From contig CACZNC010000001.1 of NCBI GenBank assembly GCA_902782445.1, positions 9,939-73,938 of the forward strand: DNA of 64,000 nucleotides. The letters are read 5' to 3'. The notes below the pieces were generated by a model. It was not told the origin of the DNA. It did not search any database and saw nothing but the letters and a program-made list of their open reading frames with translations. Within the stretch, counting starts at the first letter, position 1; the number at the start of each line of letters is the position of its first letter. The position numbers and the translations under genes were made by a program. This document shows, piece by piece, positions 1-64,000 of the stretch. Source of the DNA: an uncultured Ruminococcus sp. (GTDB lineage: Bacteria > Bacillota > Clostridia > Oscillospirales > CAG-272).

Positions 1-444
1 ACCATCGTGGCGTTCTGCTGCAACTGGTGCTCCTACGCGGGCGCGGACCTGTCGGGGACCAACCGGCTCCAGTACCCCGCCAACGTAAAGATCATCCGGG
101 TCCCCTGCTCCTGCCGGGTCAACCCCATGTTCATCCTCCGGGCTTTCGGGCGGGGAGCGGACGGGGTGATCCTCTGCGGGTGCCATCCCGGGGACTGCCA
201 TTATACGACCGGAAACTACTATACCAGACGGCGCATGACCCTGCTCTGCTCCATGCTCGACTACCTCGGCATCGAGCGGAAGCGGACCCGGGTGGAATGG
301 GTCTCCGCGGCGGAAGGTGCGAAATTCGCCAAGACCATGCGCAGCTTTGCCGAAGAGATCGCCGCCCTCGGTCCGAACCGCCGGCTGGAGGATCTCAGAG
401 TCAGAAAATCGGAACCGGAAGGGAGGGTGCCGGATGCGGAATAA
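1..444 (+). CDS. MvhD/FlpD-family Fe-S protein (methyl-viologen-reducing hydrogenase delta subunit-like); 5' end may run off the window
   Basis: Frame is open from nt 1. Translation IVAFCCNWCSYAGADLSG...GADGVILCGCHPGDCHY shows the conserved Cys pattern of the MvhD/FlpD domain. Stop at 442-444. Confidence 0.8.
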   Translation, partial: TIVAFCCNWCSYAGADLSGTNRLQYPANVKIIRVPCSCRVNPMFILRAFGRGADGVILCGCHPGDCHYTTGNYYTRRRMTLLCSMLDYLGIERKRTRVEWVSAAEGAKFAKTMRSFAEEIAALGPNRRLEDLRVRKSEPEGRVPDAE

Positions 445-1408
445 ACTCGTGGAACGCGCGAAAGAACTGCTCGCGGACGGCACGGTGACGCGGGTCATCG
501 GCTGGAAGCGCGGCGAATTCTCCTACGACGTCACCCCCGCCGTGTTCGAGACTGCGGAAGAACTCGAAAAAGACTTTGTGTACGACGGCTTCTGCGGCGC
601 GAACGTGTCGAAATATCTCATCCGGGAGAGCGCGAAGGAGGGGAAGATCCTAGCCTTCCTCAAGCCCTGCGACGCTTTCTCCTTCAATCAGCTCCTGGCC
701 GAGCACCGGATCCGGCGGGAAAACGTGTATGCGGTCGGGATCCCCTGCGAGGGCATGGCCGATATCGGGAAGATCCGCTCAGCCGGGATCGACGGCGTGA
801 CCGGCATCCGGGAAGAGGGGGAGGAATTCGTCCTTTCCACTCTCTACGGCGAAGAGCGCATTGCCAAAAAGGACGCGCTGGCGGAACGCTGCCTCGTCTG
901 CAAGTCGAAACGCCATCCGGTTTACGACGAGCTGATCGGAGAAGAGGGGGAAGACCTGCCGGACGACGCCCGGTTCGAGGCGGTCGATAAGCTCGAAAAG
1001 ATGACGGCGGAGGAACGGTTTCAGTTCTGGCGCGGCGAACTGTCCCGGTGCATCCGGTGCAACGCCTGCCGCAACGTCTGTCCCGCCTGCACCTGCGAGA
1101 ACTGCGTGTTCGACAACCCCGACTCCGGGCTTTCGCAGAAGGCCGCGGCGGATCCCTTCGAGGAGAGCATGTATCACATCATCCGGGCCTTCCACGTGGC
1201 GGGCCGGTGCACTGATTGCGGCGAATGCTCCCGGGTCTGCCCCGAAAACATCCCGCTGCATCTTTTGAACCGGAAATTCATCAAAGACATCGACGAACTG
1301 TACGGCGCGTACCGGGCGGGGGAGAACGCGGAGAATAAAAATCCCCTCGTCTCCTTCCGCGAGGAGGACGCCGAACCCTCCGTCGTGCACGAAAGGGGGC
1401 GCGCCTGA
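434..1408 (+). CDS. 4Fe-4S dicluster electron-transfer protein (polyferredoxin-like)
   Basis: ATG 434 overlaps the upstream stop (translational coupling). Cluster motifs CIRCNACRNVCPAC and CTDCGECSRVCP. The longer ORF start at 317 lies inside the upstream gene. Confidence 0.65.
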   Translation: MRNKLVERAKELLADGTVTRVIGWKRGEFSYDVTPAVFETAEELEKDFVYDGFCGANVSKYLIRESAKEGKILAFLKPCDAFSFNQLLAEHRIRRENVYAVGIPCEGMADIGKIRSAGIDGVTGIREEGEEFVLSTLYGEERIAKKDALAERCLVCKSKRHPVYDELIGEEGEDLPDDARFEAVDKLEKMTAEERFQFWRGELSRCIRCNACRNVCPACTCENCVFDNPDSGLSQKAAADPFEESMYHIIRAFHVAGRCTDCGECSRVCPENIPLHLLNRKFIKDIDELYGAYRAGENAENKNPLVSFREEDAEPSVVHERGRA

Positions 1409-2439
1409 TGCTGTATCTGAAAGCCGAAAAGCTGGACGCTTTTCTCGCCCGCGCCGCCGAAACGAGAAAGCTCTATGTCCCCGTGGACAGCGAGCCCGGC
1501 CGTTCCTCCTACCGGGAATGGACCCCCGGGACCGCCGTCTCCCGCGGACTGCACACCACCCGGAGCGCAAAGGATTTCTTCTTCCCGCAGACCGAGAACC
1601 TCGCCGGGTTCCGTGTGGAGGATAAAAAGATCCGCGTGATCGACCCGAGGGCCGAGACCGAGGACTTCGCCGTCTTCGGAGTCCGGGCCTGCGACGCGCG
1701 CTCCTTCGGGATCCTCGACAAGGTCTTTCTGGCGGATCCCGTTGACACCTATTACGAAAACCGCCGCAGACACGGGCTGATCCTCTCCATGTCCTGCCGC
1801 CGTCCCGCCGAAACCTGCTTCTGCAAGAACTTCGGGATTGACGCCGCGGAGCCGGAGGGGGACGTCCGCTTCACCGACGACGGGGACGGCTGGTATCTCG
1901 AAGCCCTCACCGAAGCCGGGAAAGCCTTCCTCGATCCCCTCGCCGATCTCTGCGAAGACCGGGATCCCGCGGGGGCGGAGGCGGCGAAGGAGAAGACCCG
2001 GGAGATCGTGGACCGCCTGCCTCTGAACGATCTGCCCGTCGGTAAATTCGGAGGCGGGAAGACAAAGGAGCTCTTCGACAGACCCGAATGGGCGGAGCTC
2101 TCCGAAGCCTGCATCGGATGCGGGACCTGCACCTTCGTCTGCCCGACCTGCCAGTGCTACGATATCCGGGACTTCGACACCGGGCGGGAGATCCGGCGGT
2201 TCCGCTGCTGGGACTCCTGCATGTATTCCGATTTCACGAAAATGGCTGGGGGCAATCCCCGCCTGACCCAGAAGGAGCGGTTCCGCCAGCGGTTCATGCA
2301 CAAGCTGGTCTACTTCCCGGAGAACAACGGCGGGGAGTTCGGGTGCGTGGGCTGCGGCCGGTGTCTCGCCTCCTGTCCGATCCATATGCACATCGTCAAA
2401 GTCATGAAACGTCTCGGGGAGGATGAAAATGAACAGTGA
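1408..2439 (+). CDS. 4Fe-4S dicluster protein, AsrA / sulfhydrogenase-beta-like
   Basis: TGATG stop-start overlap. Motifs CIGCGTCTFVCPTCQC and CVGCGRCLASCP. Length is as in AsrA-like subunits. Confidence 0.65.
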   Translation: MLYLKAEKLDAFLARAAETRKLYVPVDSEPGRSSYREWTPGTAVSRGLHTTRSAKDFFFPQTENLAGFRVEDKKIRVIDPRAETEDFAVFGVRACDARSFGILDKVFLADPVDTYYENRRRHGLILSMSCRRPAETCFCKNFGIDAAEPEGDVRFTDDGDGWYLEALTEAGKAFLDPLADLCEDRDPAGAEAAKEKTREIVDRLPLNDLPVGKFGGGKTKELFDRPEWAELSEACIGCGTCTFVCPTCQCYDIRDFDTGREIRRFRCWDSCMYSDFTKMAGGNPRLTQKERFRQRFMHKLVYFPENNGGEFGCVGCGRCLASCPIHMHIVKVMKRLGEDENEQ

Positions 2440-3256
2440 AACCCTGATTCCCCACGCCGTCGTGGTGGACGAAGTCCGGGCAGACACGCCGGACGTCAAG
2501 ACCTTCCGCATCCTGACCCGGGAGGGCGGCAAACCCTTTGACCACATCCCCGGCCAGTGCGCGATGATCTCCGTCCCCGGTGTCGGAGAGGGCATGTTTT
2601 CGATCACGTCCAGCCCCACCGACGAGGCGTACATGGAGTTTTCCATCAAGAAATGCGGGCACCTCACGAACTGGCTTCACGCGCTGGAGCCCGGCATGGA
2701 GGTCACGGTCCGCGGTCCCTACGGTAGGCCCTTCCCGGTGGAGGACGAACTGCGGGGCAAGGATCTGCTCTTTATCGCGGGCGGCATCGGACTCGCTCCC
2801 CTTCGCTCTGTGATCCGCTATGTCCGGGACCGGAGAGAGAACTACGGGGACGTGCAGATCGTCTACGGCGCGCGCTCGAAGGAGGATCTGGTAGACTACG
2901 AAGAGATCCTTACGGAATGGATGTCGGCGCCGGGATTCACCGTGAACCTCACCATCGACCGGGCCGAGGAGGGCTGGGACGGCCACGTCGGGTTCGTGCC
3001 GAACTATGTGACGGAGCTGAATCCCGACCTCGCTAAGACCGTTCTGGTCTGCGGCCCGCCGATCATGATCAAATTCACCGTGAAGGGCCTGAGCGACCTC
3101 GGATTCAAACCCGAGCAGATCTACACGACGATGGAGCTGAGGATGAAGTGCGGCGTCGGCAAATGCGGGCGGTGCAACATCGGATCGAAATACGTCTGCA
3201 AGGACGGCCCCGTCTTCCGCTTTGACGAGCTCGGCGAACTGCCGGACGAATACTGA
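2423..3256 (+). CDS. FAD/NAD(P)-binding oxidoreductase with C-terminal 2Fe-2S site (AsrB/HydG/PyrK-like)
   Basis: Ferredoxin-reductase-type layout, NAD-binding loop FIAGGIGLAPLRS, C-terminal CGVGKCGRCNIG..C cluster. Overlaps the upstream gene by 17 nt. Confidence 0.75.
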   Translation: MKMNSETLIPHAVVVDEVRADTPDVKTFRILTREGGKPFDHIPGQCAMISVPGVGEGMFSITSSPTDEAYMEFSIKKCGHLTNWLHALEPGMEVTVRGPYGRPFPVEDELRGKDLLFIAGGIGLAPLRSVIRYVRDRRENYGDVQIVYGARSKEDLVDYEEILTEWMSAPGFTVNLTIDRAEEGWDGHVGFVPNYVTELNPDLAKTVLVCGPPIMIKFTVKGLSDLGFKPEQIYTTMELRMKCGVGKCGRCNIGSKYVCKDGPVFRFDELGELPDEY

Positions 3257-3267
3257 TTGGAGATACT

Positions 3268-3942
3268 ATGGAAAACTTTGTCGACGTTTTCCTTTTCGGA
3301 AAATGCTATTCCGTGCCCGAAAACCTGACGATCATGGGCGCGATGGAGTACGCGGGCTATCAGCTCGTCCGGGGATGCGGCTGCCGGAACGGATTCTGCG
3401 GAGCCTGCGCCACGATCTACCGGATCCGCGGCGACCGGGAACTCAAGGTCTGCCTTGCCTGCCAGACGAAGGTGGAGAACAATATGTACGTGGCGACCCT
3501 GCCGTTCTTCCCCCTCATCAAGGAGGTCTACGACATCGAGAAGGTCTCCCCCACCGAGGCCGTGATGATGCAGCTCTACCCGGAGATCTACGCCTGCGTG
3601 GGATGCAACGCCTGCACCAAATCCTGCACCCAGGGGCTGAACGTGATGCAGTACATCGCCTACGCCCAGCGCGGGGATTTTGAGAAGTGCGCGGAGGAAT
3701 CCTTCGACTGCGTGATGTGCGGCGTCTGCTCGTCCCGCTGTCCCGCCGGGATCTCCCATCCCCAGGTCGCGCTTCTCGCCCGCCGTCTGAACGGGAAATA
3801 CCTCGCCCCCGAATCCGCCCACCTGAAAGAACGGGTGAAGGAGATCCGGGACGGCAAATTCGAAGAGCTTCTCTCGGACCTCATGGGCAAACCCGTCGAG
3901 GAACTGAAAGAGCTCTACAACAACCGCGAAATCGAACAGTAA
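3268..3942 (+). CDS. SdhB/FrdB-like iron-sulfur subunit (2Fe-2S plus two 4Fe-4S motifs)
   Basis: N-terminal CRNGFCGAC...C pattern, then CVGCNACTKSC and CVMCGVCSSRCP. Confidence 0.65.
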   Translation: MENFVDVFLFGKCYSVPENLTIMGAMEYAGYQLVRGCGCRNGFCGACATIYRIRGDRELKVCLACQTKVENNMYVATLPFFPLIKEVYDIEKVSPTEAVMMQLYPEIYACVGCNACTKSCTQGLNVMQYIAYAQRGDFEKCAEESFDCVMCGVCSSRCPAGISHPQVALLARRLNGKYLAPESAHLKERVKEIRDGKFEELLSDLMGKPVEELKELYNNREIEQ

Positions 3943-3957
3943 GGGAGGCTTTCTCTG

Positions 3958-5577
3958 ATGTATACAGGCGAACTTCTCGCGTCCGCGAAAAAGGTGGAAG
4001 CCGCCCGCGATGCGAATCTGGCTCTGGAACCGGCCCGCATGACCGCGGAGGAAAAGGACAGTCTGCTCGAAACCTGGCACCCGGACTACAAGACCTCCGA
4101 ATTCGAAGAACTGAGGATCGGCGTGAACCGGGGAGACAAGGTCCCCCATGAACTGGCCGCGCTCCTCGAGGGCTGTCCGCGGATCGGAGCCCCGGACGTC
4201 GACCTCTCGAAGATCGACTACGACACGGACGTTCTCATCATCGGCGGGGGCGGCGCCGGATCCTCCGCGGCCATCGAGGCGGACAAAAACGGCGCGCGCT
4301 GCATGATCGTCACCAAACTGCGGATCGGCGACGCGAACACCATGATGGCGGAGGGCGGCATCCAGGCGGCGGACAAACCGAACGACAGCCCCGCGATCCA
4401 TTATCTCGACGCGTTCGGAGGCGGTCACTTCGCCGCGAAGCCGGAACTGCTCTATAAGCTCGTGAACGAAGCGCCCGAGGCAATCGAATGGCTGAACGGC
4501 CTCGGCGTGGAATTCGACAAGGCTCCCGACGGCACGATGATCACGACCCACGGCGGCGGGACCTCCCGGAAACGGATGCACGCTGCCCGGGACTACACCG
4601 GAGCCGAGATCATGCGCACCCTGCGGGACGAAGTGCTGAACCGGGGGATCCCCGTGATCGACTACACCGCCGCGGTGGAACTGATCCTCGACGAGGACGG
4701 GAAATGCGCCGGTGCCGTGCTCATGAACATGGAGACGCGGGAGCTGAAAATCGCCCGGGCGAAGACCGTGATCCTTGCGACGGGCGGCGCGGGACGGCTC
4801 CACTATCAGGGCTTCCCGACCTCGAACCACTACGGCGCCACGGCGGACGGCCTGATCCTCGGCTACCGGGTCGGGGCGAAGCTGCTCTATGCCGACACGC
4901 TCCAGTATCATCCCACAGGCGCGGCCTATCCCGATCAGATCTTCGGCGCGCTCGTCACCGAGAAGGTCCGTTCCCTCGGCGCGAAGCTGGTGAACGCGGA
5001 GGGCGAGGTCTTCATGCACCCGCTGGAGACCCGGGACGTCTGCGCCGCGTCGATCATCCGGGAATGCGCGGGCCGCGGCAAGGGTGTCAAAACCCCGGAC
5101 GGCTCGGGCGTATGGCTCGACACGCCCATGATCGAAAAGAAGGGCGGGGAAGGCACGATTCTCGCCCGGATCCCCGCCATGTACCGGATGTTCGCCAAAT
5201 ACGGCATCGACATCCGGACGGAACCGATCCTCGTCTATCCGACCCTGCACTATCAGAACGGCGGGCTGGACATCACCCCGGACGGCATGACCTGCGTGGA
5301 AAACCTCTATGCGGCCGGCGAGGTCGTCGGAGGCATCCACGGGCGCAACCGTCTGATGGGCAATTCTTTGCTGGACGTGATCGTCTTCGGGCGGAACGCG
5401 GGGCGGGAGGCGTCCGAAAAGTCGAAATCCGTGACGACAGGCGCCCTGACCCTCGGCCACATCGACGCCTTCAACCGGGAGCGGGCGGAGGCAGGACTCG
5501 ATTCCGGCACGGTCTCCCCGAAGCTCCTGCCCACCTACACCCACGGCAATCCCGATTTTCACAAAATGCCGTTCTGA
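3958..5577 (+). CDS. FAD-dependent flavoprotein of the fumarate reductase/succinate dehydrogenase/AprA superfamily
   Basis: Dinucleotide fold VLIIGGGGAGSSAA. C-terminal FAD motif YAAGEVVGGIHGRNRLMGNSLLD. 539 aa. Confidence 0.8.
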   Translation: MYTGELLASAKKVEAARDANLALEPARMTAEEKDSLLETWHPDYKTSEFEELRIGVNRGDKVPHELAALLEGCPRIGAPDVDLSKIDYDTDVLIIGGGGAGSSAAIEADKNGARCMIVTKLRIGDANTMMAEGGIQAADKPNDSPAIHYLDAFGGGHFAAKPELLYKLVNEAPEAIEWLNGLGVEFDKAPDGTMITTHGGGTSRKRMHAARDYTGAEIMRTLRDEVLNRGIPVIDYTAAVELILDEDGKCAGAVLMNMETRELKIARAKTVILATGGAGRLHYQGFPTSNHYGATADGLILGYRVGAKLLYADTLQYHPTGAAYPDQIFGALVTEKVRSLGAKLVNAEGEVFMHPLETRDVCAASIIRECAGRGKGVKTPDGSGVWLDTPMIEKKGGEGTILARIPAMYRMFAKYGIDIRTEPILVYPTLHYQNGGLDITPDGMTCVENLYAAGEVVGGIHGRNRLMGNSLLDVIVFGRNAGREASEKSKSVTTGALTLGHIDAFNRERAEAGLDSGTVSPKLLPTYTHGNPDFHKMPF

Positions 5578-5611
5578 GCGGCGCGGGACCGACTGAAACA
5601 GGGAGGACGCC

Positions 5612-5761
5612 ATGATGATTCCATACTGCCCGGCCGTTGCGCTTTCTCCCGCGACGGGGGATCCGGTGGTCACCATCCTCGCCGTGCTGGGGATTTCCGC
5701 CGTCGCGATGGTCGTTCTGACCGTCCTCTCGAAGCGCAGGGGCGGCGGACGCAGAAGATAA
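5612..5761 (+). CDS. Small (49 aa) single-pass membrane peptide, hypothetical
   Basis: Read by hand (below the ORF-track cutoff). GGGAGGA RBS at 5601-5607. Hydrophobic stretch VVTILAVLGISAVAMVVLTVL followed by KRRGGGRRR. The terminator follows. Confidence 0.3.
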   Translation: MMIPYCPAVALSPATGDPVVTILAVLGISAVAMVVLTVLSKRRGGGRRR

Positions 5762-5778
5762 TCCGAAAACCAAAAAAG

Positions 5779-5825
5779 AACGCCGTTTCCCGGGAGTTCA
5801 GGTCCCGAAGAAGCGGCGTTTTTTC
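5779..5825. terminator. Rho-independent terminator hairpin between convergent genes
   Basis: 11-bp stem AACGCCGTTTC/GAAGCGGCGTT (one G-U), T-run 5821-5825, A-run upstream (usable on both strands). Confidence 0.6.
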
Positions 5826-5847
5826 CTGTTCCGGATCCGGCGCGGCG

Positions 5848-7212
5848 TTACGGAATCAGGTTTCCGGATCGGATATCGACCTTGATCGTCGAATCCGTCG
5901 AGGTCTGCTTGTCCGCCGAGAGGATCTTCCCCCTGACGACGAGAACCGCGGGATCCTCACCGAAGCTCAGGCTGTCGACGGTTTGAAGGACTGTGAAGAC
6001 GGAGGAGGTCAGCTCCTTCGTACCGCCGTCCCTGTACACGGCCATGAGCAGATTTTTATTTCCCTGGGACGTCCCGGACTGATAACCGCAGGTGATATAG
6101 CAGAGGCTGTTCTCCGCCGACAGTGTCTCGTGATAGAAGAGAATACTGTCTTTCACAGACTGGTAGACTTCCTGAGGGGAGGCGTCGGGGGCGAGGATGA
6201 TCCCTCCGACCTCTTCCGACGTGGAGATCGAAACCGTGATCTCGTTCCCGGGCTTGACGTCGAATATCTTGTCGAAGAGGAAGGTGAACTCCGTGAGTCC
6301 GTCCCTCTCCGCCCGCCAGAGATCCCCGGTCACGGGAATGCCGTCCAGCGTCACCCGGAGGACCGCCGCTACCGCTTCCCTCACTTCGGGGGAATTCGTG
6401 TAGTCGACGGTTTCCGCAGTCGTCGGGACGGGAAGAGCGAGGAGGGTTTCCAGAATGATCCGGTGCAGGGGCCTGTCCGAATACGGGGTGGGAGGGAACG
6501 CGAGGGTGACGGTCGTGACGTTTCCGGTTTTGACGCGCAGTTCGAGATCGAGGCGCATGTCGGACTTGTCCCTGCTCACAAACCCGGACCAGGAGTCGCC
6601 GTCCTCCCCGACCCGGACCGTGGTCGTCATGGTGTCCGCCGTCTCGCGATGGCTGACCGTCCAATCCTTGACCGCCGGTTTTTCCTCCGCGTGTCCGCCC
6701 GCGAAGACCTTGTAGGGCTCCGTGATATACATGGAACGCCGCGCCTCGTTGTCGTACAGGACCTGCCCGTACCGCTCCAGCTCGCGGAAGACGATCACGG
6801 TCTCCCCGTCGATGTTCCAGCTGTCCACCTTGTCCCCGGCCACAGTCGTGACGATATCCGTCGCGAGGATGTTCTTCGCGGGCGTTCCGATCTTTCCGGC
6901 GGGGACATTCGGCTTGTAGTCCGGATAGGAGGAGGGCGTGAGGGGCTCGCCGTTTTCGACGGGACGAACGACCTCGAGCCAGCGTTCCTCCGCGTGCCAG
7001 ATCGCGTGGAAGCCGTAGGCCCGCAGATCCTCCGCCACGACGACGGTGCGGTTGTCCACATTGTAGGACCTAAGCGGATGCCCGTCGATCTCGGCGACGA
7101 TATCCGTGTAGAGGGTGTGGTTCACGACAGTCCCGATCGGAACGGCCGCCGCGGACAGGCAGAACGCGGACAGCAGAAGGACCGCCGCTGCCAGAGATAC
7201 GATTTTCTTCAT
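5848..7212 (-). CDS. Secreted protein of unknown function with duplicated N-terminal module
   Basis: Signal peptide MKKIVSLAAAVLLLSAFCLSAAA. Two similar segments (YTDIVAEIDGHPLRSYNVDNRTVVVAEDL / ATDIVTTVAGDKVDSWNIDGETVIVFREL). Confidence 0.7.
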   Translation of the reverse strand: MKKIVSLAAAVLLLSAFCLSAAAVPIGTVVNHTLYTDIVAEIDGHPLRSYNVDNRTVVVAEDLRAYGFHAIWHAEERWLEVVRPVENGEPLTPSSYPDYKPNVPAGKIGTPAKNILATDIVTTVAGDKVDSWNIDGETVIVFRELERYGQVLYDNEARRSMYITEPYKVFAGGHAEEKPAVKDWTVSHRETADTMTTTVRVGEDGDSWSGFVSRDKSDMRLDLELRVKTGNVTTVTLAFPPTPYSDRPLHRIILETLLALPVPTTAETVDYTNSPEVREAVAAVLRVTLDGIPVTGDLWRAERDGLTEFTFLFDKIFDVKPGNEITVSISTSEEVGGIILAPDASPQEVYQSVKDSILFYHETLSAENSLCYITCGYQSGTSQGNKNLLMAVYRDGGTKELTSSVFTVLQTVDSLSFGEDPAVLVVRGKILSADKQTSTDSTIKVDIRSGNLIP

Positions 7213-7378
7213 AAATTGATGCCTCCTTGATTGGATCGGATCGATTTCTGTATGTTAGACGTTCGGAAAAGCCGATTTGTTCCCGGATTTCACAGTTTTT
7301 TTGATTCTGTTCAGAGAATCTCTCCGATATTCTGGAAGCGGAGCCCACAAAGCTCTTTGAGAACAGATGAACAAAGCG

Positions 7379-7424
7379 CAAAAAAGACTGGCGGATCCCC
7401 CGGAAAAGGAGAGTCCGTCAGTCT
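7379..7424 (-). terminator. Terminator after purL
   Basis: On the minus strand, AGACUGACGGA...UCCGCCAGUCU stem (one mismatch) followed by a U-run, 15 nt after the purL stop. Confidence 0.55.
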
Positions 7425-7438
7425 TGTCGTTTGCACGC

Positions 7439-10400
7439 TTATCTGAAATATTCCGCCGCGGAGGCGAAGAGTTTCATGTCGTAGTTCCCGGGGACGTTGA
7501 CGTACAGCCCGTCGTTCCAGCGTTCGGTGTGGCCCATTTTGCCGAGCACGCGCCCGTCGGGAGAGGTGATGCCCTCCACCGCGAGCATGGATCCGTTCGG
7601 GTTGAAGTCGATCTCCATCGTCGCACGGCCGTCGAGATCCGCGTACTGGGTGGCGATCTGACCGTTTTCGACCAGACGCTTCAGCATGTCATCGGACGCG
7701 ATGAACCGTCCTTCGCCGTGGGAGATCGGGACCCGGTAGACCTCGCCGACTTCGCAGCCCGCAAGCCACGGGGACTTGTTGGACGAGACGCGGGTGAGCA
7801 CGATCCGGGATTGGTGCCGTCCGATGGTGTTGAAGGTCAGGGTCGGGCAGGTCTCGTCCGTGTCGACGATTTCGCCGAAGGGAACGAGCCCCAGCTTGAT
7901 GAGGGCCTGGAACCCGTTGCAGATCCCGCACATCAGGCCGCCCCGGGTCTTGAGCAGTTCGTTCGTGCCTTCCTTCACAGCGCCTGAGCGGAAGAAGGCT
8001 GTGATGAACTTTCCGCTGCCGTCCGGTTCGTCGCCGCCGGAGAATCCGCCGGGGATGAAGATCGCCTGGGCCTGTTTCAGCTCCCGCGCGAAGGCTTCCA
8101 CCGACTCCGCCACCGCAGACGCCGTGAGGTTCCGGAGCACCATAATCTTCGCGTCGAATCCCGCGGCGGAGAGGGCCTTTGACGTGTCGTACTCGCAGTT
8201 GGTGCCGGGGAACACCGGGATCAGCACCCTCGGTCTCACGTACCGTTCGGGGGAGTGGATCCGCGGGGAGGGTTTCGCCGTCACGGTTTCGACGGTTTCG
8301 CCGGTTTCGGACTGCGGATGGACGGGATAGACGCTCTCGAGCACGGAATCGTAGGCTTTTTCGAGGCAGGAGAGGCAGATCCGTTTCCCGCCCGCCGTGA
8401 TCGCGTAGTCTTCGACGGTCTCGCCGAGGATCGTTTCGAAGCCCGCCCCGTCCTCGCCGTCCGCCAGTTCCAGAATGAAGGAGCCGTAGGAATAGCCGAA
8501 GAGGGTTTCAGGGTCGGCGGTTTCGGAGAGGCAGACGCCGACGCGGTTTCCGAGAGCCATCTTGAACAGCCCTTCCGCGACGCCGCCGTAGGAGGGAGTC
8601 CAGGCGGAGAGGATCTTCCCGGCTTCGATCCCCGCCCGCACTTTCCGGTACAGGGAGACGAGGGAGGAGGCGGAGGGCAGTCCGGTTTCCGCGGTCTCCG
8701 GGGAGAGCAGGGCGATCTTGTGACCCGCTGCCTTGAACTCGGGGGAGATCACAAAGGAGGCGGGATCCGTCGTCACCGCGAAGGAGACGAGGGTCGGGGG
8801 GACGTCGAGCTTTTCGAAGGATCCGCTCATGGAGTCCTTGCCGCCGATGGACGCGACGCCGAGATCCATCTGAGCCTCGAACGCGCCGAGCAGGGCGGAG
8901 AGCGGCTTGCCCCAGCGGGCGGGATCCCGGAGAGGCTTTTCGAAATACTCCTGGAAGGTCAGATACACGTCGTCGAAGGACGCGCCGGAAGCGATGAGCC
9001 GGGAGACGGACTCCACTACCGCGAGATAGGAGGCGTGGTAGGGGCTCTTCTCCGCGATCATGGGATTGTAGCCCCATGCCATGAAGGACGCGGTGGAGGC
9101 GTTCCGGTCGGAGACGGAGATCTTGTGGGCCATCGCCTGGGCCGGGGTGGTCTCGTACTTCCCGCCGAAGGGCATGAGCACCGTGCCCGCGCCGATGGTG
9201 GAATCAAACCGTTCCGACAGCCCGCGCTGGGAGCAGACGTTGAGGTCGCTCACAAGGGCTTCGAAGCCGGATCCCATGTCCTCCGGGATCGCCTTTTCCC
9301 AGGGAAGCGGAGCGGCGGGAGCGACGTCGATGTGCTTTTCCGCGCCGTTGGAGGACAGGAATTCGCGGGAGAGGTCGACGATGGTCTTTCCCCTCCAGGT
9401 CATGGTCAGGCGGGGAGCCTCGGTGACGGACGCGACAACGGTGGCTTCGAGGTTTTCCTCGTCGGCGAGACGGCAGAAATGCTCCGCGTCCTCCGCCGCC
9501 ACGACCACCGCCATGCGCTCCTGGGATTCGCTGATCGCCAGTTCGGTCCCGTCGAGGCCGTCGTATTTCTTCGGCACCTTGTCGAGGTCGATCGCAAGGC
9601 CATCCGCAAGTTCGCCGATGGCCACGGACACGCCGCCCGCGCCGAAGTCGTTGCACCGCTTGATGAGCAGGGAGGCTTCGGGATTGCGGAACAGCCGCTG
9701 GAGCTTTCTTTCCTCCGGGGCGTTGCCCTTCTGGACTTCCGCGCCGCAGGTCTCGAGGGAATGGAGGGTGTGGGATTTGGAGGAGCCCGTCGCCCCGCCG
9801 CAGCCGTCCCGTCCTGTCCTTCCGCCGAGCAGGATCACGAGATCTCCCGGCACGGGGCGTTCCCGCCGCACGGTGTTCTCGGGAGCCGCCGCGATCACCG
9901 CTCCGATCTCCATGCGCTTGGCGACATAGCCCGGATGGTAGAGCTCGCTGACCTGACCCGTCGCGAGACCGATCTGGTTGCCGTAGGAGGAATACCCCGC
10001 GGCGGCCGTGGTGACGAGCTTCTTCTGGGGCAGTTTGCCTTCAAGGGTCGTCTCGGCGGGCAGGGTCGGATCCCCGGCTCCCGTGACGCGCATCGCGGCG
10101 TAGACATAGCTCCGGCCGGACAGCGGATCCCGGATGGCCCCTCCGATGCAGGTGGCCGCGCCGCCGAAGGGTTCGATCTCCGTCGGGTGGTTGTGGGTCT
10201 CGTTCTTGAAGAGCAGGAGCCATTTTTCGGTTTTCCCCCCGATCTCCACGTCGATCTTCACCGTGCAGGCGTTGATCTCCTCGGATTCGTCGAGCTTCGG
10301 GAGTTTCCCGGCCGCTTTCATGGCCCGCACGGCGGCGGTGGCGAGGTCCATCAGATTGACGGGCTTCTTCCCGCGTCCGACGGATTCCCGCGTCTTGAGA

Positions 10401-11146
10401 TAGCGGTTCCACGCCTTTTCGAGAAGGGGATCCTCGAATTTCACGCTGTCCACCGTCGTGAGGAAGGTGGTGTGGCGGCAGTGATCGGACCAGTAGGTGT
10501 CGATCATGCGGAGCTCGGTGAGGGTGGGATCCCGCTTCTCCCCGCTGAAATAGGATCGGGTAAACGCGAGGTCCGCTTCGTCCATCGCAAGGCCCCATTT
10601 CGCGATAAAGGGAGCGAGATCTTCGTCCTTCATCGCCCGGAATCCGTCGAGGACCGCCACGTCTGCCGGAACGTCGTAGGGCCGGACGAGGGTCTCCTTC
10701 TCGTCGAGGGAGGCTTCCCGGGCTTCCACGGGGTTGATGACGTAGGCCTTGATCTTCGCGACGTCTTCCTCGCTCGGATAGCCGAGAAGGATATAGACCT
10801 TCGCCGAGGCCACGGTCGGACGGGTCCCCTGGGATATGATCTGGATGCACTGAGCCGCGGAGTCCGCCCGCTGGTCGTACTGGCCGGGGAGATATTCGAC
10901 GGCGAAAACGGCCGCGTCCCCGGGATTGGGAAGGGTATCCGTCACGATATCGGTCTGGGGTTCGGAAAAGACGGTGCGCTTCGCGTATTCAAAGAGGTCC
11001 CGGTCCAGCCCTTCCACGTCGTAGCGGTTGAAGATCCGCACGCCGTAGAGCTTGTCGATGCCGAGGAAGGAGCGGAGTTCACCGCGGAGGGCGTCCGCTT
11101 CGACCGTCAGTCCGGGGCGTTTTTCCACATAACATCTGTATACCAT
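7439..11146 (-). CDS. purL: Phosphoribosylformylglycinamidine synthase (single-chain FGAM synthase)
   Basis: 1235 aa. Duplicated AIR-synthase-like core and C-terminal glutaminase (GICNGFQ). Sits in the pur operon. Confidence 0.97.
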   Translation of the reverse strand: MVYRCYVEKRPGLTVEADALRGELRSFLGIDKLYGVRIFNRYDVEGLDRDLFEYAKRTVFSEPQTDIVTDTLPNPGDAAVFAVEYLPGQYDQRADSAAQCIQIISQGTRPTVASAKVYILLGYPSEEDVAKIKAYVINPVEAREASLDEKETLVRPYDVPADVAVLDGFRAMKDEDLAPFIAKWGLAMDEADLAFTRSYFSGEKRDPTLTELRMIDTYWSDHCRHTTFLTTVDSVKFEDPLLEKAWNRYLKTRESVGRGKKPVNLMDLATAAVRAMKAAGKLPKLDESEEINACTVKIDVEIGGKTEKWLLLFKNETHNHPTEIEPFGGAATCIGGAIRDPLSGRSYVYAAMRVTGAGDPTLPAETTLEGKLPQKKLVTTAAAGYSSYGNQIGLATGQVSELYHPGYVAKRMEIGAVIAAAPENTVRRERPVPGDLVILLGGRTGRDGCGGATGSSKSHTLHSLETCGAEVQKGNAPEERKLQRLFRNPEASLLIKRCNDFGAGGVSVAIGELADGLAIDLDKVPKKYDGLDGTELAISESQERMAVVVAAEDAEHFCRLADEENLEATVVASVTEAPRLTMTWRGKTIVDLSREFLSSNGAEKHIDVAPAAPLPWEKAIPEDMGSGFEALVSDLNVCSQRGLSERFDSTIGAGTVLMPFGGKYETTPAQAMAHKISVSDRNASTASFMAWGYNPMIAEKSPYHASYLAVVESVSRLIASGASFDDVYLTFQEYFEKPLRDPARWGKPLSALLGAFEAQMDLGVASIGGKDSMSGSFEKLDVPPTLVSFAVTTDPASFVISPEFKAAGHKIALLSPETAETGLPSASSLVSLYRKVRAGIEAGKILSAWTPSYGGVAEGLFKMALGNRVGVCLSETADPETLFGYSYGSFILELADGEDGAGFETILGETVEDYAITAGGKRICLSCLEKAYDSVLESVYPVHPQSETGETVETVTAKPSPRIHSPERYVRPRVLIPVFPGTNCEYDTSKALSAAGFDAKIMVLRNLTASAVAESVEAFARELKQAQAIFIPGGFSGGDEPDGSGKFITAFFRSGAVKEGTNELLKTRGGLMCGICNGFQALIKLGLVPFGEIVDTDETCPTLTFNTIGRHQSRIVLTRVSSNKSPWLAGCEVGEVYRVPISHGEGRFIASDDMLKRLVENGQIATQYADLDGRATMEIDFNPNGSMLAVEGITSPDGRVLGKMGHTERWNDGLYVNVPGNYDMKLFASAAEYFR

Positions 11147-12418
11147 TTATTCTCCTTTGCAGGCCAGAGCCCGGGCGCCGATGTCGTGTCTCATATATGC
11201 ATTCTCGAATTTCACGTCCTCTGCCGCTTCGTAGGCGTTCTTCACGGCTTCTTTCAGGGTCGGAGCGACAGCCGTCACGCCGAGGACCCGTCCGCCGCCC
11301 GTCACGAGGACCCCGTCCTTCGATTTCGCGCCGGCGACGAAAATCTCCGCGCCGTGCTTCGGATTCTCGGGGAGGGTGATGGGGAAGCCCGTTTCGTACT
11401 TCTTCGGATACCCGTTTGAGGCGAGGATCACGCAGCAGGCGGAGGCGTCCTTCCAGCGGATATCGAGGGAGGAGAGGGTCCCTTCCCGCACGGCCTTCAT
11501 GATGGTGAAAAGGTCCGTGTCGAGCAGGGGCAGCACCACCTGGGTCTCGGGATCGCCGAAGCGGCAGTTGTATTCGATCACCTTCGGGCCGTCCTTCGTG
11601 ATCATGAGGCCGAAGTAGAGGCAGCCCTTGAAGGTGCGTCCCTCCGCGTTCATGGCGGCGATCGTAGGGAGGAAAATCTCCTTCATGCACCGCTCTGCAA
11701 CTTCGGGGGTATAATAGGGATTCGGCGCGACCGTGCCCATGCCTCCGGTGTTGAGGCCGGTGTCGCCGTCGCCCGCCCGCTTGTGGTCCATCGAGGAGAT
11801 CATGGGGACCACGATTTTCCCGTCGGTGAAGGACAGGACGGAGACCTCGGGGCCTTCGAGGAATTCTTCGATCACCACGCGGGACCCGCTTTCGCCGAAG
11901 AGCTTCTCTTCCATGATCTCGGAGAGCGCCGCGTCCGCTTCCTCATGGGTCTGGCAGATCAGCACCCCTTTTCCGAGGGCGAGACCGTCCGCCTTGACGA
12001 CGATGGGGAGCTTCGCCCCGCGGCAGTAGTCCCGGGCTTTTTCGACCGAATCGAACACCTCGTATTCCGCCGTCGGGATGCCGTATTTCTTCATCAGATT
12101 CTTCGCGAAGACCTTCGATCCTTCGATCTGCGCGGCGGCGGCGGCGGGACCGAAGCAGGGGACCCCTTTTTCTTCCAGGGCGTCCACCATGCCGAGCACC
12201 AGCGGATCGTCCGGCGCGACCACCGCGAAGCCGATCTCATGGGAGAGGGCGAATTCCACGACGGCGGGAATGTCCTTCGCTCCGACGGGAACGCATTCCG
12301 CCTCCTTCATCCCCGCGTTTCCGGGCAAGGCGTAGATGGTGCCGATTTCCGGGTTTTCGCGCAGTTTTTTTACGATGGCGTGCTCTCTGCCGCCGGAACC
12401 GATGACAATGATATCCAT
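11147..12418 (-). CDS. purD: Phosphoribosylamine--glycine ligase
   Basis: 423 aa starting MDIIVIGSGGREHAI, ATP-grasp layout. Abuts the purL start. Confidence 0.97.
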   Translation of the reverse strand: MDIIVIGSGGREHAIVKKLRENPEIGTIYALPGNAGMKEAECVPVGAKDIPAVVEFALSHEIGFAVVAPDDPLVLGMVDALEEKGVPCFGPAAAAAQIEGSKVFAKNLMKKYGIPTAEYEVFDSVEKARDYCRGAKLPIVVKADGLALGKGVLICQTHEEADAALSEIMEEKLFGESGSRVVIEEFLEGPEVSVLSFTDGKIVVPMISSMDHKRAGDGDTGLNTGGMGTVAPNPYYTPEVAERCMKEIFLPTIAAMNAEGRTFKGCLYFGLMITKDGPKVIEYNCRFGDPETQVVLPLLDTDLFTIMKAVREGTLSSLDIRWKDASACCVILASNGYPKKYETGFPITLPENPKHGAEIFVAGAKSKDGVLVTGGGRVLGVTAVAPTLKEAVKNAYEAAEDVKFENAYMRHDIGARALACKGE

Positions 12419-12444
12419 AAACTGTCAGCTCGCTTTCGGAAAAC

Positions 12445-13629
12445 TCAGTGGTGGAACAGGCGCATCCCGGTGAAGGCCATCGCGATGCCGTATTTGTCGC
12501 AGGTCTCGATCACCTGATCGTCGCGGATGGAACCGCCGGGCTCCGCGATATAGGAGACACCGGAACGGCGCGCCCGCTCGATGTTGTCGCCGAAGGGGAA
12601 GAACGCGTCGGAGGCGAGGGAAACTCCCGTGATGCCGTCGAGGAACGCCCGCTTTTCCTCCCGGGTGAGCTCCTCGGGCCGGACGGTGAAGTACTGCTGC
12701 CAGAGACCGTCGGCGAGCACGTCCTCGTTCTGGTCGGAGATATAGACGTCGATCACGTTGTCCCGGTCGGGTCTGCCGAGGGTGGGCAGGAAGGGAAGAC
12801 CGAGGACCTTCGGGTGACGGCGGAGGTGCCAGATATCCGCCTTGTTCCCGGCAAGTCTGGTGCAGTGGATCCGGGACTGCTGACCCGCGCCGACGCCGAT
12901 GGCCTGACCGTCCGCCGCGAAGCAGACGCTGTTGGACTGGGTGTATTTGAGGGTGATGAGGGCGACGACGAGATCCCGCTTCGCCTCCTCGGGCAGTTCC
13001 TTATTCGCGGTGACCACGTTTGCGAGGACGTCCGCGGAGATCTTGTAATTGTTGTGTCCCTGCTCGAAGGTGATGCCGAAGACTTCCTTGGTCTCCTGCT
13101 CGGCGGGGAGATAGGCCGGGTCGATCTCGACGATGTTGTAGGCGCCCTTCTTCTTCGATTTCAGGATCTCGAGGGCTTCGGGATCGTAGCCGGGGGCGAT
13201 GATGCCGTCCGAGACCTCGCGCTTGATGAGCTTCGCGGTCGTGACGTCACAGACATCGGAGAGCGCGATCCAGTCGCCGAAGGAGGACATGCGGTCCGTC
13301 CCGCGGGCTCTGGCGTAGGCGCAGGCCAGGGGAGAATCGTCCAGACCCTCGATGTCGTCGACGAAGCACATCTTCTTCATGTCGGCGTCAAGGGGAAGCC
13401 CGAGAGCCGCGGAGGTCGGGGAGACGTGCTTGAAGGAGGTGGCGCAGACCGTTCCGGTGGCCTCTTTCAGCTCCTTCACCAGCTGCCACGAGTTGAACGC
13501 GTCGAGAAAGTTGATGTATCCCGGACGTCCGTTGAGGATCCTGATCGGGAGATCCCCGCCGTCCTTCATGTAGATCTTCGCGGGCTTCTGGTTGGGGTTG
13601 CATCCGTATTTCAGTTCAAATTCCTTCAT
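12445..13629 (-). CDS. purH: AICAR formyltransferase (PurH formyltransferase domain only)
   Basis: 394 aa starting MKEFELKYGCNPNQ, ending FTGMRLFHH as in the AICARFT domain. No MGS-like cyclohydrolase domain. Confidence 0.9.
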   Translation of the reverse strand: MKEFELKYGCNPNQKPAKIYMKDGGDLPIRILNGRPGYINFLDAFNSWQLVKELKEATGTVCATSFKHVSPTSAALGLPLDADMKKMCFVDDIEGLDDSPLACAYARARGTDRMSSFGDWIALSDVCDVTTAKLIKREVSDGIIAPGYDPEALEILKSKKKGAYNIVEIDPAYLPAEQETKEVFGITFEQGHNNYKISADVLANVVTANKELPEEAKRDLVVALITLKYTQSNSVCFAADGQAIGVGAGQQSRIHCTRLAGNKADIWHLRRHPKVLGLPFLPTLGRPDRDNVIDVYISDQNEDVLADGLWQQYFTVRPEELTREEKRAFLDGITGVSLASDAFFPFGDNIERARRSGVSYIAEPGGSIRDDQVIETCDKYGIAMAFTGMRLFHH

Positions 13630-13641
13630 GTCGGCCCTCCT

Positions 13642-14364
13642 TCAGGCTTCGTGCTTGTTGATGAGACGTTCGGCGATCTCGCCGGTCTCCAGGTCGGTCG
13701 TGCGGACGTAGAGGGAGATCTTGTTGTTCTCGTCGAGGTTTTCCCAGATCTGTTCGGTCAGGCAGTTGACGCAGGCCGGGATCTCGACGCGCTCGGGTTC
13801 GCCCTGGAACGTCGGGATGGGATTGCCGTCCGTGACGTAGGTGTGCAGAAAATGTCCGAGCCCGGGCTTCGCGGGGTAGGTGAAGGTCTCGCGGACGCAG
13901 TCGGAGCCTTCGGCGTCGAGGGATTTCAGGATGGAGAGCTTGTAGCGGAAGCTCTTTTCGCCGTAGCAGAGAAGACCGGAGATCCGGGGGGTCCAGTTCG
14001 GTCCGTCGGGCTCGAAGCAGCGGGTGTCGAGGGCGGCCTCGAAGGTGGAGCCGTTCAGGATATAGTCGCGGATCGTGTCGGTCTGGTCCCCGTTCGTCAC
14101 CGCGACGATCTTGCCGAGGTCCCGGACGGGATAGTAGATGATGAGGGAGGGGTCCTTCACCTTCGAAGCGTCGAACGGGGCAGTCCTGAGATCGCGGCCC
14201 TCGGGGATGAACACGCGGTTGCGGCTGTTCTCGCTGCGGCCCATGATGAAGTAGGCGAAGGCGGCCTTCTTGCCGTCCGGCGTCATGCCGATGATGATCC
14301 CGCGGCCCGGATAGGGGTTCCCGGAGAGCAGGCTCGGGATGGAGTGCGCGGCGTAAATGTCCAT
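13642..14364 (-). CDS. IMP cyclohydrolase, PurO-type
   Basis: 240 aa. GNPYPGRGIIIG..FAYFIMGRSENSRNR pattern typical of the archaeal-type IMP cyclohydrolase family. Adjacent to AICARFT. Confidence 0.85.
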   Translation of the reverse strand: MDIYAAHSIPSLLSGNPYPGRGIIIGMTPDGKKAAFAYFIMGRSENSRNRVFIPEGRDLRTAPFDASKVKDPSLIIYYPVRDLGKIVAVTNGDQTDTIRDYILNGSTFEAALDTRCFEPDGPNWTPRISGLLCYGEKSFRYKLSILKSLDAEGSDCVRETFTYPAKPGLGHFLHTYVTDGNPIPTFQGEPERVEIPACVNCLTEQIWENLDENNKISLYVRTTDLETGEIAERLINKHEA

Positions 14365-14429
14365 GTGATCCTCCTGAAATGATCCTTATGTTTCGGTTTT
14401 TATAATCTTTTATTGTTCTGCCGATCCGT

Positions 14430-15035
14430 TCAGCGGGCTTTTCCGGCGAGGCGGGCGGCCACGATCTCCGTCGCCTTCGGGAGCAGTTCCCATTCCGCCT
14501 GTTCCATGACGCGCTTCTGCAGGATCTCCGGGGTGTCGCCCTCTTCAATATCGACGGCTTTCTGCAATATGATCTTCCCGCCGTCCGGGACCGAGTTGAC
14601 GTAGTGCACCGTCGCTCCCGTGACCTTCACCCCGTAGGCAAGGGCGGCCTCGTGTACTTTGAGCCCGTAGAATCCCTTTCCGCAGAAGGAGGGGATCAGG
14701 GCGGGGTGTACGTTGATGATCCTCCCGTCCCACCGGTCCGTGAACGCCGGGGAGAGGATGGAGAGGAATCCCGCGAGCACGATCATGCCGATCCGGTACT
14801 CCCCGAGCAGGGCCTCGATCCGTTCCTCGAAATGGTCGGGATCCTCCTTCCGGGAGACGACCTCCGCCGGGATGCCGTGGTTCGCCGCCCGCTCCAGCGC
14901 GTAGACGCCCGGTTTGGACGAAATGACGAGGGCGATTTCACCGTGGGGGATGTTCCCGGCTTCCGCTTCTTTCAGAATGGCTTCCAGATTGGTCCCGCCT
15001 CCCGATACGAAGACGGCGATTCTCGTTTTGTCCAT
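14430..15035 (-). CDS. purN: Phosphoribosylglycinamide formyltransferase
   Basis: 201 aa. RIAVFVSGGGTNLEAI and NVHPALIP motifs. Confidence 0.95.
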   Translation of the reverse strand: MDKTRIAVFVSGGGTNLEAILKEAEAGNIPHGEIALVISSKPGVYALERAANHGIPAEVVSRKEDPDHFEERIEALLGEYRIGMIVLAGFLSILSPAFTDRWDGRIINVHPALIPSFCGKGFYGLKVHEAALAYGVKVTGATVHYVNSVPDGGKIILQKAVDIEEGDTPEILQKRVMEQAEWELLPKATEIVAARLAGKAR

Positions 15036-15050
15036 CGGTTCCGCCTTTCC

Positions 15051-16100
15051 TTACGCGAGGATCACGCCGTCGTCGCCGGAGACCACCTCGCCCATAACGT
15101 AGGCATCCTCTCCGTTCTCCCGGAGTACGGCCAGCGCCCGGTCCGCGTCCTCTTTCGAAACGATCACGGACATGCCGACGCCCATGTTGTAGGTGTTGAA
15201 CATGTCGCGCTCGGAAATGCCGCCGGTCTTCGCGATGAGGCCGAAGATCGGAAGGGTCTTCACGGCGGACTTGTCGATCTTCGCCGAGCAGCCGGCGGGG
15301 AGGGAGCGGGGGATGTTCTCGTAGAAGCCGCCGCCCGTGATGTGGGAGACGCCCTTGACTTTGACGGCGTCGAGCAGGGCGAGCATCGGCTTCACGTAGA
15401 TCTTGGTCGGGGTGAGCAGGACTTCGCCGAGGCTTTTCCCGCCGAGCTCCGCCACCGGCTTTTGGATGTCCGCGTTTTCGATATCGAAGACCTTGCGCAC
15501 GAGGGAGAAGCCGTTGGAGTGGACGCCGGAGGAGGGAAGGGCGATCAGGATATCCCCGGGCTTCACGGTTTCCTTGTCGATCACCCGGTCCCGGTCCACG
15601 ATCCCGCAGGCGTACCCGGCGAGGTCGTATTCGTCTTCGGGATAGAAGCCGGGCATTTCCGCGGTCTCCCCCCCGACCAGAGCGCATTCGCCCATCACGC
15701 AGCCGTCCGCCACGCCGGAGACGATGGAGGCGATCTTCTCGGGCACGTTCTTCCCGCAGGCGATGTAGTCGAGAAAGACGATGGGACGCGCGCCGCAGCA
15801 GACGATGTCGTTCACGCACATGGCGACGCAGTCGATGCCGACGGTGTCATGCTTGTCCATGAGAAAGGCGATGCGCAGCTTGGTCCCCACGCCGTCCGTG
15901 CCGGAGACCAGAAGGGGATGCTTCACGCCGTATTTCTCCATGACGAGGCCGAGGTCGAAGATCCCGCCGAATCCCCCGATCTTGTCGCAGACGCCGTCGA
16001 TCACGGTGCGGGCGATGTGCTTTTTCATCAGCTCCACGGCGGCGTATCCCGCGGTGATGTCCACGCCGGCGTTCTTATAGGCTTCGCTGTAGCTTTTCAT
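15051..16100 (-). CDS. purM: Phosphoribosylformylglycinamidine cyclo-ligase (AIR synthase)
   Basis: 349 aa starting YKNAGVDITAG. DGVGTK motif. Confidence 0.97.
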   Translation of the reverse strand: MKSYSEAYKNAGVDITAGYAAVELMKKHIARTVIDGVCDKIGGFGGIFDLGLVMEKYGVKHPLLVSGTDGVGTKLRIAFLMDKHDTVGIDCVAMCVNDIVCCGARPIVFLDYIACGKNVPEKIASIVSGVADGCVMGECALVGGETAEMPGFYPEDEYDLAGYACGIVDRDRVIDKETVKPGDILIALPSSGVHSNGFSLVRKVFDIENADIQKPVAELGGKSLGEVLLTPTKIYVKPMLALLDAVKVKGVSHITGGGFYENIPRSLPAGCSAKIDKSAVKTLPIFGLIAKTGGISERDMFNTYNMGVGMSVIVSKEDADRALAVLRENGEDAYVMGEVVSGDDGVILA

Positions 16101-16184
16101 ATCGGATTCCTTTCGATGAAGTACTGGATGGAAAACAACGAACGCGCAGGGGACTCGGTTCGGATCCGTCTGCGCGGGGAAGGA

Positions 16185-16673
16185 TCAGAGTTTTTCCTGT
16201 AAAGCCGCGTCCTTCGCCATGACCTTTTCGGCTCCCGCCTTTCTGGATGCGGCGAGGGCTGCGGCGAGGGAGTCGTCGGAGAGGGCGAGGATCTCCACGG
16301 CGAGGATGGCGGCGTTGGCGGCTCCGTTCATGGCGACGGTCGCGACGGGGATCCCGGTGGGCATCTGCACGGTGGAGAGCAGGGCGTCCAGTCCGTCGAG
16401 CATCCCGCCCTTGACGGGGACGCCGATGACGGGAAGGGTGGTGGCGGCGGCGCATACTCCGGCGAGATGGGCGGCCATTCCGGCGCAGGCGATGATGACG
16501 CCGAATCCGTTCTCCCGGGCCGATCCCACGAAGGAGGAGACCTCGGCGGGGGTGCGGTGGGCGCTCATGACACGGGCCTCAAAGGGGACGCCGTATTCTT
16601 TCAGAACGCCGAACGCCTTTTCCACGACCGGAAGATCGCTGTCAGATCCCATAATGACGGCAACTTTTTTCAT
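16185..16673 (-). CDS. purE: 5-(carboxyamino)imidazole ribonucleotide mutase
   Basis: Start moved to [16 protein letters not shown] (ATG at 16673). The upstream part of the 211-aa ORF covers the riboswitch leader. Confidence 0.95.
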
Positions 16674-16740
16674 GCGAATGCTCCATTCTCCGCCGCGCTG
16701 TTTATGCGGGAGGTGCGGCGGTCGTCCCCCGGTCAGGATG

Positions 16741-16875
16741 AAAAAAGGCACACGTTCCCCGAGGAATCGTATGCCCAGACGGTCGGCTTGTCCGCTTTGC
16801 GCGGCGGCTTTCTGCTTCACGCGGTCGATTCCGCGGAACAGCCCGGAGGCGGTCCCATCCGTCAGTCACAGAAAG
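16741..16875 (-). promoter_or_regulatory. ZTP (pfl-motif) riboswitch with terminator expression platform
   Basis: Minus-strand RNA has GUGACUGACGG...CCGGG... linker ...CCGUCUGGGCA. The terminator stem GGCAUACG/CGUGUGCC plus U6 (16741-16775) overlaps the 3' pseudoknot strand. Sits upstream of purE. Confidence 0.7.
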
Positions 16876-16887
16876 CTGATTTTCTTT

Positions 16888-16916
16888 ATTATACCGGAAA
16901 TCTCCCTCCCCGTCAA
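16888..16916 (-). promoter_or_regulatory. Sigma-A type promoter of the pur operon
   Basis: Minus strand TTGACG-17 nt-TATAAT just upstream of the riboswitch. Confidence 0.6.
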
Positions 16917-17017
16917 GTCCCGGAAAAGAAAAAATCCCGTCTCATTCCGGCGGGTTTTGGTGCAAATCAACGTCCGCCCCCGATTGTCGCTGAAAATGGC
17001 AAGAATCCCGAAACGGC

Positions 17018-17046
17018 TTGACAATCCCGGCCCGAAATGATACAAT
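17018..17046 (+). promoter_or_regulatory. Sigma-A type promoter
   Basis: TTGACA-17 nt-TACAAT, 40 nt upstream of ATG 17087. Confidence 0.6.
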
Positions 17047-17086
17047 ACGGACAGAAAGAAGAACCGGCAGTGAGGAAGGAGAATTT

Positions 17087-18343
17087 ATGATTTACAGAAG
17101 CGAGAGGGGCCTTTCGGACGACAGCATCCGATACGCCTTACAGGAGAGTCTCGGGAACACGGAGGCGAAGAAGATCCTCGTGATCCCGCCGGACTTCACG
17201 CGCATGTACTCGGGAGCCGGGATCATCACGGCGGCAATTTTCGATCTGCTGGGAGACCGATGTGAGATCGACGTCATGCCCGCCCTCGGGACCCACGCCC
17301 CCATGAGCAGGGAGGAGTGCGAGACCTTCTTCCTCGACCGGGTGAAGTACGAAAACCTCATCGTGCACCGCTGGCGGGACGACGTCGTGAAGCTCGGCGA
17401 GGTCCCCGCGGAGTTTGTGCGGGAGGTCTCGGAGGGACTGGTGGATCAGGCCATAGACGCGGAGGTCAATCACCGGCTCGTCGACGGCGGATACGATCTG
17501 ATCCTCTCCGTCGGACAGGTGGTGCCCCACGAAGTCGTCGGCATGGCGAACTATTCGAAGAACATTTTCGTCGGCTGCGGCGGATCCTCCATGATCAACT
17601 CCTCCCACATGCTCGGCGCGTTCTACGGCCTCGAGCGGATCATGGGACGGGACTTCTCGCCCGTGCGCCGGGTGTTCGACTACGCCGAGGAGCACTTCCT
17701 CCGGGACCTGCCCATCCTCTACATCCTCACCACGACCACCAACACCGGGGACAAGACGAACATCCACGGCCTCTACATCGGGCGGAGCCGTGAAAACTTC
17801 GAGGCGGCGGTGGCCGACAGCCAAAACCGGAACCTCATCACGGTGGACGAACCCTTCAAAAAAGTCGTCGTCTACCTCGATCCCCGGGAATTCCACTCCA
17901 CCTGGCTCGGGAACAAGGCGGTCTACCGCACGAGAATGGCCATCGCGGACGGAGGAGAGCTGATCGTCCTCGCCCCCGGGGTGGAGAAATTCGGCGAGGA
18001 TCCCGAAAACGACCGCCTGATCCGCAAATACGGCTACGTGGGCCGGGAGCGGGTCCTCGAACTGGTGAAGGAGCACCCGGATCTCTCGGAAAATCTGTCC
18101 GTGGCGGCCCACCTCATCCACGGCTCCTCCGACGGGCGGTTCTCCGTCACCTACTGCACGGACCCGGCTCTGCTCACGGAAGACGAGGTCCGCGGGGTGA
18201 GCTTCGGCTGGATGCCCTATGCGGATGCCGCCGCGAAATACGATCCCGCGGTGCTGAAAGACGGATGGAACACGGTGGACGGCGAGCGGATCTTCTACGT
18301 CAGCAATCCCGCCCTCGGCCTCTGGAAAAGACAGGACAACTGA
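17087..18343 (+). CDS. LarA-like (DUF2088, lactate-racemase N-terminal domain) protein
   Basis: Start at MIYRSERG with AGGAAGGAG RBS. ILVIPPDFTRMYSGAG and PALGTHAPM segments resemble the LarA-family N-domain. Exact activity unknown. Confidence 0.7.
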   Translation: MIYRSERGLSDDSIRYALQESLGNTEAKKILVIPPDFTRMYSGAGIITAAIFDLLGDRCEIDVMPALGTHAPMSREECETFFLDRVKYENLIVHRWRDDVVKLGEVPAEFVREVSEGLVDQAIDAEVNHRLVDGGYDLILSVGQVVPHEVVGMANYSKNIFVGCGGSSMINSSHMLGAFYGLERIMGRDFSPVRRVFDYAEEHFLRDLPILYILTTTTNTGDKTNIHGLYIGRSRENFEAAVADSQNRNLITVDEPFKKVVVYLDPREFHSTWLGNKAVYRTRMAIADGGELIVLAPGVEKFGEDPENDRLIRKYGYVGRERVLELVKEHPDLSENLSVAAHLIHGSSDGRFSVTYCTDPALLTEDEVRGVSFGWMPYADAAAKYDPAVLKDGWNTVDGERIFYVSNPALGLWKRQDN

Positions 18344-18358
18344 CGGGCGGTGATCGGA

Positions 18359-19207
18359 ATGGAAGAACAAGACTTTCGGCACATCGACCTCCACACCCAT
18401 TCGATCTGCTCCGACGGATCCATGACCCCCCGGGAACTGGTGCGGCACGCGAAAGCGTCGGGACTTTCAGCGGTGGCGGTCTCCGACCACGACACGGCGG
18501 ACGGCGTGAAGGACGCGTTGGACGAGGGGGAAAAAATCGGCATCGAAGTGATCCCCGCCATCGAGCTCTCGGCGAAATCCGCCACGGAGACCCACATCCT
18601 CGGCTATTTCATCGACCCGGATTCGAAGATCCTCGCCGACGCAGTGGACGAGATCCGGCAGGTGCGTTCCGAGCGGATCGGGGAGACCTGTCTCATGCTC
18701 CGGGAGCACGGGATCGACGTGAAGATCGAAGAGGTCCGCGCCGCTGCGAAGGGCGGGATCCTCTGCCGGGCCCACATCGCGCGGATCATGACGGACAAGG
18801 GCTATTCCTCCTCCCCGAAGGAAGCCTTCGCCGAATGGCTGAACGTCGGTTGCCCCTGCTATTCCGAATCCCAGGCTCTGACCGACACAGAAGCGATCCG
18901 GCTGATCCGGGACGCGGAGGGAGACGCCTATCTCGCCCACCTGCATCTGACGAAAAAGCCGTCCGCGGAACTGGACGCGTTCGTCGCCCGGCTGGCCTCG
19001 GAGGGGCTATGCGGGATCGAAGGATTTTACACGGACTACACCCCGGAGATGGAGACCGAATTCCGGGGACTCGCGGCGAAATATAAATTAAAGCTGTCCG
19101 GCGGTACGGATTTTCACGGCACGTTCAAGCCCCATATCCGGATCGGGGCCGGGACGGGAAACCTGAAAATCCCCTATTCCGTGCTCGCGGACATGAAGAA
19201 GCGGTGA
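18359..19207 (+). CDS. PHP-domain metal-dependent phosphoesterase (TrpH/YciV-like)
   Basis: IDLHTHSICSDGS and AVSDHDT motifs. An alternative GTG start lies at 18350. Confidence 0.85.
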   Translation: MEEQDFRHIDLHTHSICSDGSMTPRELVRHAKASGLSAVAVSDHDTADGVKDALDEGEKIGIEVIPAIELSAKSATETHILGYFIDPDSKILADAVDEIRQVRSERIGETCLMLREHGIDVKIEEVRAAAKGGILCRAHIARIMTDKGYSSSPKEAFAEWLNVGCPCYSESQALTDTEAIRLIRDAEGDAYLAHLHLTKKPSAELDAFVARLASEGLCGIEGFYTDYTPEMETEFRGLAAKYKLKLSGGTDFHGTFKPHIRIGAGTGNLKIPYSVLADMKKR

Positions 19208-19236
19208 AACCCTCTCTGAAAGGACTGGTGAAACAG

Positions 19237-20694
19237 ATGAAGAACAAAGCGGATATCGGCATGATCGGAATGGCGGTCATGGGCGAGAATCTTTCGATGA
19301 ACATGGAGCGGCACGGCTACACCGTCGCGGTCTACGATATCTGGGACGGCGTGGTGGACAAGTTCATGAACGGCCGCGGGAAAGGGAAGAACTTCATCCC
19401 GGCGGATTCCTTCGAGGACCTTGTGAAAAAGCTCGAGACCCCGCGGATCGTGATGATGATGATCCGTGCGGGCGCCCCGGTGGACGAGACCATCGGAAAG
19501 CTCCTGCCCCTTCTGTCTCCCGGCGACATCATCATCGACGGCGGCAACTCCCATTTCCCGGACACCGACCGGCGGTGCAAACTCGTCGAGGAGCACGGGA
19601 TGCTCTACATCGGCACCGGCGTTTCGGGCGGAGCGGAAGGCGCGTTCATCGGCCCCTCGATGATGCCCGGCGGATCTCCCGAGGCGTGGCCGCGCGTGAA
19701 GCCGATCTTACAGGATATCTGCGCGAAGGTCGCGGACGGATCCCCCTGCTGCGACTGGGTCGGCGAGGGCGGCGCGGGCCATTTTGTGAAGATGGTCCAC
19801 AACGGCATCGAATACGGCGACATGCAGCTGATCTGCGAGGCCTACCAGCTCATGCGGGACTATCTCGGCATGACGGCGGACGAAATGCACGAGGTCTTCG
19901 CCGAATGGAACAAAGGGGTGCTCGACTCCTATCTCATCGGCATCACCGCGGATATCCTCACCCGGAAGGACGAGGACGGAGAACCCCTGCTCGAAAAGAT
20001 CCTCGACACCGCGGGCCAGAAGGGGACCGGCAAGTGGACCGCCATCTCCGCCCTGGACGAAGGGATCCCGCTGACCCTGATCGGGGAGGCTGTCTTCGCG
20101 CGGTGCCTCTCCGCCGTGAAGGAAGAGCGGGTCGCGGCGTCGAAGGTCCTCTCGGGTCCCTCCGAAAAGTTCGCGGGCGACAGGGCGGCCTTCCTCGAAG
20201 ATCTGAAAAACGCGCTCTACGCATCGAAGATCGTCTCTTACGCCCAGGGATATTCCCTCATGCGTCAGGCCGCGGCATCCTATGGCTGGAACCTCAATTA
20301 CGGCGGGATCGCGCTGATATGGCGGGGCGGCTGCATCATCCGCTCGGTCTTCCTCGGGAAAATCAAGGAGGCCTTCGACAGCGATCCCGGGATCACCAAC
20401 CTCATGCTCGCCCCCTATTTCCGGGACGCGCTGATGAACGCCCAGGCGGGTTGGCGCAGGATCGCTGCGGCCGGTATCCTTTCCGGTGTCCCGATGCCTG
20501 CCATGACCTCAGCGCTGGCCTATTTCGACGGCTACCGGACCGAGCGTCTCCCGGCGAACCTCCTTCAGGCCCAGCGGGATTATTTCGGCGCCCACACCTA
20601 CGAGCGCACCGACGCCCCGCGGGGGACCTTCTTCCACACAGACTGGAATAACGGCGAGGTCGGCGACACGGCTTCGACGCAGTACAACGCTTAA
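19237..20694 (+). CDS. gnd: 6-phosphogluconate dehydrogenase, decarboxylating
   Basis: MKNKADIGMIGMAVMGENL N-terminus, GAGHFVKMVHNGIEYGDMQ signature. Confidence 0.95.
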   Translation: MKNKADIGMIGMAVMGENLSMNMERHGYTVAVYDIWDGVVDKFMNGRGKGKNFIPADSFEDLVKKLETPRIVMMMIRAGAPVDETIGKLLPLLSPGDIIIDGGNSHFPDTDRRCKLVEEHGMLYIGTGVSGGAEGAFIGPSMMPGGSPEAWPRVKPILQDICAKVADGSPCCDWVGEGGAGHFVKMVHNGIEYGDMQLICEAYQLMRDYLGMTADEMHEVFAEWNKGVLDSYLIGITADILTRKDEDGEPLLEKILDTAGQKGTGKWTAISALDEGIPLTLIGEAVFARCLSAVKEERVAASKVLSGPSEKFAGDRAAFLEDLKNALYASKIVSYAQGYSLMRQAAASYGWNLNYGGIALIWRGGCIIRSVFLGKIKEAFDSDPGITNLMLAPYFRDALMNAQAGWRRIAAAGILSGVPMPAMTSALAYFDGYRTERLPANLLQAQRDYFGAHTYERTDAPRGTFFHTDWNNGEVGDTASTQYNA

Positions 20695-20714
20695 GCGGGA
20701 AAAGGAGAAACAAG

Positions 20715-21788
20715 ATGACATTCAGGGATAACTGCAAATACGCGATCGTCGTTCCCACCTCGATGGGAGTCCGGATCTGCCCGATGAACGGACAGCCGGT
20801 CCAGTCCTCCGACACCTTCTTCATGCACGCCACCAGCGCGGAGTCCAACGTCGTGTCGATCGCGGCCTTTCTCGGCATGAGGACCAAGGTCCTGACCACC
20901 TTCGTGAAAGGGAGCCCCATCGCGGACTTCATCAAGCGGAACCTCCGCTCCCGGGGCATCGAATACGAGGGGGCGGAAGTCGAGCAGGGGGGACCCTGGG
21001 GCTACCGCCATCAGTTCAACATCGGCGACAGCGGATACGGATCCCGGGGACCGAGAGTCGCCAACGACCGGGCGGGAGAAGTCGGCCGGACGCTGAACGT
21101 GAAGGATTTCGACGTCGACCGGATCTTTGGCGAGGAGGGCGTGCAGATTCTGCATCTCTCCGGGCTGATCGCCGCGCTGTCTCCCGAGACCTCCGCCTTC
21201 TGCCTTGCCCTCGCGAGAGCCGCGAAGAAGTACGGGACCCGCGTCTCCTTCGACCTCAACTACCGCGCCTCCTTCTGGAAGAACCGGGAGGAAGAGCTCC
21301 GCGCCGCGTTCACTGAAATCGCCTCCGCCGCCGACATTCTCGTGGGCAACGAGGAGGATTTCCAGCTGGCTCTCGGAATCGAAGGACCGGAGGCCGGCGG
21401 CAGGGATCTCGCCTCCAAGATCGACAGCTTCAAGGGCATGATCGGGTGCGTCAGGGAGAAATTCCCGAACGCCGAGGTCTTCGCCACCACCCTGCGGCAG
21501 GTCGTGAACGTCAACGAGCATATCTGGGGCGCGATCACCCTGTGCGGGAACGAATGGCACATCGCCGAGCCCCGTCCGATCCACGTCCTCGACCGCATCG
21601 GCGGAGGAGACGGATTCGTGGGCGGCCTGCTTTACGCCATGCTGAAGGGCTGGGAGCCGGAAAAGTGGGTGCAGTTCGGCTGGGCCACCGGCGCCCTCGC
21701 CACCACCTTCCTCACCGACTACGCGCAGCCCGCGGACGAGGAACAGGTCTGGGCCGTGTGGGGCGGAAACGCGAGAGTGAAGAGATAA
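20715..21788 (+). CDS. PfkB-family sugar/sugar-acid kinase (KdgK-like)
   Basis: 357 aa. C-terminal DRIGGGDGFVGGLL motif of ribokinase/PfkB kinases. Confidence 0.85.
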   Translation: MTFRDNCKYAIVVPTSMGVRICPMNGQPVQSSDTFFMHATSAESNVVSIAAFLGMRTKVLTTFVKGSPIADFIKRNLRSRGIEYEGAEVEQGGPWGYRHQFNIGDSGYGSRGPRVANDRAGEVGRTLNVKDFDVDRIFGEEGVQILHLSGLIAALSPETSAFCLALARAAKKYGTRVSFDLNYRASFWKNREEELRAAFTEIASAADILVGNEEDFQLALGIEGPEAGGRDLASKIDSFKGMIGCVREKFPNAEVFATTLRQVVNVNEHIWGAITLCGNEWHIAEPRPIHVLDRIGGGDGFVGGLLYAMLKGWEPEKWVQFGWATGALATTFLTDYAQPADEEQVWAVWGGNARVKR

Positions 21789-21816
21789 ACCGCCGGCGGA
21801 GAAGGGAAGGATCGCT

Positions 21817-22719
21817 ATGAACGAGAACCTGAACTGGCTGAAAGATCCCGTGAACGGGGACGGCCCCGCGGAATTTGCGGAAAAGATCGGGCTCCCCGAT
21901 GAATACCTCGCCGCCGCCCTGCCCCTCGTCGAACGGATCGCCCCGCTGCTTCCGGCGGAAAAGGAAGCCTTCTCGGAGGACCTCTGGCGGAAGGACAAAA
22001 CCCGCGAGCTCGGCGAGAAGATCCGGGAAGAGGCCGATCTCTCCATGCTCGCCGCCGGGATCCTGTTCGGGATGCGGGCACATCTTCTTTACCGGGAACG
22101 GGGGATCGCCGACGAAGTGTATTATCCCTCCATGCGGGAGCTGACCGTCTGGTCGAAGACCTGCATGCGGGAGCGGGGCCACATCGGATTTTACGAATGG
22201 GGCTGGTTTGTCAATTTCCTCGACGCCTCCATCGTGCGGCTCGGGCGGCTGGAGTTCCACGAAGTCCCCTTCCACGAAGGATTGGAGTGGGAGAAGAACG
22301 GCGTGAAGGTCAAAGGCGGGGATAAGGTCATCAACATCCACATCCCGGAGGACGGCCCCCTCGATCCCGCGCTGGTCGAAGACGCCTTCCGCCGCGCGTA
22401 CCGCTATTTCGGGCGGACGGGGAACGCGGTGTTCGTCTGCGATTCGTGGCTGCTCTGGCCCGGGAACTACGGTTTCCTCGGACCGGACTCCCGCATCCGG
22501 GCGTTCATGGACAATTTCGACCTGATCGACCGGGAGGACCGGAAGAACGCCGGGGATCTCTGGCGGGTCTTCGGACACCGGGAGAATTACGATCCGGCAA
22601 ATCTTCCCCGGGACACGGAACTGAGGAGAAGAATGGCCGAACACCTCGAAAAGAGCGGCGGCGTGACGGGGACGGGCTACGGCGTGTTCCTCTTCGACGG
22701 GGAGAAGGTGGTCCGGTAA
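21817..22719 (+). CDS. Hypothetical protein with acyltransferase-like (GNAT-like C-terminal) region
   Basis: 300 aa with coding-like composition. CDSWLLWP segment recalled from acyltransferase-domain proteins. Weak assignment. Confidence 0.5.
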   Translation: MNENLNWLKDPVNGDGPAEFAEKIGLPDEYLAAALPLVERIAPLLPAEKEAFSEDLWRKDKTRELGEKIREEADLSMLAAGILFGMRAHLLYRERGIADEVYYPSMRELTVWSKTCMRERGHIGFYEWGWFVNFLDASIVRLGRLEFHEVPFHEGLEWEKNGVKVKGGDKVINIHIPEDGPLDPALVEDAFRRAYRYFGRTGNAVFVCDSWLLWPGNYGFLGPDSRIRAFMDNFDLIDREDRKNAGDLWRVFGHRENYDPANLPRDTELRRRMAEHLEKSGGVTGTGYGVFLFDGEKVVR

Positions 22720-23679
22720 ATGAAGATCGTGATTACGGACGGCTTCGCGGTCAATCCCGGGGATCTCTGCTGGGACTGGCTCGCCGCTTTCGGGGACCTG
22801 ACGGTATACGACAAGCTCACGGACGGGGACGCCCCGGAGAAGATCGGGGACGCGGACGCCGTGTTCACCAACCGGGTGAAGATCGGACAAGCCGTCCTCG
22901 ACGCCTGCCCGAACCTGAAATATGTCTCCGCGCTGGGGACGGGCTACGACATGATCGACGTTCCCGCCTGCCGCGCAAGGGGAGTGGAGGTCTGCAACGT
23001 CCCCGGCTATTCCACCGATTCCGTCGCCCAGACCGCCTTTTCCCTCCTGCTCGCCTGCGCCTTCGATCTCGCTTCCTACGCGAAGATGGTGCGGGACGGG
23101 AACTGGACGGGCATCCCCGGCTTCCACTACGAGCGCGCCAGGTTCACCGAACTCGCGGGAAAGACCGCCGGGATCTACGGCTGCGGCGCGATCGGCACGA
23201 AGATGGCGCGGATCTGTCAGGCGTTCGGCATGAGGGTTCTTGCCACCCGCCGCTCGAAAACGGAGGGCGAGGAGGACGGGATCCGCTTCACCGACCCGGA
23301 CACTCTTCTCCGGGAGAGCGATTTCGTCTCCTTCCACTGCCCCCTCACCGACGGGACCCGGGGCATGGTGAACGCGGAATTCCTCTCGAAAATGAAGGAC
23401 GGCGCGGTGATCGTCAACACCTCCCGCGGGGCCGTGCTGAACGAGGCCGACGTGGCCGAAGCCCTGAGATCCGGCAAGCTCTCCGGCGCGGGGCTGGACG
23501 TTCTGGCGAAGGAACCGGCGGACCCGGCAAATCCCCTGCTCACCGCCCCGAACTGCGTCATCACTCCCCACTGCGCGTGGACCTCGAAGGAAGCGCGGCT
23601 CCGTCTGATGGACATTCTCGAAAAGAATCTGCGCTCCTTTGCCGAAACGGGCAGAGGGATCAACCGCGTCGGGGTCTGA
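22720..23679 (+). CDS. D-isomer-specific 2-hydroxyacid dehydrogenase (glycerate dehydrogenase-like)
   Basis: GIYGCGAIGTKMARI NAD-binding fold. Catalytic-region motifs TSRG and TPHCAW. Confidence 0.9.
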   Translation: MKIVITDGFAVNPGDLCWDWLAAFGDLTVYDKLTDGDAPEKIGDADAVFTNRVKIGQAVLDACPNLKYVSALGTGYDMIDVPACRARGVEVCNVPGYSTDSVAQTAFSLLLACAFDLASYAKMVRDGNWTGIPGFHYERARFTELAGKTAGIYGCGAIGTKMARICQAFGMRVLATRRSKTEGEEDGIRFTDPDTLLRESDFVSFHCPLTDGTRGMVNAEFLSKMKDGAVIVNTSRGAVLNEADVAEALRSGKLSGAGLDVLAKEPADPANPLLTAPNCVITPHCAWTSKEARLRLMDILEKNLRSFAETGRGINRVGV

Positions 23680-23710
23680 CAGGTATTTACCATTCTCTCG
23701 AAATAAAAAC

Positions 23711-23751
23711 AAGGACTTCCCGGAATTTCCGTTCCGCAGGAAGTCCTTTTT
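23711..23751. terminator. Bidirectional terminator
   Basis: Perfect 10-bp stem AAGGACTTCC/GGAAGTCCTT, T-run after and A-run before. Lies between convergent genes. Confidence 0.65.
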
Positions 23752-23757
23752 CCGTCT

Positions 23758-24729
23758 TTACAGTCCCTTTATGCAGACGCGCACATACCCGGTCCGTTTG
23801 AGCCGGATCCCGATCTCCCGGCACCGGAGGGCGAATCCGCTGTCGTCCCGGTCGGTGGAGCGGACGTCGACGATCTCGCTCTCGATCTTCCGAAACCCCG
23901 CACTCACCGTCTCGGCGTAGAGATCCCGGAAGGCGTCGGGGTATTCGGCTTCGAGAAGTTCGCGGATCCCGGGCGGGATTTTTTCCTCCGCGCCGACGAA
24001 GAAATTGAAGGTGACGAGCATCCCACCCGGTTTGAGGACCCGGTATGCCTCCGCGAGAGCCCGATCCCGGTCCCCGACGGCGTTCGCGATCCCGCCGCAG
24101 TCCGAAACGGTGTCGAAGGACGCGTCCGGGAAGGGCAGGGAGGTGAAGTCGCAGACGGCATATCCGAGATTCGGGGAGTCGGACTCCGCGTCGAGGACCC
24201 GCTTCCACTCCCGCACCACGCCGGGGACGAGATCCGTGACGATCACCGCCGCGTTCGGATCCGCCCGGAGAATAAACGGCATGAACCCTCCCCCCGGACC
24301 CGCCCCGATCTCGAGGATCCGTCCTCCCGCCTCCGCGATCCGGCGTCCGATCTCACGGAAGGGGTGATCCGCACGGGCAGACCTGCGCCAGCTTTCCGCC
24401 ATGACGCCGCCCCGGACCAGCATGTCCGAAAAGGAATCGTATTCCGAGAGATCCCGCCCCGCGAGGAAATCATACACGCCGCCCGACGGGGAAATGCCGA
24501 GCCCCATCTCCGCGATCGGATCCCCGCCTTCCAGGAGCGCGTTCACCGACGTCCCGAAAAGGCGGGAGAGGGCAAGCAGGAGCTCGATGTCCGGCAGCCC
24601 GGAACCTCTCTCCCATTTGCTCACCGCCTGTGACGTCACCCCGAGCCGTTCGGCCAGCGCGGTCTGCGAGATCCCGAGCTTCCGGCGCCTCTGCCCGATC
24701 CTCTTCCCGACCCGAATTCTGTCGATCAT
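23758..24729 (-). CDS. XRE-type HTH domain fused to a class I SAM-dependent methyltransferase
   Basis: N-terminal RRRKLGISQTALAERLGVTSQAVSKWERG. Central ILEIGAGPGGG SAM motif and VLKPGGMLV. Confidence 0.85.
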   Translation of the reverse strand: MIDRIRVGKRIGQRRRKLGISQTALAERLGVTSQAVSKWERGSGLPDIELLLALSRLFGTSVNALLEGGDPIAEMGLGISPSGGVYDFLAGRDLSEYDSFSDMLVRGGVMAESWRRSARADHPFREIGRRIAEAGGRILEIGAGPGGGFMPFILRADPNAAVIVTDLVPGVVREWKRVLDAESDSPNLGYAVCDFTSLPFPDASFDTVSDCGGIANAVGDRDRALAEAYRVLKPGGMLVTFNFFVGAEEKIPPGIRELLEAEYPDAFRDLYAETVSAGFRKIESEIVDVRSTDRDDSGFALRCREIGIRLKRTGYVRVCIKGL

Positions 24730-24866
24730 GATCCCGTCCTCCGTTTCTTTGTGCCGCTCTCATTATACCACGCCGACGGACAGCCCGCAAGCGACGCTTC
24801 GGGGGATTTTCCGGGGACGGTGCAACGGAGCGTTGGAATTATACATTTTATTTCCTTCGAAAACTC

Positions 24867-24895
24867 TTGACAATCAGACAATAAAGGTTTATAAT
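24867..24895 (+). promoter_or_regulatory. Sigma-A type promoter
   Basis: TTGACA-17 nt-TATAAT, 36 nt upstream of the TTG start at 24931. Confidence 0.6.
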
Positions 24896-24930
24896 AACCA
24901 TGACGAAATTGACAAAGGGACTGTAAAGCA

Positions 24931-27324
24931 TTGAGAAACCTCGGAAAAATCAGACGCGGGGCGGCTCTGTTCTGCGCGCTCCTTCTCCTCGCCGGATGCC
25001 GGGGCGCGGGAAAAATCGGGGCCGGGAACGATGCCCGTGAGGACGGAGGTCCCCTTTCGGCGGCAAAATCGGAGGGGGTGCTCGAAAACGTCTGGGAGGG
25101 TACGGAATACGAAATTCCGAAAGATATGACCCCGATCTCCCGCACCGAGCCGCATTTCAATCCCGCGACCGGCGTCCTCACCTTTCTCGCCCGGACCTCC
25201 TTCACCGACGAGGAGGGGAACCGCCGGAACGAATACGCCGTCGTGACCCACACCGGGAAATCCTATTCTTTGGACCTGCTCGATCTGACGGAGGATCAGG
25301 CGGCTTCGGAATCCGTGAACATCGACTACGGCGTCTTCACCCCGGAGACCTTCTGGTACGTGATCGGGCGGTACAACGGCGGGGACGTCAAAAGGTTCCT
25401 CGGGAAGCGGGATCTGGAGACCGGAGAGGAGGAGCGGTGGGAGCTCGGTCCCTTTTTCCACGGCGGGGACGGGATCCTCGAGGACATGACCGCCGACGCG
25501 GAGGGGGATATCTGGATCCGCTCGGCCAGCAAAGTCGTCGCTCTGCACCCGGACGGGACGGAGTTCCTTTCGATCCCCTTCGAGGAGCAGAACGGACAGG
25601 TCCTCCCGTTCCCCGACGGCTCCGTGCGGATCACCCTCGAAACGCCCGCGGGCCGCGTTCTTGCCCGGATCGACAAAAACACGGGGGAGAAGAGCGAAGA
25701 ACTCCCCCTGCACGACCGGCATTACGATCTCGCATATAAAGAGGGCTATGATTACGTCTTCGCGGCCTCCGGCGGGGTGTTCGGCGCGAAGATCGACGCG
25801 AAGAAGGAGATCGTCTCGGAATGCCTGATGGACTTCGTCAATTCGGGGGTCAACCCGGACAGCGTCACGCTCTGGGGACCGGCCGGAGAGGACTGGATCC
25901 TCTTCTATGAGACCGACGGAGAGTATTTTACCCCGGAATATTACGCCCGTCCCGTTCTGTACCGTCCTGCCGGCGAGACTTTCATCGCGGACGTGACCGT
26001 GCTGGAAGTGGCGTACACCTCCGCGCTCTGGGACAGGGTGGTGCCCGACGCCATCGCGCAGTTCAACAAGACCCATAAGGACGCGCGGATCGTGACCCTC
26101 GATTACAGCGTCTATTCGAAGGAATACGGCGACACGACGGCGGCGGATCGGCTGACGATGGACATGGTGACGGGGCTCTGCGCGCCGGATATCATCCTCG
26201 GCAGGCCGGGGGAGGACGCGCAGATCGAACAGCTTCTGCGCAAACACCTCTACGTCGATCTCGGCCCGTATCTCGACAAAGATCCAGAGGTCAACCGCGA
26301 GACCCTCCTCGGGGGCGTGCTGAGAGCGTTCAGCGACGAACACGGTGAGGTCTGGGGCCTGCCGAACCACATCTCCTTCGATTCCCTGGTCGCCAACCGC
26401 AGAGTGCTCGACAAATACGGCATGAAGGGAAAGGACTCATGGACCCTCGGGGAATTCCTCGATTTCGCCGACGCGCTCCCGCCGGACATCGTTCTGATCG
26501 GAGGGCTCACGCAGGAGAAGGCGATGAGCTTGCGGTACGGCATTCTCGGGAACTTCGGCCTCGACGCCTTTTTCGACGAGGCGGCGGGGAAGTGCGCGTT
26601 CGACGATCCCCTCTTCGTGCGCTGGCTCAAATTCGTCTCCTCTCTCCCGAAGGACGAAAGCGAACTGAAGAAGCGCTCCCCCTTCGACGCAGAGAAAGAT
26701 TCCTCCAAATACGACTGGCTGATGACGGACCGCGTCGCGCTCGCCCGCATGTACGGGTACGATGCGACGGACTGCGTCCGGTTCGAAAGCACGTTCGGCA
26801 CGAAGGACTGGGTCCTCGTCGGCTATCCTTCCGCGGAGGGAAGCGGCACGGAGATCTCGTCCACCATCGCCTGCTGCGTCACGACCTTCTGCCCGGATCC
26901 CGACGCCGCCTGGGATTTTGTGAGAACGGTGGTCCTCTCGAAAAAACAGACGACGTCCTTCTCACCGAATCTCTCGGCTCTCAGAGACGGTACCGAAAGC
27001 GCGATGAAAACCTCGCTGAACAGGGACTATGTCCAGTATTTCAACGGCGAGATCGAGTCGAACTCTCCGAAGAAGGATCCGCCGCTCACGAAGGAGGATC
27101 TCAGAAAGCCCGGGTATATCATCGATTTCACAAAGGAGGACGCGGACCGGATCCTCGCGGAGCTCGACCGGGCGGGGAAACCCATCACGAAAATGATTCC
27201 CGCGGCGGTTCAGGAAATCGTCGCCGAGGAGATCTCGACCTATCTCGGCGGCCTCGGATCCGCGGAAGACTGCGCCGGAAAGATCCAGTCCCGCGTGTCG
27301 ATCTGGCTCGCCGAGCACAGCTGA
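24931..27324 (+). CDS. Large lipoprotein with extracellular solute-binding-protein-like C-terminal half
   Basis: Lipobox LLLAGC. 797 aa. The C-terminal part resembles ABC substrate-binding family 1. TTG start. No permease genes adjacent. Confidence 0.75.
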   Translation: MRNLGKIRRGAALFCALLLLAGCRGAGKIGAGNDAREDGGPLSAAKSEGVLENVWEGTEYEIPKDMTPISRTEPHFNPATGVLTFLARTSFTDEEGNRRNEYAVVTHTGKSYSLDLLDLTEDQAASESVNIDYGVFTPETFWYVIGRYNGGDVKRFLGKRDLETGEEERWELGPFFHGGDGILEDMTADAEGDIWIRSASKVVALHPDGTEFLSIPFEEQNGQVLPFPDGSVRITLETPAGRVLARIDKNTGEKSEELPLHDRHYDLAYKEGYDYVFAASGGVFGAKIDAKKEIVSECLMDFVNSGVNPDSVTLWGPAGEDWILFYETDGEYFTPEYYARPVLYRPAGETFIADVTVLEVAYTSALWDRVVPDAIAQFNKTHKDARIVTLDYSVYSKEYGDTTAADRLTMDMVTGLCAPDIILGRPGEDAQIEQLLRKHLYVDLGPYLDKDPEVNRETLLGGVLRAFSDEHGEVWGLPNHISFDSLVANRRVLDKYGMKGKDSWTLGEFLDFADALPPDIVLIGGLTQEKAMSLRYGILGNFGLDAFFDEAAGKCAFDDPLFVRWLKFVSSLPKDESELKKRSPFDAEKDSSKYDWLMTDRVALARMYGYDATDCVRFESTFGTKDWVLVGYPSAEGSGTEISSTIACCVTTFCPDPDAAWDFVRTVVLSKKQTTSFSPNLSALRDGTESAMKTSLNRDYVQYFNGEIESNSPKKDPPLTKEDLRKPGYIIDFTKEDADRILAELDRAGKPITKMIPAAVQEIVAEEISTYLGGLGSAEDCAGKIQSRVSIWLAEHS

Positions 27325-27331
27325 AACAGAG

Positions 27332-27381
27332 AAAAAAGAACAGCCGGGATCCCGCGAAAAGGAAACCGGCTGTATTTCTGT
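27332..27381. terminator. Bidirectional terminator
   Basis: Perfect 8-bp stem ACAGCCGG/CCGGCTGT flanked by A-run and T-rich tract. Lies between convergent genes. Confidence 0.55.
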
Positions 27382-27390
27382 TGTGAAAAT

Positions 27391-27642
27391 TTACGCCCCC
27401 AGAGCCTCGTCGATGGCACGGGAGAGCTGATCCGCGCAGGAGGTGGACTTGAATCCGCAGGTGTTGCCTTTCAGGAGGGAGGCGATATCGCGGGCGTTCT
27501 TGCCTTCTACCAGCTTGCCGATGGCTTTCAGATTGCCGTTGCATCCGCCGGTGAAGGCGACGTTCGAGAGGATCCCGTCCTCGCCGATCTCGAAGTCGAT
27601 GCGGGAGGAGCAGGTGCCGCTGGTCTTGTAGGAATATTTCAT
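27391..27642 (-). CDS. TSCPD-domain small protein (TIGR03905-like)
   Basis: 83 aa. Motifs SGTCSS, FTGGCNGN, NTCG..TSCADQL. Confidence 0.85.
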   Translation of the reverse strand: MKYSYKTSGTCSSRIDFEIGEDGILSNVAFTGGCNGNLKAIGKLVEGKNARDIASLLKGNTCGFKSTSCADQLSRAIDEALGA

Positions 27643-27680
27643 GGTTTATCCTTCTTTCAGATTGCAGGTTTCGGGGAAAT

Positions 27681-28787
27681 TCAGCCTTCCGTCTCTTCGG
27701 CCGCGGGCTCTTCCGCTTCGGGGATGATATTGCCGAGGATCATGCTGTTGAGCAGGGTGACGTCGGAGGCCCCGCACTTAACCGTCAGGATCGGATAACC
27801 GGAGCCGGCCACGTGGGTGTAGGGGTTCGAGCGGTCTTCGTTGTCCACGAGGATGCGCCCGGTGGAGCGGACTTCCGTGTTGAGGTTCATGATCGGGGTG
27901 AGCATTCCGAAGCGGAGCACGCCGTTTTCGGAGGTCACCGCCAGCTCGCCCACCATTTCGAGGGCCGCGGAGTCGAAATTCAGGTTGGTCGCCTGGAGGT
28001 TCATGTAGCCGAGGGAGGATTCCTCGACCGTGATATCCGCGCGGCGAGCCGGGACTTCGGTGGAATCGCTGCCGACGTTGATGAAGGAGCTGGTGCTGGT
28101 CTTTCTGACCTTGACGGTGGAGCGGTTGGCCACGATGTTGTAGTCCGTGTCGATGTGGACGTTGTCGATGGTCACGTCGCATCCCGCGGGTCCCGTCGCC
28201 TTGACGAGGATCTTGTTTAACTTCCAGACGCCGGGCTGTTCCTCTCCGTCCCCGGTCGTCTCCGCGGCTTCCGCGTCTTCGGCGAGGGCGGCGGTGGCGG
28301 CTTTCGTCAGATAGATGTTGATCTGCTTGTCCTTTTCCTCCTCTTCGGGGCGGAAGAAGGACTTGATCTGCTCGAGGTTCAGAATATAGCGCATCCCCTT
28401 GAAGGAGAAGCCGTTTTCCCAGAACTTCAGCATGGAAGTGATGTTGCCGGTCTCGTCGAAGGAGAGCTGGGAGCTCGTGGATTTTAAGACGTAGTAGTTT
28501 TCCTTGAAGTTGATGAGCTCGATCCTGCAGGAATCGCTGTAATGCTCGGAGCCCTTTTCGTCGCAGTTGCCGAAGATGTTGACCCGTCCGCCGGAGAAGA
28601 CGATGGAGATGAGCTCGAGATTCTTCGGATCGAAGGTCTCGGTCATGACGGCGTTTCCGTCGGAGCGGTCCGCGAAGAGCTGTTCGCCGCTGGACCCGGC
28701 CATGTTCTGTGCTATGAAGCAGGTCACGAGTCCGACGATCACGAGCAGAACCGCGATAATCAGGGAAATGATGGATGTCGGTTTCAC
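27681..28787 (-). CDS. Membrane-anchored protein of unknown function (beta-rich extracellular part)
   Basis: GTG 28787 overlaps the upstream stop (CTGTGA). N-terminal TM IISLIIAVLLVIVGLVTCFI. The ORF track's longer N-terminus overlaps the upstream gene. Confidence 0.6.
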   Translation of the reverse strand: MKPTSIISLIIAVLLVIVGLVTCFIAQNMAGSSGEQLFADRSDGNAVMTETFDPKNLELISIVFSGGRVNIFGNCDEKGSEHYSDSCRIELINFKENYYVLKSTSSQLSFDETGNITSMLKFWENGFSFKGMRYILNLEQIKSFFRPEEEEKDKQINIYLTKAATAALAEDAEAAETTGDGEEQPGVWKLNKILVKATGPAGCDVTIDNVHIDTDYNIVANRSTVKVRKTSTSSFINVGSDSTEVPARRADITVEESSLGYMNLQATNLNFDSAALEMVGELAVTSENGVLRFGMLTPIMNLNTEVRSTGRILVDNEDRSNPYTHVAGSGYPILTVKCGASDVTLLNSMILGNIIPEAEEPAAEETEG

Positions 28788-29671
28788 AGCTGATAGCACT
28801 CCCTTCTGACATATAAGAACAGATCCTTCAGCTTGCCGCAGAGATACCGCAGGAAGGTCCCGAGCTTGGAGATGACCCACGGCAGGAAGCGGATGGCGAA
28901 GTTGTAGAGAAGCACGGAGACGAAGAGCACAAGGCCCGCGACCATGACGCCGAGACCGATCTCGTAGATCCCCGCGATCACGGTGCCGCCGCCGATCCCG
29001 AACAGCTGCGTGATGCCGAAGATAATCGCCACCAGCGAAGCCACGGCCCCCGCCGCGACCACGCCGATGACGGCGATGATGCTTGCGACAATCAGGGCGG
29101 AGAGCACCACGAAGAGAACGGCGAAGATCGCTAACATGGCGATCACGATCCCGAGGGTGAGGGGCAGGGTGATGAAGAGGCCGACCCAGAACAGGATCAT
29201 GCCCTTGGTCGAGGGAGCGGCGTCCGGGGCGTATTCAAAATAGTCGTCCACCTGCTCCCGTCTGCGCGGCGAAGCGGAGGACCGGCTGTCCGATCTCGCG
29301 GGCTGCTGACGCCGGGGCGGGGGCTCGGGTGCCGGAGCGTCGTAGGGGATCTCGTCGGCCGGCCGGACCGAAGTCTGGGGGGCGGGCTGGATCTTCGCGG
29401 ACGGAGCGGCGGGAAGGGGCGCGTCGGGCTCGTTCTCCGGGGGCAGAACCTCCGGGGCGGGAGCCGTTCGGCGGTTTTTGTTCAGAATGGCTGCGATGCT
29501 GTCCGCAAGCTGATTGATTTCCGCGGAGGACTGGATTGCCTGGATCTCGGACAGGTCCTCGTTCGTGAAGGTCCGCCGGAGATTGGAGACATGCCTGAGG
29601 GCGGTCTCGTCCGGGATGCCGCGCTGCACCAGAGCCGATTCCAGCTCTCTCATGAAAACATTCAATTCCAT
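28784..29671 (-). CDS. DUF1700-like membrane protein with Pro-rich linker
   Basis: N-terminus MELNVFMRELESAL..IPDE resembles the DUF1700 family. Pro-rich middle, about four C-terminal TM segments. Confidence 0.6.
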   Translation of the reverse strand: MELNVFMRELESALVQRGIPDETALRHVSNLRRTFTNEDLSEIQAIQSSAEINQLADSIAAILNKNRRTAPAPEVLPPENEPDAPLPAAPSAKIQPAPQTSVRPADEIPYDAPAPEPPPRRQQPARSDSRSSASPRRREQVDDYFEYAPDAAPSTKGMILFWVGLFITLPLTLGIVIAMLAIFAVLFVVLSALIVASIIAVIGVVAAGAVASLVAIIFGITQLFGIGGGTVIAGIYEIGLGVMVAGLVLFVSVLLYNFAIRFLPWVISKLGTFLRYLCGKLKDLFLYVRRECYQL

Positions 29672-29819
29672 GCGGCAAACTCACCTCTCTTTTCAAATTT
29701 AAGGGGTAGATTTTTCGCGCGGTTCTGTGTTATAATGTCCCGGCAGGGAAAAACCGCGTCATGGTCGCTCTCTTCGGAGTGTTTTCTCTATTTTATCAAA
29801 AAACGGAGCAATAATCAAT

Positions 29820-30596
29820 ATGCGAATGAGAAAAAAACGGCACGGAAGTGAAAGACTTCTCGCTTTATCCGCCCTCCTCTACCCGGATCCCGGTGAAACG
29901 GCGGCAGATCCGGCCTCGGTCTTCGGGAACGGGAACCCCCTCGTGCTGGAAGTCGGCTGTGGGAAAGGGGAGTTCATCGCGAAGCTCTCCCTCGCTGAGC
30001 CGGAGAAGAACTACATCGCCCTCGAACGGATCTCGGACGTGGCGGTCGTGGCCGTCGAGAAGTACGCCCGGAGCCGTGGACTCGGGGATCTGGCGCCGAA
30101 CGGGGGATGGCTCGCGCCGGACGGGAAGCTCTACCGGGGCGGGGAAGCATGGGAGATCCCCCATGAGCTGCGGGGGAACGTGCGCTTCCTCGTGGCGGAC
30201 GCCGCCGACTTCTCGGCAAAAGTGCCCGACAGCTCGGTCGCGGCGATACTGGCGAATTTCAGCGATCCGTGGCCCGGAAAGGGGGACAGCCGACGCCGCC
30301 TCACCAGCCCCGCTTTTCTCGAAAACTACCGCCGCATCCTCGCAAAGGACGGGATCTTCCGGTTCAAAACGGACAACGACGGTCTTTTCGACTACACCCT
30401 CGAGACCCTGCCGGAGAACGGCTTCCGCATCCTCTGGACCACAAGGGACCTTCATGCCTCGGAGCGGGCGGCCTCCAACATCGTCACGGAGTACGAGCGG
30501 AACTTTACCGAAAAGGGCGTAAAGATCAAGATGCTCGAAGCCGCGCCGGTCAAGTCATGGTCGGAAGGGACGGTCGAAACAAAAAAATCCACTTGA
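29820..30596 (+). CDS. trmB: tRNA (guanine46-N7)-methyltransferase
   Basis: MRMRKKRHG N-terminus, LEVGCGKGEF SAM motif, FSDPWPGK, TEYE. Confidence 0.9.
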   Translation: MRMRKKRHGSERLLALSALLYPDPGETAADPASVFGNGNPLVLEVGCGKGEFIAKLSLAEPEKNYIALERISDVAVVAVEKYARSRGLGDLAPNGGWLAPDGKLYRGGEAWEIPHELRGNVRFLVADAADFSAKVPDSSVAAILANFSDPWPGKGDSRRRLTSPAFLENYRRILAKDGIFRFKTDNDGLFDYTLETLPENGFRILWTTRDLHASERAASNIVTEYERNFTEKGVKIKMLEAAPVKSWSEGTVETKKST

Positions 30597-30621
30597 CAGA
30601 AATGCCTGCAAGTGTTATAAT
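30593..30621 (+). promoter_or_regulatory. Sigma-A type promoter
   Basis: TTGACA-17 nt-TATAAT. About 130-nt leader before ATG 30754. Confidence 0.6.
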
Positions 30622-30753
30622 GGAACAGTGCGGCCGGAACGATTCGCAACACATAACTTTTCATATACTATTATACCATGAGCGTCCCGGCTTGTCAAGC
30701 GTTTTCGGAAAAATCGGAAAAACAAATCACCGGAAAGAAAGGCGGGTTCGGAA

Positions 30754-31770
30754 ATGAACGGGTTGATCCCACTTGACAATCTCAGCGTTGCCCCCGTGAC
30801 CGACGAGATCCTCGCGCTCAATCAGGTCTCCGCCGAATACGGGCTCCTCTTGACGGAAGACGAAGCGCGGGAACTCTCCGAGACCCGTTCGAAGGCTCTG
30901 AAAGAGAACGACCGGATCGAATTCGGCTCGGAGACCGTCAAAAAGATCATCGGGCGGTTCTGCTCTTCGCGGTATCTCGACGTCACCAACTACGCGGACG
31001 TTCTGAACGAGATCACGTATTATTTCTACTACATCAAGACGGAGACCGGGGACAAGATCAATGACGACGATCTGATCGAGGAGATGTTCACCCGCTTCGA
31101 GCTCTTCAGCCGCGGGGACATCGACCGGTTCGAGGCGAAGGAGATCGAGAGGATCATCCGCAAGATCGTCTCAGGCGAGCACTATCAGGCGTGGTACGGC
31201 GACGACGACCGGTTCGACCCCTTCTCCTTCGGCCGCGAGACCCCGGAAAATCTCCTCAGCGATACCGTCACCGAAACGCCGGCGGAGGACGAGGAAGGCG
31301 CGGGACGTCAAGTCGAAGCCATCGCCGATGAGGACGACGTGGACTTAGACCTCTTCGACGATTTCTCCTCCGAAGACGAAGAGGATTTCGACTACGTGGA
31401 CGCCGGATCCGGCTGGGCCAACGAGGACGACGAATCCCTCTACGACGAGGTCGGGACGGATGCGCTCGAAGAAGACGACCCGGACCATCCGTTCGCGGGG
31501 ATCGGGAAGAAAGCCGGGCAGTCCGACCGGTATTTCGCCCCGGGAAGCCTGCGCAGAATGGCGGGGATCCCTCCGAAGCAGACGGAACCGGAAGAGGAGG
31601 AAGACGAGGAGATCTCCGGGTTCGATCTGCCGGGCGGCGCGACCCTCACCGTGGGATCCTCCTGGGAGGACGTCGGGCTCGACAGCGCGGAGGATCTCGA
31701 CGATCTCGACAGCCTCCTCGACCGGATCGCGAAACTGGGAAGGGACGGAAAGGAGAACGGCGATGAATGA
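30754..31770 (+). CDS. Hypothetical protein with highly acidic C-terminal half
   Basis: 338 aa. Ordered N-terminal about 140 aa, then a D/E-rich tail. Stop overlaps the next start. Confidence 0.6.
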   Translation: MNGLIPLDNLSVAPVTDEILALNQVSAEYGLLLTEDEARELSETRSKALKENDRIEFGSETVKKIIGRFCSSRYLDVTNYADVLNEITYYFYYIKTETGDKINDDDLIEEMFTRFELFSRGDIDRFEAKEIERIIRKIVSGEHYQAWYGDDDRFDPFSFGRETPENLLSDTVTETPAEDEEGAGRQVEAIADEDDVDLDLFDDFSSEDEEDFDYVDAGSGWANEDDESLYDEVGTDALEEDDPDHPFAGIGKKAGQSDRYFAPGSLRRMAGIPPKQTEPEEEEDEEISGFDLPGGATLTVGSSWEDVGLDSAEDLDDLDSLLDRIAKLGRDGKENGDE

Positions 31771-32416
31771 ACGCGGGATCGCGCCGATTTCAAAGATCGA
31801 CCCGGCGAAGCTCGATAAAAACAATTATGCCGATTCCCTCGCTGCGGAGGCGGAGCGGGTCGGGATCTTCACCGAAGCCGATACCGCCCGGATCCGGGGA
31901 GAACTTCTCGGCGTCCTCGGAGACGTGATCGGCTATTCCTCCGAGGGGAAATCCTCGAGCGTCACGACCGACCGTGCGGGGCAGATGGCGAAGAGCATCC
32001 TCTATAATATCGGAACGGTCCTGAAATCCGCCCCGACCCCGGACGACGCCGCCCGGACGATGAAGGAAAAGCCGATGAAGGAGCTCTACGCCGAGGGGTA
32101 CGCCATCAACCTGAAGAAATGGGAGGAGGCCAAGAGGCTCTGGGGCCGGGTGCGCTACACCAGACTCCGGGACGGCGGCGAGGACTACGACAAGGCCATT
32201 GACAAAAACATCCGCATCTATCTGCGGGATTACGACCCGCGGCTCTCCGCTCATGACAAACTGTACCTCACCCTCCCGAAATTCGGGATCCGGGGAGCGT
32301 TCCACATCGGGGGAGCCGTCGCCGTGCTGAACCGCCTGCTCGAGGCCAATACCGGCAGGACCGGAGCGGTCACGGACGCAGAGTTCCGCGAAGTCGGAGA
32401 AGAACCGCGCAATTGA
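31763..32416 (+). CDS. Hypothetical protein, translationally coupled to the upstream acidic protein
   Basis: ATG 31763 (ATGAATGA overlap). 217 aa starting MNERGIAPISKIDPAKL. The track's longer ORF is an out-of-gene extension. Confidence 0.6.
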   Translation: MNERGIAPISKIDPAKLDKNNYADSLAAEAERVGIFTEADTARIRGELLGVLGDVIGYSSEGKSSSVTTDRAGQMAKSILYNIGTVLKSAPTPDDAARTMKEKPMKELYAEGYAINLKKWEEAKRLWGRVRYTRLRDGGEDYDKAIDKNIRIYLRDYDPRLSAHDKLYLTLPKFGIRGAFHIGGAVAVLNRLLEANTGRTGAVTDAEFREVGEEPRN

Positions 32417-33686
32417 CGGCGGTCATGAGGCCGAGCAGAAGGTCCGCCGCCGTCCACATCAGCCCGGGGGAGACCGCCGCGCCGAGGATCGGAGTGAACA
32501 CCGACAGCGCGAGGAAGCATCCCCGGGCTCCCTTTTTTTCGGAGAGGAACCGCACAGCGGTCAGCCCGTAGTAGATCTGGGCCACGATGCTCGCGAAGGC
32601 GAAGAGGGCGGTGGAGATCCGCACGGCGAAGGAGACCGCCTCCCCCGCCAGCGCCCCGAACGCCGCCATCGCCGCGGGAGCCGCATCGCCGGTTTCGCCC
32701 CAGGGCAGGATCCCGCCCTCCGCGTCCGCCGTCAGAAGCACGAACGCCGTCAGGGTGCAGAGGATTATCGTGTCGAAGACCACCTCGATCACACCGAGGG
32801 CGGCCTGCTTTTCCTCCGAATCCGTGTCCGCAGAAGCGTGGGCGGTGGGGGAGGTCCCGCATCCCGCCTCGTTCGAGAAGATCCCCCGCATGACGCCGTA
32901 CCGCATGGCCTCCCGCGCCGTAAATCCGACGGCACCTCCCATGACCGCCCGGGTCGAGAACGCCGAGGAGAAGATCTCCCCGATCAGGGAGGGAAGGAGA
33001 CGGGCGCGGGGAAGGATCGCAAAGAGCGCGGCTCCGATGTAAAAGAGCGTGAGCGGGGGCATCATCCGGGCGGCGAGCTTTTCGATCCGTCTCGTCCCGA
33101 AGGCGGCGGAGAGAGCCACGAGCAGGGACAGGACTGCCCCCGCAATCATCCGGTTTCCCCCGAAGAGCGAGACCGCCGCGTTCGCCTGCACGAGATTCCC
33201 CGTGACAAGGGCGTTCAAGGCGCAGAGGACCGCGAAGAAGGACGCGAGTGCATAGACGAATCTCCGCCCGCGATCCGTTTCCGCCGCCCCGCCGAGCCCG
33301 TCCCGGATCGTGTACATCGCGCCGCCCGTCCAGCCCTCCCCGCTTCGGATCCGGTACCGCAGGGCCAGCCGCACCTCCGCGTATTTCACCGGAATGACCG
33401 CGGCCGCTCCCGCCCACATCCAGAAGACCGCCCCGGGTCCTCCCGCCGTCAATGCTGATGCCACCCCGGTGATGTTCCCGACGCCGAGGGTCCCGGCCAG
33501 CGCGAGGGAGAGGGCGGAGAGGGGAGACTGGCGGTTCCTCCGGCCTTTCTCGCGCAGAAACAGCGGCTTCATATCGAGGATCTTTCCGATCCCCGTCCGG
33601 GAGACGATCCCCGCGGAGCAGAGAAAGAGCGCGGCCGGAGTCAGAACGGTCCCGAACAGGGAGGCAAGCGCGGCAAGGAAGGACAT
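32370..33686 (-). CDS. Alanine/glycine:cation symporter (AGCS family)
   Basis: 438 aa polytopic. LALAGTLGVGNITGVA..GGPGAVFWMW signature. Confidence 0.9.
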   Translation of the reverse strand: MSFLAALASLFGTVLTPAALFLCSAGIVSRTGIGKILDMKPLFLREKGRRNRQSPLSALSLALAGTLGVGNITGVASALTAGGPGAVFWMWAGAAAVIPVKYAEVRLALRYRIRSGEGWTGGAMYTIRDGLGGAAETDRGRRFVYALASFFAVLCALNALVTGNLVQANAAVSLFGGNRMIAGAVLSLLVALSAAFGTRRIEKLAARMMPPLTLFYIGAALFAILPRARLLPSLIGEIFSSAFSTRAVMGGAVGFTAREAMRYGVMRGIFSNEAGCGTSPTAHASADTDSEEKQAALGVIEVVFDTIILCTLTAFVLLTADAEGGILPWGETGDAAPAAMAAFGALAGEAVSFAVRISTALFAFASIVAQIYYGLTAVRFLSEKKGARGCFLALSVFTPILGAAVSPGLMWTAADLLLGLMTAVNCAVLLRLRGTLRP

Positions 33687-33746
33687 GGATCCCCCGCTGA
33701 TACAGGAAATTTACAAAATACCCGAGGATTCTGTCCGGTTGTGATA

Positions 33747-33775
33747 TTGACAGCCGTCCTCTTTTCGGGTATAAT
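33747..33775 (+). promoter_or_regulatory. Sigma-A type promoter
   Basis: TTGACA-17 nt-TATAAT upstream of ATG 33816. Confidence 0.6.
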
Positions 33776-33815
33776 GATCTTATTGAGATCATGATATGAT
33801 ACCGGAGGTTCGTTC

Positions 33816-35372
33816 ATGCGGATCAAAAGGACGTTTTCCCTTGTCGCGCTGTGCGCCGCCATCCTGCTGAATTCCGCCGCCTGTACCGCCCCAGCCCCCA
33901 CCGGAGCGGAGACGGAAGAGAAGGAAGCGTTTGAAACGACGGAAGCGCAGGCAGCGGTCCCCGACGACGAGATCATCGTGAATTTCGCGGTCTCGCCCCT
34001 TGAAGGCGGCAGTCTGTCCGGCGTGGCGTCGCAGACTCTGAGAGAAGGGGAGAAGACCACGGCGGTCGAGGCGGTCCCCGCGGCGGGATTTTCCTTCGTG
34101 AAATGGAGCGACGGGGAAAAGGACATCGTCCACCGCGCCAAATCCTACGACGAAAACACCACCCTCTACGCCTTTTTCGAGGAGTCCAACGACACCACTC
34201 CCACCCTCTACATCGACACGGAGAACGGCAAGCCCGTCTTTTCCGATATGAAGACGGTAGGATTCACCCTCACCGCCGAAAATCTCCCGCGCCGCTATGC
34301 CGTTTCGGGGGCGACCGGGCAGATCAAGTGCCGCGGCAACGCTTCGATGGGCTGGGACAAGAAGTCGTTCACCATGCGCTTCGACGAGAAGATCAAGCTC
34401 TGCGGCCTCGGCGAGGGGAAGAACCGCAACTGGGTCCTGATCTCCAACCACTGCGACCAGTCCCTTCTGCGCAACTACATCGCGTTCTGGCTCCAGAACC
34501 AGCTCGACGGGATCCCGTGGGGGCCCGACGCGCGGATGGTGGATCTCTACCTCAACGGCGACTACATGGGCAACTATATGCTCGTCGAAAAGATTACGAT
34601 GGCGGAGAACCGCATCAACGTGGAGACCATGAACGACACGGGGAAGATCGACGCGGATTTCATGGTGGAGCTCGACAACTACGCCTATAAGGGCGGGGAA
34701 AAGGGCACCGTCTGGTTCACCGCCCGGGGCTTCCCCTACGAGATCCGCGGCGAAGACGATCTGACCGCCGACCGCTGCAATTACATCGACGACTGGATGA
34801 CTTCGGCCTGGGACACGGTCTGCGACGGCTCGGACGCCGAGATCAAAAAGCTCATCGACGTGGACGCCGCCGTGGATTCCTACATCCTTGCGGAGCTGAC
34901 GAAGAACATCGACTGCGGCTGGTCCAGCTTCTTCCTCTACCGGAAGGACGGCAAGCTCTTCCTCGGCCCCTCCTGGGACTTCGATCTGGCGATGGGCAAC
35001 GACATGCGCCTCGACGCGGGCAGCTACAAGAAGCTCTACGCCGGGAAGAACAACGGCTTCGGCCAGCAAAACCACTGGTACATCGAACTCTTCGAGCGCG
35101 GATGGTTCTACGACCTGGTCGTGGAGCGGTGGAACAGCCTGAAGGAAGCGGGACTCTTCGACAATATGCTCGCTGAGATCGACAGGGCCTGGGAGATCAA
35201 CCGGGCGTCCTTCGAGCACAATTTCGAACGCTGGCCCATCTTCGGCCGCCGTCTGAATCAGGAGCCCGAGCACGTCATGGCCCTGAGTTCCGCCGAGGCC
35301 CATGTGAATTATCTGAAAGAATGGCTCGGCGACCGCATCCTCTGGCTCGACGAGACCTTCAACGGACAGTAA
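33816..35372 (+). CDS. CotH-family kinase-like lipoprotein
   Basis: Lipobox LLNSAAC. FVKWSDGEKD repeat-type N-domain. CotH-like core (LLRNYIAFWL, NGDYMGNYMLVEKI, GPSWDFDLAMG). Confidence 0.85.
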   Translation: MRIKRTFSLVALCAAILLNSAACTAPAPTGAETEEKEAFETTEAQAAVPDDEIIVNFAVSPLEGGSLSGVASQTLREGEKTTAVEAVPAAGFSFVKWSDGEKDIVHRAKSYDENTTLYAFFEESNDTTPTLYIDTENGKPVFSDMKTVGFTLTAENLPRRYAVSGATGQIKCRGNASMGWDKKSFTMRFDEKIKLCGLGEGKNRNWVLISNHCDQSLLRNYIAFWLQNQLDGIPWGPDARMVDLYLNGDYMGNYMLVEKITMAENRINVETMNDTGKIDADFMVELDNYAYKGGEKGTVWFTARGFPYEIRGEDDLTADRCNYIDDWMTSAWDTVCDGSDAEIKKLIDVDAAVDSYILAELTKNIDCGWSSFFLYRKDGKLFLGPSWDFDLAMGNDMRLDAGSYKKLYAGKNNGFGQQNHWYIELFERGWFYDLVVERWNSLKEAGLFDNMLAEIDRAWEINRASFEHNFERWPIFGRRLNQEPEHVMALSSAEAHVNYLKEWLGDRILWLDETFNGQ

Positions 35373-35381
35373 AGAGAATTC

Positions 35382-35427
35382 GGAGCGGCAGGGATCCCTT
35401 ACCCGGGGGACGCCGCTCCTTCTTTTT
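35382..35427 (+). terminator. Rho-independent terminator
   Basis: Perfect 8-bp stem GGAGCGGC/GCCGCTCC followed by TTCTTTTT. Confidence 0.65.
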
Positions 35428-35500
35428 GGACGGGGCCGTTCTTTGGTCGAATCGGAGCAAGGGCGGCGCATCATTATTCATTTTTCGTGCCATTTACACC

Positions 35501-35529
35501 TTTACAAACCGGAATTTGCGTGATATAAT
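35501..35529 (+). promoter_or_regulatory. Sigma-A type promoter
   Basis: TTTACA-17 nt-TATAAT upstream of ATG 35604. Confidence 0.55.
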
Positions 35530-35603
35530 ATACATTTAAGGGGATATCCTCCCGCCGTGCGTCAGGCGCGGGAAACCATCGGGAAACGAGGCCGAAACAG
35601 ATC

Positions 35604-36440
35604 ATGTATGAAATCGTATCGAAGACCGTTCTGAATCCCACCGTGATCAGAATGGACATAAAGGCCCCCTGGGTCGCAAGAAAAGCGGAAGCGGGGCAGT
35701 TCATCATCCTCCGCGTGGACGAGGAAGGGGAGCGCATCCCCCTCACCGTCGCCGATTACGACCGGGAGGCGGGGACCGTGACGATCATCTTCCAGAAGGT
35801 CGGCGCGACGACGGACAAGCTCGCCGAAAAAGAGGCCGGGGAGTTCATCGCGGATTTCGCCGGTCCCCTCGGGAGACCCACGGAGACGGAAGGGCTCAAA
35901 AAAGTCGCGGTGGTCGGCGGAGGCGTCGGATGCGCCATCGCGTACCCCGTGGCGAAGAAGCTCCACGAACAGGGCTGCGAGGTCCACTCCGTCGTCGGTT
36001 TCCGCTCGAAGGATCTCGTGATCCTCGAAGACGATTTCCGCCGGGTGTCCGACCGCTTCGTCCCCATGTCCGACGACGGCAGCTGGGGAGAGAAGGGACT
36101 CGTGACGAACGCCCTCCGCGCCCTCATCGAGAGCGGTGAGCAGTACGACGAGGTCATCGCCATCGGCCCGGTCATCATGATGAAATTCGTCTGCCAGCTC
36201 ACGAAGGAGTTCGGCGTCAAAACCGTCGTCAGCATGAATCCCATCATGATCGACGGGACGGGCATGTGCGGCGGATGCCGTCTCACCGTGGGCGGAAAGA
36301 TGAAGTTCGCCTGCGTCGACGGCCCCGATTTCGACGGCCACGAGGTGGACTTCGACGAAGCCATGAAGCGCGGCGCGATGTACAAGCCCTTCGAGAAACA
36401 CGCGCGGGAATGCAATCTTCTGAAAATGGGGGTGAACTGA
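35604..36440 (+). CDS. nfnA: Ferredoxin-NADP+ reductase-like subunit (NfnA / sulfide dehydrogenase-like FAD/NAD protein)
   Basis: 278 aa. GQFIILRV, GGGVGCA, C-terminal CGGCRLTVGG..FACVDGP 2Fe-2S site. Paired with a GltD-like gene. Confidence 0.85.
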   Translation: MYEIVSKTVLNPTVIRMDIKAPWVARKAEAGQFIILRVDEEGERIPLTVADYDREAGTVTIIFQKVGATTDKLAEKEAGEFIADFAGPLGRPTETEGLKKVAVVGGGVGCAIAYPVAKKLHEQGCEVHSVVGFRSKDLVILEDDFRRVSDRFVPMSDDGSWGEKGLVTNALRALIESGEQYDEVIAIGPVIMMKFVCQLTKEFGVKTVVSMNPIMIDGTGMCGGCRLTVGGKMKFACVDGPDFDGHEVDFDEAMKRGAMYKPFEKHARECNLLKMGVN

Positions 36441-36441
36441 A

Positions 36442-37830
36442 ATGCCGAACATGAGCCTGAAAAAGAACGAAATGCCCTCCCAGTCCCCCGAGATCCGCCG
36501 GAACAACTATGAGGAAGTGGCGCTGGGCTACACGGAAGAGCTTGCTCTCGACGAGGCGGCGCGCTGCCTGAACTGCAAGAACATGCCCTGCGTTTCGGGA
36601 TGTCCCGTGAACATCAAAATCCCACACTTCATCAAGAAGATCGCGGAAGGGGATTACGAAGGCGCGTACAAAATCATCGCGGATTCGAGCTCCCTGCCGG
36701 CTGTCTGCGGGCGCGTGTGCCCCCAGGAGACCCAGTGCGAGGCGAAATGCGTCCGCGGCATCAAAGGCGATCCCGTCGGCATCGGACGTCTCGAACGCTT
36801 CGCCGCCGACTGGCACAACGCCCATTCCGACGCCCTCCCCGAAAAGCCGGAGCCGAACGGACACCGGGTCGCCGTCGTGGGGTCGGGTCCTTCCGGCCTG
36901 ACCTGCGCGGGAGATCTCGCCAAAGCCGGATATGACGTCACCGTCTTCGAAGCCCTCCACACTCCCGGCGGCGTGCTGGTCTACGGGATCCCGGAATTCC
37001 GCCTCCCGAAGGCCATCGTGAAAAAGGAGATCTCCACCCTCCGCGCTCTCGGCGTCAAGATCGAGACCAATATGGTGATCGGCAAGTCCCTCACCATCGA
37101 CGAGCTGCTGGAAGACGGCTTCGAGGCGGTCTACGTCGGCACGGGAGCCGGACTGCCGCGGTTCATGGGGATCCCCGGGGAAAACCTCTGCGGCGTCTAT
37201 TCCGCCAACGAATTTCTCACCCGCGTCAATCTCATGAAGGCCTACCGCGAGGATTCGGACACTCCCATCGCCCACGCGAAGAACGTGGCGGTGGTCGGCG
37301 GCGGGAACGTGGCGATGGACGCGGCCCGGTGCGCGAAACGGCTCGGAGCGGAAACCGTCTCCATCGTCTACCGCCGGAGCGAAGCGGAGCTCCCCGCCAG
37401 AGCCGAGGAAGTGGAGCACGCGAAGGAGGAGGGCATCGAATTCCACCTGCTCTCCAATCCCACCGAGATCCTCGCCGACGAGAACGGGAACTGCGCGGGC
37501 ATCACCTGCGTGAAGATGGGCCTCGGGGAGCCGGACGAGAGCGGAAGACGCCGCCCCGTCGTGATCGAAGGTTCGGAATTCCGCCTCGACGCGGACTGCG
37601 TGATCATGGCCATCGGCACAAGCCCGAACCCGCTGATCCGGTCCACCACCGAAGGGCTCGAATGCGCGAAGTGGGGCGGGATCATCGCGGATGAGGACGG
37701 CCTGACCTCCCGGGACCGCGTGTACGCCGGAGGGGACGCCGTGACTGGAGCCGCTACGGTCATCCTCGCGATGGGAGCCGGCAAGACCGCCGCCGCCGCC
37801 ATCGACAGAAAGATCATGGGTAACGCCTGA
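36442..37830 (+). CDS. nfnB: NADPH-dependent glutamate-synthase-small-chain-like oxidoreductase (NfnB)
   Basis: 462 aa. N-terminal Fe-S Cys motifs (CLNCKNMPC, CPV, CGRVCPQETQCE). Two GxGxxG folds (VAVVGSGPSGL, VAVVGGGNVAMD). Confidence 0.9.
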   Translation: MPNMSLKKNEMPSQSPEIRRNNYEEVALGYTEELALDEAARCLNCKNMPCVSGCPVNIKIPHFIKKIAEGDYEGAYKIIADSSSLPAVCGRVCPQETQCEAKCVRGIKGDPVGIGRLERFAADWHNAHSDALPEKPEPNGHRVAVVGSGPSGLTCAGDLAKAGYDVTVFEALHTPGGVLVYGIPEFRLPKAIVKKEISTLRALGVKIETNMVIGKSLTIDELLEDGFEAVYVGTGAGLPRFMGIPGENLCGVYSANEFLTRVNLMKAYREDSDTPIAHAKNVAVVGGGNVAMDAARCAKRLGAETVSIVYRRSEAELPARAEEVEHAKEEGIEFHLLSNPTEILADENGNCAGITCVKMGLGEPDESGRRRPVVIEGSEFRLDADCVIMAIGTSPNPLIRSTTEGLECAKWGGIIADEDGLTSRDRVYAGGDAVTGAATVILAMGAGKTAAAAIDRKIMGNA

Positions 37831-37953
37831 CCGAAAACAGGCAGAAATGGATCGGGACACGGAACTTTTTTGGGGAACCCGCCGTCTAAAACGAAGAAAC
37901 CGGTTTTTCTTGCAGATGGGAGGACCGGTACAGCATCAGGGAGGAGGCAGGAG

Positions 37954-39444
37954 ATGAAAAAAGCAGTCCGTGTCCTTTCGATTTTAGGCATTTCCGTCGC
38001 CGCTCTTGCCGCGGCCGGCGCGCTTTCGTTCTGGCTCCTGATCATCGCGGGCCTGTCCCCGAAACTCCAGACGATCTGGATCTGTTCCGCCATGCGGACG
38101 ATGTCCCACCAGTATCTGGCGACCGCCTTCTTTTCTCAGGAGAAGATCGACAAGGTCCTCGCCGACAACTCGGTGGACGACCGGGGGTACGACTCCGAAC
38201 TGCTCACGCTGGAAAAGCCCTCCTCCTCGTCCATCCCCGAAAAAACGGGCGGAACGGGGGATGCGGACGCCATGAAAGACGCGGCGGAGGAAGCCATGAG
38301 ACGGGCTCTCGAAAACATGTCCTCCGACAGCGGACAAGAGGAAGCGGTACCGCCGGACGACGGGGATCTTCTCCCCGATGCCGCCGAACCGGAGCCCGCC
38401 GAACCGGAGCCGGAGGAAACAGAAGCTCCCGAACCGCCCGAAACGGAACCCGCGGAAGAAGTGTCTCCCGAACCCGAGCCGGAGAAGACGGGTCCCTGGG
38501 AGAGCAGACCGCTCCCAGAAGCCGCGATCCTGGTCCTCGGCGCCCTGGCCTCCGCGGAAAGGGAAGAGGGGCCTCCCGCAGAGGAACTCCCCCCGGAAGA
38601 TCCGACGAAGGGCCTGCCCGACGCCGTCGACAAGATCTCAGCGTCTCCCGCGAAGGACGTGGCCGGTGCAAAAGCGGCGGAGGCGGCAAGAGCGGCGAAG
38701 AACGCGGATTCCCTGCTGGCGGAGGGCTACGAAAAGCTCGAGGAGGGGATCTATCTGAAATCCGTCTCCGGGCTCACCTGGCGGGGATATATGATGCTCG
38801 TGACCGACCCGACCCGGGTGCGGGTGACGGATACCTCCCAGCAGTGGGTCTGCGGTGAGAACGTCATGACCATGGTGAAGAATGTCGGAGCGATCGCCGG
38901 GATCAACGGGGGCGGCTTCAAGGACGGACTGAACTACGATTCCAACGGCGGCACCCCGGGCGGGCTCATCATCGAACAGGGACAGCTGGTCTGCCCCACC
39001 GTCCCCGACGATGTGACCGTCTACAACATGATCGGCATCAATGCGGACGGGGTTCTGGTCCTGCGCCACTGCACCGCGGAATGGGCGCTCTCGAACCGGA
39101 TCGTCAGCGCGGTCAGCTTCGCCCCCTTCCTCGTCGTCAACGGGGAAGGACTGGTGAAAAACGGATCCGGCGGATGGGGGATCGCCCCCCGGACCGCCAT
39201 CGGACAGCGGGCGAGCGGCGAAATGCTCCTGCTCGTGATCGACGGGCGGCAGGCGGACTGGAGCATCGGGTGCGACCTCGACGTGCTTCAGGACGTGATG
39301 CTGGCCGAGGGAGCCGTCAACGCCGCCATGCTCGACGGGGGAAGCTCCACCGCGATGGTCTACCAGGGCGAATACGTCAACCGCCCGAGCCTGGGCCACG
39401 AACGCTGGATCAACAACTGCTTCACCGTCATGCCGATCCAGTGA
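37954..39444 (+). CDS. Phosphodiester glycosidase (NAGPA/DUF2233) family protein with N-terminal anchor and Pro/Glu-rich linker
   Basis: Start at MKKAVRVLSILG with GGAGGAGG RBS. C-terminal INGGGF...AAMLDGGSS motifs. Confidence 0.75.
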   Translation: MKKAVRVLSILGISVAALAAAGALSFWLLIIAGLSPKLQTIWICSAMRTMSHQYLATAFFSQEKIDKVLADNSVDDRGYDSELLTLEKPSSSSIPEKTGGTGDADAMKDAAEEAMRRALENMSSDSGQEEAVPPDDGDLLPDAAEPEPAEPEPEETEAPEPPETEPAEEVSPEPEPEKTGPWESRPLPEAAILVLGALASAEREEGPPAEELPPEDPTKGLPDAVDKISASPAKDVAGAKAAEAARAAKNADSLLAEGYEKLEEGIYLKSVSGLTWRGYMMLVTDPTRVRVTDTSQQWVCGENVMTMVKNVGAIAGINGGGFKDGLNYDSNGGTPGGLIIEQGQLVCPTVPDDVTVYNMIGINADGVLVLRHCTAEWALSNRIVSAVSFAPFLVVNGEGLVKNGSGGWGIAPRTAIGQRASGEMLLLVIDGRQADWSIGCDLDVLQDVMLAEGAVNAAMLDGGSSTAMVYQGEYVNRPSLGHERWINNCFTVMPIQ

Positions 39445-39450
39445 GCAGGA

Positions 39451-39891
39451 TCACGAGACCGCCCCGATCAGACAGAGGATCAGCCCGTAGATCACCCCCG
39501 CCGCGGTCCCGTACAGGATCACAGGCCCCGCCACCGTAAAGATCTTCGCGCCGACTCCCGTGACGAATCCCTCGCTCTTGCTGTCGAGAGCCGCCGAGGA
39601 CACCGCGTTCGCAAATCCGGTGATGGGTACGAGGGTCCCGCCCCCCGCGTGCTTCGCGATCTTATCGAAAACGCCGAGTCCCGTCAAAAAGGCTGTGAGA
39701 ACAATGAGAACCAGCGAGACGCAAAGCCCCGCCGTGTCCGCGTCCGCCCCGAAGGAGAGAAAGACCCTCCGCATTCCCTCGCCGAGAGCGCAGATCCCTC
39801 CTCCGATCCCCCACGCCTTGATACAGTCTTTGAGAAGCGGAGATTTTTTCGCCCGCGCGTCCGCATACCGCGCATACAGTTTTCCGGTCAT
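39451..39891 (-). CDS. spoVAC: Stage V sporulation protein AC
   Basis: Start at MTGKLYARYADARAKKSPLLKDCIKAW. Four TM segments as in SpoVAC. 146 aa. Confidence 0.85.
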   Translation of the reverse strand: MTGKLYARYADARAKKSPLLKDCIKAWGIGGGICALGEGMRRVFLSFGADADTAGLCVSLVLIVLTAFLTGLGVFDKIAKHAGGGTLVPITGFANAVSSAALDSKSEGFVTGVGAKIFTVAGPVILYGTAAGVIYGLILCLIGAVS

Positions 39892-40018
39892 TGGATCCTC
39901 CCCGTCCGGTTTCGTTTCCTCCCCAGTATGCCCGGGACGGCGGAGATCCATTCGGAGCGAATTTCCACCGGGGTGCGGAAATATTTACATTTTAACGCGT
40001 TTTTCATGGAGTTTTAAT

Positions 40019-40047
40019 TTGACATCCAAACGATTTGCGTGTATAAT
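40019..40047 (+). promoter_or_regulatory. Sigma-A type promoter
   Basis: TTGACA-17 nt-TATAAT, 40 nt upstream of ATG 40087. Confidence 0.6.
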
Positions 40048-40086
40048 AAGAGGGTAAGAACAAAACATACCAGAAAGGAATCCGAC

Positions 40087-40692
40087 ATGGCAAATATCAA
40101 TTTTGACGAAATCAAGCGCAGCGCGACCGGCGTGGCAGACCGCGCGATGAAGAAGACCAACGAGGTCACGAATCTTGTCAAGCTCAAGCTCGCCGTCAAG
40201 TCCTCCGAAGGCAAGCTCAGCTCCGTCTACGAAGAGATCGGCCGTCTGTTCTACACCGCGGAGCGCAGCGGCGAAGACTGCACCAGCGATATCGCCGCCT
40301 TCATCATGAAGGCCGACAAGCTCAAGGCTGACATCGCGTCCTACACCAAGCAGATCGCCAAGCTCCGCAACATCCGCATCTGCGAGAGCTGCGGGAACGA
40401 GATCGACCAGAACGTCAATTTCTGCCCCGTCTGCGGCGCGAAGCAGGAGACCCTCGTGGAAGTCGCCCCCGAGGTTGAAGTCACCGCCGAAGAGTGCGCG
40501 GAAGACGCCGCCGAGTGCGTGACCGACGCTTTTGAGGAAGCGAAGGACAAGGCCGAGGAATTCTTTGCCAACATCGCCGACACCGTCTCCGAAAAAGCGG
40601 AAGACGCCGCCGAGAAGGCTGAAGAGATCGCCGAGGACGCCGCCGACAAGGTCGAGGAAGTCGTTTCCGATCTGACCGACGACAAGGAATAA
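40087..40692 (+). CDS. Zinc-ribbon protein with coiled-coil N-terminus and acidic AEDAAE-repeat tail
   Basis: CESCGNEI..CPVCGAKQ zinc ribbon. Start MANINFDEIK. Confidence 0.7.
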   Translation: MANINFDEIKRSATGVADRAMKKTNEVTNLVKLKLAVKSSEGKLSSVYEEIGRLFYTAERSGEDCTSDIAAFIMKADKLKADIASYTKQIAKLRNIRICESCGNEIDQNVNFCPVCGAKQETLVEVAPEVEVTAEECAEDAAECVTDAFEEAKDKAEEFFANIADTVSEKAEDAAEKAEEIAEDAADKVEEVVSDLTDDKE

Positions 40693-40710
40693 GATTCTGA
40701 ATCCCGTCCG

Positions 40711-40741
40711 GGAGCCGTGTTTTCATCGCGGCTCCTTTTTT
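40711..40741 (+). terminator. Rho-independent terminator
   Basis: Stem GGAGCCG/CGGCTCC followed by T6. Confidence 0.65.
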
Positions 40742-40806
40742 CACGGGCGGAGAGGCGAAAATCCCCCGATTTCTCCCGGGGATTTTTGAAAAAGCCCTTG
40801 ACAGAT

Positions 40807-40835
40807 CGGGGGAAGTAGTGTATAATGACAAGGCT
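40807..40835 (+). promoter_or_regulatory. Sigma-A type promoter of the tRNA gene
   Basis: TTGACA-17 nt-TATAAT, 17 nt upstream of the tRNA 5' end. Confidence 0.6.
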
Positions 40836-40852
40836 GAATTCGTTCGGCACAA

Positions 40853-40924
40853 GCTAGTGTGGCTCAGTGGTAGAGCAGCTGATTCGTAATCAGCAGGTCG
40901 AGGGTTCAATCCCCTCCACTAGCT
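40853..40924 (+). tRNA. tRNA-Thr (anticodon CGU)
   Basis: Hand-folded cloverleaf: acceptor GCTAGTG/CACTAGC, D arm GCTC/GAGC, anticodon arm GCTGA-TTCGTAA-TCAGC, T arm GAGGG-TTCAATC-CCCTC. No encoded CCA. Confidence 0.9.
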
Positions 40925-41260
40925 TTTTTCTTTTTTTGCGGGCCTCCGCTTTTTCATTCTCCCGCCTTTCTCATGACGGGGTCATACTATTCTCAGTTGA
41001 AAAAAGCTGACTGGATGGGTTTCGATCGCAAGATGCAGAAGGCGAACGACCTTGTCGTGAGCTCGCGTACAATAACTCTGATATGGTTGGATAGCTTTAT
41101 TGGTGTGGCAAGGTTTCAACTGCACGTTATTGGTGTGACCTAGTCCTGACCGTTTCAGAAGTTCTTGCCGCTGAACTTGTTCAGCAGGGCTTCATTTCAA
41201 GAAGCCGCGTTTTCCCCACTAGAATGAAAGTACCACCAAGACGAAAAGAGGATCTTTATC

Positions 41261-42022
41261 TTGACTGAGCGAACGAAAATCGGTTTTCTGGACTCCGGCG
41301 CGGGCGGGATCACCGTGCTGGCGAGGGCGGTCAAAAAACTCCCTTCCGCCGATTTTCTCTACTACGCCGACACGGACCGGGTCCCCTACGGCACGAAGAC
41401 CCCCGAAGAGGTGGTCCGGTATACCTCCGAAGCCGTCCGGTTTCTGGAAGACGAGGGTGCGCAGGCCGTCGTCGTCGCCTGCAATACCGCGACCAGCATG
41501 GCGATCCGTCCTCTCCGCGCCGCGTTCCCGTTCCCCATCGTCGGGATGGAACCCGCTGTAAAACCGGCAGCCCTCGGCCACCCGGAGGGAAGGATCCTCG
41601 TCTGCGCGACCCCCCTCACGATCTCCGGGGAAAAGCTCCACACCCTGATCGACCGGTATTTCTGGGGTCCCGTCTCCCCCGTTCTCGTGCCGCTTCCGGA
41701 TCTCGTCACTCTGGCGGAATCCGAACGCTTCGACGAAGAATCCTTCCGGGGTGTGATCCGTTCGGCCGGACTGGAAGGGGAGCGCTTTGCCGCCGTTGTC
41801 CTCGGGTGCACCCATTTCGTCTATTACCGCGAACTGTTCCGGGATGCTTTCCCCGGGGCGGACGTGATCGACGGGAACGAGGGCACCGTCAACCGGCTGG
41901 CGGATCTGATCTGTGTCCGGGAAGTCCCCGGTTCCGGCTCCGTGCGCTTTTTCGAATCCGGCAGGATCCCCGCCGACGAGGACCGGTACCGCCGTTTCCT
42001 CGAGCGCGCGATGAAACTGTGA
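41261..42022 (+). CDS. murI: Glutamate racemase
   Basis: IGFLDSGAGGITV, VVACNTAT and LGCTHF motifs. TTG start. Confidence 0.92.
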   Translation: MTERTKIGFLDSGAGGITVLARAVKKLPSADFLYYADTDRVPYGTKTPEEVVRYTSEAVRFLEDEGAQAVVVACNTATSMAIRPLRAAFPFPIVGMEPAVKPAALGHPEGRILVCATPLTISGEKLHTLIDRYFWGPVSPVLVPLPDLVTLAESERFDEESFRGVIRSAGLEGERFAAVVLGCTHFVYYRELFRDAFPGADVIDGNEGTVNRLADLICVREVPGSGSVRFFESGRIPADEDRYRRFLERAMKL

Positions 42023-42030
42023 CAGAATAA

Positions 42031-42066
42031 ATCCTCCCGTTTTGCCTGCGGGAGGATCGTTTTTTT
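42031..42066 (+). terminator. Rho-independent terminator
   Basis: Perfect 9-bp stem ATCCTCCCG/CGGGAGGAT followed by T7. Confidence 0.7.
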
Positions 42067-42079
42067 AGGGAGAATGGAT

Positions 42080-42826
42080 TCACAGTTCCGCGAAGAGGAT
42101 CCCGGTCCTGTCCATCGGAAGGGAAGCGGTCGTTTTCCCTCCTTCGAAGCAGGCGCATCCGCCCCATGCGTCGGTCTCCTCTCCGCCGTTCTGTGTGCGG
42201 ATCCGGCATAGGGAATTCACCAGCAGCGCGCGGGGAGCAAATTCGGCAGCTTTTTCCGCGTACTCCCGGCGGATCCCGTTTTCCCATTCTTCCGGGGAAT
42301 AGCAGATATAGACCGGCCACAGAAGAAGATCCGCGCCCGTGTTTTGGAAGAGAGGAGCGGTGGAATCCCAGAGATCCCCGCAGAGGGCGGCGAGACAGCG
42401 GATCCCCCGGTAGTCGAAGATGAGAGGCCCGTCCCCCTCCCGATAATGGGAGTCGGTGCGCCGGAACTCCTTCCACCCCCGGGAGACGCGCCGGTAGTTC
42501 CGCGTCGGGATCCCGTCCTCGATCAGGGCGCAGGAGGAATAGAGCGCGTCCCCGTCCCGTTCGATATATCCGAACAGCAGATCGATCCCGATCCTGCGGG
42601 AGAGAGCGCAGAGACGGCGGAAGGCTTCCGAATCGGCGGAGATCCCCCGGTTCCGGTCGGCTTCATACTCCCATGAGAGGGCGTTGAATCCCTGAACGGC
42701 GCATTCCCCGAAGACGCAGAGGGAGGCGCCGCATGTTTTCGCTTCCCGGGCCGCTTTCTCCATCCGGGCGAGATTGCCGGATACGTCCCCGTCGATCAGG
42801 GAAACCGCCGCGAGAGCCGCCCTCAT
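42080..42826 (-). CDS. Carbon-nitrogen hydrolase (nitrilase superfamily) protein
   Basis: Start MRAALAAVSLIDGD at 42826 (ATGA overlap with the pepD stop). LCVFGECAVQGF and CGDLW motifs (Glu/Cys of the catalytic triad). Confidence 0.8.
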   Translation of the reverse strand: MRAALAAVSLIDGDVSGNLARMEKAAREAKTCGASLCVFGECAVQGFNALSWEYEADRNRGISADSEAFRRLCALSRRIGIDLLFGYIERDGDALYSSCALIEDGIPTRNYRRVSRGWKEFRRTDSHYREGDGPLIFDYRGIRCLAALCGDLWDSTAPLFQNTGADLLLWPVYICYSPEEWENGIRREYAEKAAEFAPRALLVNSLCRIRTQNGGEETDAWGGCACFEGGKTTASLPMDRTGILFAEL

Positions 42827-44262
42827 GCCATGCGCCGGAGCATCTCGCAGACCAGCCGGTACAGACGGGAGAGGGATCCGACGTTCAGGGTCTCGTCCGG
42901 GGAGTGGAGATTGCGGATATCCGGTCCGATGGAAATGATGTCCATGTCCGGGATCCTGCTTTTGAGAAGTCCGCATTCGAGCCCCGCGTGGATGCCGACG
43001 ATCTTTGCCTCCGTGCCGAAGCAGTCCTTCCATGTTTCCCGGTACAGCCTCTGGAGGGGAGAATCGCTCATGGGGTCCCATCCGGGATAGCGGCCGGCAT
43101 GGGAGACCTGGGCTCCTGCGGGATGGGCCGCGCATTCCACCCGGTTCTGCATGTCGTCGAGGCGCGATTCCACGGAGGAACGGGAGGACACGACGATTTT
43201 GATCCCGTCCTCCTCTTCGCGCACCACCGCCAGATTCGAGGAGGTCTCCACCAGTCCGGGGACGGCTTTGCTCATGCCGTGAACGCCGTTCGGGAGATTG
43301 CGCAAAAGGGTCAGCAGATCGAGGGATCTTTCGCAGCCGAACGCGGGTCCCGCCTCAGCCGATTCGATCTCTGCCCGGAAATTCCCGTCTTCCGGCACGC
43401 ATTCCGCGGCGATTTTACGGATCTCTTCGTCCGCCGCGGCACGGAAGGCCCCGGGATCCCGGACCGCGACGACCGCCGAGCATTCCCGGGGGATGGCGTT
43501 GTCCCGGTTCCCGCCCGCGAAGGAGACGATCCGCAGGGGGGAAGCCTTCGATCCCGCCCAGAGGATCCGCGCAGTCTCGGCGATGGCGTTCTTGCGTCCG
43601 AGGTGGATGTCCTCGCCGGAATGGCCGCCCGCCAGACCCGCGACCTCGATATGCAGAACGGATGATCCGCCGTCCGGAGGCGTCTTTTCCCCGGCAAAGA
43701 GGATGTGGGACCGGACCCCGCCCGCGCAGGAGACCGTCGCCTCGCCCTCCCCGGCGGAGTCGATGTTGATGAGACGCCGCGCCGTCAGCTTCGAGGGATC
43801 GAATTCCCGCATCCCCGTCATGCCGTTCTCCTCGTCCGTGGTGAAGAGGCATTCGAGGGCGGGATGGGGGACGTCGTCCGACGCGAGGATCGCCAGCGCC
43901 GTGGCTTCGGATACGCCGTCGTCCGCGCCCAGGGTGGTGCCGTTCGCCCGTAAGATCTCGCCGTCGAGGACGAGCTCGATGGGATCTTTCAGAAAATCGT
44001 GCTTCGTCCCCCGGTTCGCCTCGCACACCATGTCGAGGTGCCCCTGCAACAGGACCGGCGCTTTGTCCTCGTATCCGGGAGTTGCCTTCGCCCGGATGAG
44101 CACGTTGTTCGCGCCGTCGATTTCCGCCTCATGTCCGAGGGAGAGTGCGGTGTCCCGGACGAATTCCGCCGCCGCCCGTTCGTTGCCGGATCCGCGCGGG
44201 ATGGCGGAAAGCTGTTTGAAATAGGAAAATACCTTCTTCGGTTCGAGTTCTTCGTATGTCAT
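42823..44262 (-). CDS. pepD: Aminoacyl-histidine dipeptidase (Xaa-His dipeptidase)
   Basis: Start MTYEELEPKKVFSYFKQLSAIPRGSGNE. LQGHLDMV and TTDEENGMTG metal-binding motifs. Confidence 0.9.
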   Translation of the reverse strand: MTYEELEPKKVFSYFKQLSAIPRGSGNERAAAEFVRDTALSLGHEAEIDGANNVLIRAKATPGYEDKAPVLLQGHLDMVCEANRGTKHDFLKDPIELVLDGEILRANGTTLGADDGVSEATALAILASDDVPHPALECLFTTDEENGMTGMREFDPSKLTARRLINIDSAGEGEATVSCAGGVRSHILFAGEKTPPDGGSSVLHIEVAGLAGGHSGEDIHLGRKNAIAETARILWAGSKASPLRIVSFAGGNRDNAIPRECSAVVAVRDPGAFRAAADEEIRKIAAECVPEDGNFRAEIESAEAGPAFGCERSLDLLTLLRNLPNGVHGMSKAVPGLVETSSNLAVVREEEDGIKIVVSSRSSVESRLDDMQNRVECAAHPAGAQVSHAGRYPGWDPMSDSPLQRLYRETWKDCFGTEAKIVGIHAGLECGLLKSRIPDMDIISIGPDIRNLHSPDETLNVGSLSRLYRLVCEMLRRMA

Positions 44263-44442
44263 GATGATCCTCCGGGGGATTCTGATTTGCTCCATTATAC
44301 CACAGCGGAGGGCCAAAATCAACCGGGGCGGGGAAGACTCGCTTTTTTTCGGCGCAAATGCGAAAAACTTCCGCGGGCCGCTTCCCCTCCGGCGGGATTT
44401 ATGTTATAATAGAGAAAACATCATGAGAGATCGGAGTGCGGC

Positions 44443-45195
44443 ATGGGTAAATGGTACTCCCTCATCCGGCGGACGGAGAAGAAGCGGTTCGTATCGGCCG
44501 TCCTTCTCGCGGCGGGAAGCGGAAAGCGGTTCAGCGACAATACGGCCAAGCAGTTTTACGAGATCGCCGGGGAAAGCGTGCTGATCCGGAGCGCGAAGCT
44601 GTTCGAGGCCTCGGAGGAGATTTCGGAAATCGTCGTCGTCACCCGGGAGACCGACGTCCCCGGCGTGCGGAATCTTCTGAGGGGAGCCGGGATCACGAAA
44701 GCCGCCCGGGTCCTCGCGGGGGGAGACACAAGGCAGGAGAGCGCGAAGATCGGATTCGACGCCGTCAACCCCGACGCGGATTTCGTCGCCATCCACGACG
44801 CGGCCCGCTGCCTCTGCACCCCGGAGATGCTGGAAGCCGTCCTCGAATCCGCGTTCCTTTACGGAGCCGCCGCGGCCGCCTGCCGGAATCCCGACACCAT
44901 CAAGCGGACGAACGGAACGGATCTCGTCACCGAAACGCTGGAACGGGAAAACACCTGGCTCGTCCAGACCCCGCAGATCTTCGGAGCGGACATCTACCGG
45001 GCGGCGTCCTATACCTGCGCGAAGGAGCATTTTTCCGGCACCGACGACTGCTCCCTCTGCGAACACGTGGGCTTCAAAGTCCGGCTGGTGGACTGCGGGC
45101 CGCTCAACATCAAGATCACCTATCCGCGGGACGTTCTGCTGGCCGAAGCGATCCTTGCGGCGCGGAAAGCGGAGAAGACGGAGGGGAAGGCATGA
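44443..45195 (+). CDS. ispD: 2-C-methyl-D-erythritol 4-phosphate cytidylyltransferase
   Basis: AVLLAAGSGKRF P-loop-like motif. VAIHDAARC. Confidence 0.93.
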   Translation: MGKWYSLIRRTEKKRFVSAVLLAAGSGKRFSDNTAKQFYEIAGESVLIRSAKLFEASEEISEIVVVTRETDVPGVRNLLRGAGITKAARVLAGGDTRQESAKIGFDAVNPDADFVAIHDAARCLCTPEMLEAVLESAFLYGAAAAACRNPDTIKRTNGTDLVTETLERENTWLVQTPQIFGADIYRAASYTCAKEHFSGTDDCSLCEHVGFKVRLVDCGPLNIKITYPRDVLLAEAILAARKAEKTEGKA

Positions 45196-45674
45196 GGATC
45201 GGACACGGCTACGACGCCCACCGCTTCTGCGAGGGGGATTCCCTGGCTCTCGGCGGGATCCGGGTGCCCTTTGACAGAGCTTTTCTCGCCCATTCCGACG
45301 GCGACGTGCTGATCCACGCCCTGATCGACGCTCTGTTCGGCGCGGCGGGGGAGGCGGATATCGGAGCACACTATCCCCCCTCGGACGAACGCTACCGCGG
45401 GATCTCGAGCTGCCTTCTGCTCGCCGACGCCCGGGACTGCCTGAAAAAGCGCGGATTCCGCGTCGAGTACGCCGACATGACCGTCATCGCCCAGAAGCCG
45501 AAGCTCAAGGACTATCTCCCCGCCATGCGCGAAAAGCTGGCCTCCGTGCTGGAGATCCCGCCGGACCGGATCAACATCAAGGCCACGACGGAGGAGAACA
45601 TGGGCTTCACCGGCCGGGGAGAGGGCATCTCCGCCCACGCGGTCTGCCTGCTCGCGGAGGACGGGAGGGAATAA
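45192..45674 (+). CDS. ispF: 2-C-methyl-D-erythritol 2,4-cyclodiphosphate synthase
   Basis: MRIGHGYDAHRF...HSDGDV. ATGA overlap with ispD. 160 aa. Confidence 0.95.
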   Translation: MRIGHGYDAHRFCEGDSLALGGIRVPFDRAFLAHSDGDVLIHALIDALFGAAGEADIGAHYPPSDERYRGISSCLLLADARDCLKKRGFRVEYADMTVIAQKPKLKDYLPAMREKLASVLEIPPDRINIKATTEENMGFTGRGEGISAHAVCLLAEDGRE

Positions 45675-45985
45675 GTCCGAAAACAAAAGCCGGAGCCTTC
45701 CGGGTCTCCCCATTCCGCTCCGGCCGTCAGTCCGCCGGCGCAGCCCGGTTTTCCGACGTCCTCTGTTTTTACATCCTTCGTGCCGACCGACGGACGGGAT
45801 CTGATTCGGGACGGGAGAACCCCGTCGGATCCAGCTTATGCGCGGTTCCCGCGTTCGGTCCCGAAAGGGAAAACGGGATCCGCCCGCCTTTTTGACATCC
45901 TTTCGGGGATTCTTCCGATCCGCCCGTCCTTCGGCAAAGATATCGGAAGGATCAGACAGAAAAACTTTTTCGGAGGCATTGACTC

Positions 45986-46663
45986 ATGGAAATCAAAATG
46001 GCTCCGTCCCTTCTGGCGGCCGACTTCCTTCATCTGGAGGACGAGATCCGCCGGGCGGAGGCGTCGGGGGCGGACTGGCTCCACTGCGACGTCATGGACG
46101 GGGTGTATGTTCCGAACATCAGCTTCGGCTTTCCCGTGATCTCCCCCATCGGAGCCCTCACGAAACTCCCCCTTGACGTCCACATGATGACGGTCTGCCC
46201 GGAGAAATACGTCGACCGGCTGGCTGAGGCGGGAGCGGCTTCCGTCACGATCCACACGGACCACACGGACGGGGAGACGGTGCGGGACACCCTGAAAGCC
46301 ATCCGATCCGCCGGGATGCGTGCGGCCGCGGCTCTCCGCCCGAAACAGCCCGCCTCGGACCTCGACCCCTATCTCGAACTCATCGACATGGCTCTGATCA
46401 TGACGGTGGAGCCGGGTTTCGGCGGACAGAAGTTCATGAGAGACATGATGCCGAAGGTCCGCGCCGTCCGGGAGGCATTGAACCGGGTCAATCCCTCCTG
46501 CGGGATCCAGGTGGACGGGGGGATCGGAGCTTCTACCGTCTCGGAGGCGGCGGGAGCGGGGGCGAATATCTTTGTCGTGGGGACCGCCTCTTTCCGTGCG
46601 CCGGATATGGCCGAAGCGCTCCGTTCATTCCGCAGAACGGCGGAATCTTCGTATCGGGGATAA
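45986..46663 (+). CDS. rpe: Ribulose-phosphate 3-epimerase
   Basis: APSLLAADF, HCDVMDG.YVPNISFG, MTVEPGFGGQKF, VDGG motifs. Confidence 0.93.
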   Translation: MEIKMAPSLLAADFLHLEDEIRRAEASGADWLHCDVMDGVYVPNISFGFPVISPIGALTKLPLDVHMMTVCPEKYVDRLAEAGAASVTIHTDHTDGETVRDTLKAIRSAGMRAAAALRPKQPASDLDPYLELIDMALIMTVEPGFGGQKFMRDMMPKVRAVREALNRVNPSCGIQVDGGIGASTVSEAAGAGANIFVVGTASFRAPDMAEALRSFRRTAESSYRG

Positions 46664-46829
46664 GTATTTGTCAGATTGAACGAAAAATCCGCGTCGGAAT
46701 CCGCCGATTTTGTCGCTGATTGCGGACGCGAAATTTCGCCGATTTGATTCAAAAAAGCCCGGATCTGTGTTATAATATTCTTGAAGAAACCGGCACAGAA
46801 TGTCAATTTCTATCATAGAGGGGTGTCTT

Positions 46830-47981
46830 ATGAGCGACAGCTACTTCGGCGAACTGATGGTGATCGGTATGCGTGGCTGCGAACAGTTCATCGATCAGGT
46901 GGACTTCTACCTGAAGGAATGGCGCAGGCACGGAGACGACGAAGCGACCTTCGTCACGACGGCAGATTGTCCCCGGTTCGGCTCGGGCGAGGGGAAGGGG
47001 ATCATCCACTCCTCCATGCGGGGCCGCGACGTGTACATCATCTGCGACTGCTTCAACCACGGCGTTACATACCGCATGTTCGGCAAGGAAGTTCCGATGA
47101 GCCCGGACGACCACTACGCGGATTTGAAACGGACGATCGCGGCAATGGCCGGCAAGGCCAAGAGGATCACCCTCATCATGCCGATGCTGTACGAAGGCCG
47201 GCAGCACAAACGCTCGGCGAGAGAATCCCTCGACTGCGCGATCATGCTGCAGGAGCTCGTCGCGATGGGGGTCTCGAACATCATCACCTTCGACGCGCAC
47301 GACGAACGGGTGTCCAACGCCATCCCGCTGACCGGCTTCGACAGCATCCGCCCGACCTATCAGATGCTGAAAGCCCTCGTTCGCGCGGTCCCCGATATCT
47401 CCCTCGCGAACGACGATATCATGATCATCTCCCCGGACGAAGGCGCGATGTCCCGCACGATGTATTACGCCACCGTCCTCGGGCTGGACCTCGGCATGTT
47501 CTATAAGCGGCGCGACTACGCCCATGTCGTGAACGGCAAGAATCCCATCGTGGCCCACGAATACCTCGGCAAGGATCTGAACGGCAAGGACGCTATCATC
47601 ATCGACGACATGATCTCCTCGGGCGACTCCATCATCGACGTGGCCCGTCAGATCAAGGACAAGGGCGCGAAGCGGATCTTCTTCTTCGTCTCCTTCGGCC
47701 TCTTCACCAACGGTTTCGACCTCTTCGACAAAGCCTACGAGGAGGGCCTCTTCACCAAGTGCTTCACCACGAACCTCATCTACCGTCCCGAAGGCCTGCT
47801 CGATAAGGAATGGTACGCCGAGGTCAACATGTGCAAATACGTCGCCATCATCATCGACACCCTCAACAAGGATCAGTCCATCAGCACCCTGCTCAACCCC
47901 GTCAAGAAGATCCACACCATCCTCGACGAACACCAGAAGAAGATGGATCCCCAGATCAAAATCACACCCGATGCGGAATAA
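46830..47981 (+). CDS. prs: Ribose-phosphate pyrophosphokinase (long variant)
   Basis: Start MSDSYFG with AGAGGGG RBS. PRPP-binding IIIDDMISSGDS motif. TGTTATAAT extended -10 at 46766-46774. Confidence 0.85.
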   Translation: MSDSYFGELMVIGMRGCEQFIDQVDFYLKEWRRHGDDEATFVTTADCPRFGSGEGKGIIHSSMRGRDVYIICDCFNHGVTYRMFGKEVPMSPDDHYADLKRTIAAMAGKAKRITLIMPMLYEGRQHKRSARESLDCAIMLQELVAMGVSNIITFDAHDERVSNAIPLTGFDSIRPTYQMLKALVRAVPDISLANDDIMIISPDEGAMSRTMYYATVLGLDLGMFYKRRDYAHVVNGKNPIVAHEYLGKDLNGKDAIIIDDMISSGDSIIDVARQIKDKGAKRIFFFVSFGLFTNGFDLFDKAYEEGLFTKCFTTNLIYRPEGLLDKEWYAEVNMCKYVAIIIDTLNKDQSISTLLNPVKKIHTILDEHQKKMDPQIKITPDAE

Positions 47982-47989
47982 AGGATAGT

Positions 47990-49711
47990 ATGCAGTATTT
48001 CAAGAAACAGACCGCGGCCGCCCTCGACGAGGCGATCAATCAGCTCTCCCCCGGAGTTTCCCCCGGAGCGGCCGAACTTGCGGCATGGCTCGAATATCCC
48101 CCCGATCCCACCCTCGGCGACCTTGCGTTCCCCTGCTTCCGCCTGGCAAAGGCGATGCGGAACGCCCCTCCGAAGATCGCCGCCTCCCTTGCGGAGCTCC
48201 TTGCGGATTTTCCCCTTGGGGAAGCGAAGCCCGTCGGACCGTATCTCAATTTCAGGGTTGGCGAAGACTATCTTCTGAACCGCGTCCTGCCGTCCATCGA
48301 AGCGGCGGGCGATTCCTACGGTTCCTCGGACGAAGGCGCGGGGAAGACCGTCGTGCTCGACTATTCCTCCCCCAATATCTGCAAGCCCTTCCACATCGGG
48401 CATCTCGGGACGACCGTCATCGGGCACTCCCTGAAACTGCTCCATGAATTCGCCGGGTATCGCTGCGTGGGCGTCAACCACCTCGGCGACTGGGGCACGC
48501 AGTTCGGCAAGCAGATCGTGGCGTTCCGGAAATGGGGCGACCGGGAGACCGTGGAGCGCATCGGCATCGACGAACTGGTCCGCCTCTACGTTCGGTTCCA
48601 TGAGGAAGCCGAAAAGGATCCCGCCCTGGAGGATGAAGCCAGGACCGAGTTCCACAAGATGGAGGAAGGGGATCCTGAGAACCTCGCCCTCTGGCAGTGG
48701 TTCGTGGACGTGTCGATAGCCGAGTACAAGAAGACCTATCGCCAGCTGGGCATCGAATTCGAGCACTACACCGGCGAATCTTTCTATATCCGCAACGGGT
48801 ACGGACAGGACGTCGTGGACGAGCTCCGGGAGAAGAAGCTTCTGAAGCTGGACGACGGCGCGCAGATCGTCGATCTCTCCGATTACAATATGCCGCCCTG
48901 CCTCATCGTCAAGAAGGACGGCTCTTCGATCTACCACACCCGGGACATCGCCGCGGCGGAATACAGGAAAAAGACCTTTGATTTCGCAAAATCCATCTAC
49001 GTCACCTCCTCCCAGCAGAGCCTGCATTTCGCCCAGCTCTTCAAGGTCCTCGAACTGATGGGGTACGAATGGGCCGGAGATCTCGTCCACGTCCCCTACG
49101 GAACGGTTTCGGTGGACGGTGCGAAACTGGCGACCAGAAGCGGCAACGTCGTGCTTCTGAAAGACCTCTTCCGCCTCTCCGTCGAGAAGGTCACCGAGGT
49201 CATGAACGAGAAGAATCCCGATCTTGAAAACCGGGAAGAAGTCGCGGAGGCGGTGGGCGTCGGCGCGATCGTGTTCAACTACCTCTATAACAGCCGGATC
49301 AAGGACATCAATTTCACCCTTGAATCCGCGCTCAGCTTCGAAGGTTCCACCGGTCCCTACGCCCAGTACACCTACGCCCGGACCTGCTCGATCCTCGAAA
49401 AAGCCGCGGCGGCCGGGATCCGGGAAGAAGGCGCGGTCCTCAGCCATCCGAGCGAGGCGGAGCTTTTGAAGACTCTCTCCCGCTTCCCCGAAAAGGTGAA
49501 GGAAGCCCTTGACTCCTACGAGCCCTCCGTGGTGACGCGCTACGCTATCGAGGTCTGCACGGCCTTCAACCACTTCTACCGCGACTGCCCCATCGTGACG
49601 GCGGAGACGGAGGAATCGAGAGGGTTCCGCGTGCGGCTGACAAGAGCGGCCGGGACCGTTCTCAGAACCGCCCTCCGGCTGATCTGCATGAAAACTCCCG
49701 AAAAAATCTGA
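47990..49711 (+). CDS. argS: Arginine--tRNA ligase
   Basis: Start MQYFKKQ. SSPNICKPFHIGH (HIGH) motif and a class I core. Anticodon-binding C-terminus. Confidence 0.95.
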   Translation: MQYFKKQTAAALDEAINQLSPGVSPGAAELAAWLEYPPDPTLGDLAFPCFRLAKAMRNAPPKIAASLAELLADFPLGEAKPVGPYLNFRVGEDYLLNRVLPSIEAAGDSYGSSDEGAGKTVVLDYSSPNICKPFHIGHLGTTVIGHSLKLLHEFAGYRCVGVNHLGDWGTQFGKQIVAFRKWGDRETVERIGIDELVRLYVRFHEEAEKDPALEDEARTEFHKMEEGDPENLALWQWFVDVSIAEYKKTYRQLGIEFEHYTGESFYIRNGYGQDVVDELREKKLLKLDDGAQIVDLSDYNMPPCLIVKKDGSSIYHTRDIAAAEYRKKTFDFAKSIYVTSSQQSLHFAQLFKVLELMGYEWAGDLVHVPYGTVSVDGAKLATRSGNVVLLKDLFRLSVEKVTEVMNEKNPDLENREEVAEAVGVGAIVFNYLYNSRIKDINFTLESALSFEGSTGPYAQYTYARTCSILEKAAAAGIREEGAVLSHPSEAELLKTLSRFPEKVKEALDSYEPSVVTRYAIEVCTAFNHFYRDCPIVTAETEESRGFRVRLTRAAGTVLRTALRLICMKTPEKI

Positions 49712-49736
49712 TTGAAAAATAGAACGAGGTATTACA

Positions 49737-50474
49737 ATGTCCGGCCACAGCAAATGGAACAACATCAAGAACAAGAAAGAGAAGACCGACGCCCAGAAGG
49801 GTAAGGTGTTCACCAAGATCGGCAAGGAGATCGCGATCTGCGTGCGCGAGGGCGGCGGGGATCCCAATTCCAACGGCAAGCTCCGCGACCTGATCGCCAA
49901 GGCGAAGGCGAACAACGTCCCGAACGACAACATCGACCGCGCCATCAAGAAGGCGATGGGAGCGGAAGCCGTCCAGTACGAGGAGATCGTGTACGAGGGC
50001 TACGGTCCCTCCGGCGTCGCCGTAATCGTGGAGACCGCCACCGACTCCCGCAACCGCACCGCCTCCGAAGTCCGCCACTCCTTCGACAAGTACGGCGGAA
50101 ACATGGGCTCCACCGGATGCGTGTCCTACATGTTCGACGACAAGGGCGTCATCATCCTGCTCAAGGAAGACAACGAGGACGCCGACGAAGACGCCCTGAT
50201 GGAAGCGGCTCTCGAAGCGGGTGCGGAAGATTTCTCGGCCTCCGACGAGACCTTTGAGATCATCACCGAAGTCGACGATCTGCGGGACGTGCGGGACGCC
50301 CTCGAAGCCCTCGGCTACAAGATCGAATCCGCGGAAGAGGACAAGATCCCCCAGTCCTACGTCACCCTCACCGACGAAAACGACATCAAGAACATGACCA
50401 CCCTGCTCGAAAAGCTCGAGGACAACGACGACGTCCAGAACGTGTACCATAACTGGGAAAACGCGGACGAGTGA
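49737..50474 (+). CDS. yebC: YebC/PmpR-family transcriptional regulator
   Basis: MSGHSKWNNIKNKK N-terminus, 245 aa. Confidence 0.93.
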   Translation: MSGHSKWNNIKNKKEKTDAQKGKVFTKIGKEIAICVREGGGDPNSNGKLRDLIAKAKANNVPNDNIDRAIKKAMGAEAVQYEEIVYEGYGPSGVAVIVETATDSRNRTASEVRHSFDKYGGNMGSTGCVSYMFDDKGVIILLKEDNEDADEDALMEAALEAGAEDFSASDETFEIITEVDDLRDVRDALEALGYKIESAEEDKIPQSYVTLTDENDIKNMTTLLEKLEDNDDVQNVYHNWENADE

Positions 50475-50505
50475 GCCGGCAGGACAGGAAACCGAATCAA
50501 ACGAA

Positions 50506-50544
50506 AAGCTCTCCGGACCAGAATTCCGGGGAGCTTGTTTTTTC
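50506..50544 (+). terminator. Rho-independent terminator
   Basis: 11-bp stem AAGCTCTCCGG/CCGGGGAGCTT (one G-U) followed by GTTTTTT. Confidence 0.65.
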
Positions 50545-50554
50545 GTTATTCATC

Positions 50555-50965
50555 TTATTTTTCCGCGATCCCGGCGGCGAGGACCTCCCGGAGGATGTGG
50601 CCGATGTTCCCGTTCCCGGCGAAGCGTTCGGCGTCGAAATAGTTTTCGTCGACGCTCAGCCAGAAGAGGGGCTGATCCTCAGCGCGCAGCTCGACCGGAC
50701 GGAGGAGACGGCCCGCCCAGATCTGCAGTTCCAGCCCCGTGACGCGGTAGATCATGTCCATCACGTGAGAAAGATGGATATCGTCCCGTCCGATGCCGCT
50801 TTCCTCTTCGAGTTCCCGGTAGGCGGCCTCCTCGTCGCTTTCCCCGGGCTCGATGTGTCCGCCCACCATGTTGAATTTGCCGCAGAACGGGTCCCGCGTC
50901 CGGCGGCAGAAGAGAAGACTGTCCCCTTCTGGCGAGAAGACCATGACGACGTTGCAGCGGATCAT
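50555..50965 (-). CDS. NUDIX hydrolase
   Basis: Start MIRCNVVMVF at 50965. Nudix box GGHIEPGESDEEAAYRELEEESG. Confidence 0.8.
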   Translation of the reverse strand: MIRCNVVMVFSPEGDSLLFCRRTRDPFCGKFNMVGGHIEPGESDEEAAYRELEEESGIGRDDIHLSHVMDMIYRVTGLELQIWAGRLLRPVELRAEDQPLFWLSVDENYFDAERFAGNGNIGHILREVLAAGIAEK

Positions 50966-50967
50966 CT

Positions 50968-51522
50968 TTATACCCCCGCCTGAAAGCTCGCCCAATTCTT
51001 CGGAGAGAGCCGTCCTTCGAGGATCTCCTCCCGCACGAGCAAGAGGGTCCGGTATTCCCTGAGATTCCAGTCCTGTTTCTTCGAGAAGGATGGATGGGAA
51101 TGGATCCGCTCGATGGCGTCATCCAGACGGAGCAGGCAGACCCGGAACCCGCGCTTCTTCTCGCTCTCCGAATAGGCGGTCTCCCCCGGCACCGGATCCA
51201 CTTCGCAGAAATACAGCCGGTTGAACTGATGCCAGATCCTCTCTCTTCGGTCGGAGCGGCGGATCTCCTCGATCTGGCCGAACTCCCGGATGGTGTCGGG
51301 GATCACCCTGTAACCCGTCTCCTCCCGGACCTCCCGGATCAGCGTGTCCGCGTCCCGCTCGCCTCTTTCGCGTCCCCCGCCGGGCAGTTTCAGAAGTCCG
51401 TCGCTGCTCTCGTTCAAGAGGAGGAGCCCGCCGATGAAAATCACGCCCCGCACCGCAGTCCGGCGGATCTCCACCGAAATGCCGTCGTAGTTCCCCGCGT
51501 CCAGCAGAAGAAGATCTTTCAT
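50968..51522 (-). CDS. NUDIX hydrolase
   Basis: Start MKDLLLLD with AAAGGAGG RBS. Nudix box LPGGGRERGERDADTLIREVREETG. The rest of the 386-aa ORF is antisense shadow. Confidence 0.8.
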   Translation of the reverse strand: MKDLLLLDAGNYDGISVEIRRTAVRGVIFIGGLLLLNESSDGLLKLPGGGRERGERDADTLIREVREETGYRVIPDTIREFGQIEEIRRSDRRERIWHQFNRLYFCEVDPVPGETAYSESEKKRGFRVCLLRLDDAIERIHSHPSFSKKQDWNLREYRTLLLVREEILEGRLSPKNWASFQAGV

Positions 51523-51545
51523 TTCCGTGCCTCCTTTTGAAACAG

Positions 51546-52304
51546 TCACTCCGGTTTTTTCGCCAGATAGAGGATGTGGGTGTCGAGAAACACGATCCGG
51601 TCCCCCGCGTCGAGGACGGCCTGCCGCAGACCTTCGAAGAGCAGGCTTTTGTCCGGCTCGGGAATCACGATGTGATCGCAGTGGGTCCCGCAGTATGAGA
51701 CGTATTCGTCGGCGGTGAAGATCCGCTTTCCCGCGTACTCCCGCTTTTCGAATCCGACATATCCGTATTCCGGCGCGGCGGTGTAGCGGAAGGACCCGTG
51801 GGGATAGGGCGTCCCGGGCCTGTAATGGGCGGAATAGACCTTCTGGATCTTCTGATAAAGGTCCTCGTCCGGCGTCCGGTAGTCGCCCCGGGTCAGTATC
51901 ATCGCCAGCGTCCCGCCCGGTTTCAGGAGGGAGAAGGTCTTGGAAAACGCGGTTTTCTCGGGGATCCACTGGATCGTCGCGGCGGAGTAGATCAGATCGA
52001 AGGTCATGCCCCCGAAATCGTGGGTGACGAAGTCGTCCCGGACGATCCGGAAATTCGGGAAGCGGCCGTATTTCTCCCGCATTTTCGCCGCAAGGTGTTC
52101 CCCCAGCTCGACGGCGAGGTAATCGCACCCGGTTTCAAGGACCGGATCCGTCGCCTGTCCCGTTCCGGGGCCGATTTCCAGCGCGGATTTCCCGGGGCCG
52201 ATCCCGGAATACGCGATCAGATCCCGGAAGAGCTCCGCCGAATACCGGGGCCGGTACCGGTCGAACTGCTCGGGGATCGAGTCAAAGGACAGTCTCAGTT
52301 CCAT
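51546..52304 (-). CDS. Class I SAM-dependent methyltransferase
   Basis: ALEIGPGTGQAT SAM motif. LLKPGGTLA. Confidence 0.85.
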   Translation of the reverse strand: MELRLSFDSIPEQFDRYRPRYSAELFRDLIAYSGIGPGKSALEIGPGTGQATDPVLETGCDYLAVELGEHLAAKMREKYGRFPNFRIVRDDFVTHDFGGMTFDLIYSAATIQWIPEKTAFSKTFSLLKPGGTLAMILTRGDYRTPDEDLYQKIQKVYSAHYRPGTPYPHGSFRYTAAPEYGYVGFEKREYAGKRIFTADEYVSYCGTHCDHIVIPEPDKSLLFEGLRQAVLDAGDRIVFLDTHILYLAKKPE

Positions 52305-52392
52305 TCTGCGCTCCCATATCTGTTTCGCGGCGGAATCGGGCGGACGGCGATACCTCCGGGGAAACAGATCGTCAATCGGATTTTCAAACGGT

Positions 52393-53256
52393 TCAGATCA
52401 TTTTATAGAGTTCGAAGCAGGTATGCCCTTTCGGGACGTCTTCGAGTTCGCCTCTGAGCAGATAGCCGTTCTTTTTGAAGAAATCGACGTTCCAGTCGCC
52501 TGCGGTCGTCAGGATCATGGACGCGCCGTTTTCCCTTGCACAGTCTTCCGCTTCCTTCAAAAGAGCAGTGCCCAGCCCCCGCAGTCTCAGCGGCTCTTCC
52601 ACGAACAGCGCGTCGACAAAGCCATACGCGCCTTTATTCACGTCCGCGATCATGCCTGCCGCTAACCTGCCGTCCCTGTCAACGAGCTTCTTGGTAAGCC
52701 CGACCCTCTCGTATTTCGGCTCGTAGGCTTCGTCGTATTTATCAAGGCCGGCCTCTATCGCGTCCGCGTCGTCCTCATTGCCGAAGGAAACCCGGAACCG
52801 CGCGCCGCCGTTGTTGGTCGGCACATAGTCCGGCGTGTCCCTGTCGAGGTACTTGACCAGGGAATAATCGGTATGGCCGTTTGCCTTTTTCAGCGTCGTA
52901 AAGACCGTGTAGCCGTGTTTTTCATAGAACGGTCTCGCCATGTAACTGGCGGTGCCCAGCGTCACGACCCGACAGCCTTTTTCACGCGCGATCCGCTCCA
53001 CCTCCCGGAGGATCATGGAGCCGATCCCCTGATGCCGACAGCGTTCGTCCACCCAAAGCTCTTCAAGCAAGACTCTCGCCCAGCGGTATTCGTATGCTTC
53101 CGCGATGCAGCCGCCGATGATCTCCCCGTTTTCGTTCTCGACTTTGAGGACGAATTCTTCGGCCTCCGCGTCCACTTCGTGCGGCACGATCTCATTGATC
53201 TTTTCGCCGATATATGCGGCTTCTTCTTTTGTCAGGTCCTCGATTGCATAATCCAT
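52393..53256 (-). CDS. Tandem-domain GNAT N-acetyltransferase
   Basis: Two acetyl-CoA motifs (RHQGIGSMILREVERIAREKG and LRGLGTALLKEAEDCARENG). Confidence 0.85.
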   Translation of the reverse strand: MDYAIEDLTKEEAAYIGEKINEIVPHEVDAEAEEFVLKVENENGEIIGGCIAEAYEYRWARVLLEELWVDERCRHQGIGSMILREVERIAREKGCRVVTLGTASYMARPFYEKHGYTVFTTLKKANGHTDYSLVKYLDRDTPDYVPTNNGGARFRVSFGNEDDADAIEAGLDKYDEAYEPKYERVGLTKKLVDRDGRLAAGMIADVNKGAYGFVDALFVEEPLRLRGLGTALLKEAEDCARENGASMILTTAGDWNVDFFKKNGYLLRGELEDVPKGHTCFELYKMI

Positions 53257-53295
53257 TTTTGTCTTCTCCTCAAAAAGCGGATTGGCTTGTTGATT

Positions 53296-53424
53296 TTATC
53301 CGTTTTTCAGACGTTCCGTGTCTTCGACCTCATGCGGAACAGAAATGAAGTCCTTCTTCTGGCGGCACAAGCAGCAAACAATTTCGACGTCGTTTTGTGT
53401 GTAAGGAAACTCATCGCCCACCAC
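53296..53424 (-). pseudogene. Orphan 3' fragment (42 codons) of a RumA/TrmA-family RNA (uracil-5)-methyltransferase gene
   Basis: Hand translation VVGDEFPYTQNDVEIVCCLCRQKK... fits the C-terminal D-x-F-P-x-T-x-H-x-E-x-V-x-L motif (E. coli RlmD ends DMFPHTGHLESMVLF, from memory). In-frame TGA immediately upstream at 53425-53427, where the AT-rich DNA begins. Confidence 0.45.
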
Positions 53425-54802
53425 TCAACAAAGAAATGTTGAGATTATTCTATTATATTTTCTTCGCCGTGTATTCGTTAATTAGAGAGACCACACTATG
53501 CATTACTGATTCGTTCTCTTTAATCTTTTTTATACACTCTATTGCATAACTGATGGCTTGTTTTTGTGAATTGTTAAGTGTAAATTGAGATGGCATCGCT
53601 TGCAAAATGGCTAAACAATCAACGGTGTCTTTAACATCTTCTGCTAAATATTCATGAGGAACATCAATGCCATCAAGTGAATAATCTTTATACTTCCTTG
53701 GTGTTGCATTGCTGATTTTAAAGATCATATCATTGCAATCGCCTTCATAGTATGTGAAAATCCTCTTTGCAAACACTCTCTTTTCGATGCTTTCTTTGAT
53801 GTTCTTCCCCAACAGATAATTTAAATATGATTTATGGCTTTTTGATTTAATAATAGGGTATAGGGAATCAAAGAAATCCGATAGATGTTTTATTGACTTC
53901 CAAGTTCGGATATATCTTCCATTAAGATTGTATTCATTAATCGGCTTATTTCTTCCTAGATTGCCTCTTTCTAATGCAGTCCCATGAAGAATATTCTCAG
54001 ATTTTGTAACCCATTCCAAATTATCTATACATGGATTTGATCGATCTTCGTCGATATGATTAACAAGCGGTTTGTCATCAGGATTTGGAATAAACTGTTT
54101 GGCAACCATAATATGAGCTAATCGGAAGATAGTTCTTTTTTCAATGCGTAAAATATGCGCACGATATCCATTGTGCAAAGTGCCATTGATTATTCTATGA
54201 GTGAGCTTATTGCGAATTTGCCCCATTTTGTTGATTTCATATTGACTGTCCGGAAACTCTATTAGCGGATAAAAGATAAAATACTCTTTGGGTTTCTGGA
54301 TGCCTGTCTCTTCAAAATATTTTTTTGCGGCAAACTCTCCATTGTCCCACGATATATTGTCCAAGGAACAATTATCAGCATTTCCATCAAGATGTATTAA
54401 ATCAGTATAAGAATGAGAACCATCATTGAGCATAAAGGTTTCAGCGACTAATTCGTCAATGCGTCTGGATTTCTTTTCTCCATTCTTATCTTCTAAAGTT
54501 CTAAATACTGCACCATTAGCACCATTTTTTTGTAGGCTTAATATTCTCCCTGTTTTTATACTTCGCAATTGACCATAACGACTAATTTCATATTCTGGGT
54601 ATTCTGCTAACTGGACCCAATCGCTTTTTGCACTCTTCAATTCATCACACTCTTTTCATAATTTGTTGTATTGGGCAGTCATCAAAAACGCCCTTTTGCT
54701 TAGAATGTCAAAAGAAATCTTATGCCTTTCAGAACATATAGCACTTACTTTCTATGACTCATTTTTAGAATCCTTGATCCTATAATAATCCTCTGCATTT
54801 AC
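53425..54802. mobile_element. AT-rich horizontally acquired cassette carrying only an HNH endonuclease gene
   Basis: Hand counts of 60-nt lines give 17/60 and 19/60 G+C here, versus 40/60 in purL. Sharp composition switch at about 53425 and about 54830. Confidence 0.45.
53453..54640 (-). CDS. HNH homing-endonuclease-like protein with two NUMOD4+HNH_3 modules and an IENR/NUMOD1-like tail
   Basis: WVQLAEYPEYEISRYGQLRS + HLDGNADNCSLDNISW. Then FPDSQYEINKMGQIRN + VNHIDEDRSNPCIDNLEWVTKSEN. TTG start. Confidence 0.8.
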   Translation of the reverse strand: MKSAKSDWVQLAEYPEYEISRYGQLRSIKTGRILSLQKNGANGAVFRTLEDKNGEKKSRRIDELVAETFMLNDGSHSYTDLIHLDGNADNCSLDNISWDNGEFAAKKYFEETGIQKPKEYFIFYPLIEFPDSQYEINKMGQIRNKLTHRIINGTLHNGYRAHILRIEKRTIFRLAHIMVAKQFIPNPDDKPLVNHIDEDRSNPCIDNLEWVTKSENILHGTALERGNLGRNKPINEYNLNGRYIRTWKSIKHLSDFFDSLYPIIKSKSHKSYLNYLLGKNIKESIEKRVFAKRIFTYYEGDCNDMIFKISNATPRKYKDYSLDGIDVPHEYLAEDVKDTVDCLAILQAMPSQFTLNNSQKQAISYAIECIKKIKENESVMHSVVSLINEYTAKKI

Positions 54803-54828
54803 ATCTATCTCAACATAGTCCCTTGGCC

Positions 54829-56508
54829 TTACACATATTTGCTCAAGCAACATACCGTCTCAACGTGTGATCCATCGTCCAAACTCAAAATCATATCCTC
54901 CTTGATGATCGGGAGCCTGAAAGTGATGGATTTCAGCCACTGACCGTTCGGCTGTCTTTCCTTGTACACCTCGATTTCGGAGATCAGGGCTTCCATCATC
55001 TTTCGCTTTTCGAGATCGGACATCTTGGAGTACAGCTTATCAAAGTAAATCAGGATCTTGTAGATGTTGTCTCCGGTGAGCTTCTCCGCCTCGATCGACA
55101 TCTTCTTCGCTCTGGCTGTGATAAGCTCGGATTCGGTGTCGTCTATCTTATCATACATCTTATACAGCCGTTCGTCAAGATCTGTTTTTCTCCTGGTGTA
55201 ATGTTTGTCGTCAGGATCGAGCGAATCGATCTCGTCGAGCAGCCTTGCCTTCAGGGAATACTGCTGACGAAGTTGCTTCTCGAGGGCGGTTATTTCTTCT
55301 TCAATCGCGGCGGTATCCACCTTCATATTGATCTTTTCCTGCATCAGAGCGGCGAACTCCGGGTTGCTCACCAGTTTCATGAGAATTTCCGTCACCGCGT
55401 CGTTCAGCACCTCTTCATTGATCTGCTTTTTGTAATCGCATTTGTGTCCGCGTGTCAGATCGCGGTGCTTGCAGCCATAGTAGAAGAAGTCCTTGTATTT
55501 CGAGCCGTCCGGTTTGTATTTCGTGCATTTGTTGCCGTACATCCCGGCGCCGCATACGGGACAGCGGACGATCCCGGACAGCAGATGAACGTTTTCGTCC
55601 TTTCCCCGGTTCACGTGCTCGTATTTCTCAGCCATGACACGGAGCTTTACCTGCGCGGCATCCCAAACCTCGGGTGATACGATAGGTTCATGACGTCCGT
55701 CGACAAGGAGATAATCGTCCTGCTCGACCAGGTGGTATTCGTTGCGGGTCCCGTACACCTTTTCCGTCTTCCTTCTGCCGTATGCGATTTTTCCGCAGTA
55801 CACCGGATTGTTCAGAATCCGGCGGATCAGAGCGGCGTTAAACAGCGGATTTTTGCCGTTCTGCCGTTCGATCTTCCGAATTCCATGGTTTTCGAGATAT
55901 TTGGCAATTCCGTTCGCTCCCGAATCCGTGTGCACATACTGATCGAATATCATGCGGATCGCTTCGGCCTCCTCTTCGTTGACGATCAGTTCGCCGTTCT
56001 CCAGCTTGTAGCCGTAAGGAGCGAAACCGCCATTCCATTTGCCTTCCCGGGCTTTCTGGATCCGTCCTTCCATCGTCTGAACCCGGATGTTCTCGCGTTC
56101 GATCTCCGCTACGGCGGAAAGCACGGAGATCATCAGCTTCCCGGCGTCTTTTGAGGAATCGATCCCGTCCTCAACACAGATGAGATTGACGCCGAAATCC
56201 TGCATGGTCTGCAGAGTGGAGAGCACATCTGCCGCGTTTCTTCCGAAACGGGACAGCTTGAACACGAGGACGAAGGACACGTCGTCTTTCCCGGTTTTGA
56301 TGTCCTCCATCATACGGTTGAACTCCATCCGTCCTTCGATGGATTTGCCGGATTTTCCCGCGTCCTCGTATTCGCCGACGATTTCAAAACCATTGAATTC
56401 AGCATAGGCTTTCATTCTGGTTTTCTGTGCATCCAGAGAGTACCCGTCGACCTGCATTGTCGTGGATACTCTCGTATAGATGTACACTTTCTGTTTTGTG
56501 TTGTTCAT
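54829..56508 (-). CDS. Large serine recombinase
   Basis: N-terminal resolvase domain YIYTRVSTTMQ..SLDAQ, recombinase domain, zinc-ribbon CPVCG..C, coiled coil. 559 aa. Confidence 0.93.
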   Translation of the reverse strand: MNNTKQKVYIYTRVSTTMQVDGYSLDAQKTRMKAYAEFNGFEIVGEYEDAGKSGKSIEGRMEFNRMMEDIKTGKDDVSFVLVFKLSRFGRNAADVLSTLQTMQDFGVNLICVEDGIDSSKDAGKLMISVLSAVAEIERENIRVQTMEGRIQKAREGKWNGGFAPYGYKLENGELIVNEEEAEAIRMIFDQYVHTDSGANGIAKYLENHGIRKIERQNGKNPLFNAALIRRILNNPVYCGKIAYGRRKTEKVYGTRNEYHLVEQDDYLLVDGRHEPIVSPEVWDAAQVKLRVMAEKYEHVNRGKDENVHLLSGIVRCPVCGAGMYGNKCTKYKPDGSKYKDFFYYGCKHRDLTRGHKCDYKKQINEEVLNDAVTEILMKLVSNPEFAALMQEKINMKVDTAAIEEEITALEKQLRQQYSLKARLLDEIDSLDPDDKHYTRRKTDLDERLYKMYDKIDDTESELITARAKKMSIEAEKLTGDNIYKILIYFDKLYSKMSDLEKRKMMEALISEIEVYKERQPNGQWLKSITFRLPIIKEDMILSLDDGSHVETVCCLSKYV

Positions 56509-56604
56509 AACTCATTCCCTGATCATACCTTTGACGCAGCGCTGCTTTCCTCTGCTATCCTCGTTCAAAAATCGGGTTTGGACACCGATTACACGAATAT
56601 TGTA

Positions 56605-56844
56605 TCATAAAATTTCGGCATTTTCAAGTGTTTTTTCAGAATGTTTGGTTTTTTTCTTACAGTCGATACGTTCTTCTTCGCATCCTTTCTTAAACCTCGG
56701 CGGATCGGGAAGACTGTCAAGGTCGATCTCCCCGGCATACTTTTCGATCATTTCAGCCAGAAAAGCCGCAAATCCGCTCCACACATCCTCATTCCACTGC
56801 ACCGTGCCGTCGTTCCTCCTTTCCTCTGTTTTTGCCCTGAGCAT
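56605..56844 (-). CDS. Small hypothetical protein downstream of mob
   Basis: 79-aa ORF overlapping the mob 3' end by 56 nt. An internal Met at 56751 would remove the overlap. No recognised motif. Confidence 0.35.
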   Translation of the reverse strand: MLRAKTEERRNDGTVQWNEDVWSGFAAFLAEMIEKYAGEIDLDSLPDPPRFKKGCEEERIDCKKKTKHSEKTLENAEIL

Positions 56845-57769
56845 ACGCCTCCAGGATCTCCCTCGGGATCCTCTCCACCGTCTTCAAAAGCTCGGCGTAC
56901 TCCTGCTCCCGCTTGAACCGCTCCATCTTCTCGGCTATCCGCTCCCGCCCGGCATCCTCCGCTTTGGCGAGCCTGCCTTTCAGCTCTTCGTTCTCTTCGG
57001 TCAGGGCTTTGTTTTTCTCGACCGCCTTGTGAAGTTTTGTCTTGAACTTCTCCACCCCCGGGATATACTCGTCCAGAAGCTCGGCGATCTCCGCGGCGCG
57101 GGATTTGGCGTTGAAGGCGTTCGTCCAGGACAGCAGCTCCATGAGCCGATCCCTCTGGGCGTTCAGGTGTACAGCCTCCTTATACAGCCGCGGCGGAAGG
57201 TGCTCCCGTCCGGTCTGGCTGGCGCTCTCTCCCCGTTCCAGCTCCGGGTACTTCTTCACCATGTGCTTCCAGAACTCGTCCTGCCACCAGATCAGCTTCT
57301 TCTTGTTCCCGACAATATCCTTTGCTGACAAGCGTCCGTCCTCAGTCAGCGGTACGAAGCAGAGGTGCATGTGGGGCGTCTTCTCATCCATGTGCACCAC
57401 CGCGGAGATGATCGTCTTCTCACTCTGATGGGCTTTGACGAAATCCAGCGCATAGGCGAAGTATTCCTTGACCTCTGCTTTCTTCTTTCCCTTGAAGAAC
57501 GCCGGGCTTGCGGTGACGAGGGCTTCGACCACCCTCACACTGTCCGATCGGGTTCTGCATCCGGCCTCCGCGATCTGTCTTTCAGCCTCAGCCCGGTATT
57601 TCCGATCCGGCGTCACAAGGTGGAAGTTGTACTGACTCCGGCTGGTGTCCACATCGGGATTGCTGGCATACTGCTCCTTCGTGCGTTCGTTGTGTGCTTC
57701 GATGTGTCCGATCTCCGGTCCCTTGTATTTGGCAAACCGGAGGATTCCGTACTGTGCCTTTCCCATCAA
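56789..57769 (-). CDS. mob: MobV-family relaxase (plasmid recombination enzyme, Mob_Pre)
   Basis: N-terminus ILRFAKYKG..IGHIEAHNER and the HMHLCFVP histidine motif typical of Mob_Pre relaxases. Confidence 0.9.
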   Translation of the reverse strand: MMGKAQYGILRFAKYKGPEIGHIEAHNERTKEQYASNPDVDTSRSQYNFHLVTPDRKYRAEAERQIAEAGCRTRSDSVRVVEALVTASPAFFKGKKKAEVKEYFAYALDFVKAHQSEKTIISAVVHMDEKTPHMHLCFVPLTEDGRLSAKDIVGNKKKLIWWQDEFWKHMVKKYPELERGESASQTGREHLPPRLYKEAVHLNAQRDRLMELLSWTNAFNAKSRAAEIAELLDEYIPGVEKFKTKLHKAVEKNKALTEENEELKGRLAKAEDAGRERIAEKMERFKREQEYAELLKTVERIPREILEAYAQGKNRGKEERRHGAVE

Positions 57770-58023
57770 TCCCCCTCCTTCTTCTGCCAGACGATCCTGT
57801 AACCCAGAATGTCGGCCAGCTCCACGACCTCATGATACCGGATGGAATCCCGGCTCAATTTGGCAGAGAAATTCGATACGCTATCACTCCAGCCGTATTT
57901 TTCAGCCAGAGTCGCCACAAGCTCCTGCATCGTGAGCCCTTCGCGGATGATGTGCGCCTTGATTTCGCTCCGTGCGCCGGGATGGATTTTTGGACGGATG
58001 GTTGGATGGTTTGTGTTTTTCAT
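57766..58023 (-). CDS. Small DNA-binding-like accessory protein upstream of mob
   Basis: Start MKNTNHPTIRPK with AGGAGG RBS. 85 aa. ATGA-type overlap with the mob start. Confidence 0.55.
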   Translation of the reverse strand: MKNTNHPTIRPKIHPGARSEIKAHIIREGLTMQELVATLAEKYGWSDSVSNFSAKLSRDSIRYHEVVELADILGYRIVWQKKEGD

Positions 58024-58120
58024 GAATGGTTCCTCCTGTGATTTTCGATATAATGAAACGGTTTCTCTGTATAGCGGTGAAAACCTTGTATTTACTGTGT
58101 TCCGGCGTGAACTCCAAAAG

Positions 58121-58184
58121 ATCCATCCCAAGCATCCCATATATACCGCGCCGATTCGGGACGTTTGGGATGGATGGGATGGAT
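58121..58184. repeat. Inverted and tandem GGGATGGAT repeats (candidate oriT/operator)
   Basis: ATCCATCCCA-AGCATCCCA ... 27 nt ... TGGGATGGAT-GGGATGGAT. Intergenic, upstream of the accessory-mob operon. Confidence 0.45.
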
Positions 58185-58200
58185 AAATCAAAGTCCAGCG

Positions 58201-59493
58201 TCATAACATTGTAGGCGATATCAGACCTTCGATCCCCCAGAATCCGTTGACCCGCTTGCCTTTGCGGTTCATAATGTGATTGTCGTGTTCCAACCGGAAC
58301 TCTGCCGCGTGCTTATTGAGTGTTGAACTCACGGTCCGGGCGGACAAGGGCTTCATGGCGTTGTCCTCACACCATTGCTTGTAAATCGCATAGAGATCGG
58401 CGGAGGGGATCGTGCTGTCCGCTTTGAGCCGGATATATCCCTCCGAACGGAGAAAGGGGATCACATTGTCAGCATCTTGTCGGGCTTCCTCCCGGTTGGC
58501 CTTTGTCTGCTCGCTCTCGGTGAACCGGAACCCGTTCTCCGTCAGCCTCTTTAGTCCCGTGAGACACCAGAGGAAGATTCCCTCGGCCTCGGCGCAGAGC
58601 TTGTCCGCGAGGAAGGGATCGTCCTCCCGGCCTTCCGGCTTTTTCTTCACCGACAGGATCAACTGCCGACGGAAGAACCCTTCGGAATGGTCATACAACG
58701 CCTGCAAGTCTCCGTTTGAGAACGCGAGGAACCGGACATACATCTCGCCTTGATAGCTCTGCTCCCCCTTCTTTTCGAGATCCATCGGCATTTCCGCCGT
58801 AATGAGGGATTTGAGATAGTGCGTCGATTTCAGGGCTTCCATCTGCATATCGTCGTCCACCATGCAGAGCTCATGCTCCAGATCGGCCCGGGCAAACGGA
58901 CTGTGCTCCACTTTGGCGATACTGCCGTTTTTCAGATTGTCACCGAGCAGAGCCCGCATCACGATCCCGATCCGCGACTTGCCCTCGCCGCCGCTGCCCT
59001 TGAGAAGAAGCATCGTCTGGCCCCGGGTTGTCGGGATCAGGCAGTAGCCCATATACTCCTGAAGCGTCATCGCATCCTCATATTCCAGAAGGTCCTCAAT
59101 AAACAGTATCCATTTCGCGGGCAGGTCTGCGCCGGGATTGTACGCCACCGGCAGGCGGTTCCGGCAGAACTCCTTGTCCGTCGTGAATCTCATGCCGTCG
59201 AGAAATAGTGTTCCATTGGCCACATGGAGCCGGTCCGTCTGGACAGGCAGATCCGGGCTGAACGCTTCAAGCCGCAGGGTGTCCAGCAGGTTCTTCACCT
59301 TCTTCGCGGCTCCGGTACTGACATAGGGTTTCAGCAAATCGTACATCTCTTTTCCGATCCGGGCTTCGTCCGTGATCCGCCCCTCCGTCGTGAAAAAGCT
59401 GCCGTTCACACAGATCATGGGGTGATCCGCCAGATAGTCATGACAGAAGAGCGTTTCGAACAGGTGCTTTCCGTCATACCAGACCGGGAGCAT
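58201..59493 (-). CDS. P4/D5-family primase-helicase (phage/plasmid primase C-terminal NTPase)
   Basis: Walker A GSGGEGKS, Walker B-like MVDD. The ORF extends to a TTG at 59592 (56-nt overlap with the upstream gene). ATG 59493 with a GAGGAG RBS is preferred. Confidence 0.85.
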   Translation of the reverse strand: MLPVWYDGKHLFETLFCHDYLADHPMICVNGSFFTTEGRITDEARIGKEMYDLLKPYVSTGAAKKVKNLLDTLRLEAFSPDLPVQTDRLHVANGTLFLDGMRFTTDKEFCRNRLPVAYNPGADLPAKWILFIEDLLEYEDAMTLQEYMGYCLIPTTRGQTMLLLKGSGGEGKSRIGIVMRALLGDNLKNGSIAKVEHSPFARADLEHELCMVDDDMQMEALKSTHYLKSLITAEMPMDLEKKGEQSYQGEMYVRFLAFSNGDLQALYDHSEGFFRRQLILSVKKKPEGREDDPFLADKLCAEAEGIFLWCLTGLKRLTENGFRFTESEQTKANREEARQDADNVIPFLRSEGYIRLKADSTIPSADLYAIYKQWCEDNAMKPLSARTVSSTLNKHAAEFRLEHDNHIMNRKGKRVNGFWGIEGLISPTML

Positions 59494-59536
59494 CTCGTCC
59501 ACGATCTCCTCTTCGGTTTCTTCCTCCGTCCCCGGA

Positions 59537-60136
59537 TTATCTGCACGCAATGCTTTCTTCTTTTTCACGAATGCCCTCCAAATATTGTTCAAGCTCCCCG
59601 ATCTTTCCTTCCTCCTTCATGCTGTTCACAAGCTCACGCTTCGTCTTCGTGTCCGCGGCGATCAGAAGATCCACCATATACGTCACCGGCTCCATCATCC
59701 GGCAGGCTTCGAGAAACCGGGGATGAGGAGTTTCATCCTCGGAGTTCGGCGCATATCGTACCTTCCACCCTCGCAGCAGTTCCAGAAAGTCGGTAAGTAC
59801 CCTGAAACAGCGACGTTCCTCATCGAGGGTATCCTTGTACGTCCGAAGGCGTTCCATCACAGAAACGGGGTAATTACCCCCGATTCCGAAGTCTTCCGTG
59901 AGTCTCCGCGCCGCCTCCCCCGGCGAGAGCCCCGTCAGCTTTGCCGTGAGGGTAATCACATCCCCGCTTGCACCGCATCCGAAGCAGAAGTAGTAATCCT
60001 CATTCAGCTTCATGCTCGGGTGCCGGTCGTCGTGGAAGGGACACCGGGCCATCCCTTTGCGGTCGAAATCCAGTCCGTACCGCTCCGCCGCCTGCTTAAT
60101 CGTGACGGCGGATTTCACTTTTTCATAGATCGTCAT
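59537..60136 (-). CDS. CHC2 zinc-finger (primase-type) protein
   Basis: CPFHDDRHPSMKLNEDYYFCFGCGASGDVI. Confidence 0.85.
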   Translation of the reverse strand: MTIYEKVKSAVTIKQAAERYGLDFDRKGMARCPFHDDRHPSMKLNEDYYFCFGCGASGDVITLTAKLTGLSPGEAARRLTEDFGIGGNYPVSVMERLRTYKDTLDEERRCFRVLTDFLELLRGWKVRYAPNSEDETPHPRFLEACRMMEPVTYMVDLLIAADTKTKRELVNSMKEEGKIGELEQYLEGIREKEESIACR

Positions 60137-60247
60137 GCGATCCTCCTTTCCGACGATTTTTCACCGTCTATATACACTTTACGGAATCCATCCGCCCGAA
60201 AAGGAGATTTTGGCAGAAGTGCAGAAAAGAAAAAATCCTTCCCCGGA

Positions 60248-60267
60248 AAATTGCAGAAATGCAATTT
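60248..60267. promoter_or_regulatory. Palindromic operator candidate
   Basis: AAATTGCA-GAAA-TGCAATTT perfect 8-bp arms in the divergent control region. Confidence 0.4.
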
Positions 60268-60347
60268 CAGGGCGGGAGCACTGGATTCAACTCAGAAATC
60301 AAGATTAACAGTCGTGATAAATCGACGCAAAATGACAAGAAAATCTC

Positions 60348-60376
60348 TTGACAGAGAAATTTGTTCATGATATAAT
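60348..60376 (+). promoter_or_regulatory. Sigma-A type promoter of the XRE-sigma operon
   Basis: TTGACA-17 nt-TATAAT. Confidence 0.6.
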
Positions 60377-60413
60377 AATATTGAAAGTCAAAGAAGGAGG
60401 CTATTTGTCGAGA

Positions 60414-61241
60414 ATGAATGAACGAAACTATCTTCCGGGCACGATCAGGGAACGCTTACAGGAGCTGATGAAGAGAAGGCATATCAAGCAGGCGGATCTG
60501 GCAGAAAAGATCGGGGTGGACAACGCGACCCTCAGCCGCTTCATCAACGGCAAGACGGACAAGATCAGCCCCGACGCCATCGTCCGCATGGCGAAGGAAT
60601 TTGAAGTCTCCACGGACTTCCTGCTCGGGGTGGTGAACGATCCGGCACGGAAGAATTACGACATCGGGGAGATCGGCTTGACCGTGGACGCCGCGCGGAA
60701 CCTGTACACAGGAAAGGTCAACGCCGACGTGGTGAACCGCCTGCTGACGAACGACCGCTTCGCCGATACTGCGGATCAGATTGCCCTGTACCTCGAAGAC
60801 CGCCTGGCCCGGGGTGTGGCAGCACAGAACGAGATTTACGGACTGGCCTGCAATCAGTTGAAAAAAATCCCGGACGCAAAAAAAGATGCGGACGAAATCC
60901 ACAGCTGGATCTCAAATCCGCATCGGGACGAGCTGAACGGGATTACAAGTTCCTTTGAAGCCTCACTCCGGGAAATCAAGAAGGAATACGGTTCGGACAA
61001 TCTGAAAGAGACGCAGGTGATGAGCCGGGAGATCACGCGGGGAATGTACGCCGAGGTCATGAAAGGGCGGGACATCCGCGATCCAAAGCTGACGCCGGAG
61101 GAATATGTGGATCGGGTGTGCGTGTATCTCACAACGAGTCAAGGCATATCGGAAACCTTGCTGAAACCGTTCCGATGGGTGTTGATCTTCCTTTTGAAGC
61201 TCTTCGGCGGAAAGGCGGCTCATGGACAAATCAACGACTAA
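60414..61241 (+). CDS. XRE-family HTH transcriptional regulator with long C-terminal domain
   Basis: Start MNERNY with AAGGAGG RBS. HTH IKQADLAEKIGVDNATLSRFINGKT. Confidence 0.85.
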   Translation: MNERNYLPGTIRERLQELMKRRHIKQADLAEKIGVDNATLSRFINGKTDKISPDAIVRMAKEFEVSTDFLLGVVNDPARKNYDIGEIGLTVDAARNLYTGKVNADVVNRLLTNDRFADTADQIALYLEDRLARGVAAQNEIYGLACNQLKKIPDAKKDADEIHSWISNPHRDELNGITSSFEASLREIKKEYGSDNLKETQVMSREITRGMYAEVMKGRDIRDPKLTPEEYVDRVCVYLTTSQGISETLLKPFRWVLIFLLKLFGGKAAHGQIND

Positions 61242-61884
61242 CGAAGAGCTCTGTCTCGCAGCTCAGAACGGCGACGAAGAAGCCGGCAACCTCCTGATTG
61301 AGCAGAACGCCGGGTTCATCGTCATGACCGTCCGGTCCGTGCTCGGTCTGTTTGGAATCAAGCCCTGGGAAATCGGGCTGACCTATGACGACCTGCTTGA
61401 AGAAGGGCGGATCGGGATGTGGAAGTCCATAGCGAAGTACGACCCGGAGAGCGGGGCGAACTTCCTGACCTATGCGAAGCCGGCAATCCGACACGCGGTG
61501 ATCGATCTCATCCGCCAGCAGCGGCAGGACATGGAAGCGCTGTCCGACCGGATCACCGTCGAAGCACTGGAAACCCGGTACAGCGAGGGGCAGCGGTACA
61601 CGGTCTGGGACGATCTCGCCGAAATGCCGGACATAGTCGGCGATCCGTTTCATCAGTCGCCGGAGCAGATCTACATGGAAAAGGAACTGATCGAACGCCT
61701 GTACCGCGCACTGATCGACGTGGGTGAGCGGAGCGGCACCTATCTATGCTACCGCTTCGGGTTCGACGACGGGGACGAGCATTCCGTCCGGGAAACCGCG
61801 GAGCATTTCACGATTACCGAAACCATCGCAAAATCCGTGGAAAGAACCGCGCTGGCTGAGATGCGTCGGGAAATGGCGGGATAA
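61222..61884 (+). CDS. Sigma-70 family RNA polymerase sigma factor (MGE-borne)
   Basis: Region 2 (DDLLEEGRIGMWKSIAKYDP..FLTYAKPAIRHAVID) and region 4 HTH (SVRETAEHFTITETIAKSVERTAL). Confidence 0.85.
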   Translation: MDKSTTNEELCLAAQNGDEEAGNLLIEQNAGFIVMTVRSVLGLFGIKPWEIGLTYDDLLEEGRIGMWKSIAKYDPESGANFLTYAKPAIRHAVIDLIRQQRQDMEALSDRITVEALETRYSEGQRYTVWDDLAEMPDIVGDPFHQSPEQIYMEKELIERLYRALIDVGERSGTYLCYRFGFDDGDEHSVRETAEHFTITETIAKSVERTALAEMRREMAG

Positions 61885-61921
61885 GGGGAACGGGGGAACG
61901 TCGCCGCGGCGGGAGTATATA

Positions 61922-62296
61922 CCTTTCGATCCCCCGGCGTCGTGACTCATGCCTCCGTCATGAGTCCGAGCCTACACACACCCGGAGGGGAATCACAGGC
62001 TTTCACGCCCACGATTCCCCTCCGTTCTGCTGTCATCGGAAAGACTCTGCGTCTCTCGCGCATCCCCTTTCCGCTCCCAGCGGGATCCAAAGGTATAACA
62101 CACTAGACTTTCACGGAAAGTCGTGTGCCAAAAGGAACGCTGTCCCCTTTGGATTCCTCTGCCACGAAACCTCCGGTTTCTTTGGATTCTTCCGGCCAAC
62201 AGAGAGCCTCCCGCCCCCTATTGGATGACCCCGGGCAAAGGGGAGCGCCCCTTTGAAATCCCCCGCCTAAGAATCCGGTGAGAATCTTTGGAGTCC
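61922..62296 (+). repeat. Iteron-like YCTTTGGADTCY repeats interleaved with perfect hairpins (non-coding)
   Basis: Direct copies at 62146, 62179, 62250 and 62285. Inverted copy at 62084-62094. Degenerate copy at 61922. Hairpins at 61944-61966, 61983-62024 (12 bp), 62097-62130, 62236-62255. Confidence 0.45.
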
Positions 62297-62472
62297 GCCG
62301 TCAAAATGGCATACGTATGCACGCAGATCTATCTAACAGAGATTGCAGTGATCCAGCCACGTACATGTTCATGGCGGCGTTGTGGGCGATTATCTCACGG
62401 CAGCTTGCAGGGGAAGAGGTTCGGGGTGGGGGAAGATACCAGATTGGCGATAATCCGCGAAGAAGTCGTTGA

Positions 62473-63747
62473 TCAGTTGTTCCCCCAAAACGCCCGCAGG
62501 TATTTCTCGTCGAGGATCTTGTTTTCGGCGCAGTATTCGATCACGTGTTCCACATAGTTCTTCAGCGTTTTTTCGTCAAGCCCGATTGCTGCCAGTTCTT
62601 CGGGCGTCATCCTCACGATCTTCTCCCATGTGTAAATTGCTCCGTCGAACATGTACGCTGTCGGGTTTATCAGCTTTTCCTTCATATCGTTTTCATCCAG
62701 GAACAGTGCGGCGATGTACTCGTCCGTCAGGATCATGTCGTCCCCCAGTTTCTTCCGCTCCTCGTTGAGCGTGGTCAACTGCTCCCGGGTAATGCCCAGT
62801 TCCCGGACGGTCTGCACCATCGTCGGCAGGGCGTTCTGTTCGTCGATTGTTTTTTTCAGGAATATGTTGTTGACCCAGTCGTTCAGCCGTTCTTCTTCGA
62901 TGATTGGGGTTTCCCCGTGGTACAGCTTTTCCAGATAGGCGATGTTGTACGTGATGTCCTGATATTCCCTGTTGAACGCGGATATTCCTCCGACCGCAGC
63001 GCTCTGCTCATAGAAGAGCGTTTCCAGTCTGCGCAGACTGGCGTAGCTGTCGGCTCCCCCTGCGACGTCAAGCCCGCTCATGGTCATCCGCAGCGTGGGA
63101 TCGATCAGGCGCGAGACAATGGCGGCCACCTCCGAGCGGCGGACTTTCGATTCCGGGAAGAAGCTTCCGGCTTCGTCCATTCCCGTCAGCACGCCTGCTC
63201 GGTAGAGACGGTACACATTCTCGGTGTTCTGCAAGAAAGGCAGGTCTGGGATGGCGTTGTCCACAACCGCGTTGATCTCTGCTAGTTCATTTACCGGCAA
63301 GGCGCGGGATAAAAGAGATGCACACTCGATCCGGAAGGCAGGCTGTGTCACATCTCCGGGTTCACCGGGCTGGATTCCATTATCCATGCAGTACTTGACG
63401 TACCCATAAAACCACGGCTTGTCCGCCTGATTGTCATATCCGTCAGCAGCCTCCGCAGAACCGGTGTGATAGATCGCGTGGATCCGCGCGGTGACGGTAT
63501 AGACCTCGGCGAGCGTGATGTCTGACTCCGGTGCGAACCGGTTCCCGCCCACGCCGATCATCAGGCCGGTTTTCGAGATACTCTTTACGTACGGCGCGAA
63601 CCAGTCCCCAGATGAAACGTCCGTGAAGGTCAGCGCTTGCTTATCGCTCATGAAGTGTGCAAGACTGCCGTCCGTCGCAAAGGCGGCAAAGGGCAGGATC
63701 AAAACGGACAAAAGAAATGCCGTCAGTAAAGAAATAATGCGTTTCAT
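62473..63747 (-). CDS. Secreted SLH-domain protein
   Basis: Signal peptide MKRIISLLTAFLLSVLILPFAAFA. SLH-like FTDVSSGDWFAPYV...GNRFAPESDITLAEV. Confidence 0.75.
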   Translation of the reverse strand: MKRIISLLTAFLLSVLILPFAAFATDGSLAHFMSDKQALTFTDVSSGDWFAPYVKSISKTGLMIGVGGNRFAPESDITLAEVYTVTARIHAIYHTGSAEAADGYDNQADKPWFYGYVKYCMDNGIQPGEPGDVTQPAFRIECASLLSRALPVNELAEINAVVDNAIPDLPFLQNTENVYRLYRAGVLTGMDEAGSFFPESKVRRSEVAAIVSRLIDPTLRMTMSGLDVAGGADSYASLRRLETLFYEQSAAVGGISAFNREYQDITYNIAYLEKLYHGETPIIEEERLNDWVNNIFLKKTIDEQNALPTMVQTVRELGITREQLTTLNEERKKLGDDMILTDEYIAALFLDENDMKEKLINPTAYMFDGAIYTWEKIVRMTPEELAAIGLDEKTLKNYVEHVIEYCAENKILDEKYLRAFWGNN

Positions 63748-63770
63748 AGTATCCTCCAGTTTGAAGTCAT

Positions 63771-64000
63771 TTACTGATGCTCCGCCAGCCAGATCGACAC
63801 GCGGGACTGTATATTCTTCATGCAGGTTTCCCGGTTCTGTCCCCCTCCCGTAAAGGCGGAAATCTCTTCCTGAATGATGGCAAGAACATCCGCCGGAGTA
63901 TAGTCCGCGACAGGGATTGCGGCCGCTCCGTCCAACAACGCGTATACCCGGTCGAGGTAGTCCGGCGTGACGTCGATCAGCAGTCCGTCCAATCTCTGAG
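63771..64000 (-). CDS. C-terminal part of a solute-binding-type lipoprotein paralog (5' part beyond the window)
   Basis: Frame is open to nt 64000. The tail EEISAFTGGGQNRETCMKNIQSRVSIWLAEHQ parallels EEISTYLGGLGSAEDCAGKIQSRVSIWLAEHS of the 24931-27324 protein. Confidence 0.6.
   Translation of the reverse strand, partial: QRLDGLLIDVTPDYLDRVYALLDGAAAIPVADYTPADVLAIIQEEISAFTGGGQNRETCMKNIQSRVSIWLAEHQ

Follow-up and report, generated by a model that had tools for sequence, protein, structure and literature searches.

A stranded rumA tail as the probable distal junction of a 14.9-kb composite insertion in an uncultured Clostridia lineage

A 42-codon reading frame at an island junction in an uncultured Ruminococcus sp. 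is very likely the distal junction of a 14.9-kb composite insertion, consisting of an IME and an HNH segment, in the 3' end of rumA, the product of which we take to be a 23S rRNA uracil-5-methyltransferase. The rumA gene is re-tailed here rather than broken, and its former 3' end lies on the far side of the inserted DNA. The frame was found in a stretch of 64,000 nucleotides, the whole of which is referred to as the window; coordinates beyond 64000 are extended coordinates. An earlier note on this DNA had proposed that a methyltransferase tail was cut off from its gene by foreign DNA. The tail is indeed displaced, but the gene has received a substitute end instead of being truncated, and the island is composite.

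Results

Anatomy of the junction

In agreement with the earlier note, the frame runs on the minus strand from a GTG start to a TAA stop (53424..53296; translation VVGDEFPYTQNDVEIVCCLCRQKKDFISVPHEVEDTERLKNG), an in-frame TGA stands immediately 5' of it (53427..53425), and near position 53430 the GC content changes abruptly from 0.58-0.59 in the host DNA to 0.33-0.36. The 7-bp inverted repeat that had also been pointed out is present, but it is indistinguishable from chance: folding of the hairpin gave a z-score of -0.16, with no signal, and as a terminator it is terminator-like on the plus strand only, with 1 site found against 1.5 expected. On these two grounds we rejected the hairpin as a terminator or recombination signal. 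An Rfam search of positions 53200-64000 gave no match.

Because the 42-aa peptide is too short to serve as a query, RumA homologues were collected with the gene body. When compared by blastp with 120 RumA homologues, the peptide aligned with the last ~35 residues of the close ones. The best match was to P0007 (residues 416-449 of 449; 69% identity, 48.5 bits, E 3e-11), compared with a maximum of 24.6 bits among 200 shuffled peptides, and five native RumA alleles matched at E 5e-8 or better. Native RumA C-termini read CCLY[HR]Q.KDFIS[VL]PYEP..., and P0002, a native allele that is 95% identical over the RumA body, terminates in ...HVETVCCLYHQKKDFISLPYEPKNASYMKTMQ. The PF05958 profile did not match the peptide, which is too short for Pfam, even at E up to 10, and a search of a database of 5.8 billion proteins, whose word index is too coarse for a query of this length, returned a single match, another orphan tail.

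The alignment to the extreme end of native alleles bears out the proposed kinship with RNA uracil-5-methyltransferases, but not over the full length of the frame, since the true displaced tail comprises only about the last 26 codons (CCLCRQKK...NG and the stop). These are in register with seven further copies. The first 16 codons (VVGDEFPYTQNDVEIV) duplicate a stretch that is still carried by the rumA body (VPVNMFPATRHVETV), with 25 of 45 DNA positions identical by hand count, and they are absent from the related strain L002; for these reasons we assigned them to the right end of the low-GC insert. The canonical D-x-F-P-x-T-x-H-V-E motif is absent from the peptide, which reads D-E-F-P-Y-T-Q-N-D-V-E, with one residue extra and Asp in place of His. 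The residues in question come from an arm of the inserted segment, outside the gene proper. Arms like 'F.FVDLFL....[IV]ETV' and 'ADLFPLTLRVEAV' precede many of the ~65 orphan copies of the tail found elsewhere.

If the frame were what remains of a second, degraded methyltransferase paralogue, or had arisen by chance, with no insertion involved, the failure of Pfam to recognise the peptide and the lone similar short ORF in the large protein database would be readily understood. We consider this highly improbable, however, given an alignment score far above those of the shuffled peptides, the lack of any other methyltransferase fragment in the window, and synteny with L002, which puts an intact rumA immediately before the position of the tail, with flanks that are 95-96% identical. 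The stranded tail appears to be a non-functional, untranslated relic directly 5' of the host GNAT gene, and the 42-codon ORF should not count as a gene in annotation.

Table 1. Features of the junction region and of the inserted DNA (window coordinates; a slash marks the joint in synthetic junctions)
Feature	Position	Strand	Basis or remark
GNAT acetyltransferase gene of the host (287 aa), marking the chromosomal side	52393..53256	-	95.1% identical to the L002 orthologue
Displaced former rumA 3' end (CCLCRQKKDFISVPHEVEDTERLKNG, stop)	53296..53376	-	L002 homology resumes exactly at TGCTGCTTG; alignment to native RumA C-termini
Right-end arm of the low-GC segment: degenerate core GAAATTGTT vs GAGACGGTA (5/9), preceded by RumA-mimicking VVGDEFPYTQND	53377..53424	-	Absent from L002; duplicates a region of the rumA body
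7-bp inverted repeat CTCAACA/TGTTGAG	53443..53424	none	At chance level
Low-GC segment, ~1.47 kb, CIME- or cassette-like	53386..54859	-	Perfect core at left, in the recombinase gene; degenerate core at right, next to the tail
NUMOD4 + HNH_3 protein, 395 aa (326 aa as called in the public contig)	53453..54640	-	GC 0.34; Pfam
IME, part within the window	54854..64000	-	Gene calls, Pfam; runs on to extended coordinate ~68290, 13.4 kb overall
Large serine recombinase of the IME, 559 aa	54829..56508	-	Pfam Resolvase, Recombinase, Zn_ribbon_recom
att core GAGACGGTATG in the last recombinase codons (H-V-E-T-V), IME right junction	54851..54861	-	Sole match in the window
MobV relaxase (Mob_Pre) of the IME	57769..56789	-	Gene calls, Pfam
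D5_N/DUF5906 primase-helicase of the IME	59592..58201	-	Gene calls, Pfam
DnaG-type Zn-ribbon protein of the IME	60136..59537	-	Gene calls, Pfam
HTH regulator of the IME	60348..61241	+	Gene calls, Pfam
Sigma-70-like protein of the IME	61222..61884	+	Gene calls, Pfam
SLH protein of the IME	63747..62473	-	Gene calls, Pfam
SBP-like protein, 790 aa, its end in the window	from 63771	-	Gene calls, Pfam
Direct join of rumA body and tail (insert-free form), hypothetical			Synthetic junction ...CATGTGGA / AATTGTTTGCTGCTTGTGCC...
IME circle, hypothetical			Synthetic junction ...GGATCACACGTTGA / GACGGTATGTTTATTGTCCAAACTT...
HNH-segment circle, hypothetical			Synthetic junction ...CAAAACGACGTCGA / GACGGTATGTTGCTTGAGCAAAT...

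The rumA body and the syntenic strain L002

A tblastn search of the whole window with RumA gave just a 10-residue match at the end of the recombinase, in agreement with the earlier statement that no methyltransferase body exists up to nt 64000. Where it overlaps the window, a 107-kb public contig is identical to it, and the comparison with L001 showed 0 mismatches in 11,275 bases. Extension beyond nt 64000 revealed a minus-strand rumA/rlmD-type ORF that ends in a substitute tail, as had been predicted. This gene (526 aa, PF05958; extended coordinates 69556..67976, L001 4192-5772) is intact through ...FPATRHVETV and is then fused in frame to a ~95-aa element-encoded tail. The junction reads ...RIVPVNMFPATRHVETV followed by CLLSKLES...GMIEGEK and a stop, the substitute tail beginning CLLSKLESQPHIEV after HVETV, and the GC content at the rumA/element core falls from ~0.65 to ~0.51. 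Three assembled contigs carry this arrangement of rumA and insert. The inserted DNA between the displaced tail and the rumA body amounts to 14.9 kb, where at least 10.5 kb had been anticipated; it contains, as proposed, the IME with its SLH and SBP-like genes and also the HNH ORF, none of which L002 has.

On both sides of the insert the two strains align closely: L002 is 95% identical up to the core (L002 1-4921, L001 553-5473) and 96% identical from the tail onward (L002 5598-10995, window 53379-47967), and the GNAT gene is syntenic in L002 and L004. The rumA gene of L002 encodes 451 aa and is followed by none of the 14.9-kb insert, but a different 0.69-kb AAA_18 cassette is carried at the same point, and we therefore rejected L002 as a clean empty site. 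Immediately 3' of the published GA crossover the tails of the two strains differ over 7 bases (AATTGTT vs GACGGTA), and they are identical over the following 35. A single shared ancestral tail combined with a GA crossover does not explain the 7-base difference.

The IME and its att core

The larger part of the insert contains a serine recombinase, a Mob_Pre relaxase and a primase/D5_N module, and none of the 14 called genes of the element encodes a T4SS or coupling protein. Because T4SS genes are absent, we classed the element as an IME and not as an ICE. The core in the last recombinase codons has the same sequence as the core at the rumA/IME junction (L001 5455-5465, extended coordinates 68293..68283), and the direct repeat common to this junction and the recombinase 3' end, GAGACGGTATG(TT), is 13 bp long. 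Only two perfect copies of GAGACGGTATGTT occur in the island, one at each end of the IME (L001 5455 and 18887), and no att sites beyond these two ends split the 13.4-kb element internally.

All 120 recombinase homologues diverge right after ...[HQ][VI]E[TSAC]V and then carry unrelated tails; those at ~80% identity have variable C-termini. About a quarter carry a 90-110-aa extension by read-through, which would agree with attP or tandem states. In a second genome (L130), a recombinase gene 97.7% identical to that of the window departs from it right after GTTGAGAC.GT, and from this breakpoint we set the right edge of the IME at window position ~54854. The last seven codons of the recombinase (CCLSKYV, then the stop) are supplied by the left end of the low-GC segment. 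The displaced rumA codons are not fused directly to the recombinase ORF and lie 1.47 kb further on, a gap that a second insertion explains with no contradiction of the mechanism.

The low-GC HNH segment

The segment that occupies this gap has a GC content of 0.343 and no recombinase; its left core is perfect, its right core agrees at 5 of 9 positions, and the HNH ORF is its sole gene. Pfam recognised NUMOD4 (9.5e-10) and HNH_3 (1.4e-9) in the ORF, each over two stretches, and the domain architecture together with the isolated low-GC setting predicts a protein of the free-standing homing-endonuclease type. Distant relatives are found in 1,362 phage records, and seven relatives from metagenomes (42-66% identity) lie in unrelated contexts. 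The relatives, too, are low-GC genes in higher-GC surroundings.

It could be argued from this architecture, from the phage relatives, from a GC content far below that of all surroundings and from flanks that form a diverged duplication of ...VE.VCCL.... that the segment arrived by HNH homing rather than by serine recombination, the 16 RumA-like codons being a co-converted, cleavage-resistant copy of the target. We think this unlikely. A rumA-type core or tail was found near none of the seven metagenome relatives, and DNA homology between the HNH gene and its relatives is confined to the ORF. The left edge of the segment coincides exactly with the recombinase core, and cassettes with non-nuclease genes (AAA_18, GNAT, YoaP) share the same layout of tail, gene, arm and tail, so that a nuclease is not needed to produce it. 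Searches for the segment itself at other sites recovered neither the exact HNH protein outside the present context nor a recombinase-less HNH segment at any other rumA, and gave no sign of the segment moving as a unit at rumA.

Recurrence of the tail in other genomes

Nearly unchanged, the same tail type is found in 120 or more stretches from species-representative genomes, mostly ruminant-gut Firmicutes MAGs, and its copies often flank single-gene cassettes arranged in arrays. The units are 0.4-0.7 kb long and contain one gene each (GNATs, P-loop kinase-like, PNPOx-like and small Cys-rich proteins). They end in a ~90-nt replacement rumA tail on one side and a RumA-mimicking arm on the other, and they stack behind rumA.

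The stranded tail may itself be such a replacement, introduced at an earlier time by a cassette from a family that spreads horizontally. It would then have formed the functional end of rumA until the present insertions took place, and the HNH segment would be one more cassette of the system. This would refine the composite insertion and not contradict it, and we find it plausible without quite favouring it. Tails of the type CCL[CY][RH]QKKDFISVPYEPK... are spread over several Firmicutes families in the stretches counted above, and the RumA bodies attached to them are only 0.39 identical 46-90 nt upstream, whereas tail identity stands at 0.62-0.65 even when the search pattern is left out of account, although identity in its first 32 nt is inflated by the way the copies were found. 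The ~65 orphan copies stand behind single genes, discrete units are 95-96% identical between unrelated genomes, and the same layout is seen in L002, L003 and L005. Yet in both strains the copy stands last in the array, on the chromosomal side, which is where the simple model puts the pre-insertion tail, and its distal half is far from the family consensus (51%). The left-end tail of the HNH segment (CCLSKYV) and its right arm are also unlike typical cassette ends.

Discussion

In the composite insertion that we favour, the large serine recombinase of the IME would recombine the att site of the element, lying within the last codons of the recombinase gene itself, with the conserved H-V-E-T-V codons of rumA. 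Such an exchange would be reciprocal and in frame: RumA would be kept through HVETV and gain the ~95-aa element-encoded tail, and the recombinase would take over whatever stood 3' of the core in the target. The 1.5-kb HNH segment, as a second foreign piece between the recombinase and the old tail, would leave that tail stranded beside the GNAT gene. The sequence anatomy, the rumA body upstream, the relative without the insert, the point at which the recombinase homologues diverge and the kinship of the tail are observed directly, whereas we infer serine recombination at both junctions. In the canonical order the low-GC segment would have entered first, and the rumA site so rebuilt would then have received the IME; the same structure would result if the order were reversed. 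Several observations count against this explanation. In published cases the 3' codons of rumA are joined directly to the recombinase gene, whereas here they are 1.47 kb away; the core beside the tail is degenerate (5/9), and no recombinase-less HNH segment turned up at any other rumA; L002 is no clean empty site; and the 7 bases after the GA crossover differ between the two strains.

Insertion into rumA with reciprocal exchange of C-termini, as well as tandem insertion, has already been published (PMC4120198, PMC4701971), and for that reason we rejected the in-frame swap of recombinase and RumA C-termini as a new finding; the insertion mechanism was described there and our data add no new one. 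The vanG elements and ICE-r reside in rumA of Streptococcus agalactiae, S. anginosus, Enterococcus faecalis and Roseburia intestinalis (Srinivasan et al. 2014, PMC4120198). They likewise insert into the conserved HVE motif close to the 3' end of rumA, at its Glu codon, the 5' part of rumA is fused in translation to the left end of the element (~115 codons there, ~95 here), a serine recombinase gene at the right end (~547-549 codons there, 559 aa here) takes its last codons from the target, tandem insertions occur at one site, and the wild-type tail lies stranded kilobases downstream (PMC4120198). In contrast, the element here is a 13.4-kb mobilizable element without conjugation genes or vanG, its host belongs to an uncultured ~60% GC Clostridia lineage, and the displaced tail, which has 26 codons where the published one has 11, is set apart from the recombinase by an additional HNH segment of 1.47 kb.

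Streptococcal ICEs and IMEs with a single serine integrase also use rumA, an example being IME_SpnAP200_rumA (Ambroset et al. 2016, PMC4701971; Guedon et al. 2017, PMC5704250). As in the present case, the site is used by IMEs besides ICEs, attR falls within the integrase gene, which trades its 3' part reciprocally with that of rumA, and short direct repeats flank the element (2-21 bp there, 13 bp here). For the streptococcal elements the replacement is reported to alter the reading frame of both proteins (PMC4701971), whereas both fusions are in frame here, and the swapped module here is a conserved ~95-aa domain. The pairing of a segment that lacks recombinase and transfer genes and has att-like sites at its ends with a complete element, in tandem at one target, resembles IME-CIME and ICE-CIME accretion (Pavlovic 2004 and Bellanger 2011, as reviewed in PMC5704250). 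The classic cases involve tyrosine integrases at tRNA or fda-type sites (PMC5704250), however, and the right att of the small segment is degenerate here, its mobility being putative.

The limits of the island are fixed to within a few bases, as 13.4 kb of IME and 1.5 kb of HNH segment. The rumA hot spot, known from streptococci, enterococci, Clostridioides and Roseburia, now extends to an uncultured high-GC Clostridia lineage. The side observation on single-gene units could matter more than the junction itself. It is possible, if rather doubtful, that ruminant-gut Firmicutes possess an undescribed cassette system with an integron- or SCC-like logic, in which a repeat acts as the recombination site; the stranded tail would be a diverged copy of that repeat, and the HNH segment an atypical member of the system. 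We found no description of cassette arrays at rumA in the literature on rumA hot spots and cassette arrays, which is weak evidence of novelty since coverage was incomplete.

The comparison with integron cassettes is one of analogy only. Shared traits are single-gene units in the same orientation with a conserved recombination site, stacked behind a fixed platform, the occurrence of identical units in different arrays, and a cargo rich in GNATs and small unknown proteins. The arrays at rumA differ in having no tyrosine integrase or attC hairpin, in using the end of a protein-coding gene as the site, and in being associated with large serine recombinases. The SCCmec and pseudo-SCC islands of staphylococci are composites located at a 23S rRNA methyltransferase gene, rlmH (orfX), where large serine recombinases attack the 3' end of the methyltransferase gene and every element restores the gene end. 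SCC elements with and without recombinases stack there in tandem, split by direct repeats that contain the 3' end of the gene. The methyltransferase, the recombinase family and the hosts are different, and the rumen rumA units are much smaller (single genes, 0.4-0.7 kb).

In such a system, large serine recombinases that target rumA would probably move the cassettes in trans, and the rumA promoter would probably drive their expression. If the system is real and driven by serine recombinases, it would be a gene-capture platform in Gram-positive gut bacteria, in the role that integrons fill elsewhere, and would offer many naturally occurring att-site variants for serine integrases.

A displaced rumA 3' end behind a 14.9-kb insertion

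The earlier note had read a minus-strand ORF of 42 codons (VVGDEFPYTQNDVEIVCCLCRQKKDFISVPHEVEDTERLKNG*) as a methyltransferase C-terminus cut off from its gene, and translation bore out the reading frame. The in-frame TGA, 7-bp inverted repeat (CTCAACA/TGTTGAG) and GC drop that it placed upstream are all present, with GC falling from ~0.59 in host DNA to 0.33-0.36 immediately upstream of the ORF. As a signal the hairpin did not hold up: its folding z-score was -0.16, and a terminator scan found one site against 1.5 in shuffles.

A Pfam search could not place a peptide of 42 residues, and a direct database search retrieved just one similar short ORF. Homologs gathered with the body of rumA, the gene for a 23S rRNA uracil-5-methyltransferase, as query (n = 120) were decisive where the peptide query was not. 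The closest native RumA alleles among them end in ...HVETVCCLY[HR]Q.KDFIS[VL]PYEP..., and the peptide matches the final ~35 residues of these alleles. The top alignment, to residues 416-449 of the 449-residue homolog P0007, has 69% identity and scores 48.5 bits (≤24.6 bits for 200 shuffled peptides), in agreement with the claimed methyltransferase C-terminus.

No methyltransferase body was found within the window by tblastn, as the earlier note had stated for the span up to nt 64000. We prolonged the contig through an exact-protein look-up, which gave L001, from a 107.6-kb ENA contig (0 mismatches to the window over 11,275 bases). L001 contains the predicted rumA with a substitute tail. RumA is intact through ...RIVPVNMFPATRHVETV and then passes into an extension of ~95 aa (CLLSKLESQPHIEV...GMIEGEK*), where GC falls from ~0.65 to ~0.51.

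In L002, a relative without this island, rumA encodes 451 aa (95% identical). L002 1-4921 is collinear with L001 553-5473, up to the core (the short att sequence at the H-V-E-T-V codons), and L002 5598-10995 is collinear with window 53379-47967, from the tail on (96% identical). The 14.9 kb between these flanks is missing from L002 and is therefore an insertion. It holds the HNH ORF, recombinase, relaxase, primase, two sigma factors, SLH gene and SBP-like gene.

The claimed tail was correct for its last ~26 codons, which are the displaced rumA end. Its first 16 codons (VVGDEFPYTQNDVEIV) instead terminate an inserted segment. They duplicate a stretch still present in the rumA body (25 of 45 DNA positions match by hand count); because they are diverged, hold one extra codon relative to that stretch and are missing from L002, we conclude that they are the right arm of this segment, which closes with a degenerate core, GAAATTGTT (5/9).

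Coordinates of features (window numbering, carried on along L001 as extended coordinates, unless a stretch from another assembly is named)
Feature	Position	Strand	Details
rumA gene	extended 69556..67976	-, as tail	526 aa, PF05958
~95-aa extension	L001 5466-5772 = extended 68282..67976		also C-termini of P0137, P0146, P0162, P0233, others
Extension stop/DUF6061 gene start	L001 5769-5772		ATGA overlap
Core copy 1	rumA/island junction		GAGACGGTATG(TT)
Non-coding gap	61885-62472		~590 bp
Core copy 2	54851-54861		last codons (H-V-E-T-V) of 559-aa serine recombinase
HNH segment	~54859..53386		1.47 kb, GC 0.34
HNH ORF	53453-54640	-	two NUMOD4, two HNH_3 matches
Promoter-like site	53452-53481	-	TTAACG-18-TATAAT (10/12)
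Inverted repeat	53443..53424		CTCAACA/TGTTGAG
In-frame TGA	53427..53425	-
42-codon ORF	53424..53296	-	42 residues
Displaced rumA end	53376..53296	-	~26 codons
Host genes downstream of tail	50555-53256	-	double-GNAT (287 aa), SAM methyltransferase (252 aa), two NUDIX proteins
Unit arrays/units	L086 4708-5856; L112 6173-7848; L002 4912-5601; L005 4749-5398	L112 -
Further unit-array stretches	L022, L054, L062, L107, L122, L127

An integrative mobilizable element and a recombinase-less segment

The island contains exactly two copies of GAGACGGTATG(TT). A 97.7% identical recombinase gene copy in another genome (L130) matches the window only as far as GTTGAGAC.GT, placing the right edge of the element at ~54854. 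The 13.4 kb between both cores form one element, whose genes include a recombinase, Mob_Pre relaxase and primase/D5_N module and none for conjugation; it is an integrative mobilizable element (IME). The ~590-bp gap inside it, between a sigma-factor gene and the SLH gene, holds GAATCCAAAG twice (a short repeated motif) and the G+C-rich palindrome AAAGGGGCGCTCCCCTTT, and gave no Rfam match or att-like core.

The HNH segment belongs to neither IME nor host, and supplies the last seven recombinase codons (CCLSKYV*). Its product combines NUMOD4 and HNH_3 domains, as in free-standing homing endonucleases. Two matches per domain give the ORF the appearance of an internal duplication; the public gene call has 326 aa against 395 aa for the longest ORF, starting 69 codons later. 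A search elsewhere for the protein and its relatives did not turn up the segment at any further rumA. Structure alone does not tell which of the two insertions came first. The promoter-like site at the segment's end, a consensus match only in a region with 8 such sites against 5.9 expected, points towards the tail and the host GNAT gene and could substitute for rumA read-through severed by the insertion.

Insertion into rumA with a stranded tail is an already published mechanism. In streptococci, enterococci and Roseburia, vanG and ICE-r elements occupy rumA at a GA dinucleotide, which lies in the Glu codon 11 codons before the gene end; the rumA 5' part is joined to ~115 element codons and the 3' codons to a 547-549-codon serine recombinase gene, insertions can be in tandem, and the wild-type tail is found stranded downstream (Srinivasan et al. 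2014, PMC4120198). The same paper mentions the RumA-extension fusion, giving its significance as unknown. The arrangement has been generalized as attR within the integrase gene with reciprocal exchange of 3' parts (Ambroset et al. 2016, PMC4701971), and IMEs in rumA are listed in a review of such elements, which also covers IME-CIME accretion, a CIME being a recombinase-less att-flanked segment (PMC5704250). The window differs in detail only: its host lineage is new, the IME carries different cargo, the displaced tail is longer, and a further recombinase-less segment separates the recombinase from the tail. The original observation is thus confirmed, and its interpretation supported with refinements.

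Probable exchange of C-termini between recombinases and RumA

All 120 close homologs of the recombinase carry ...SLDN..[HQ][VI]E[TSAC]V, beyond which they diverge completely. Some have short C-terminal tails resembling RumA ends, and roughly one in four continue into a 90-110-aa extension like the one now on RumA. Pfam gives no match for this extension, which is found in 2,393 cluster representatives and is C-terminal in every case; these are RumA-sized, recombinase-sized or fragmentary proteins. It closes with the conserved motif CPP.KE.AI..AL.HFG.I. In L001, the stop codon of the extension and the start codon of the next gene, for a DUF6061 protein, overlap.

In two other assemblies (L129 and L028), ORFs ending ...PLEKSTLIETV/CCLYHQKK, with tail copies at plus-strand positions 2308 and 2990, represent a second large serine recombinase family (N-terminus YIYTRVSTA.QVDGYSL.AQK, different C-terminal region). 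This family ends in the same core and adjoins the same tail. By sequence, the rumA core site appears to be used by more than one recombinase lineage.

On the minus strand of another stretch, L126, a 611-aa ORF runs in frame from RumA through HVETV, a ~150-aa cassette-encoded stretch and a second ETV/CCLYHQKK tail, the terminal copy starting at nt 7472; long RumA fusion proteins therefore arise from some insertions. In P0129, a stretch of similar kind is joined to a recombinase.

A tail repeat family bounding single-gene units

In L002, L003 and L005, rumA or a gene end is followed by a tail, one small gene and a second displaced tail. A degenerate scan for CCL[CY][RH]QKKDFI in 185,579 species-representative genomes gave at least 120 stretches. 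Among the matches listed, nearly all of 80 record titles are ruminant-gut MAGs (Lachnospiraceae, Oscillospiraceae, Erysipelotrichaceae, Christensenellales and others). About 50 of the tail copies listed end long RumA ORFs with very divergent bodies, a few close serine recombinases that fall into two families, and ~65 are orphans, each <60 codons downstream of a stop codon and many with an arm before the tail (e.g., F.FVDLFL....[IV]ETV). Mean pairwise identity among these matches was 0.88-0.89 for the core, 0.62-0.65 for the tail outside the search pattern and only 0.39 for the rumA body 46-90 nt upstream.

In MAGs of ruminant-gut Firmicutes, single-gene units form arrays behind rumA. Units between consecutive tail copies span 428-689 bp with one ORF in rumA orientation; two further units (1.2 and 2.2 kb) hold two ORFs. 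Each is bounded by the core GAGACGGTA and a near-invariant ~90-nt tail (CCLYHQKKDFISVPYEPK..), with a GC of 35-42% independent of host GC. Individual units, including those with the AAA_18 gene and a PNPOx-like 138-aa gene, turn up again at 95-96% identity in unrelated genomes, and homology stops at the cores. Cargo comprises GNATs, AAA_18 kinase-like, PNPOx-like, Cys_rich_CPCC, DUF3795, DUF3784, SAM methyltransferase and YoaP proteins. A literature search found no description of such single-gene unit arrays at rumA. The SCC/pseudo-SCC composites at rlmH are their nearest analogs; integron cassettes resemble them in logic only.

The displaced tail of the window is itself divergent. Its distal half (53296-53341) is 49% identical to L002 5636-5680 (23/47, with indels), whereas identity in the flanking genes is 94-95%, and 88-91% at their third-codon positions. 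The two strains further disagree in the 7 nt that follow the published GA crossover and precede TGCTGCTTG, but share the next 35 nt without a difference. This divergence exceeds that expected from neutral drift, and simple neutral decay is insufficient; repeated recombination with incoming tails is a possibility. With 84% identity to the tail-repeat consensus over its first 45 nt and 51% beyond, the window tail is a diverged member of this family.

The host genes downstream of the tail encode small accessory enzymes of the same kinds as unit cargo. Their GC, however, resembles that of the host, and L002 retains them; there the methyltransferase gene call has 166 aa against 252 aa in the window. 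By analogy with the units, they might be old fixed cassettes.

Follow-up and report, generated by a model that had tools for sequence, protein, structure and literature searches.

Pseudo-SCC elements and SCC composite islands of staphylococci are located at rlmH (orfX). Accretion with decayed elements and with CIMEs, which carry no integration or transfer genes, has also been described (PMC5704250), and rumA is an established serine-integrase site (PMC5357655). Here we describe a locus from an uncultured Ruminococcus sp., found in a stretch of 64,000 nucleotides of contig CACZNC010000001.1 (hereafter, the window), in which a nuclease gene lies beside a mobilizable element. The HNH cassette locus is a variant of known accretion biology: on balance, we read positions 53389-54853 as a recombinase-less, att-bounded cassette (CIME- or pseudo-SCC-like) carrying a selfish homing-type nuclease within an array at rumA.

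Organization of the locus

Along the minus strand, the order is rumA (outside the window), a 13.4-kb element, a core, the HNH cassette, a degenerate core and a GNAT cassette. The following features were delimited:

54860..64000, minus strand: the part of the mobilizable element that lies within the window (whole element, 13.4 kb)
54829..56508, minus strand: large serine recombinase gene (559 aa; Pfam Resolvase, Recombinase and Zn_ribbon_recom)
54854..54864, minus strand: att core copy 1 (11 bp, GTTGAGACGGT, coding for VETV), the island end and left boundary of the cassette
54764..54853, minus strand: frameshifted remnant of a replacement tail for the upstream gene (intact form in locus L175, ...VETVVCLSNKNAKPKDYVEIGVNAEDYYRIKDSE-stop)
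54656..54682, minus strand: start of a deleted HTH_26 (Cro/C1-type) gene (first 8 codons, MTAQYNKL-stop)
53389..53452, minus strand: right arm of the cassette, a hairpin followed by a non-coding rumA-like arm (GATGAGTTTCC...)
53378..53388, minus strand: att core copy 2, degenerate (GTCGAAATTGT vs. the consensus GTNGAGACNGT), the right boundary of the cassette
53296..53377, minus strand: RumA-type tail, the head of the GNAT cassette (27 codons; ...VEIVCCLCRQKKDFISVPHEVEDTERLKNG-stop (CCLCRQKKDFISVPHEVEDTERLKNG-stop))
52393..53256, minus strand: double-GNAT acetyltransferase gene (Pfam) of the neighbouring cassette

Composition and limits of the cassette

The G+C content of 53425-54828 is 0.343 (34.3%), the global minimum among all 1404-nt windows of the stretch; 41 non-overlapping windows elsewhere have a mean of 0.611 and an sd of 0.030, which gives z = -8.9. 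The AT-richness noted in the original prediction was thus confirmed, but at a value outside the 28-32% claimed. Host DNA (1-53000) measured 0.617, not the ~65% given there, and the neighbouring element (54829-62400) measured 0.540. GC3 of the HNH gene is 0.30, compared with 0.68-0.87 in adjacent genes. The patch at 53425-54828 is therefore real and foreign, although its span was redrawn: the att cores set the limits of the cassette at 53389-54853 (~1.5 kb). Compared with locus L093, the inserted segment is 53391-54843, with a 23-nt imperfect direct repeat on either side (54866-54844 / 53390-53368). Misassembly is unlikely because the repeats (11-23 nt) are far below the assembler k-mer and the identical arrangement was assembled on three contigs. 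A 9-bp inverted repeat (CCTTACACA / TGTGTAAGG) near both cassette ends was taken as chance, since its copies lie 9 and 18 nt from the cores and it is not kept in L175.

Apart from the HTH remnant, the nuclease is the sole ORF of the cassette; genes for recombination and transfer are absent, in agreement with the proposal that it has no recombinase of its own. An Rfam scan returned a single sub-threshold snoRNA match (E = 0.26), and promoter and terminator scans gave numbers close to chance (8 sites vs. 6.1 expected and 1 vs. 1.0 expected, respectively). Exact-sequence matches for the GNAT and SLH proteins were found on the same contig only.

The neighbouring element and its attachment site

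The 13.4-kb element encodes the recombinase, a Mob_Pre relaxase, a D5-like primase-helicase, an HTH protein, a sigma factor, an SLH protein and others, and runs to ~68,292 (contig coordinates), where it meets the rumA gene (PF05958, tRNA_U5-meth_tr, RumA-type). An end near 62,150-62,260, where nucleotide homology to relatives stops, was considered and rejected. The element carries paired 9-bp inverted motifs at both ends, and these put its true left end 13.4 kb away from the recombinase end, at rumA; the cassette lies outside them. Most related elements keep AGTTTGGAC-N12-core, with the inverted partner core-N9-GTCCAAACT at the far end of the element. The core GTNGAGACNGT (VETV) in the rumA 3' end is assigned as the attachment site of the element's large serine recombinase.

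Nucleotide homology of 80 related elements ends at 54836-54892, inside the last codons of the recombinase gene. The cassette supplies the last 8 codons and stop of that gene (54829-54853, CCLSKYV-stop); these C-terminal codons vary between loci, and the L093 copy ends in ...CCLYHQKKDF..EE-stop. An HNH homologue was present in none of the 80 genomes bearing a recombinase 76-82% identical to that of the window. Judged by these sequence limits, the cassette is not part of the island, which contradicts the suggestion of a homing endonuclease inserted into an island end: the island terminates at the att core in the recombinase gene's last codons, and the cassette lies beyond it. The proposed position between a methyltransferase tail and the recombinase gene holds, with the RumA-type tail found at 53296-53377.

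A two-module HNH nuclease with one catalytic module

The nuclease ORF (53453..54640, minus strand) encodes 395 aa from a TTG start; the two closest homologues have this TTG as well, and others have an ATG at that position, which supports the start. The version produced by the metagenome gene caller has 326 aa, beginning at M70, and loses the significant NUMOD4 match. Since gene callers begin at M70, an exact look-up of the 395-aa protein gave no match. Its parts are as follows:

54305..54640, minus strand: module 1 (aa 1-112), NUMOD4 and a degenerate HNH-like domain
53951..54304, minus strand: module 2 (aa 113-230), NUMOD4-like and a complete HNH_3 domain
53453..53950, minus strand: C-terminal part, a beta-beta-alpha (IENR1-like) unit and then ~135 unmatched aa

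The original prediction described two consecutive NUMOD4+HNH_3 modules. Residues 8-98 and 118-210 are indeed mutually homologous (BLASTP E = 1e-9, 29% identity), but the modules are asymmetric, and each profile exceeds its cut-off in one of them only. NUMOD4 (cut-off 23.4 bits) scored 27.8-39 bits in module 1 (residues 8-44) and 14.8 bits in module 2, while HNH_3 (cut-off 24.8 bits) scored 12.1 bits in module 1 and 36.3-37.9 bits in module 2 (residues 173-216).

The same asymmetry applies to the catalytic set of I-HmuI, a general-base His and two metal ligands, which is present in module 2 and incomplete in module 1. In module 2, N194, H195, D197, N202, N207 and N216 are invariant across 37 homologues, and N194-H195 and N216 align with D74-H75 and N96 of I-HmuI. 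Residues 2-104 of I-HmuI align to module 1 (E = 1.4e-11), where H83, D85, N90 and N95 are invariant and both metal ligands are missing: the D74 position is occupied by I82 and the N96 position has no Asn, with His83 kept. Retention of catalytic residues, proposed as a check for both modules, was therefore found in full for module 2 and fails at the metal ligands of module 1.

For the C-terminal part, including the last ~135 aa, a Pfam search returned no family match. An AlphaFold model (pLDDT 83) places a beta-beta-alpha unit at aa 234-260 and a long helix at the C-terminal end; the IENR1-like unit bears NEY..G..R.W.S, with N235, E236, Y237, G241, R245, W247 and S249 invariant. The IENR-like tail that had been proposed thus has a predicted structural counterpart and lacks a Pfam one. 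The top Foldseek match in the PDB was 1u3e_M (I-HmuI; E = 5.2e-9, probability 1.0), and the nuclease also matched PHROG and PADLOC HEase models. The assignment to the homing-endonuclease family was borne out by Pfam and by the I-HmuI sequence and fold matches.

From its conserved residues, the protein is predicted to be an HNH enzyme of the I-HmuI type in which module 2 alone is catalytic, and the duplicated module 1, devoid of metal ligands, probably serves in DNA binding only. By homology, the enzyme would be of the homing type and would nick or cut DNA in a sequence-tolerant way. The dN/dS of the gene is 0.11-0.14; it evolves by purifying selection.

As a nuclease, the protein is unremarkable and belongs to a very large superfamily. 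Its full-length relatives form a small family, in which ~8 clusters (50% identity) match end to end, and tandem multi-module relatives are common: many representatives have 3-6 matched stretches, and BFVD matches span 300-400 columns. At ≥80% coverage, 50,697 phage genomes yielded no full-length nuclease, and an IMG/VR search gave no relative above 48% identity; the relatives in phage genomes and IMG/VR are distant and single-module only.

Other copies, empty sites and decay of the window copy

In the metagenome contig L093, the same recombinase (96.6% nt identity) runs straight into the methyltransferase tail and GNAT and the cassette is missing, i.e., an empty site; L095, L099 and L163 consist of rumA, tail and GNAT, with both the island and the HNH cassette absent. 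A search for the element without the cassette had been suggested: the cassette occurs in 0 of 80 related elements, and L093 provides the empty-site variant. Neither of the two findings that would have counted against the cassette was obtained, given that it is integral to no related element and that the module 2 catalytic residues are kept. The HNH cassette was also absent from all 80 GNAT-relative loci. The window and L093 thus form a pair in which a stand-alone nuclease ORF is present or absent at a conserved locus.

The same cassette was found in a second contig, L175, in another host and with a different flank (nt identity 86.7% in the ORF and 77% across tail plus leader), where a perfect 14-bp core repeat (GTCGAGACGGTAGT) stands on both sides. 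These two are the att-bounded copies found, and the left flank of L175 comprises 73 nt. L173 shares just the ORF (+/- ~20 nt; 84% identity), its context being unrelated, and more distant homologues occupy at least five other contexts, suggesting that the nuclease gene also moves by another route. Altogether, homologues were seen in at least seven contexts, always at 31-35% G+C whatever the flank; in L174, the homologue again follows a recombinase gene end.

Comparison with L175 showed how far the window copy has degenerated. By tblastn, residues 14-35 of the L175 tail match 54829-54764 (82%) and residues 1-9 match 54867-54841 in a different frame; by blastn, 54867-54654 is 77% identical to L175. 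The small HTH_26 gene stands ahead of the nuclease gene in both L175 and L257, and ~210 extra nt at this point in L175 encode the same small protein; the window remnant matches the start of the 71-aa HTH_26 gene of L257 at 90%. The right end begins with a hairpin with a 7-bp stem (53424-53443), directly after the nuclease stop codon. The right arm and the L175 cassette arm share 65% identity, a score reached by 1 of 2000 shuffles, and the right arm is nearer to this arm than to any native rumA arm. It resembles a rumA (attB-type) half-site, not the recombinase gene 3' end expected of a classical decayed element. Its motif lies farther from the core than in other cassettes (+3 nt in the window and +4-6 nt in L175).

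Read from these differences, the window copy is decaying, with its tail frameshifted, its HTH gene deleted and its right core mutated, and with an intact nuclease gene. With 3 of 11 positions of the right core off the consensus, it is doubtful that the recombinase can excise the cassette in the window, where the cassette is probably immobile. Neither an excised nor a circular form was seen.

A tandem array of one-gene cassettes at rumA

The tail at 53296-53420 was considered as a stump of the host rumA broken by insertions, and this was rejected. Tail and GNAT follow intact rumA in L095, L099 and L163, a recombinase in L093 and other cassettes in L097, L101 and L118. The GNAT cassette keeps the same two ends beside differing neighbours. 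The tail is assigned to the head of the GNAT cassette because tail and GNAT follow rumA genes that are only 32-46% identical to rumA of this host while GNAT is 75-85% identical, and because GNAT has its own downstream arm and core: in L093 and L166, it is followed by the arm GTCGATTTATTCC-N14-core and then by a further tail.

Other one-gene cassettes occupy the equivalent position in L097, L118 and L101, as does GNAT itself, and the non-nuclease genes in equivalent cassettes are GNAT, a small acetyltransferase and an ASCH-like gene. In 10 non-coding cassette arms, the 13-nt outer motif is conserved (0.85 column majority), whereas the spacer and flank are not (0.49-0.54), and its register is that of nine intact rumA genes.

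Discussion

In the reading that we favour, an intact cassette would combine a tail that replaces the end of the upstream gene with a small HTH_26 regulator, the nuclease gene and a non-coding arm resembling rumA, and would have moved between hosts as one unit. A serine recombinase acting at the cores most likely carried it in cis or recombined it in trans; homologous exchange across the conserved junctions would be an alternative means of transfer. The 13.4-kb element would have come later, entering the rumA-proximal junction, so that its recombinase gene now takes its final 8 codons from the cassette. The role of the nuclease is likely the selfish upkeep or spread of the cassette. Among the possibilities raised in the original prediction, a pseudo-SCC-like, non-autonomous element mobilised in trans is the one best supported, by the two cores, the L175 copy, the absence from L093 and the array; mobilisation itself is an inference, and the right-hand core of the window is mutated.

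A rather unlikely competitor is a free-standing homing endonuclease gene with its own route and no part for the serine recombinase: the nuclease would cut a cassette-less rumA 3' end or junction, and repair from a cassette-bearing copy, for which the conserved junction sequences would give homology, would install the gene. The domain family, that of phage and giant-virus homing endonucleases, fits this route, as do the presence/absence polymorphism at the locus, the sharing of the ORF alone with L173 in an unrelated context, the AT-rich homologues in at least seven contexts and the L174 homologue after a recombinase gene end. Yet in both close rumA-site copies the common unit exceeds the ORF and ends exactly at recombinase cores, in L175 at a perfect 14-bp repeat, and equivalent cassettes hold GNAT, small acetyltransferase and ASCH-like genes, so a nuclease is not required to reach the site. 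The homologous left and right ends shared with L175, in a second host and beside a different flank, also make it very unlikely that the cassette is an inert scar, namely the left-end remnant of a larger serine-recombinase element decayed by deletion, with the nuclease as surviving cargo that was never a mobile unit. The typical element-type replacement tail at the left end, the frameshift, deletion and mutated core of the window copy, and the frequency of accretion with decayed elements (PMC5704250) all agree with such a scar; a right arm not derived from a recombinase and a nuclease gene under purifying selection do not.

Purifying selection is equally what one would expect of an HTH-regulated nuclease acting in defence, exclusion or addiction against phages, rival elements or their att sites, and retained through benefit to the host or array. 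The PADLOC 'HEase' matches, the islands with WYL, ArdC and lysis genes alongside in other loci, and the small Cro/C1-type HTH gene paired with the nuclease in L175 and L257, as controller proteins are with restriction genes, point in this direction. We consider it unlikely: a partner methylase or immunity gene is absent, the HTH gene is deleted in the window while the nuclease is intact all the same, and the PADLOC models are generic homing-endonuclease profiles. That the nuclease is a cargo gene inside the island is hardly credible and already contradicted; it directly adjoins the recombinase gene on the same strand, but it is present in none of the 80 related elements and absent from L093, and the core upstream of the cassette is where both the island homology and the paired terminal motifs stop.

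Beyond the favoured reading of an att-bounded cassette, we raise tentatively the possibility of an undescribed system in gut and rumen Clostridia, suggested by sequence patterns, in which cassettes of 1-2 genes with rumA mimics are stacked and shuffled by serine recombinases in trans. Each cassette would carry a non-coding mimic of the rumA 3' end, with GTCGAT(A/T)TGTTYC fixed 14 nt from the core GTNGAGACNGT and a replacement tail next; cassettes would stack downstream of rumA and be shuffled by large serine recombinases from resident ICEs or IMEs. The HNH nuclease would either be a selfish passenger or act as a driver by breaking empty junctions. Such a system would be the serine-recombinase counterpart of integron cassettes or of SCC composite islands. 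If the wider pattern is true, the rumA 3' end in gut Clostridia would be a cassette-capture site comparable to rlmH/SCC, with a bearing on the spread of accessory genes, resistance genes included, in gut communities.

The locus is a cleanly delimited example of island growth at a serine-recombinase attachment site, with empty, island-only, cassette-only and neither-occupied states all on hand, and it suggests that a homing-type nuclease gene is able to travel as a tiny att-bounded cassette. It would also be useful for defining the attB and attP rules of a large serine-integrase family.

Comparison with known systems

At the protein level, the closest counterparts are I-HmuI (PDB 1U3E) and the NUMOD4/HNH_3 homing endonucleases, with the same NUMOD4 beta-hairpin ahead of an HNH beta-beta-alpha-metal core, the same (D/N)-H...N...N catalytic pattern (here in module 2) and the same beta-beta-alpha DNA-binding unit after the nuclease (here predicted); the differences are that module 1 of the cassette protein lacks both metal ligands and that its last ~135 aa are unmatched. 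Phage and giant-virus homing endonucleases share the stand-alone gene, the sporadic distribution and the tandem multi-module forms, but the cassette nuclease family resides in chromosomal islands. Phage nuclease genes at exchange boundaries (PMC10448857) likewise place a homing-type nuclease exactly at a mosaic boundary, whereas the boundary here is a site-specific recombination site in a bacterial chromosome.

At the level of the element, CIMEs (Pavlovic 2004; reviewed in PMC5704250) likewise have no integration or transfer genes, carry att-core copies at both ends (the right-hand copy being degenerate in the window) and lie in tandem, at a target gene's 3' end, with an IME that looks functional. 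The cassette differs in being very small (1-2 genes), with an inferred mobility, and in having a rumA-like (attB-type) half-site as its right arm instead of a recombinase gene end. The ICEs and IMEs with serine integrases at streptococcal rumA (PMC5357655, PMC4701971, PMC4120198) share the target family, recombinase class and tandem insertions; in the accessible parts of these papers, whole ICEs or IMEs are treated, and one-gene cassettes with rumA-mimic sites are not described.

Pseudo-SCC and SCC share with this locus the type of target, the 3' end of a 23S rRNA methyltransferase gene, and a large serine recombinase, and both comprise recombinase-less units in arrays with short direct repeats that restore the gene end. 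Here, by contrast, the target is of the RumA/RlmD type (PF05958) rather than RlmH, the hosts are high-GC gut or rumen Clostridia, and the recombinase is not a Ccr (NCBIfam CcrB 222, CcrC 184 and CcrA 133 bits, against cut-offs of 900, 900 and 700), so the likeness to SCC is one of analogy only.

The AT-rich patch and its single gene

The G+C content of 53425-54828 is 0.343, the lowest among all 1404-nt windows of the 64 kb (z = -8.9 vs windows elsewhere in it), as against 0.617 for the host part (1-53000) and 0.540 for the neighbouring element (54829-62400). GC3 is 0.30 in the nuclease gene and 0.68-0.87 in neighbouring genes. The low G+C of the patch is genuine and extreme, and the original prediction was essentially right about it: the contrast holds, with hand counts of 28-32% and about 65% that were a few points off, and the patch does carry a lone gene:

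53453-54640, minus strand: nuclease ORF, 395 aa, TTG start; sole ORF in the patch

The TTG start is identical in the two closest homologues, with ATG at the same position in more distant ones; this agreement indicates that the 326-aa annotation of the public contig, which omits a significant NUMOD4 match, is too short. A hairpin with a 7-bp stem, CTCAACATTTCTTTGTTGAG (minus strand, 53424-53443), directly follows the nuclease stop, with no T-run after it on that strand; the corresponding stretch shows partial conservation in homologue locus L173 and none in L175.

The nuclease has one predicted complete active site

The Pfam matches were NUMOD4 (residues 8-44) and HNH_3 (residues 173-216), and the last ~135 residues had no family match. 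Scanned alone, the N-terminal third gave 27.8 bits for NUMOD4 and just 12.1 for HNH_3, and the middle third 36.3 bits for HNH_3 and just 14.8 for NUMOD4. Since the two thirds are mutually homologous (BLASTP E = 1e-9), the proposal of two NUMOD4+HNH_3 modules is correct as to their number, but the modules are unequal, with NUMOD4 strong in module 1 and HNH_3 in module 2.

In a search with the 37-member family profile, I-HmuI (1U3E) scored E = 1.4e-11 in an alignment to module 1; module 2 can be aligned to it too. With I-HmuI residues numbered on the profile alignment to 1U3E, N194-H195 and N216 of module 2 correspond to D74-H75 and N96, whose roles are those reported in the I-HmuI structure paper, and are invariant in the family. 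Module 1 has invariant His83, Asp85, Asn90 and Asn95, but Ile82 takes the place of D74 and N96 has no Asn counterpart. Catalytic residues are thus complete in module 2, whereas module 1 keeps His83 and has lost the D74 and N96 equivalents, and the gene is predicted to encode one complete active site.

The AlphaFold model (pLDDT 83) strongly matched a single PDB entry, 1u3e (E = 5e-9); among predicted viral structures, it matched long HNH endonucleases with several modules, from giant viruses and phages. A modelled beta-beta-alpha unit (residues 234-260) bearing an invariant NEY..G..R.W.S motif fits the "IENR-like" label of the original prediction.

The dN/dS ratio is 0.11-0.14 against the two closest homologues, and at most 0.28 in each part separately, indicating that the gene is maintained by selection. 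Within a very large family, labelled HNH homing endonuclease in PHROGs and PADLOC, it is an ordinary member: at E <= 1e-3 the superfamily has 130,244 cluster representatives, of which many carry 3-6 tandem modules and only ~8 match end to end. No phage genome searched had a match covering at least 80% of the protein, and IMG/VR yielded single-module relatives only, at identities of up to 48%.

The neighbouring element ends at a recombinase core

The gene to the right of the cassette encodes a large serine recombinase by profile match, and a genome scan recovered 80 loci in gut Clostridia with 76-82% identical recombinases. Nucleotide homology of these relatives to the window stops at 54836-54892, in the last recombinase codons, and the final codons vary by locus after ...GAGACNGT; we therefore place the element end at the core:

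54854-54864: element end, core GTTGAGACGGT, codes VETV; placed by homology stop and varying final codons

The recombinase C-terminus is drawn from flanking DNA, with 8 codons (CCLSKYV*) at 54829-54853 and 38 in L093 (492-606), and in L013, L018, L028, L070 and L077 it appears to run into a long tail ending GMI*.

On the extended contig, a PF05958 RumA-type methyltransferase gene lies 13.4 kb away, its product reading ...FPATRHVETV and then a long replacement tail. A 9-bp inverted pair occurs as AGTTTGGAC-N12-core at the recombinase end and core-N9-GTCCAAACT at the rumA junction:

54854-54885 (L092 5452-5480): inverted-pair end, recombinase side
about 68,270-68,296, outside the window (L092 18863-18894): inverted-pair end, rumA side

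The identical left-end motif lies 8-11.6 kb upstream of the recombinase end in four relatives. The inverted pair and the rumA junction thus define a 13.4-kb element inserted in the rumA 3' end, and because the pair marks both ends, the SLH, 790-aa, sigma-factor and DUF6061 genes count as cargo of this one element and not of a separate one. With a symmetric pair, the GA of the core would be the crossover point. Serine-integrase ICEs and IMEs are known to target rumA (PMC5357655, PMC5704250).

Block 62061-62262 within the element borders the sigma-factor gene (61222-61884), on the side of the SLH gene, and is ~4.3 kb away from the Mob_Pre relaxase gene (56789-57769). It is conserved among related elements at 72-92% identity, GGAATCCAAAGG-like motifs recur in it, and it is a candidate oriT or regulatory region. 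A second related element stands in tandem just downstream of the recombinase end in L062 (~19.7-21.4 kb), L070 (~15-19 kb), L035 and L046, so accretion at such sites is common.

Empty sites and a second copy delimit the cassette

A metagenome scan with the GNAT acetyltransferase protein as query recovered 80 loci, none of which has the HNH gene. In one of them, L093, the recombinase (96.6% nt and 98% aa identity to the window) continues directly past the core to read ...CCLYHQKKDF..., with the GNAT gene following; compared with L093, 53391-54843 is additional in the window and has a 23-nt imperfect repeat on both sides. L095, L099 and L163 have intact rumA, tail and GNAT. The empty-site variants that the original prediction called for therefore exist, without the cassette in L093 and without element and cassette in the other three.

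L175, the locus of the closest nuclease homologue (P0001), holds an intact cassette in another host. Core GTCGAGACGGTAGT comes first, followed by the open tail VCLSNKNAKPKDYVEIGVNAEDYYRIKDSE*, a gene for a small HTH_26 protein and the nuclease gene (86.7% nt); after a short arm these 14 bp recur, and a different host tail, VVLMSRKDT*, comes next. The window copy has decayed: its tail is frameshifted relative to L175, its right core reads GTCGAAATTGT, and its HTH gene is reduced:

54656-54682: HTH gene remnant, 8 codons; intact in L175

Between the two copies, the right arms share 65% identity, a score reached by 1 of 2000 shuffles, and they are nearer to each other than to any native rumA arm, so both ends belong to the cassette.

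Cassettes with rumA-like arms

The HNH cassette stands in an array of cassettes. The tail and GNAT gene (75-85% identical) follow intact rumA genes just 32-46% identical to the host rumA, and also the recombinase in L093 and small cassettes: a 0.7-kb acetyltransferase (L097), an ASCH-like one (L118) and a 1.25-kb one (L101, L104). GNAT and the preceding "methyltransferase tail" are themselves a cassette (window 52393-53377; L093 481-1610; L166 104-1200), found with the same right arm beside different neighbours in different contigs. In L093 and L166 the GNAT gene has an arm of its own downstream, and then a core and another tail; in the window, only the arm remnant IDDLFPRR is left (about 52,330-52,360), without a core.

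One-gene cassettes at rumA 3' ends have non-coding arms with in-frame stops and a 13-nt motif exactly 14 nt from the att core.

Junctions of one-gene cassettes
L093: 1524
L097: 9872
L100: 109/1697
L107: 623/2504
L146: 1070
L166: 104/1151
L167: 3921
window: 53378-53420

This rumA motif, GTCGAT(A/T)TGTTYC, stands at -27..-15 from the core in ten non-coding arms, the position it also has in nine intact rumA genes. In the ten arms, column majority is 0.85 in the motif and 0.49-0.54 in spacer and flank, which are not conserved. Judged from sequence, the arms look like recombinase half-sites, and the conserved register suggests that a protein-binding half-site is under selection. The HNH cassette arms carry the motif further out, by 3 nt (window) and 4-6 nt (L175), which would reflect either an attP-type arm or decay. 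A second recurrent arm, ...FIHAAVPRH|VETV, lies left of cores in L129 (219), L149 (7908), L169 (3596), L155 (331), L101 (2943) and L105 (1255); it does not resemble rumA and could be the 3' end of a different recombinase family. The cassettes bounded by rumA mimics are the part worth following up.

Proposed mobility of the cassette and of its nuclease gene

The HNH cassette is a discrete unit without a recombinase, bounded by recombinase cores. It lies outside the island, and none of the 80 recombinase relatives has an HNH homologue, so the suggested insertion into an island end does not fit; of the three readings originally offered, a non-autonomous element fits best, given the core-bounded ends, the empty sites and the second copy in L175. 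The cassette would move through its cores by serine recombinase acting in trans or cis, or alternatively by homologous exchange across the conserved junctions, and the nuclease may act selfishly.

A serious rival is a recombinase-independent homing route for the nuclease gene, which is found in other contexts. L173, in a SAP/WYL context, shares with the window only the ORF +/- about 20 nt (84% nt). The L174 homologue (784-1965) lies directly downstream of a tyrosine-integrase 3' end (3-335), with a sharp G+C drop in a 62% G+C host, and L257 (1-700) has HTH_26 and HNH genes with an integrase N-terminal-like fragment upstream; association with recombinase gene ends is recurring in these two. The more remote homologues are found next to a prophage lysis module, within a WYL/resolvase/ArdC island and close to contig ends. 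All homologues have 31-35% G+C regardless of flank, and these varied contexts with constant low G+C argue that the gene also moves independently, in the manner of homing-type genes.

For the core-bounded cassette as a whole, the nearest analogy is staphylococcal SCC/pseudo-SCC at rlmH, although the recombinase at the window locus, unlike that of SCC, is not Ccr. Accretion with decayed elements and CIMEs has been described (PMC5704250), and the cassette is a small variant of this known biology.

Follow-up and report, generated by a model that had tools for sequence, protein, structure and literature searches.

The window, that is, the whole 64,000-nt stretch of DNA that was analyzed, probably holds an integrative mobilizable element of ~7.5 kb at about 54.85 to 62.31 kb. 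Its genes encode a serine recombinase, a Mob_Pre relaxase, a D5-type helicase (D5_N/DUF5906; 58201 to 59592), a CHC2 zinc-finger protein (59537 to 60136), an XRE regulator, and a sigma protein. Past the sigma gene lies a stretch (61885 to 62472) which a sequence-only reading had described as noncoding and dense in hairpins, with an iteron-like motif array, and in which all features listed at that time are indeed present in the sequence. The features relevant to this work are collected in Table 1.

Table 1. Features of the probable mobilizable element and of its right-end noncoding region in the window
Feature	Position	Strand	Sequence and remarks
Left junction core CATAC (probable)	54851-54855		In the final codons of the ORF for the serine recombinase (54829-56508, minus)
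Mob_Pre relaxase gene, MOBV1-type	56789-57769	-	Pfam PF01076, E = 4.4e-50
Long-range stem, distal arm	61918-61932	-	Plus strand TATACCTTTCGATCC; pairs with 62083-62097; in both single-strand folds
Hairpin H1	61944-61966	-	GACTCATG / CATGAGTC, 8-bp stem; kept in close relatives L085 and L086
Hairpin H2	61983-62024	-	CGGAGGGGAATC / GATTCCCCTCCG, 12-bp stem
Hairpin H3	62029-62081	-	GCTGTCATCGGAAAG ... CTTTCCGCTCCCAGC; covarying inner sub-hairpin; GGAAAG/CTTTCC conserved in the family
Long-range stem, proximal arm	62083-62097	-	Plus strand GGATCCAAAGGTATA; contains the "inverted copy" of the sequence-only reading
oriT core (predicted)	62093-62129	-	GGCACAC GACTTTC CGT GAAAGTC TA GTGTG/TTATAC; match to pMV158 ORIT and to MobM contact and melting sites
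Module 1	62128-62153	-	CCAAAAGGAACGCTGTCCCCTTTGGA; 3' arm is motif copy 62146; abuts the IR3 arm
Module 2	62162-62186	-	CCACGAAACCTCCGGTTTCTTTGGA; 3' arm is motif copy 62179
Module 3	62196-62225	-	CCAACAGAGAGCC..CCCCCTATTGGA; commonest module type of the family; missing from the earlier motif count
Module 4	62235-62257	-	GCAAAGGGG-AGCG-CCCCTTTGAA; comprises hairpin 62236-62255 (8-bp stem) and motif copy 62250
Module 5, degenerate	62266-62292	-	CCTAAGAATCCGGTGAGAATCTTTGGA; 3' arm is motif copy 62285
Right end, attR (probable)	62297-62320		Palindrome GCATACGTATGC at 62309-62320; position inferred
Host DNA (probable)	62315-62472		Up to the stop codon of the SLH gene (62473-63747, minus); common to no relative

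Small ORFs overlap the region, as they would if it were a degraded coding gene. However, none of them had a Pfam match. Since relatives differ from each other in entire hairpin modules and in indels of lengths not divisible by three, we regard the region as noncoding. Chance hairpins are similarly at odds with the conservation and covariation of the structure across dozens of loci, and we consider both a decayed gene and a chance origin practically negligible.

The motif YCTTTGGADTCY was said to occur in four direct copies. Three of them (62146, 62179, and 62285) are exact, while that at 62250 (CCTTTGAAATCC) deviates by one nucleotide; an inverted copy does exist but lies at 62082 to 62093 and not, as given before, at 62084 to 62094. 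Degenerate copies were also confirmed: the one near 61922 is the distal arm of the long-range stem described below, and the one near 62065 is the 3' arm of hairpin H3. With up to one mismatch, the motif has six matches in the 64-kb window, five of them inside 62082 to 62296; shuffled sequences gave 4.25 matches per window, or ~0.014 expected per 215 nt (Poisson P ~5e-12, an optimistic value because the pattern was taken from these very copies). The proposed hairpins (H1, H2, and the stem in module 4) and the palindrome GCATACGTATGC were also found. The clustering of the motif, the presence of genes for the helicase and the CHC2 protein, and the lack of any other obvious origin or iteron-like array in the intergenic stretches 60100 to 60400 and 56480 to 56830 are what favors an iteron origin, in which the copies would be duplex sites used by these two proteins to replicate the excised circle.

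The best-conserved part of the region points to a different function. On the minus strand, positions 62129 to 62083 read GGCACACGACTTTCCGTGAAAGTCTAGTGTG/TTATACCTTTGG, a near-match to the oriT of pMV158, on which the relaxase MobM acts and for which the 42-mer ORIT oligonucleotide GCACACACTTTATGAATATAAAGTATAGTGTG/TTATACTTTA has been given (PMC3105389). The two sequences have in common GCACAC, ACTTT..AAAGT, and TAGTGTG/TTATAC, followed by (C)TTT. In pMV158, MobM contacts were described at AAGtaTAGTGTG, TGTG/TTATAC is melted, the inverted repeat IR1 lies 8 nt upstream of the nick, and an IR3 extension was also described (PMC5863519). For a MOBV1 oriT of this type, the minimal target consists of IR1 and 8 nt. 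The oriT core analyzed here is built of the corresponding parts, namely, a hairpin resembling IR1, an extension resembling IR3 (CACAC/GTGTG), and the nick region, and we predict that the minus strand is nicked between a G, the complement of 62099, and a T, the complement of 62098. The hairpin GACTTTC-ACG-GAAAGTC inside CACAC/GTGTG, already noted by the sequence-only reading, was located at 62101 to 62127.

Conservation in relatives is highest at this core, which is nearly invariant in ~58 of 80 syntenic loci. TAGTGTG/TTATAC (62105 to 62093, minus strand) directly follows the hairpin, has the same sequence as the nick region of pMV158, and is invariant in the 35 loci that were aligned. In a pMV158-type oriT, the IR3 pairing spans a small bulge and puts the nick at the 3' end of its stem; here, the pairs of the IR3-like pairing GGCACAC...TA GTGTG are invariant in 34 to 35 of these 35 loci. 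The IR1-like stem has 7 bp and ends 7 nt from the predicted nick; one of its pairs switches between GC (16 loci) and CG (16 loci), and in 21 of the 35 loci the hairpin contains a minus-strand T.G pair. The conserved block CAAAGGTATAACACACTAGACTTT..AAA(G/A)TCGTGTGCCA was found 180 to 270 nt past the sigma gene, always in the same orientation, in ~58 of the 80 syntenic loci. When the 588 nt of the region were compared with 72,556 plasmids by blastn, only the oriT block was matched, in four gut-Clostridia/Lactobacillus records, and in BLAST searches against plasmids and phages the shared part comprised ~60 to 100 nt around the core, with no match to a plasmid single-strand or replication origin. 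We conclude that this noncoding DNA most likely serves a small integrated mobile element as its transfer origin, the nick site for conjugation. The true oriT, listed by the sequence-only reading among its alternatives, is thus strongly supported for the CACAC/GTGTG hairpin and its surroundings, by the pMV158 match, by the MobM-like relaxase, and by the linkage to the relaxase gene.

The encoded relaxase matches the MobM relaxase domain (4LVI) with E = 9e-20 and keeps the catalytic-His motif HNER and the metal-binding motif VHMDEKTPHMH (H-x-D-E-x-x-P-H-x-H). Its gene (56.8 to 57.8 kb) is on the same strand (minus) as the predicted nick. The oriT core, at 62.1 kb, is 4.3 kb away from it and does not occupy the position just upstream of the relaxase gene, which is typical of the plasmids without being a strict part of the definition of a MOBV1 oriT.

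To compare linkage, we used 80 syntenic elements from gut Clostridia. Loci were recovered by a profile scan, and two scans of the collection each gave at least 80 loci from gut Clostridia with elements of this syntenic family; a genome scan with the single sigma protein as the query gave no match, and an exact-protein look-up of the sigma and S-layer-homology (SLH) proteins returned the source contig alone. One of the related loci (L078) is from F. prausnitzii, and some relatives carry the aminoglycoside resistance genes aadE and ant(9). If the relaxase was at least 50% identical, the oriT block was present in 29 of 30 loci, the single exception being a truncated locus. If it was only 27 to 30% identical, the block was found in none of nine loci, whereas all nine kept the D5-type helicase at 52 to 53% identity. 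In line with this, there were 1.43 hairpin modules per locus with a close relaxase but 0.11 with a distant one (eight of the nine loci without a module, one with a single module). Conversely, the helicase-less backbones L001, L002, and L092 to L094 still carry the oriT block and one module. Because the compared loci are related by descent, these counts exceed the number of independent events. Nevertheless, the array follows the relaxase type and not, as had been assumed, the primase-helicase, which argues against the iteron origin. Three virome contigs (MT837643, MT837045, and MT837704) each carry a variant oriT and one module; they were rejected as circular forms, having neither homologues of the element's proteins nor terminal redundancy.

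The supposed iterons turned out to be the 3' arms of imperfect-palindrome hairpin modules (CCAAnGGG-loop-CCCnTTGGA). Each copy has a complementary, inverted partner at a distance of 3 to 14 nt. A covariance model of the single module was dropped because the MAFFT alignment mis-registered the 5' arms, and the modules were therefore counted with our own hairpin scanners, with strand-neutral detection for the analysis of mismatch bias. In the 305 nt following the oriT, module density is ~40 times that elsewhere in 1 Mb of loci. A module at the position of module 1 was found in 79 of 82 oriT-bearing loci and likewise in the unrelated backbones L001, L002, and L092 to L094, and the type of module 2 was seen in L007, L066, L072, L080 to L082, and L094. 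Module 3 folds with -5.7 kcal/mol on the minus strand and with -1.1 kcal/mol on the plus strand. Module 5 folds weakly (-1.9 kcal/mol), and its equivalent in L089 is a perfect 8-bp stem (CCAAAGAT..ATCTTTGG).

The inner stems differ between modules while complementarity is kept (GGGG/CCCC, GAAACC/GGTTTC, and GGAAGG/CCTCC). Aligned for motif spacing and covariation, the relatives agreed in the latter only: their stems show compensatory changes, but there are one to five modules at irregular intervals, with spacings of 33, 71, and 35 nt here and, without helical phasing, start-to-start spacings of 36 to 103 nt in relatives. Furthermore, an AT-rich unwinding element is missing. The region has a GC content of 58%, and the sole low-GC spot is the nick site, where the minimum of a 50-nt window is 42% and where the lowest-GC 30-nt window coincides with the oriT core. 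The data thus do not support regularly spaced iterons serving a P4-type primase-helicase: the repeats are inverted-repeat arms of variable number and spacing next to no unwinding region. Together with the absence of the oriT core and, in eight of nine cases, of any module from loci that keep the helicase but have a distant relaxase, and with the mismatch bias described below, which indicates a single-stranded fold and not duplex recognition, this makes an iteron origin very improbable.

On the other side of the nick, a long-range stem (61918 to 61932 with 62083 to 62097) closes a domain of three hairpins, H1 to H3. Its proximal arm, which reads TTATACCTTTGGATCC on the minus strand, is directly 3' of the predicted nick. 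RNAalifold analysis of the 35 loci revealed four pairs with compensatory changes in this stem (e.g., GC:16/UA:15, GC:20/CG:7/UA:5, and CG:26/GC:8), and in the helix equivalent to H2 all five scored pairs were changed on both sides. For the whole structure, pairing was retained in 97.1% of cells, compared to 83.4% in shuffled and 29 to 49% in slid controls, and the covariation score of 0.340, compared to 0.128 after shuffling, was reached by none of 500 shuffles. The three-hairpin domain falls in the size range of a single-strand origin (~150 to 250 nt of conserved strand-specific structure).

Folded as single-stranded DNA, 61905 to 62300 was far more stable than dinucleotide shuffles on both strands, with only a modest difference between the shuffle-controlled z-scores of the strands (-8.35 for minus and -7.16 for plus). 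The raw energy gap between the strands (minus more stable in 50 of 51 loci) was discarded as evidence, since according to shuffled controls it mostly reflects base composition. Among 80 unique module hairpins, 46 had solely minus-strand G.T mismatches and six had plus-strand G.T, a bias that was retained after collapsing by module type (21 versus 5, p = 0.0025) and that is equally compatible with a minus-strand RNA and with single-stranded DNA.

These data bear on a structured noncoding RNA, which would be read either on the plus strand, as the 3' untranslated part of the XRE-sigma operon, or on the minus strand, as an antisense RNA from the right end of the element. The strong fold z-scores and the covariation would suit an RNA, in which G.U is as acceptable as G.T in DNA. 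Moreover, some relatives have the whole module placed after the stop codon of the sigma gene and ahead of a terminator hairpin, and plus-strand transcription of the module is probable there because of this position. The minus-strand bias, however, counters a role in a plus-strand 3' untranslated region, and a search of the minus strand revealed no promoter-like site. The sequence-only reading could not match the region to a known RNA family, and a covariance-model scan against Rfam 15 gave no match at the gathering score; at permissive thresholds the best matches reached 11 to 16 bits, with thresholds being 37 to 80. Finally, the presence of the structure tracks the relaxase type, and a DNA nick site with a relaxase-binding hairpin explains its best-conserved part base for base. 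A structured RNA found no positive support and is improbable, if slightly less so than the iterons.

Repeats bound by accessory proteins adjoin the nick in many oriTs, as in MOBP and MOBQ systems. Correspondingly, the modules could be duplex sites for a relaxosome accessory protein, for the XRE regulator, or for the serine recombinase. The conserved sequence of the outer CCAA/TTGG, of the 3' flank (A)AACCC, and of the loop of the commonest type (GCGAGnAGCAT, minus strand) is in line with such a landing pad. Against it, half-site distance is variable (modules of 19 to 38 nt), inner stems differ within one array while keeping complementarity, and the G.T bias is strand specific. In addition, modules are present together with recombinases that are just 26% identical (L011 and L012) and in the backbones L001 and L092 to L094, in which no XRE homologue was detectable. 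We consider protein landing sites unlikely, albeit less so than an RNA.

The probable left junction is well supported by comparison across loci: conservation of the recombinase 3' ends extends to GAGACGGT, past which the sequences diverge, both across ~70 metagenome loci and in a copy that is 98% identical but has another flank. The right junction is placed more tentatively. Homology to the syntenic relative L089 stops near 62296. The 5-bp sequence CATAC of the left junction is repeated at 62310 to 62314, and the palindrome at 62309 to 62320 probably straddles the recombinase junction with host DNA; the assignment of 62315 to 62472 to the host flank follows from this inferred position. The recombinase sites that the sequence-only reading had considered for the region probably come down to this palindrome. 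In an excised circle, the predicted junction would join ...AAAATGGCATAC (62314) to CGTCTCAACG (54856). Among the loci and flanking-gene homologues searched, neither an empty site nor a circular junction for the right end was found: an 80%-identical SLH-protein homologue had unalignable intergenic DNA, and homology breakpoints between metagenome loci fell inside cargo genes. The tRNA-Thr gene at 40.85 kb was rejected as the integration site, its 3' end having no repeat near the element.

Taken together, our comparisons make it likely, with good confidence, that 61.92 to 62.31 kb is the origin-of-transfer module of the ~7.5-kb integrative mobilizable element and not a replication origin. In the mechanism that we propose, the Mob_Pre relaxase would cut the minus strand between the G and T specified above and lead this strand, 5' end first, into the recipient through the mating pore of a helper element. 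The three-hairpin domain would then be on the side of the nick that enters first and the five modules (62128 to 62292) on the side that enters last, and the hairpins would act in the single-stranded transferred DNA. The near-universal module next to the nick probably belongs to the target that the relaxase recognizes, both when it nicks the strand and when it re-joins it as transfer ends. As for the extra modules and the leading domain, they may assist in converting the incoming strand to duplex, in the manner of a single-strand origin, or may stabilize its ends; transfer termination is another conceivable role of the extra hairpins. We rate the single-strand-origin role as rather less likely than not. 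Slightly more speculative is the possibility that the ~400-nt unit is a portable cassette for processing the transferred strand, made up of the leading three-hairpin domain, the MOBV1 nick site, and the trailing modules, which moves with the relaxase between backbones and whose hairpins are an undescribed type of single-strand origin or promoter. Such a cassette would allow priming of the complementary strand only once the relaxase has re-circularized the transferred one and would thereby time duplex formation at the recombinase attachment site, the number of modules tuning this step.

With oriT, nick position, and transferred strand known, elements of this kind become annotatable from sequence alone, as do orphan oriT copies mobilizable in trans. 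The strand-biased, covarying hairpins at the nick offer a way to ask how DNA arriving as a single strand becomes duplex and is protected prior to integration; according to a 2017 review, the replication of excised mobilizable elements of this kind had not been studied. Moreover, short repeats beside a primase-helicase gene need not be iterons, and a check for inverted partners combined with protein co-occurrence across relatives separates iterons from hairpin arms.

The closest known counterpart is the pMV158/MobM (MOBV1) system, to which the oriT corresponds near base for base, from GCACAC over the ACTTT..AAAGT hairpin and TAGTGTG/TTATAC to the subsequent CTTT repeat. As in pMV158, the strand predicted to be nicked is also the one that codes for the relaxase, and the catalytic His and metal-binding motifs are the same. 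In contrast to pMV158, in which the oriT is immediately upstream of the relaxase gene and overlaps the mob promoter, the oriT described here is at the far end of the element. The distance between hairpin and nick is 7 nt instead of 8 nt, the bases that follow the nick on its 3' side pair over a distance of ~165 nt and not within a local IR2, and there are one to five extra hairpin modules, which are absent from the pMV158 oriT in PMC5863519 and PMC3105389.

In its small size and in combining a recombinase, a MOBV relaxase, and an own oriT, the element resembles MOBV-type integrative mobilizable elements of Firmicutes (Tn4451, Tn6215, IMESag-rpsI, and the Faecalibacterium MOBV1 superfamily), but its set of serine recombinase, relaxase, D5-type helicase, CHC2 protein, XRE, and sigma differs from theirs. 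Such elements depend on the mating pore of a helper (PMC5704250; PMC12084326), and neither of these two papers describes the oriT sequence and flanking hairpins of the family. With the origins of phage P4 and SaPI, on which D5/P4-alpha-type helicase-primases act, the locus shares the helicase class and a cluster of short repeats in noncoding DNA; unlike in those iteron origins, the repeats are hairpin arms of unconserved number and spacing, without an AT-rich region and without co-occurrence with the helicase.

For the leading domain, the nearest parallel is ICEBs1, which has a ~200-bp single-strand origin of three stem-loops (sso1) downstream of oriT, assayed by means of pHP13 (PMC4595007). 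Its authors argued that, owing to where the sso lies, the attachment site becomes duplex late, only after re-circularization of the strand (PMC4595007). The domain found here does not resemble the known sso types in sequence, as no similarity outside the oriT block was detected by blastn in the plasmid collection. Like ssoA, ssoT, ssoU, ssoW, and ICEBs1 sso1, however, it is ~180 to 200 nt long, strand specific, and strongly folded, with three stem-loops that directly follow the nick on the strand to be transferred. It follows the relaxase type and not the element's primase-helicase, and a single-strand-origin role is a candidate for it.

The region 61885-62472 proved to be non-coding, as had been proposed from the sequence alone; Pfam searches of its ORFs and an Rfam search of the whole region yielded no match. 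The hairpins, the palindrome and the motif copies of that sequence-only reading were all present, with coordinates exact or at most 2 bases off. With up to one mismatch, YCTTTGGADTCY matched six times in the whole window, and five of these matches fell within 62082-62296, where about 0.014 are expected, although the probability of such clustering is optimistic because the pattern was drawn from the same copies. On either strand, 61905-62300 folded into a far more stable structure than dinucleotide-shuffled sequence did (z = -8.35 and -7.16). The GC content of the region is 58%, its sole low-GC spot being the predicted nick site. The gene set on its left is that of an integrative mobilizable element, as had been assumed.

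Coordinates of the genes, hairpin modules and further features in the window
Feature	Position	Strand	Remark
ZMP/ZTP riboswitch aptamer	16766-16879	-	49.7 bits; gathering score 39
NUMOD4/HNH_3 ORF	53453-54640	-	low GC (37-41%); resembles homing endonuclease
Large serine recombinase	54829-56508	-	Pfam
Mob_Pre relaxase	56789-57769	-	Pfam
141-aa ORF	57766-58191	-	left of region
D5_N/DUF5906 helicase	58201-59592	-	Pfam
CHC2 zinc-finger protein	59537-60136	-	Pfam
XRE regulator	60348-61241	+	Pfam
Sigma-70-family gene	61222-61884	+	left neighbour of region
Module 1	62128-62153
Module 2	62162-62186
Module 3	62196-62225
Module 4	62235-62257
Module 5	62266-62292		degenerate; perfect stem in relative L089
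S-layer-homology protein gene	62473-63747	-	right neighbour; stop codon faces region

On its minus strand, the window contains the core GGCACAC GACTTTC CGT GAAAGTC TA GTGTG/TTATAC CTTTGG (slash, predicted nick). The corresponding pMV158 ORIT oligonucleotide is GCACAC ACTTTAT GAA TATAAAGT ATA GTGTG/TTATAC TTTA (slash, nick) (PMC3105389). In pMV158, MobM contacts AAGtaTAGTGTG and melts TGTG/TTATAC, 8 nt separate IR1 from the G/T nick downstream of it, and IR3 extends IR1 via GCAC...GTGTG with a small bulge (PMC5863519). All these elements were found in the window too, but with an IR1-nick spacer of 7 nt instead of 8 nt. Furthermore, alignment of the window relaxase with the relaxase domain of MobM (PDB 4LVI; E = 9e-20) showed conservation of the catalytic-histidine motif HNER and of the metal site H-x-D-E-x-x-P-H-x-H. 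As in pMV158, relaxase gene and predicted nick are on one strand. From the pMV158-like core and the MobM-like relaxase together, minus-strand nicking is predicted between the complements of 62099 and 62098. Judged by sequence, the CACAC/GTGTG hairpin core is a MOBV1-type oriT with its cognate relaxase in the window, in line with one alternative ("the true oriT") of the sequence-only reading.

A blastn search of plasmid and phage collections revealed that the shared part was only a block of approximately 60-100 nt around this hairpin. In a Lactobacillus amylovorus plasmid (NZ_CP104880.1, 35.4 kb) and in the Pusillibacter megaplasmid pMM59_01, the block is located opposite the recombinase end of aadE-carrying elements. 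Both plasmids harbor the same oriT type and one module at the end of elements with aminoglycoside resistance genes (aadE, ant(9)). Since no relaxase gene was detectable in the L. amylovorus plasmid, its oriT seems to be orphaned, and mobilization could occur in trans. The exact 19-mer GTATAACACACTAGACTTT was present in 22 IMG/VR contigs classed as viral (L176-L197).

With a profile of sigma homologues, 80 genomic loci of gut Clostridia were retrieved, which have a common gene order: recombinase, relaxase, small ORF, helicase, CHC2 protein, and then XRE and sigma. A CAAAGGTATAACACACTAGACTTT-loop-AAA(G/A)TCGTGTGCCA block was found in about 58 of them, 180-270 nt 3' of sigma and in constant orientation. 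The loci were sorted by the identity of their relaxase to that of the window. If the relaxase was at least 50% identical, the oriT block was present in 29 of 30 loci, the only exception being a truncated locus, and there were 1.43 modules per locus; if it was 27-30% identical, the block was present in 0 of 9 loci, with 0.11 modules per locus. The D5-type helicase was retained in all nine distant-relaxase loci (52-53% identity), and block and module also occurred in helicase-less backbones, namely the two plasmids and three virome contigs (L092-L094). Because the block follows the relaxase and not the helicase, the module array belongs to the mobilization module rather than to the replication module, and the previously suggested iteron replication origin was not supported.

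Nor did the alignment of relatives support regular iterons. Every locus contains, 3' of the plus-strand GTGTG, between one and five imperfect palindromes with the pattern CCAA-n-GGG...loop...CCC-n-TTGGA-(A/T)(A/T)CC, and the repeat motif noticed earlier is the 3' arm and flank of such a palindrome. The modules are 19-38 nt long and their start-to-start spacing is 36-103 nt. Their inner stems vary within one array yet stay complementary (GGGG/CCCC, GAAACC/GGTTTC, GGAAGG/CCTCC). With a conservative hairpin scanner, we obtained a module density of 5.0 per kb over the 305 nt that follow oriT and of 0.125 per kb elsewhere (approximately 1 Mb of loci); 79 of 82 oriT-bearing loci had at least one module. 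These properties fit hairpins, not duplex sites for one protein. In the commonest module type, not only the structure but also the loop sequence is conserved (GCGAGnAGCAT, minus strand; about 90 loci), as is the plus-strand 3' flank AAACCC (about 90 loci), which hints at a sequence-specific contact. The arrays of three relatives (L089:6520-6760, L118 and L167) contain extra GC-rich palindromes nested within module loops, such as CCCGAGGTTCGGCGCAGCCGAACTCGTGG and GAGTTCGGTGGAACCGAACTC in two different modules of L089; they look like hairpin-in-hairpin insertions.

Hairpin detection was strand neutral, with G.T and A.C mismatches scored alike. Among 80 unique module hairpins, the mismatches were solely G.T on the minus strand in 46 and solely G.T on the plus strand in 6 (21 versus 5 when collapsed by type; p = 0.0025). 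For single modules, folding was more favorable on the minus strand (module 3, -5.7 versus -1.1 kcal/mol); the raw strand energy difference was set aside as evidence, because it is mostly compositional. In the oriT hairpin, a T.G pair on the minus strand was found in 21 of 35 loci, the plus-strand equivalent being a C.A mismatch. The minus strand is the one predicted to be nicked and transferred. In these comparisons, the hairpins are conserved as structures, linked to relaxase type, and biased to folding of the predicted transferred strand.

Just 3' of the predicted nick, TTATACCTTTGGATCC (62097-62083, minus strand) pairs with 61932-61918, approximately 165 nt away and immediately 3' of the stop codon of sigma. 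Three hairpins lie within this long-range stem (61944-61966, 61983-62024 and 62029-62081). Covariation was analyzed in 35 loci for the oriT hairpin, the long-range stem and two inner helices. Paired cells amounted to 97.1%, versus 83.4% with column shuffling and 29-49% with slid partners, and the covariation score of 0.340 (0.128 shuffled) was attained by none of 500 shuffles. The long-range stem showed compensatory changes at four pairs (e.g., GC:16/UA:15). Complementarity over this distance cannot be explained by a function as duplex DNA. Since this leading domain is missing in most distant-relaxase loci that retain the helicase, it was assigned to the oriT module too. One deletion derivative (L042:6627-6800), whose relaxase is of the distant type (28%), has no nick region but still contains the distal arm, the modules and, of the oriT hairpin, the right half.

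In distant-relaxase loci (L059, L073), a terminator-like hairpin, AAAACCGCTGCAA...TTGCAGCGGTTTT, directly follows the sigma stop codon, while in close-relaxase loci (L021, L057) the same hairpin is located beyond the oriT unit. By these positions, the approximately 400-nt unit behaves as an inserted cassette would that separates sigma from its terminator.

To define the left end of the element, recombinase 3' ends were compared among about 70 metagenome loci, together with a differently flanked copy of 98% identity. They were conserved up to GAGACGGT and divergent beyond, suggesting a crossover inside the last recombinase codons and a left junction at approximately 54851-54856 (...AACATAC|CGTCTC, plus strand), within the end of the recombinase ORF. 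The last eight or so codons and the stop would thus be supplied by flanking DNA, and they differ between insertions (window 54829-54856; L095-L174). The left flanks show a loose consensus (reverse complement, ATG(C/T)(C/T)TGCT or TTGATGTCAAGG), and the NUMOD4/HNH gene would lie just outside the element. On the right side, homology to L089 stops near 62296, and a second CATAC is found at 62310-62314. The right junction is therefore probably spanned by the palindrome GCATACGTATGC, and 62315-62472 is probably host DNA. This assignment of the right end is the weakest part of the analysis, since neither an empty site nor a circular junction was recovered when searched for. The flanks differ in GC content (left, 34%; right, 53%), and the insertion of the element may accordingly have occurred in or beside a second segment of foreign origin. 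A tRNA-Thr (CGT) gene (40852-40925, plus strand) was rejected as integration site, as its 3' end is not repeated near 62 kb.

The XRE-sigma operon (60348-61884), the only plus-strand operon of the element, has a consensus TTGACA-17-TATAAT promoter at 60348-60376. It belongs to the part transferred first, and since its transcription runs toward the nick, the transferred strand serves as its template. The same orientation is found in F-type plasmids for the early-expressed genes of the leading region.

In the proposed mechanism, the relaxase would nick at G/T and pilot the minus strand to the recipient via the pore of a helper. The three-hairpin domain would enter first; the modules and the oriT hairpin would enter last and serve re-joining. 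The first module is near-universal and adjoins the IR3 arm; it probably belongs to the signal for recognition or termination. As to the other hairpins, protection of strand ends or binding of accessory proteins are the alternatives to our preferred but tentative guess, a role like that of a single-strand origin. Such an origin is known from ICEBs1, in which an approximately 200-bp sso with three stem-loops is located just downstream of oriT, a position that, as the authors argue, keeps the attachment site from becoming duplex before the strand has re-circularized (PMC4595007). The geometry here is the same: synthesis from a primer within 61918-62097 could not arrive at the attachment site without first passing the re-joined nick and the module array.

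In the open-access literature, we found no description of a variable array of strand-biased hairpin modules, of a covarying long-range stem that links the flank of the nick with a distant partner, or of a whole unit of about 400 nt acting as a cassette. MOBV-type mobilizable elements with serine recombinases are already known (Tn4451, Tn6215 and Faecalibacterium elements), and the core described here, by its sequence, joins the pMV158/MOBV1 oriT family as a new member.
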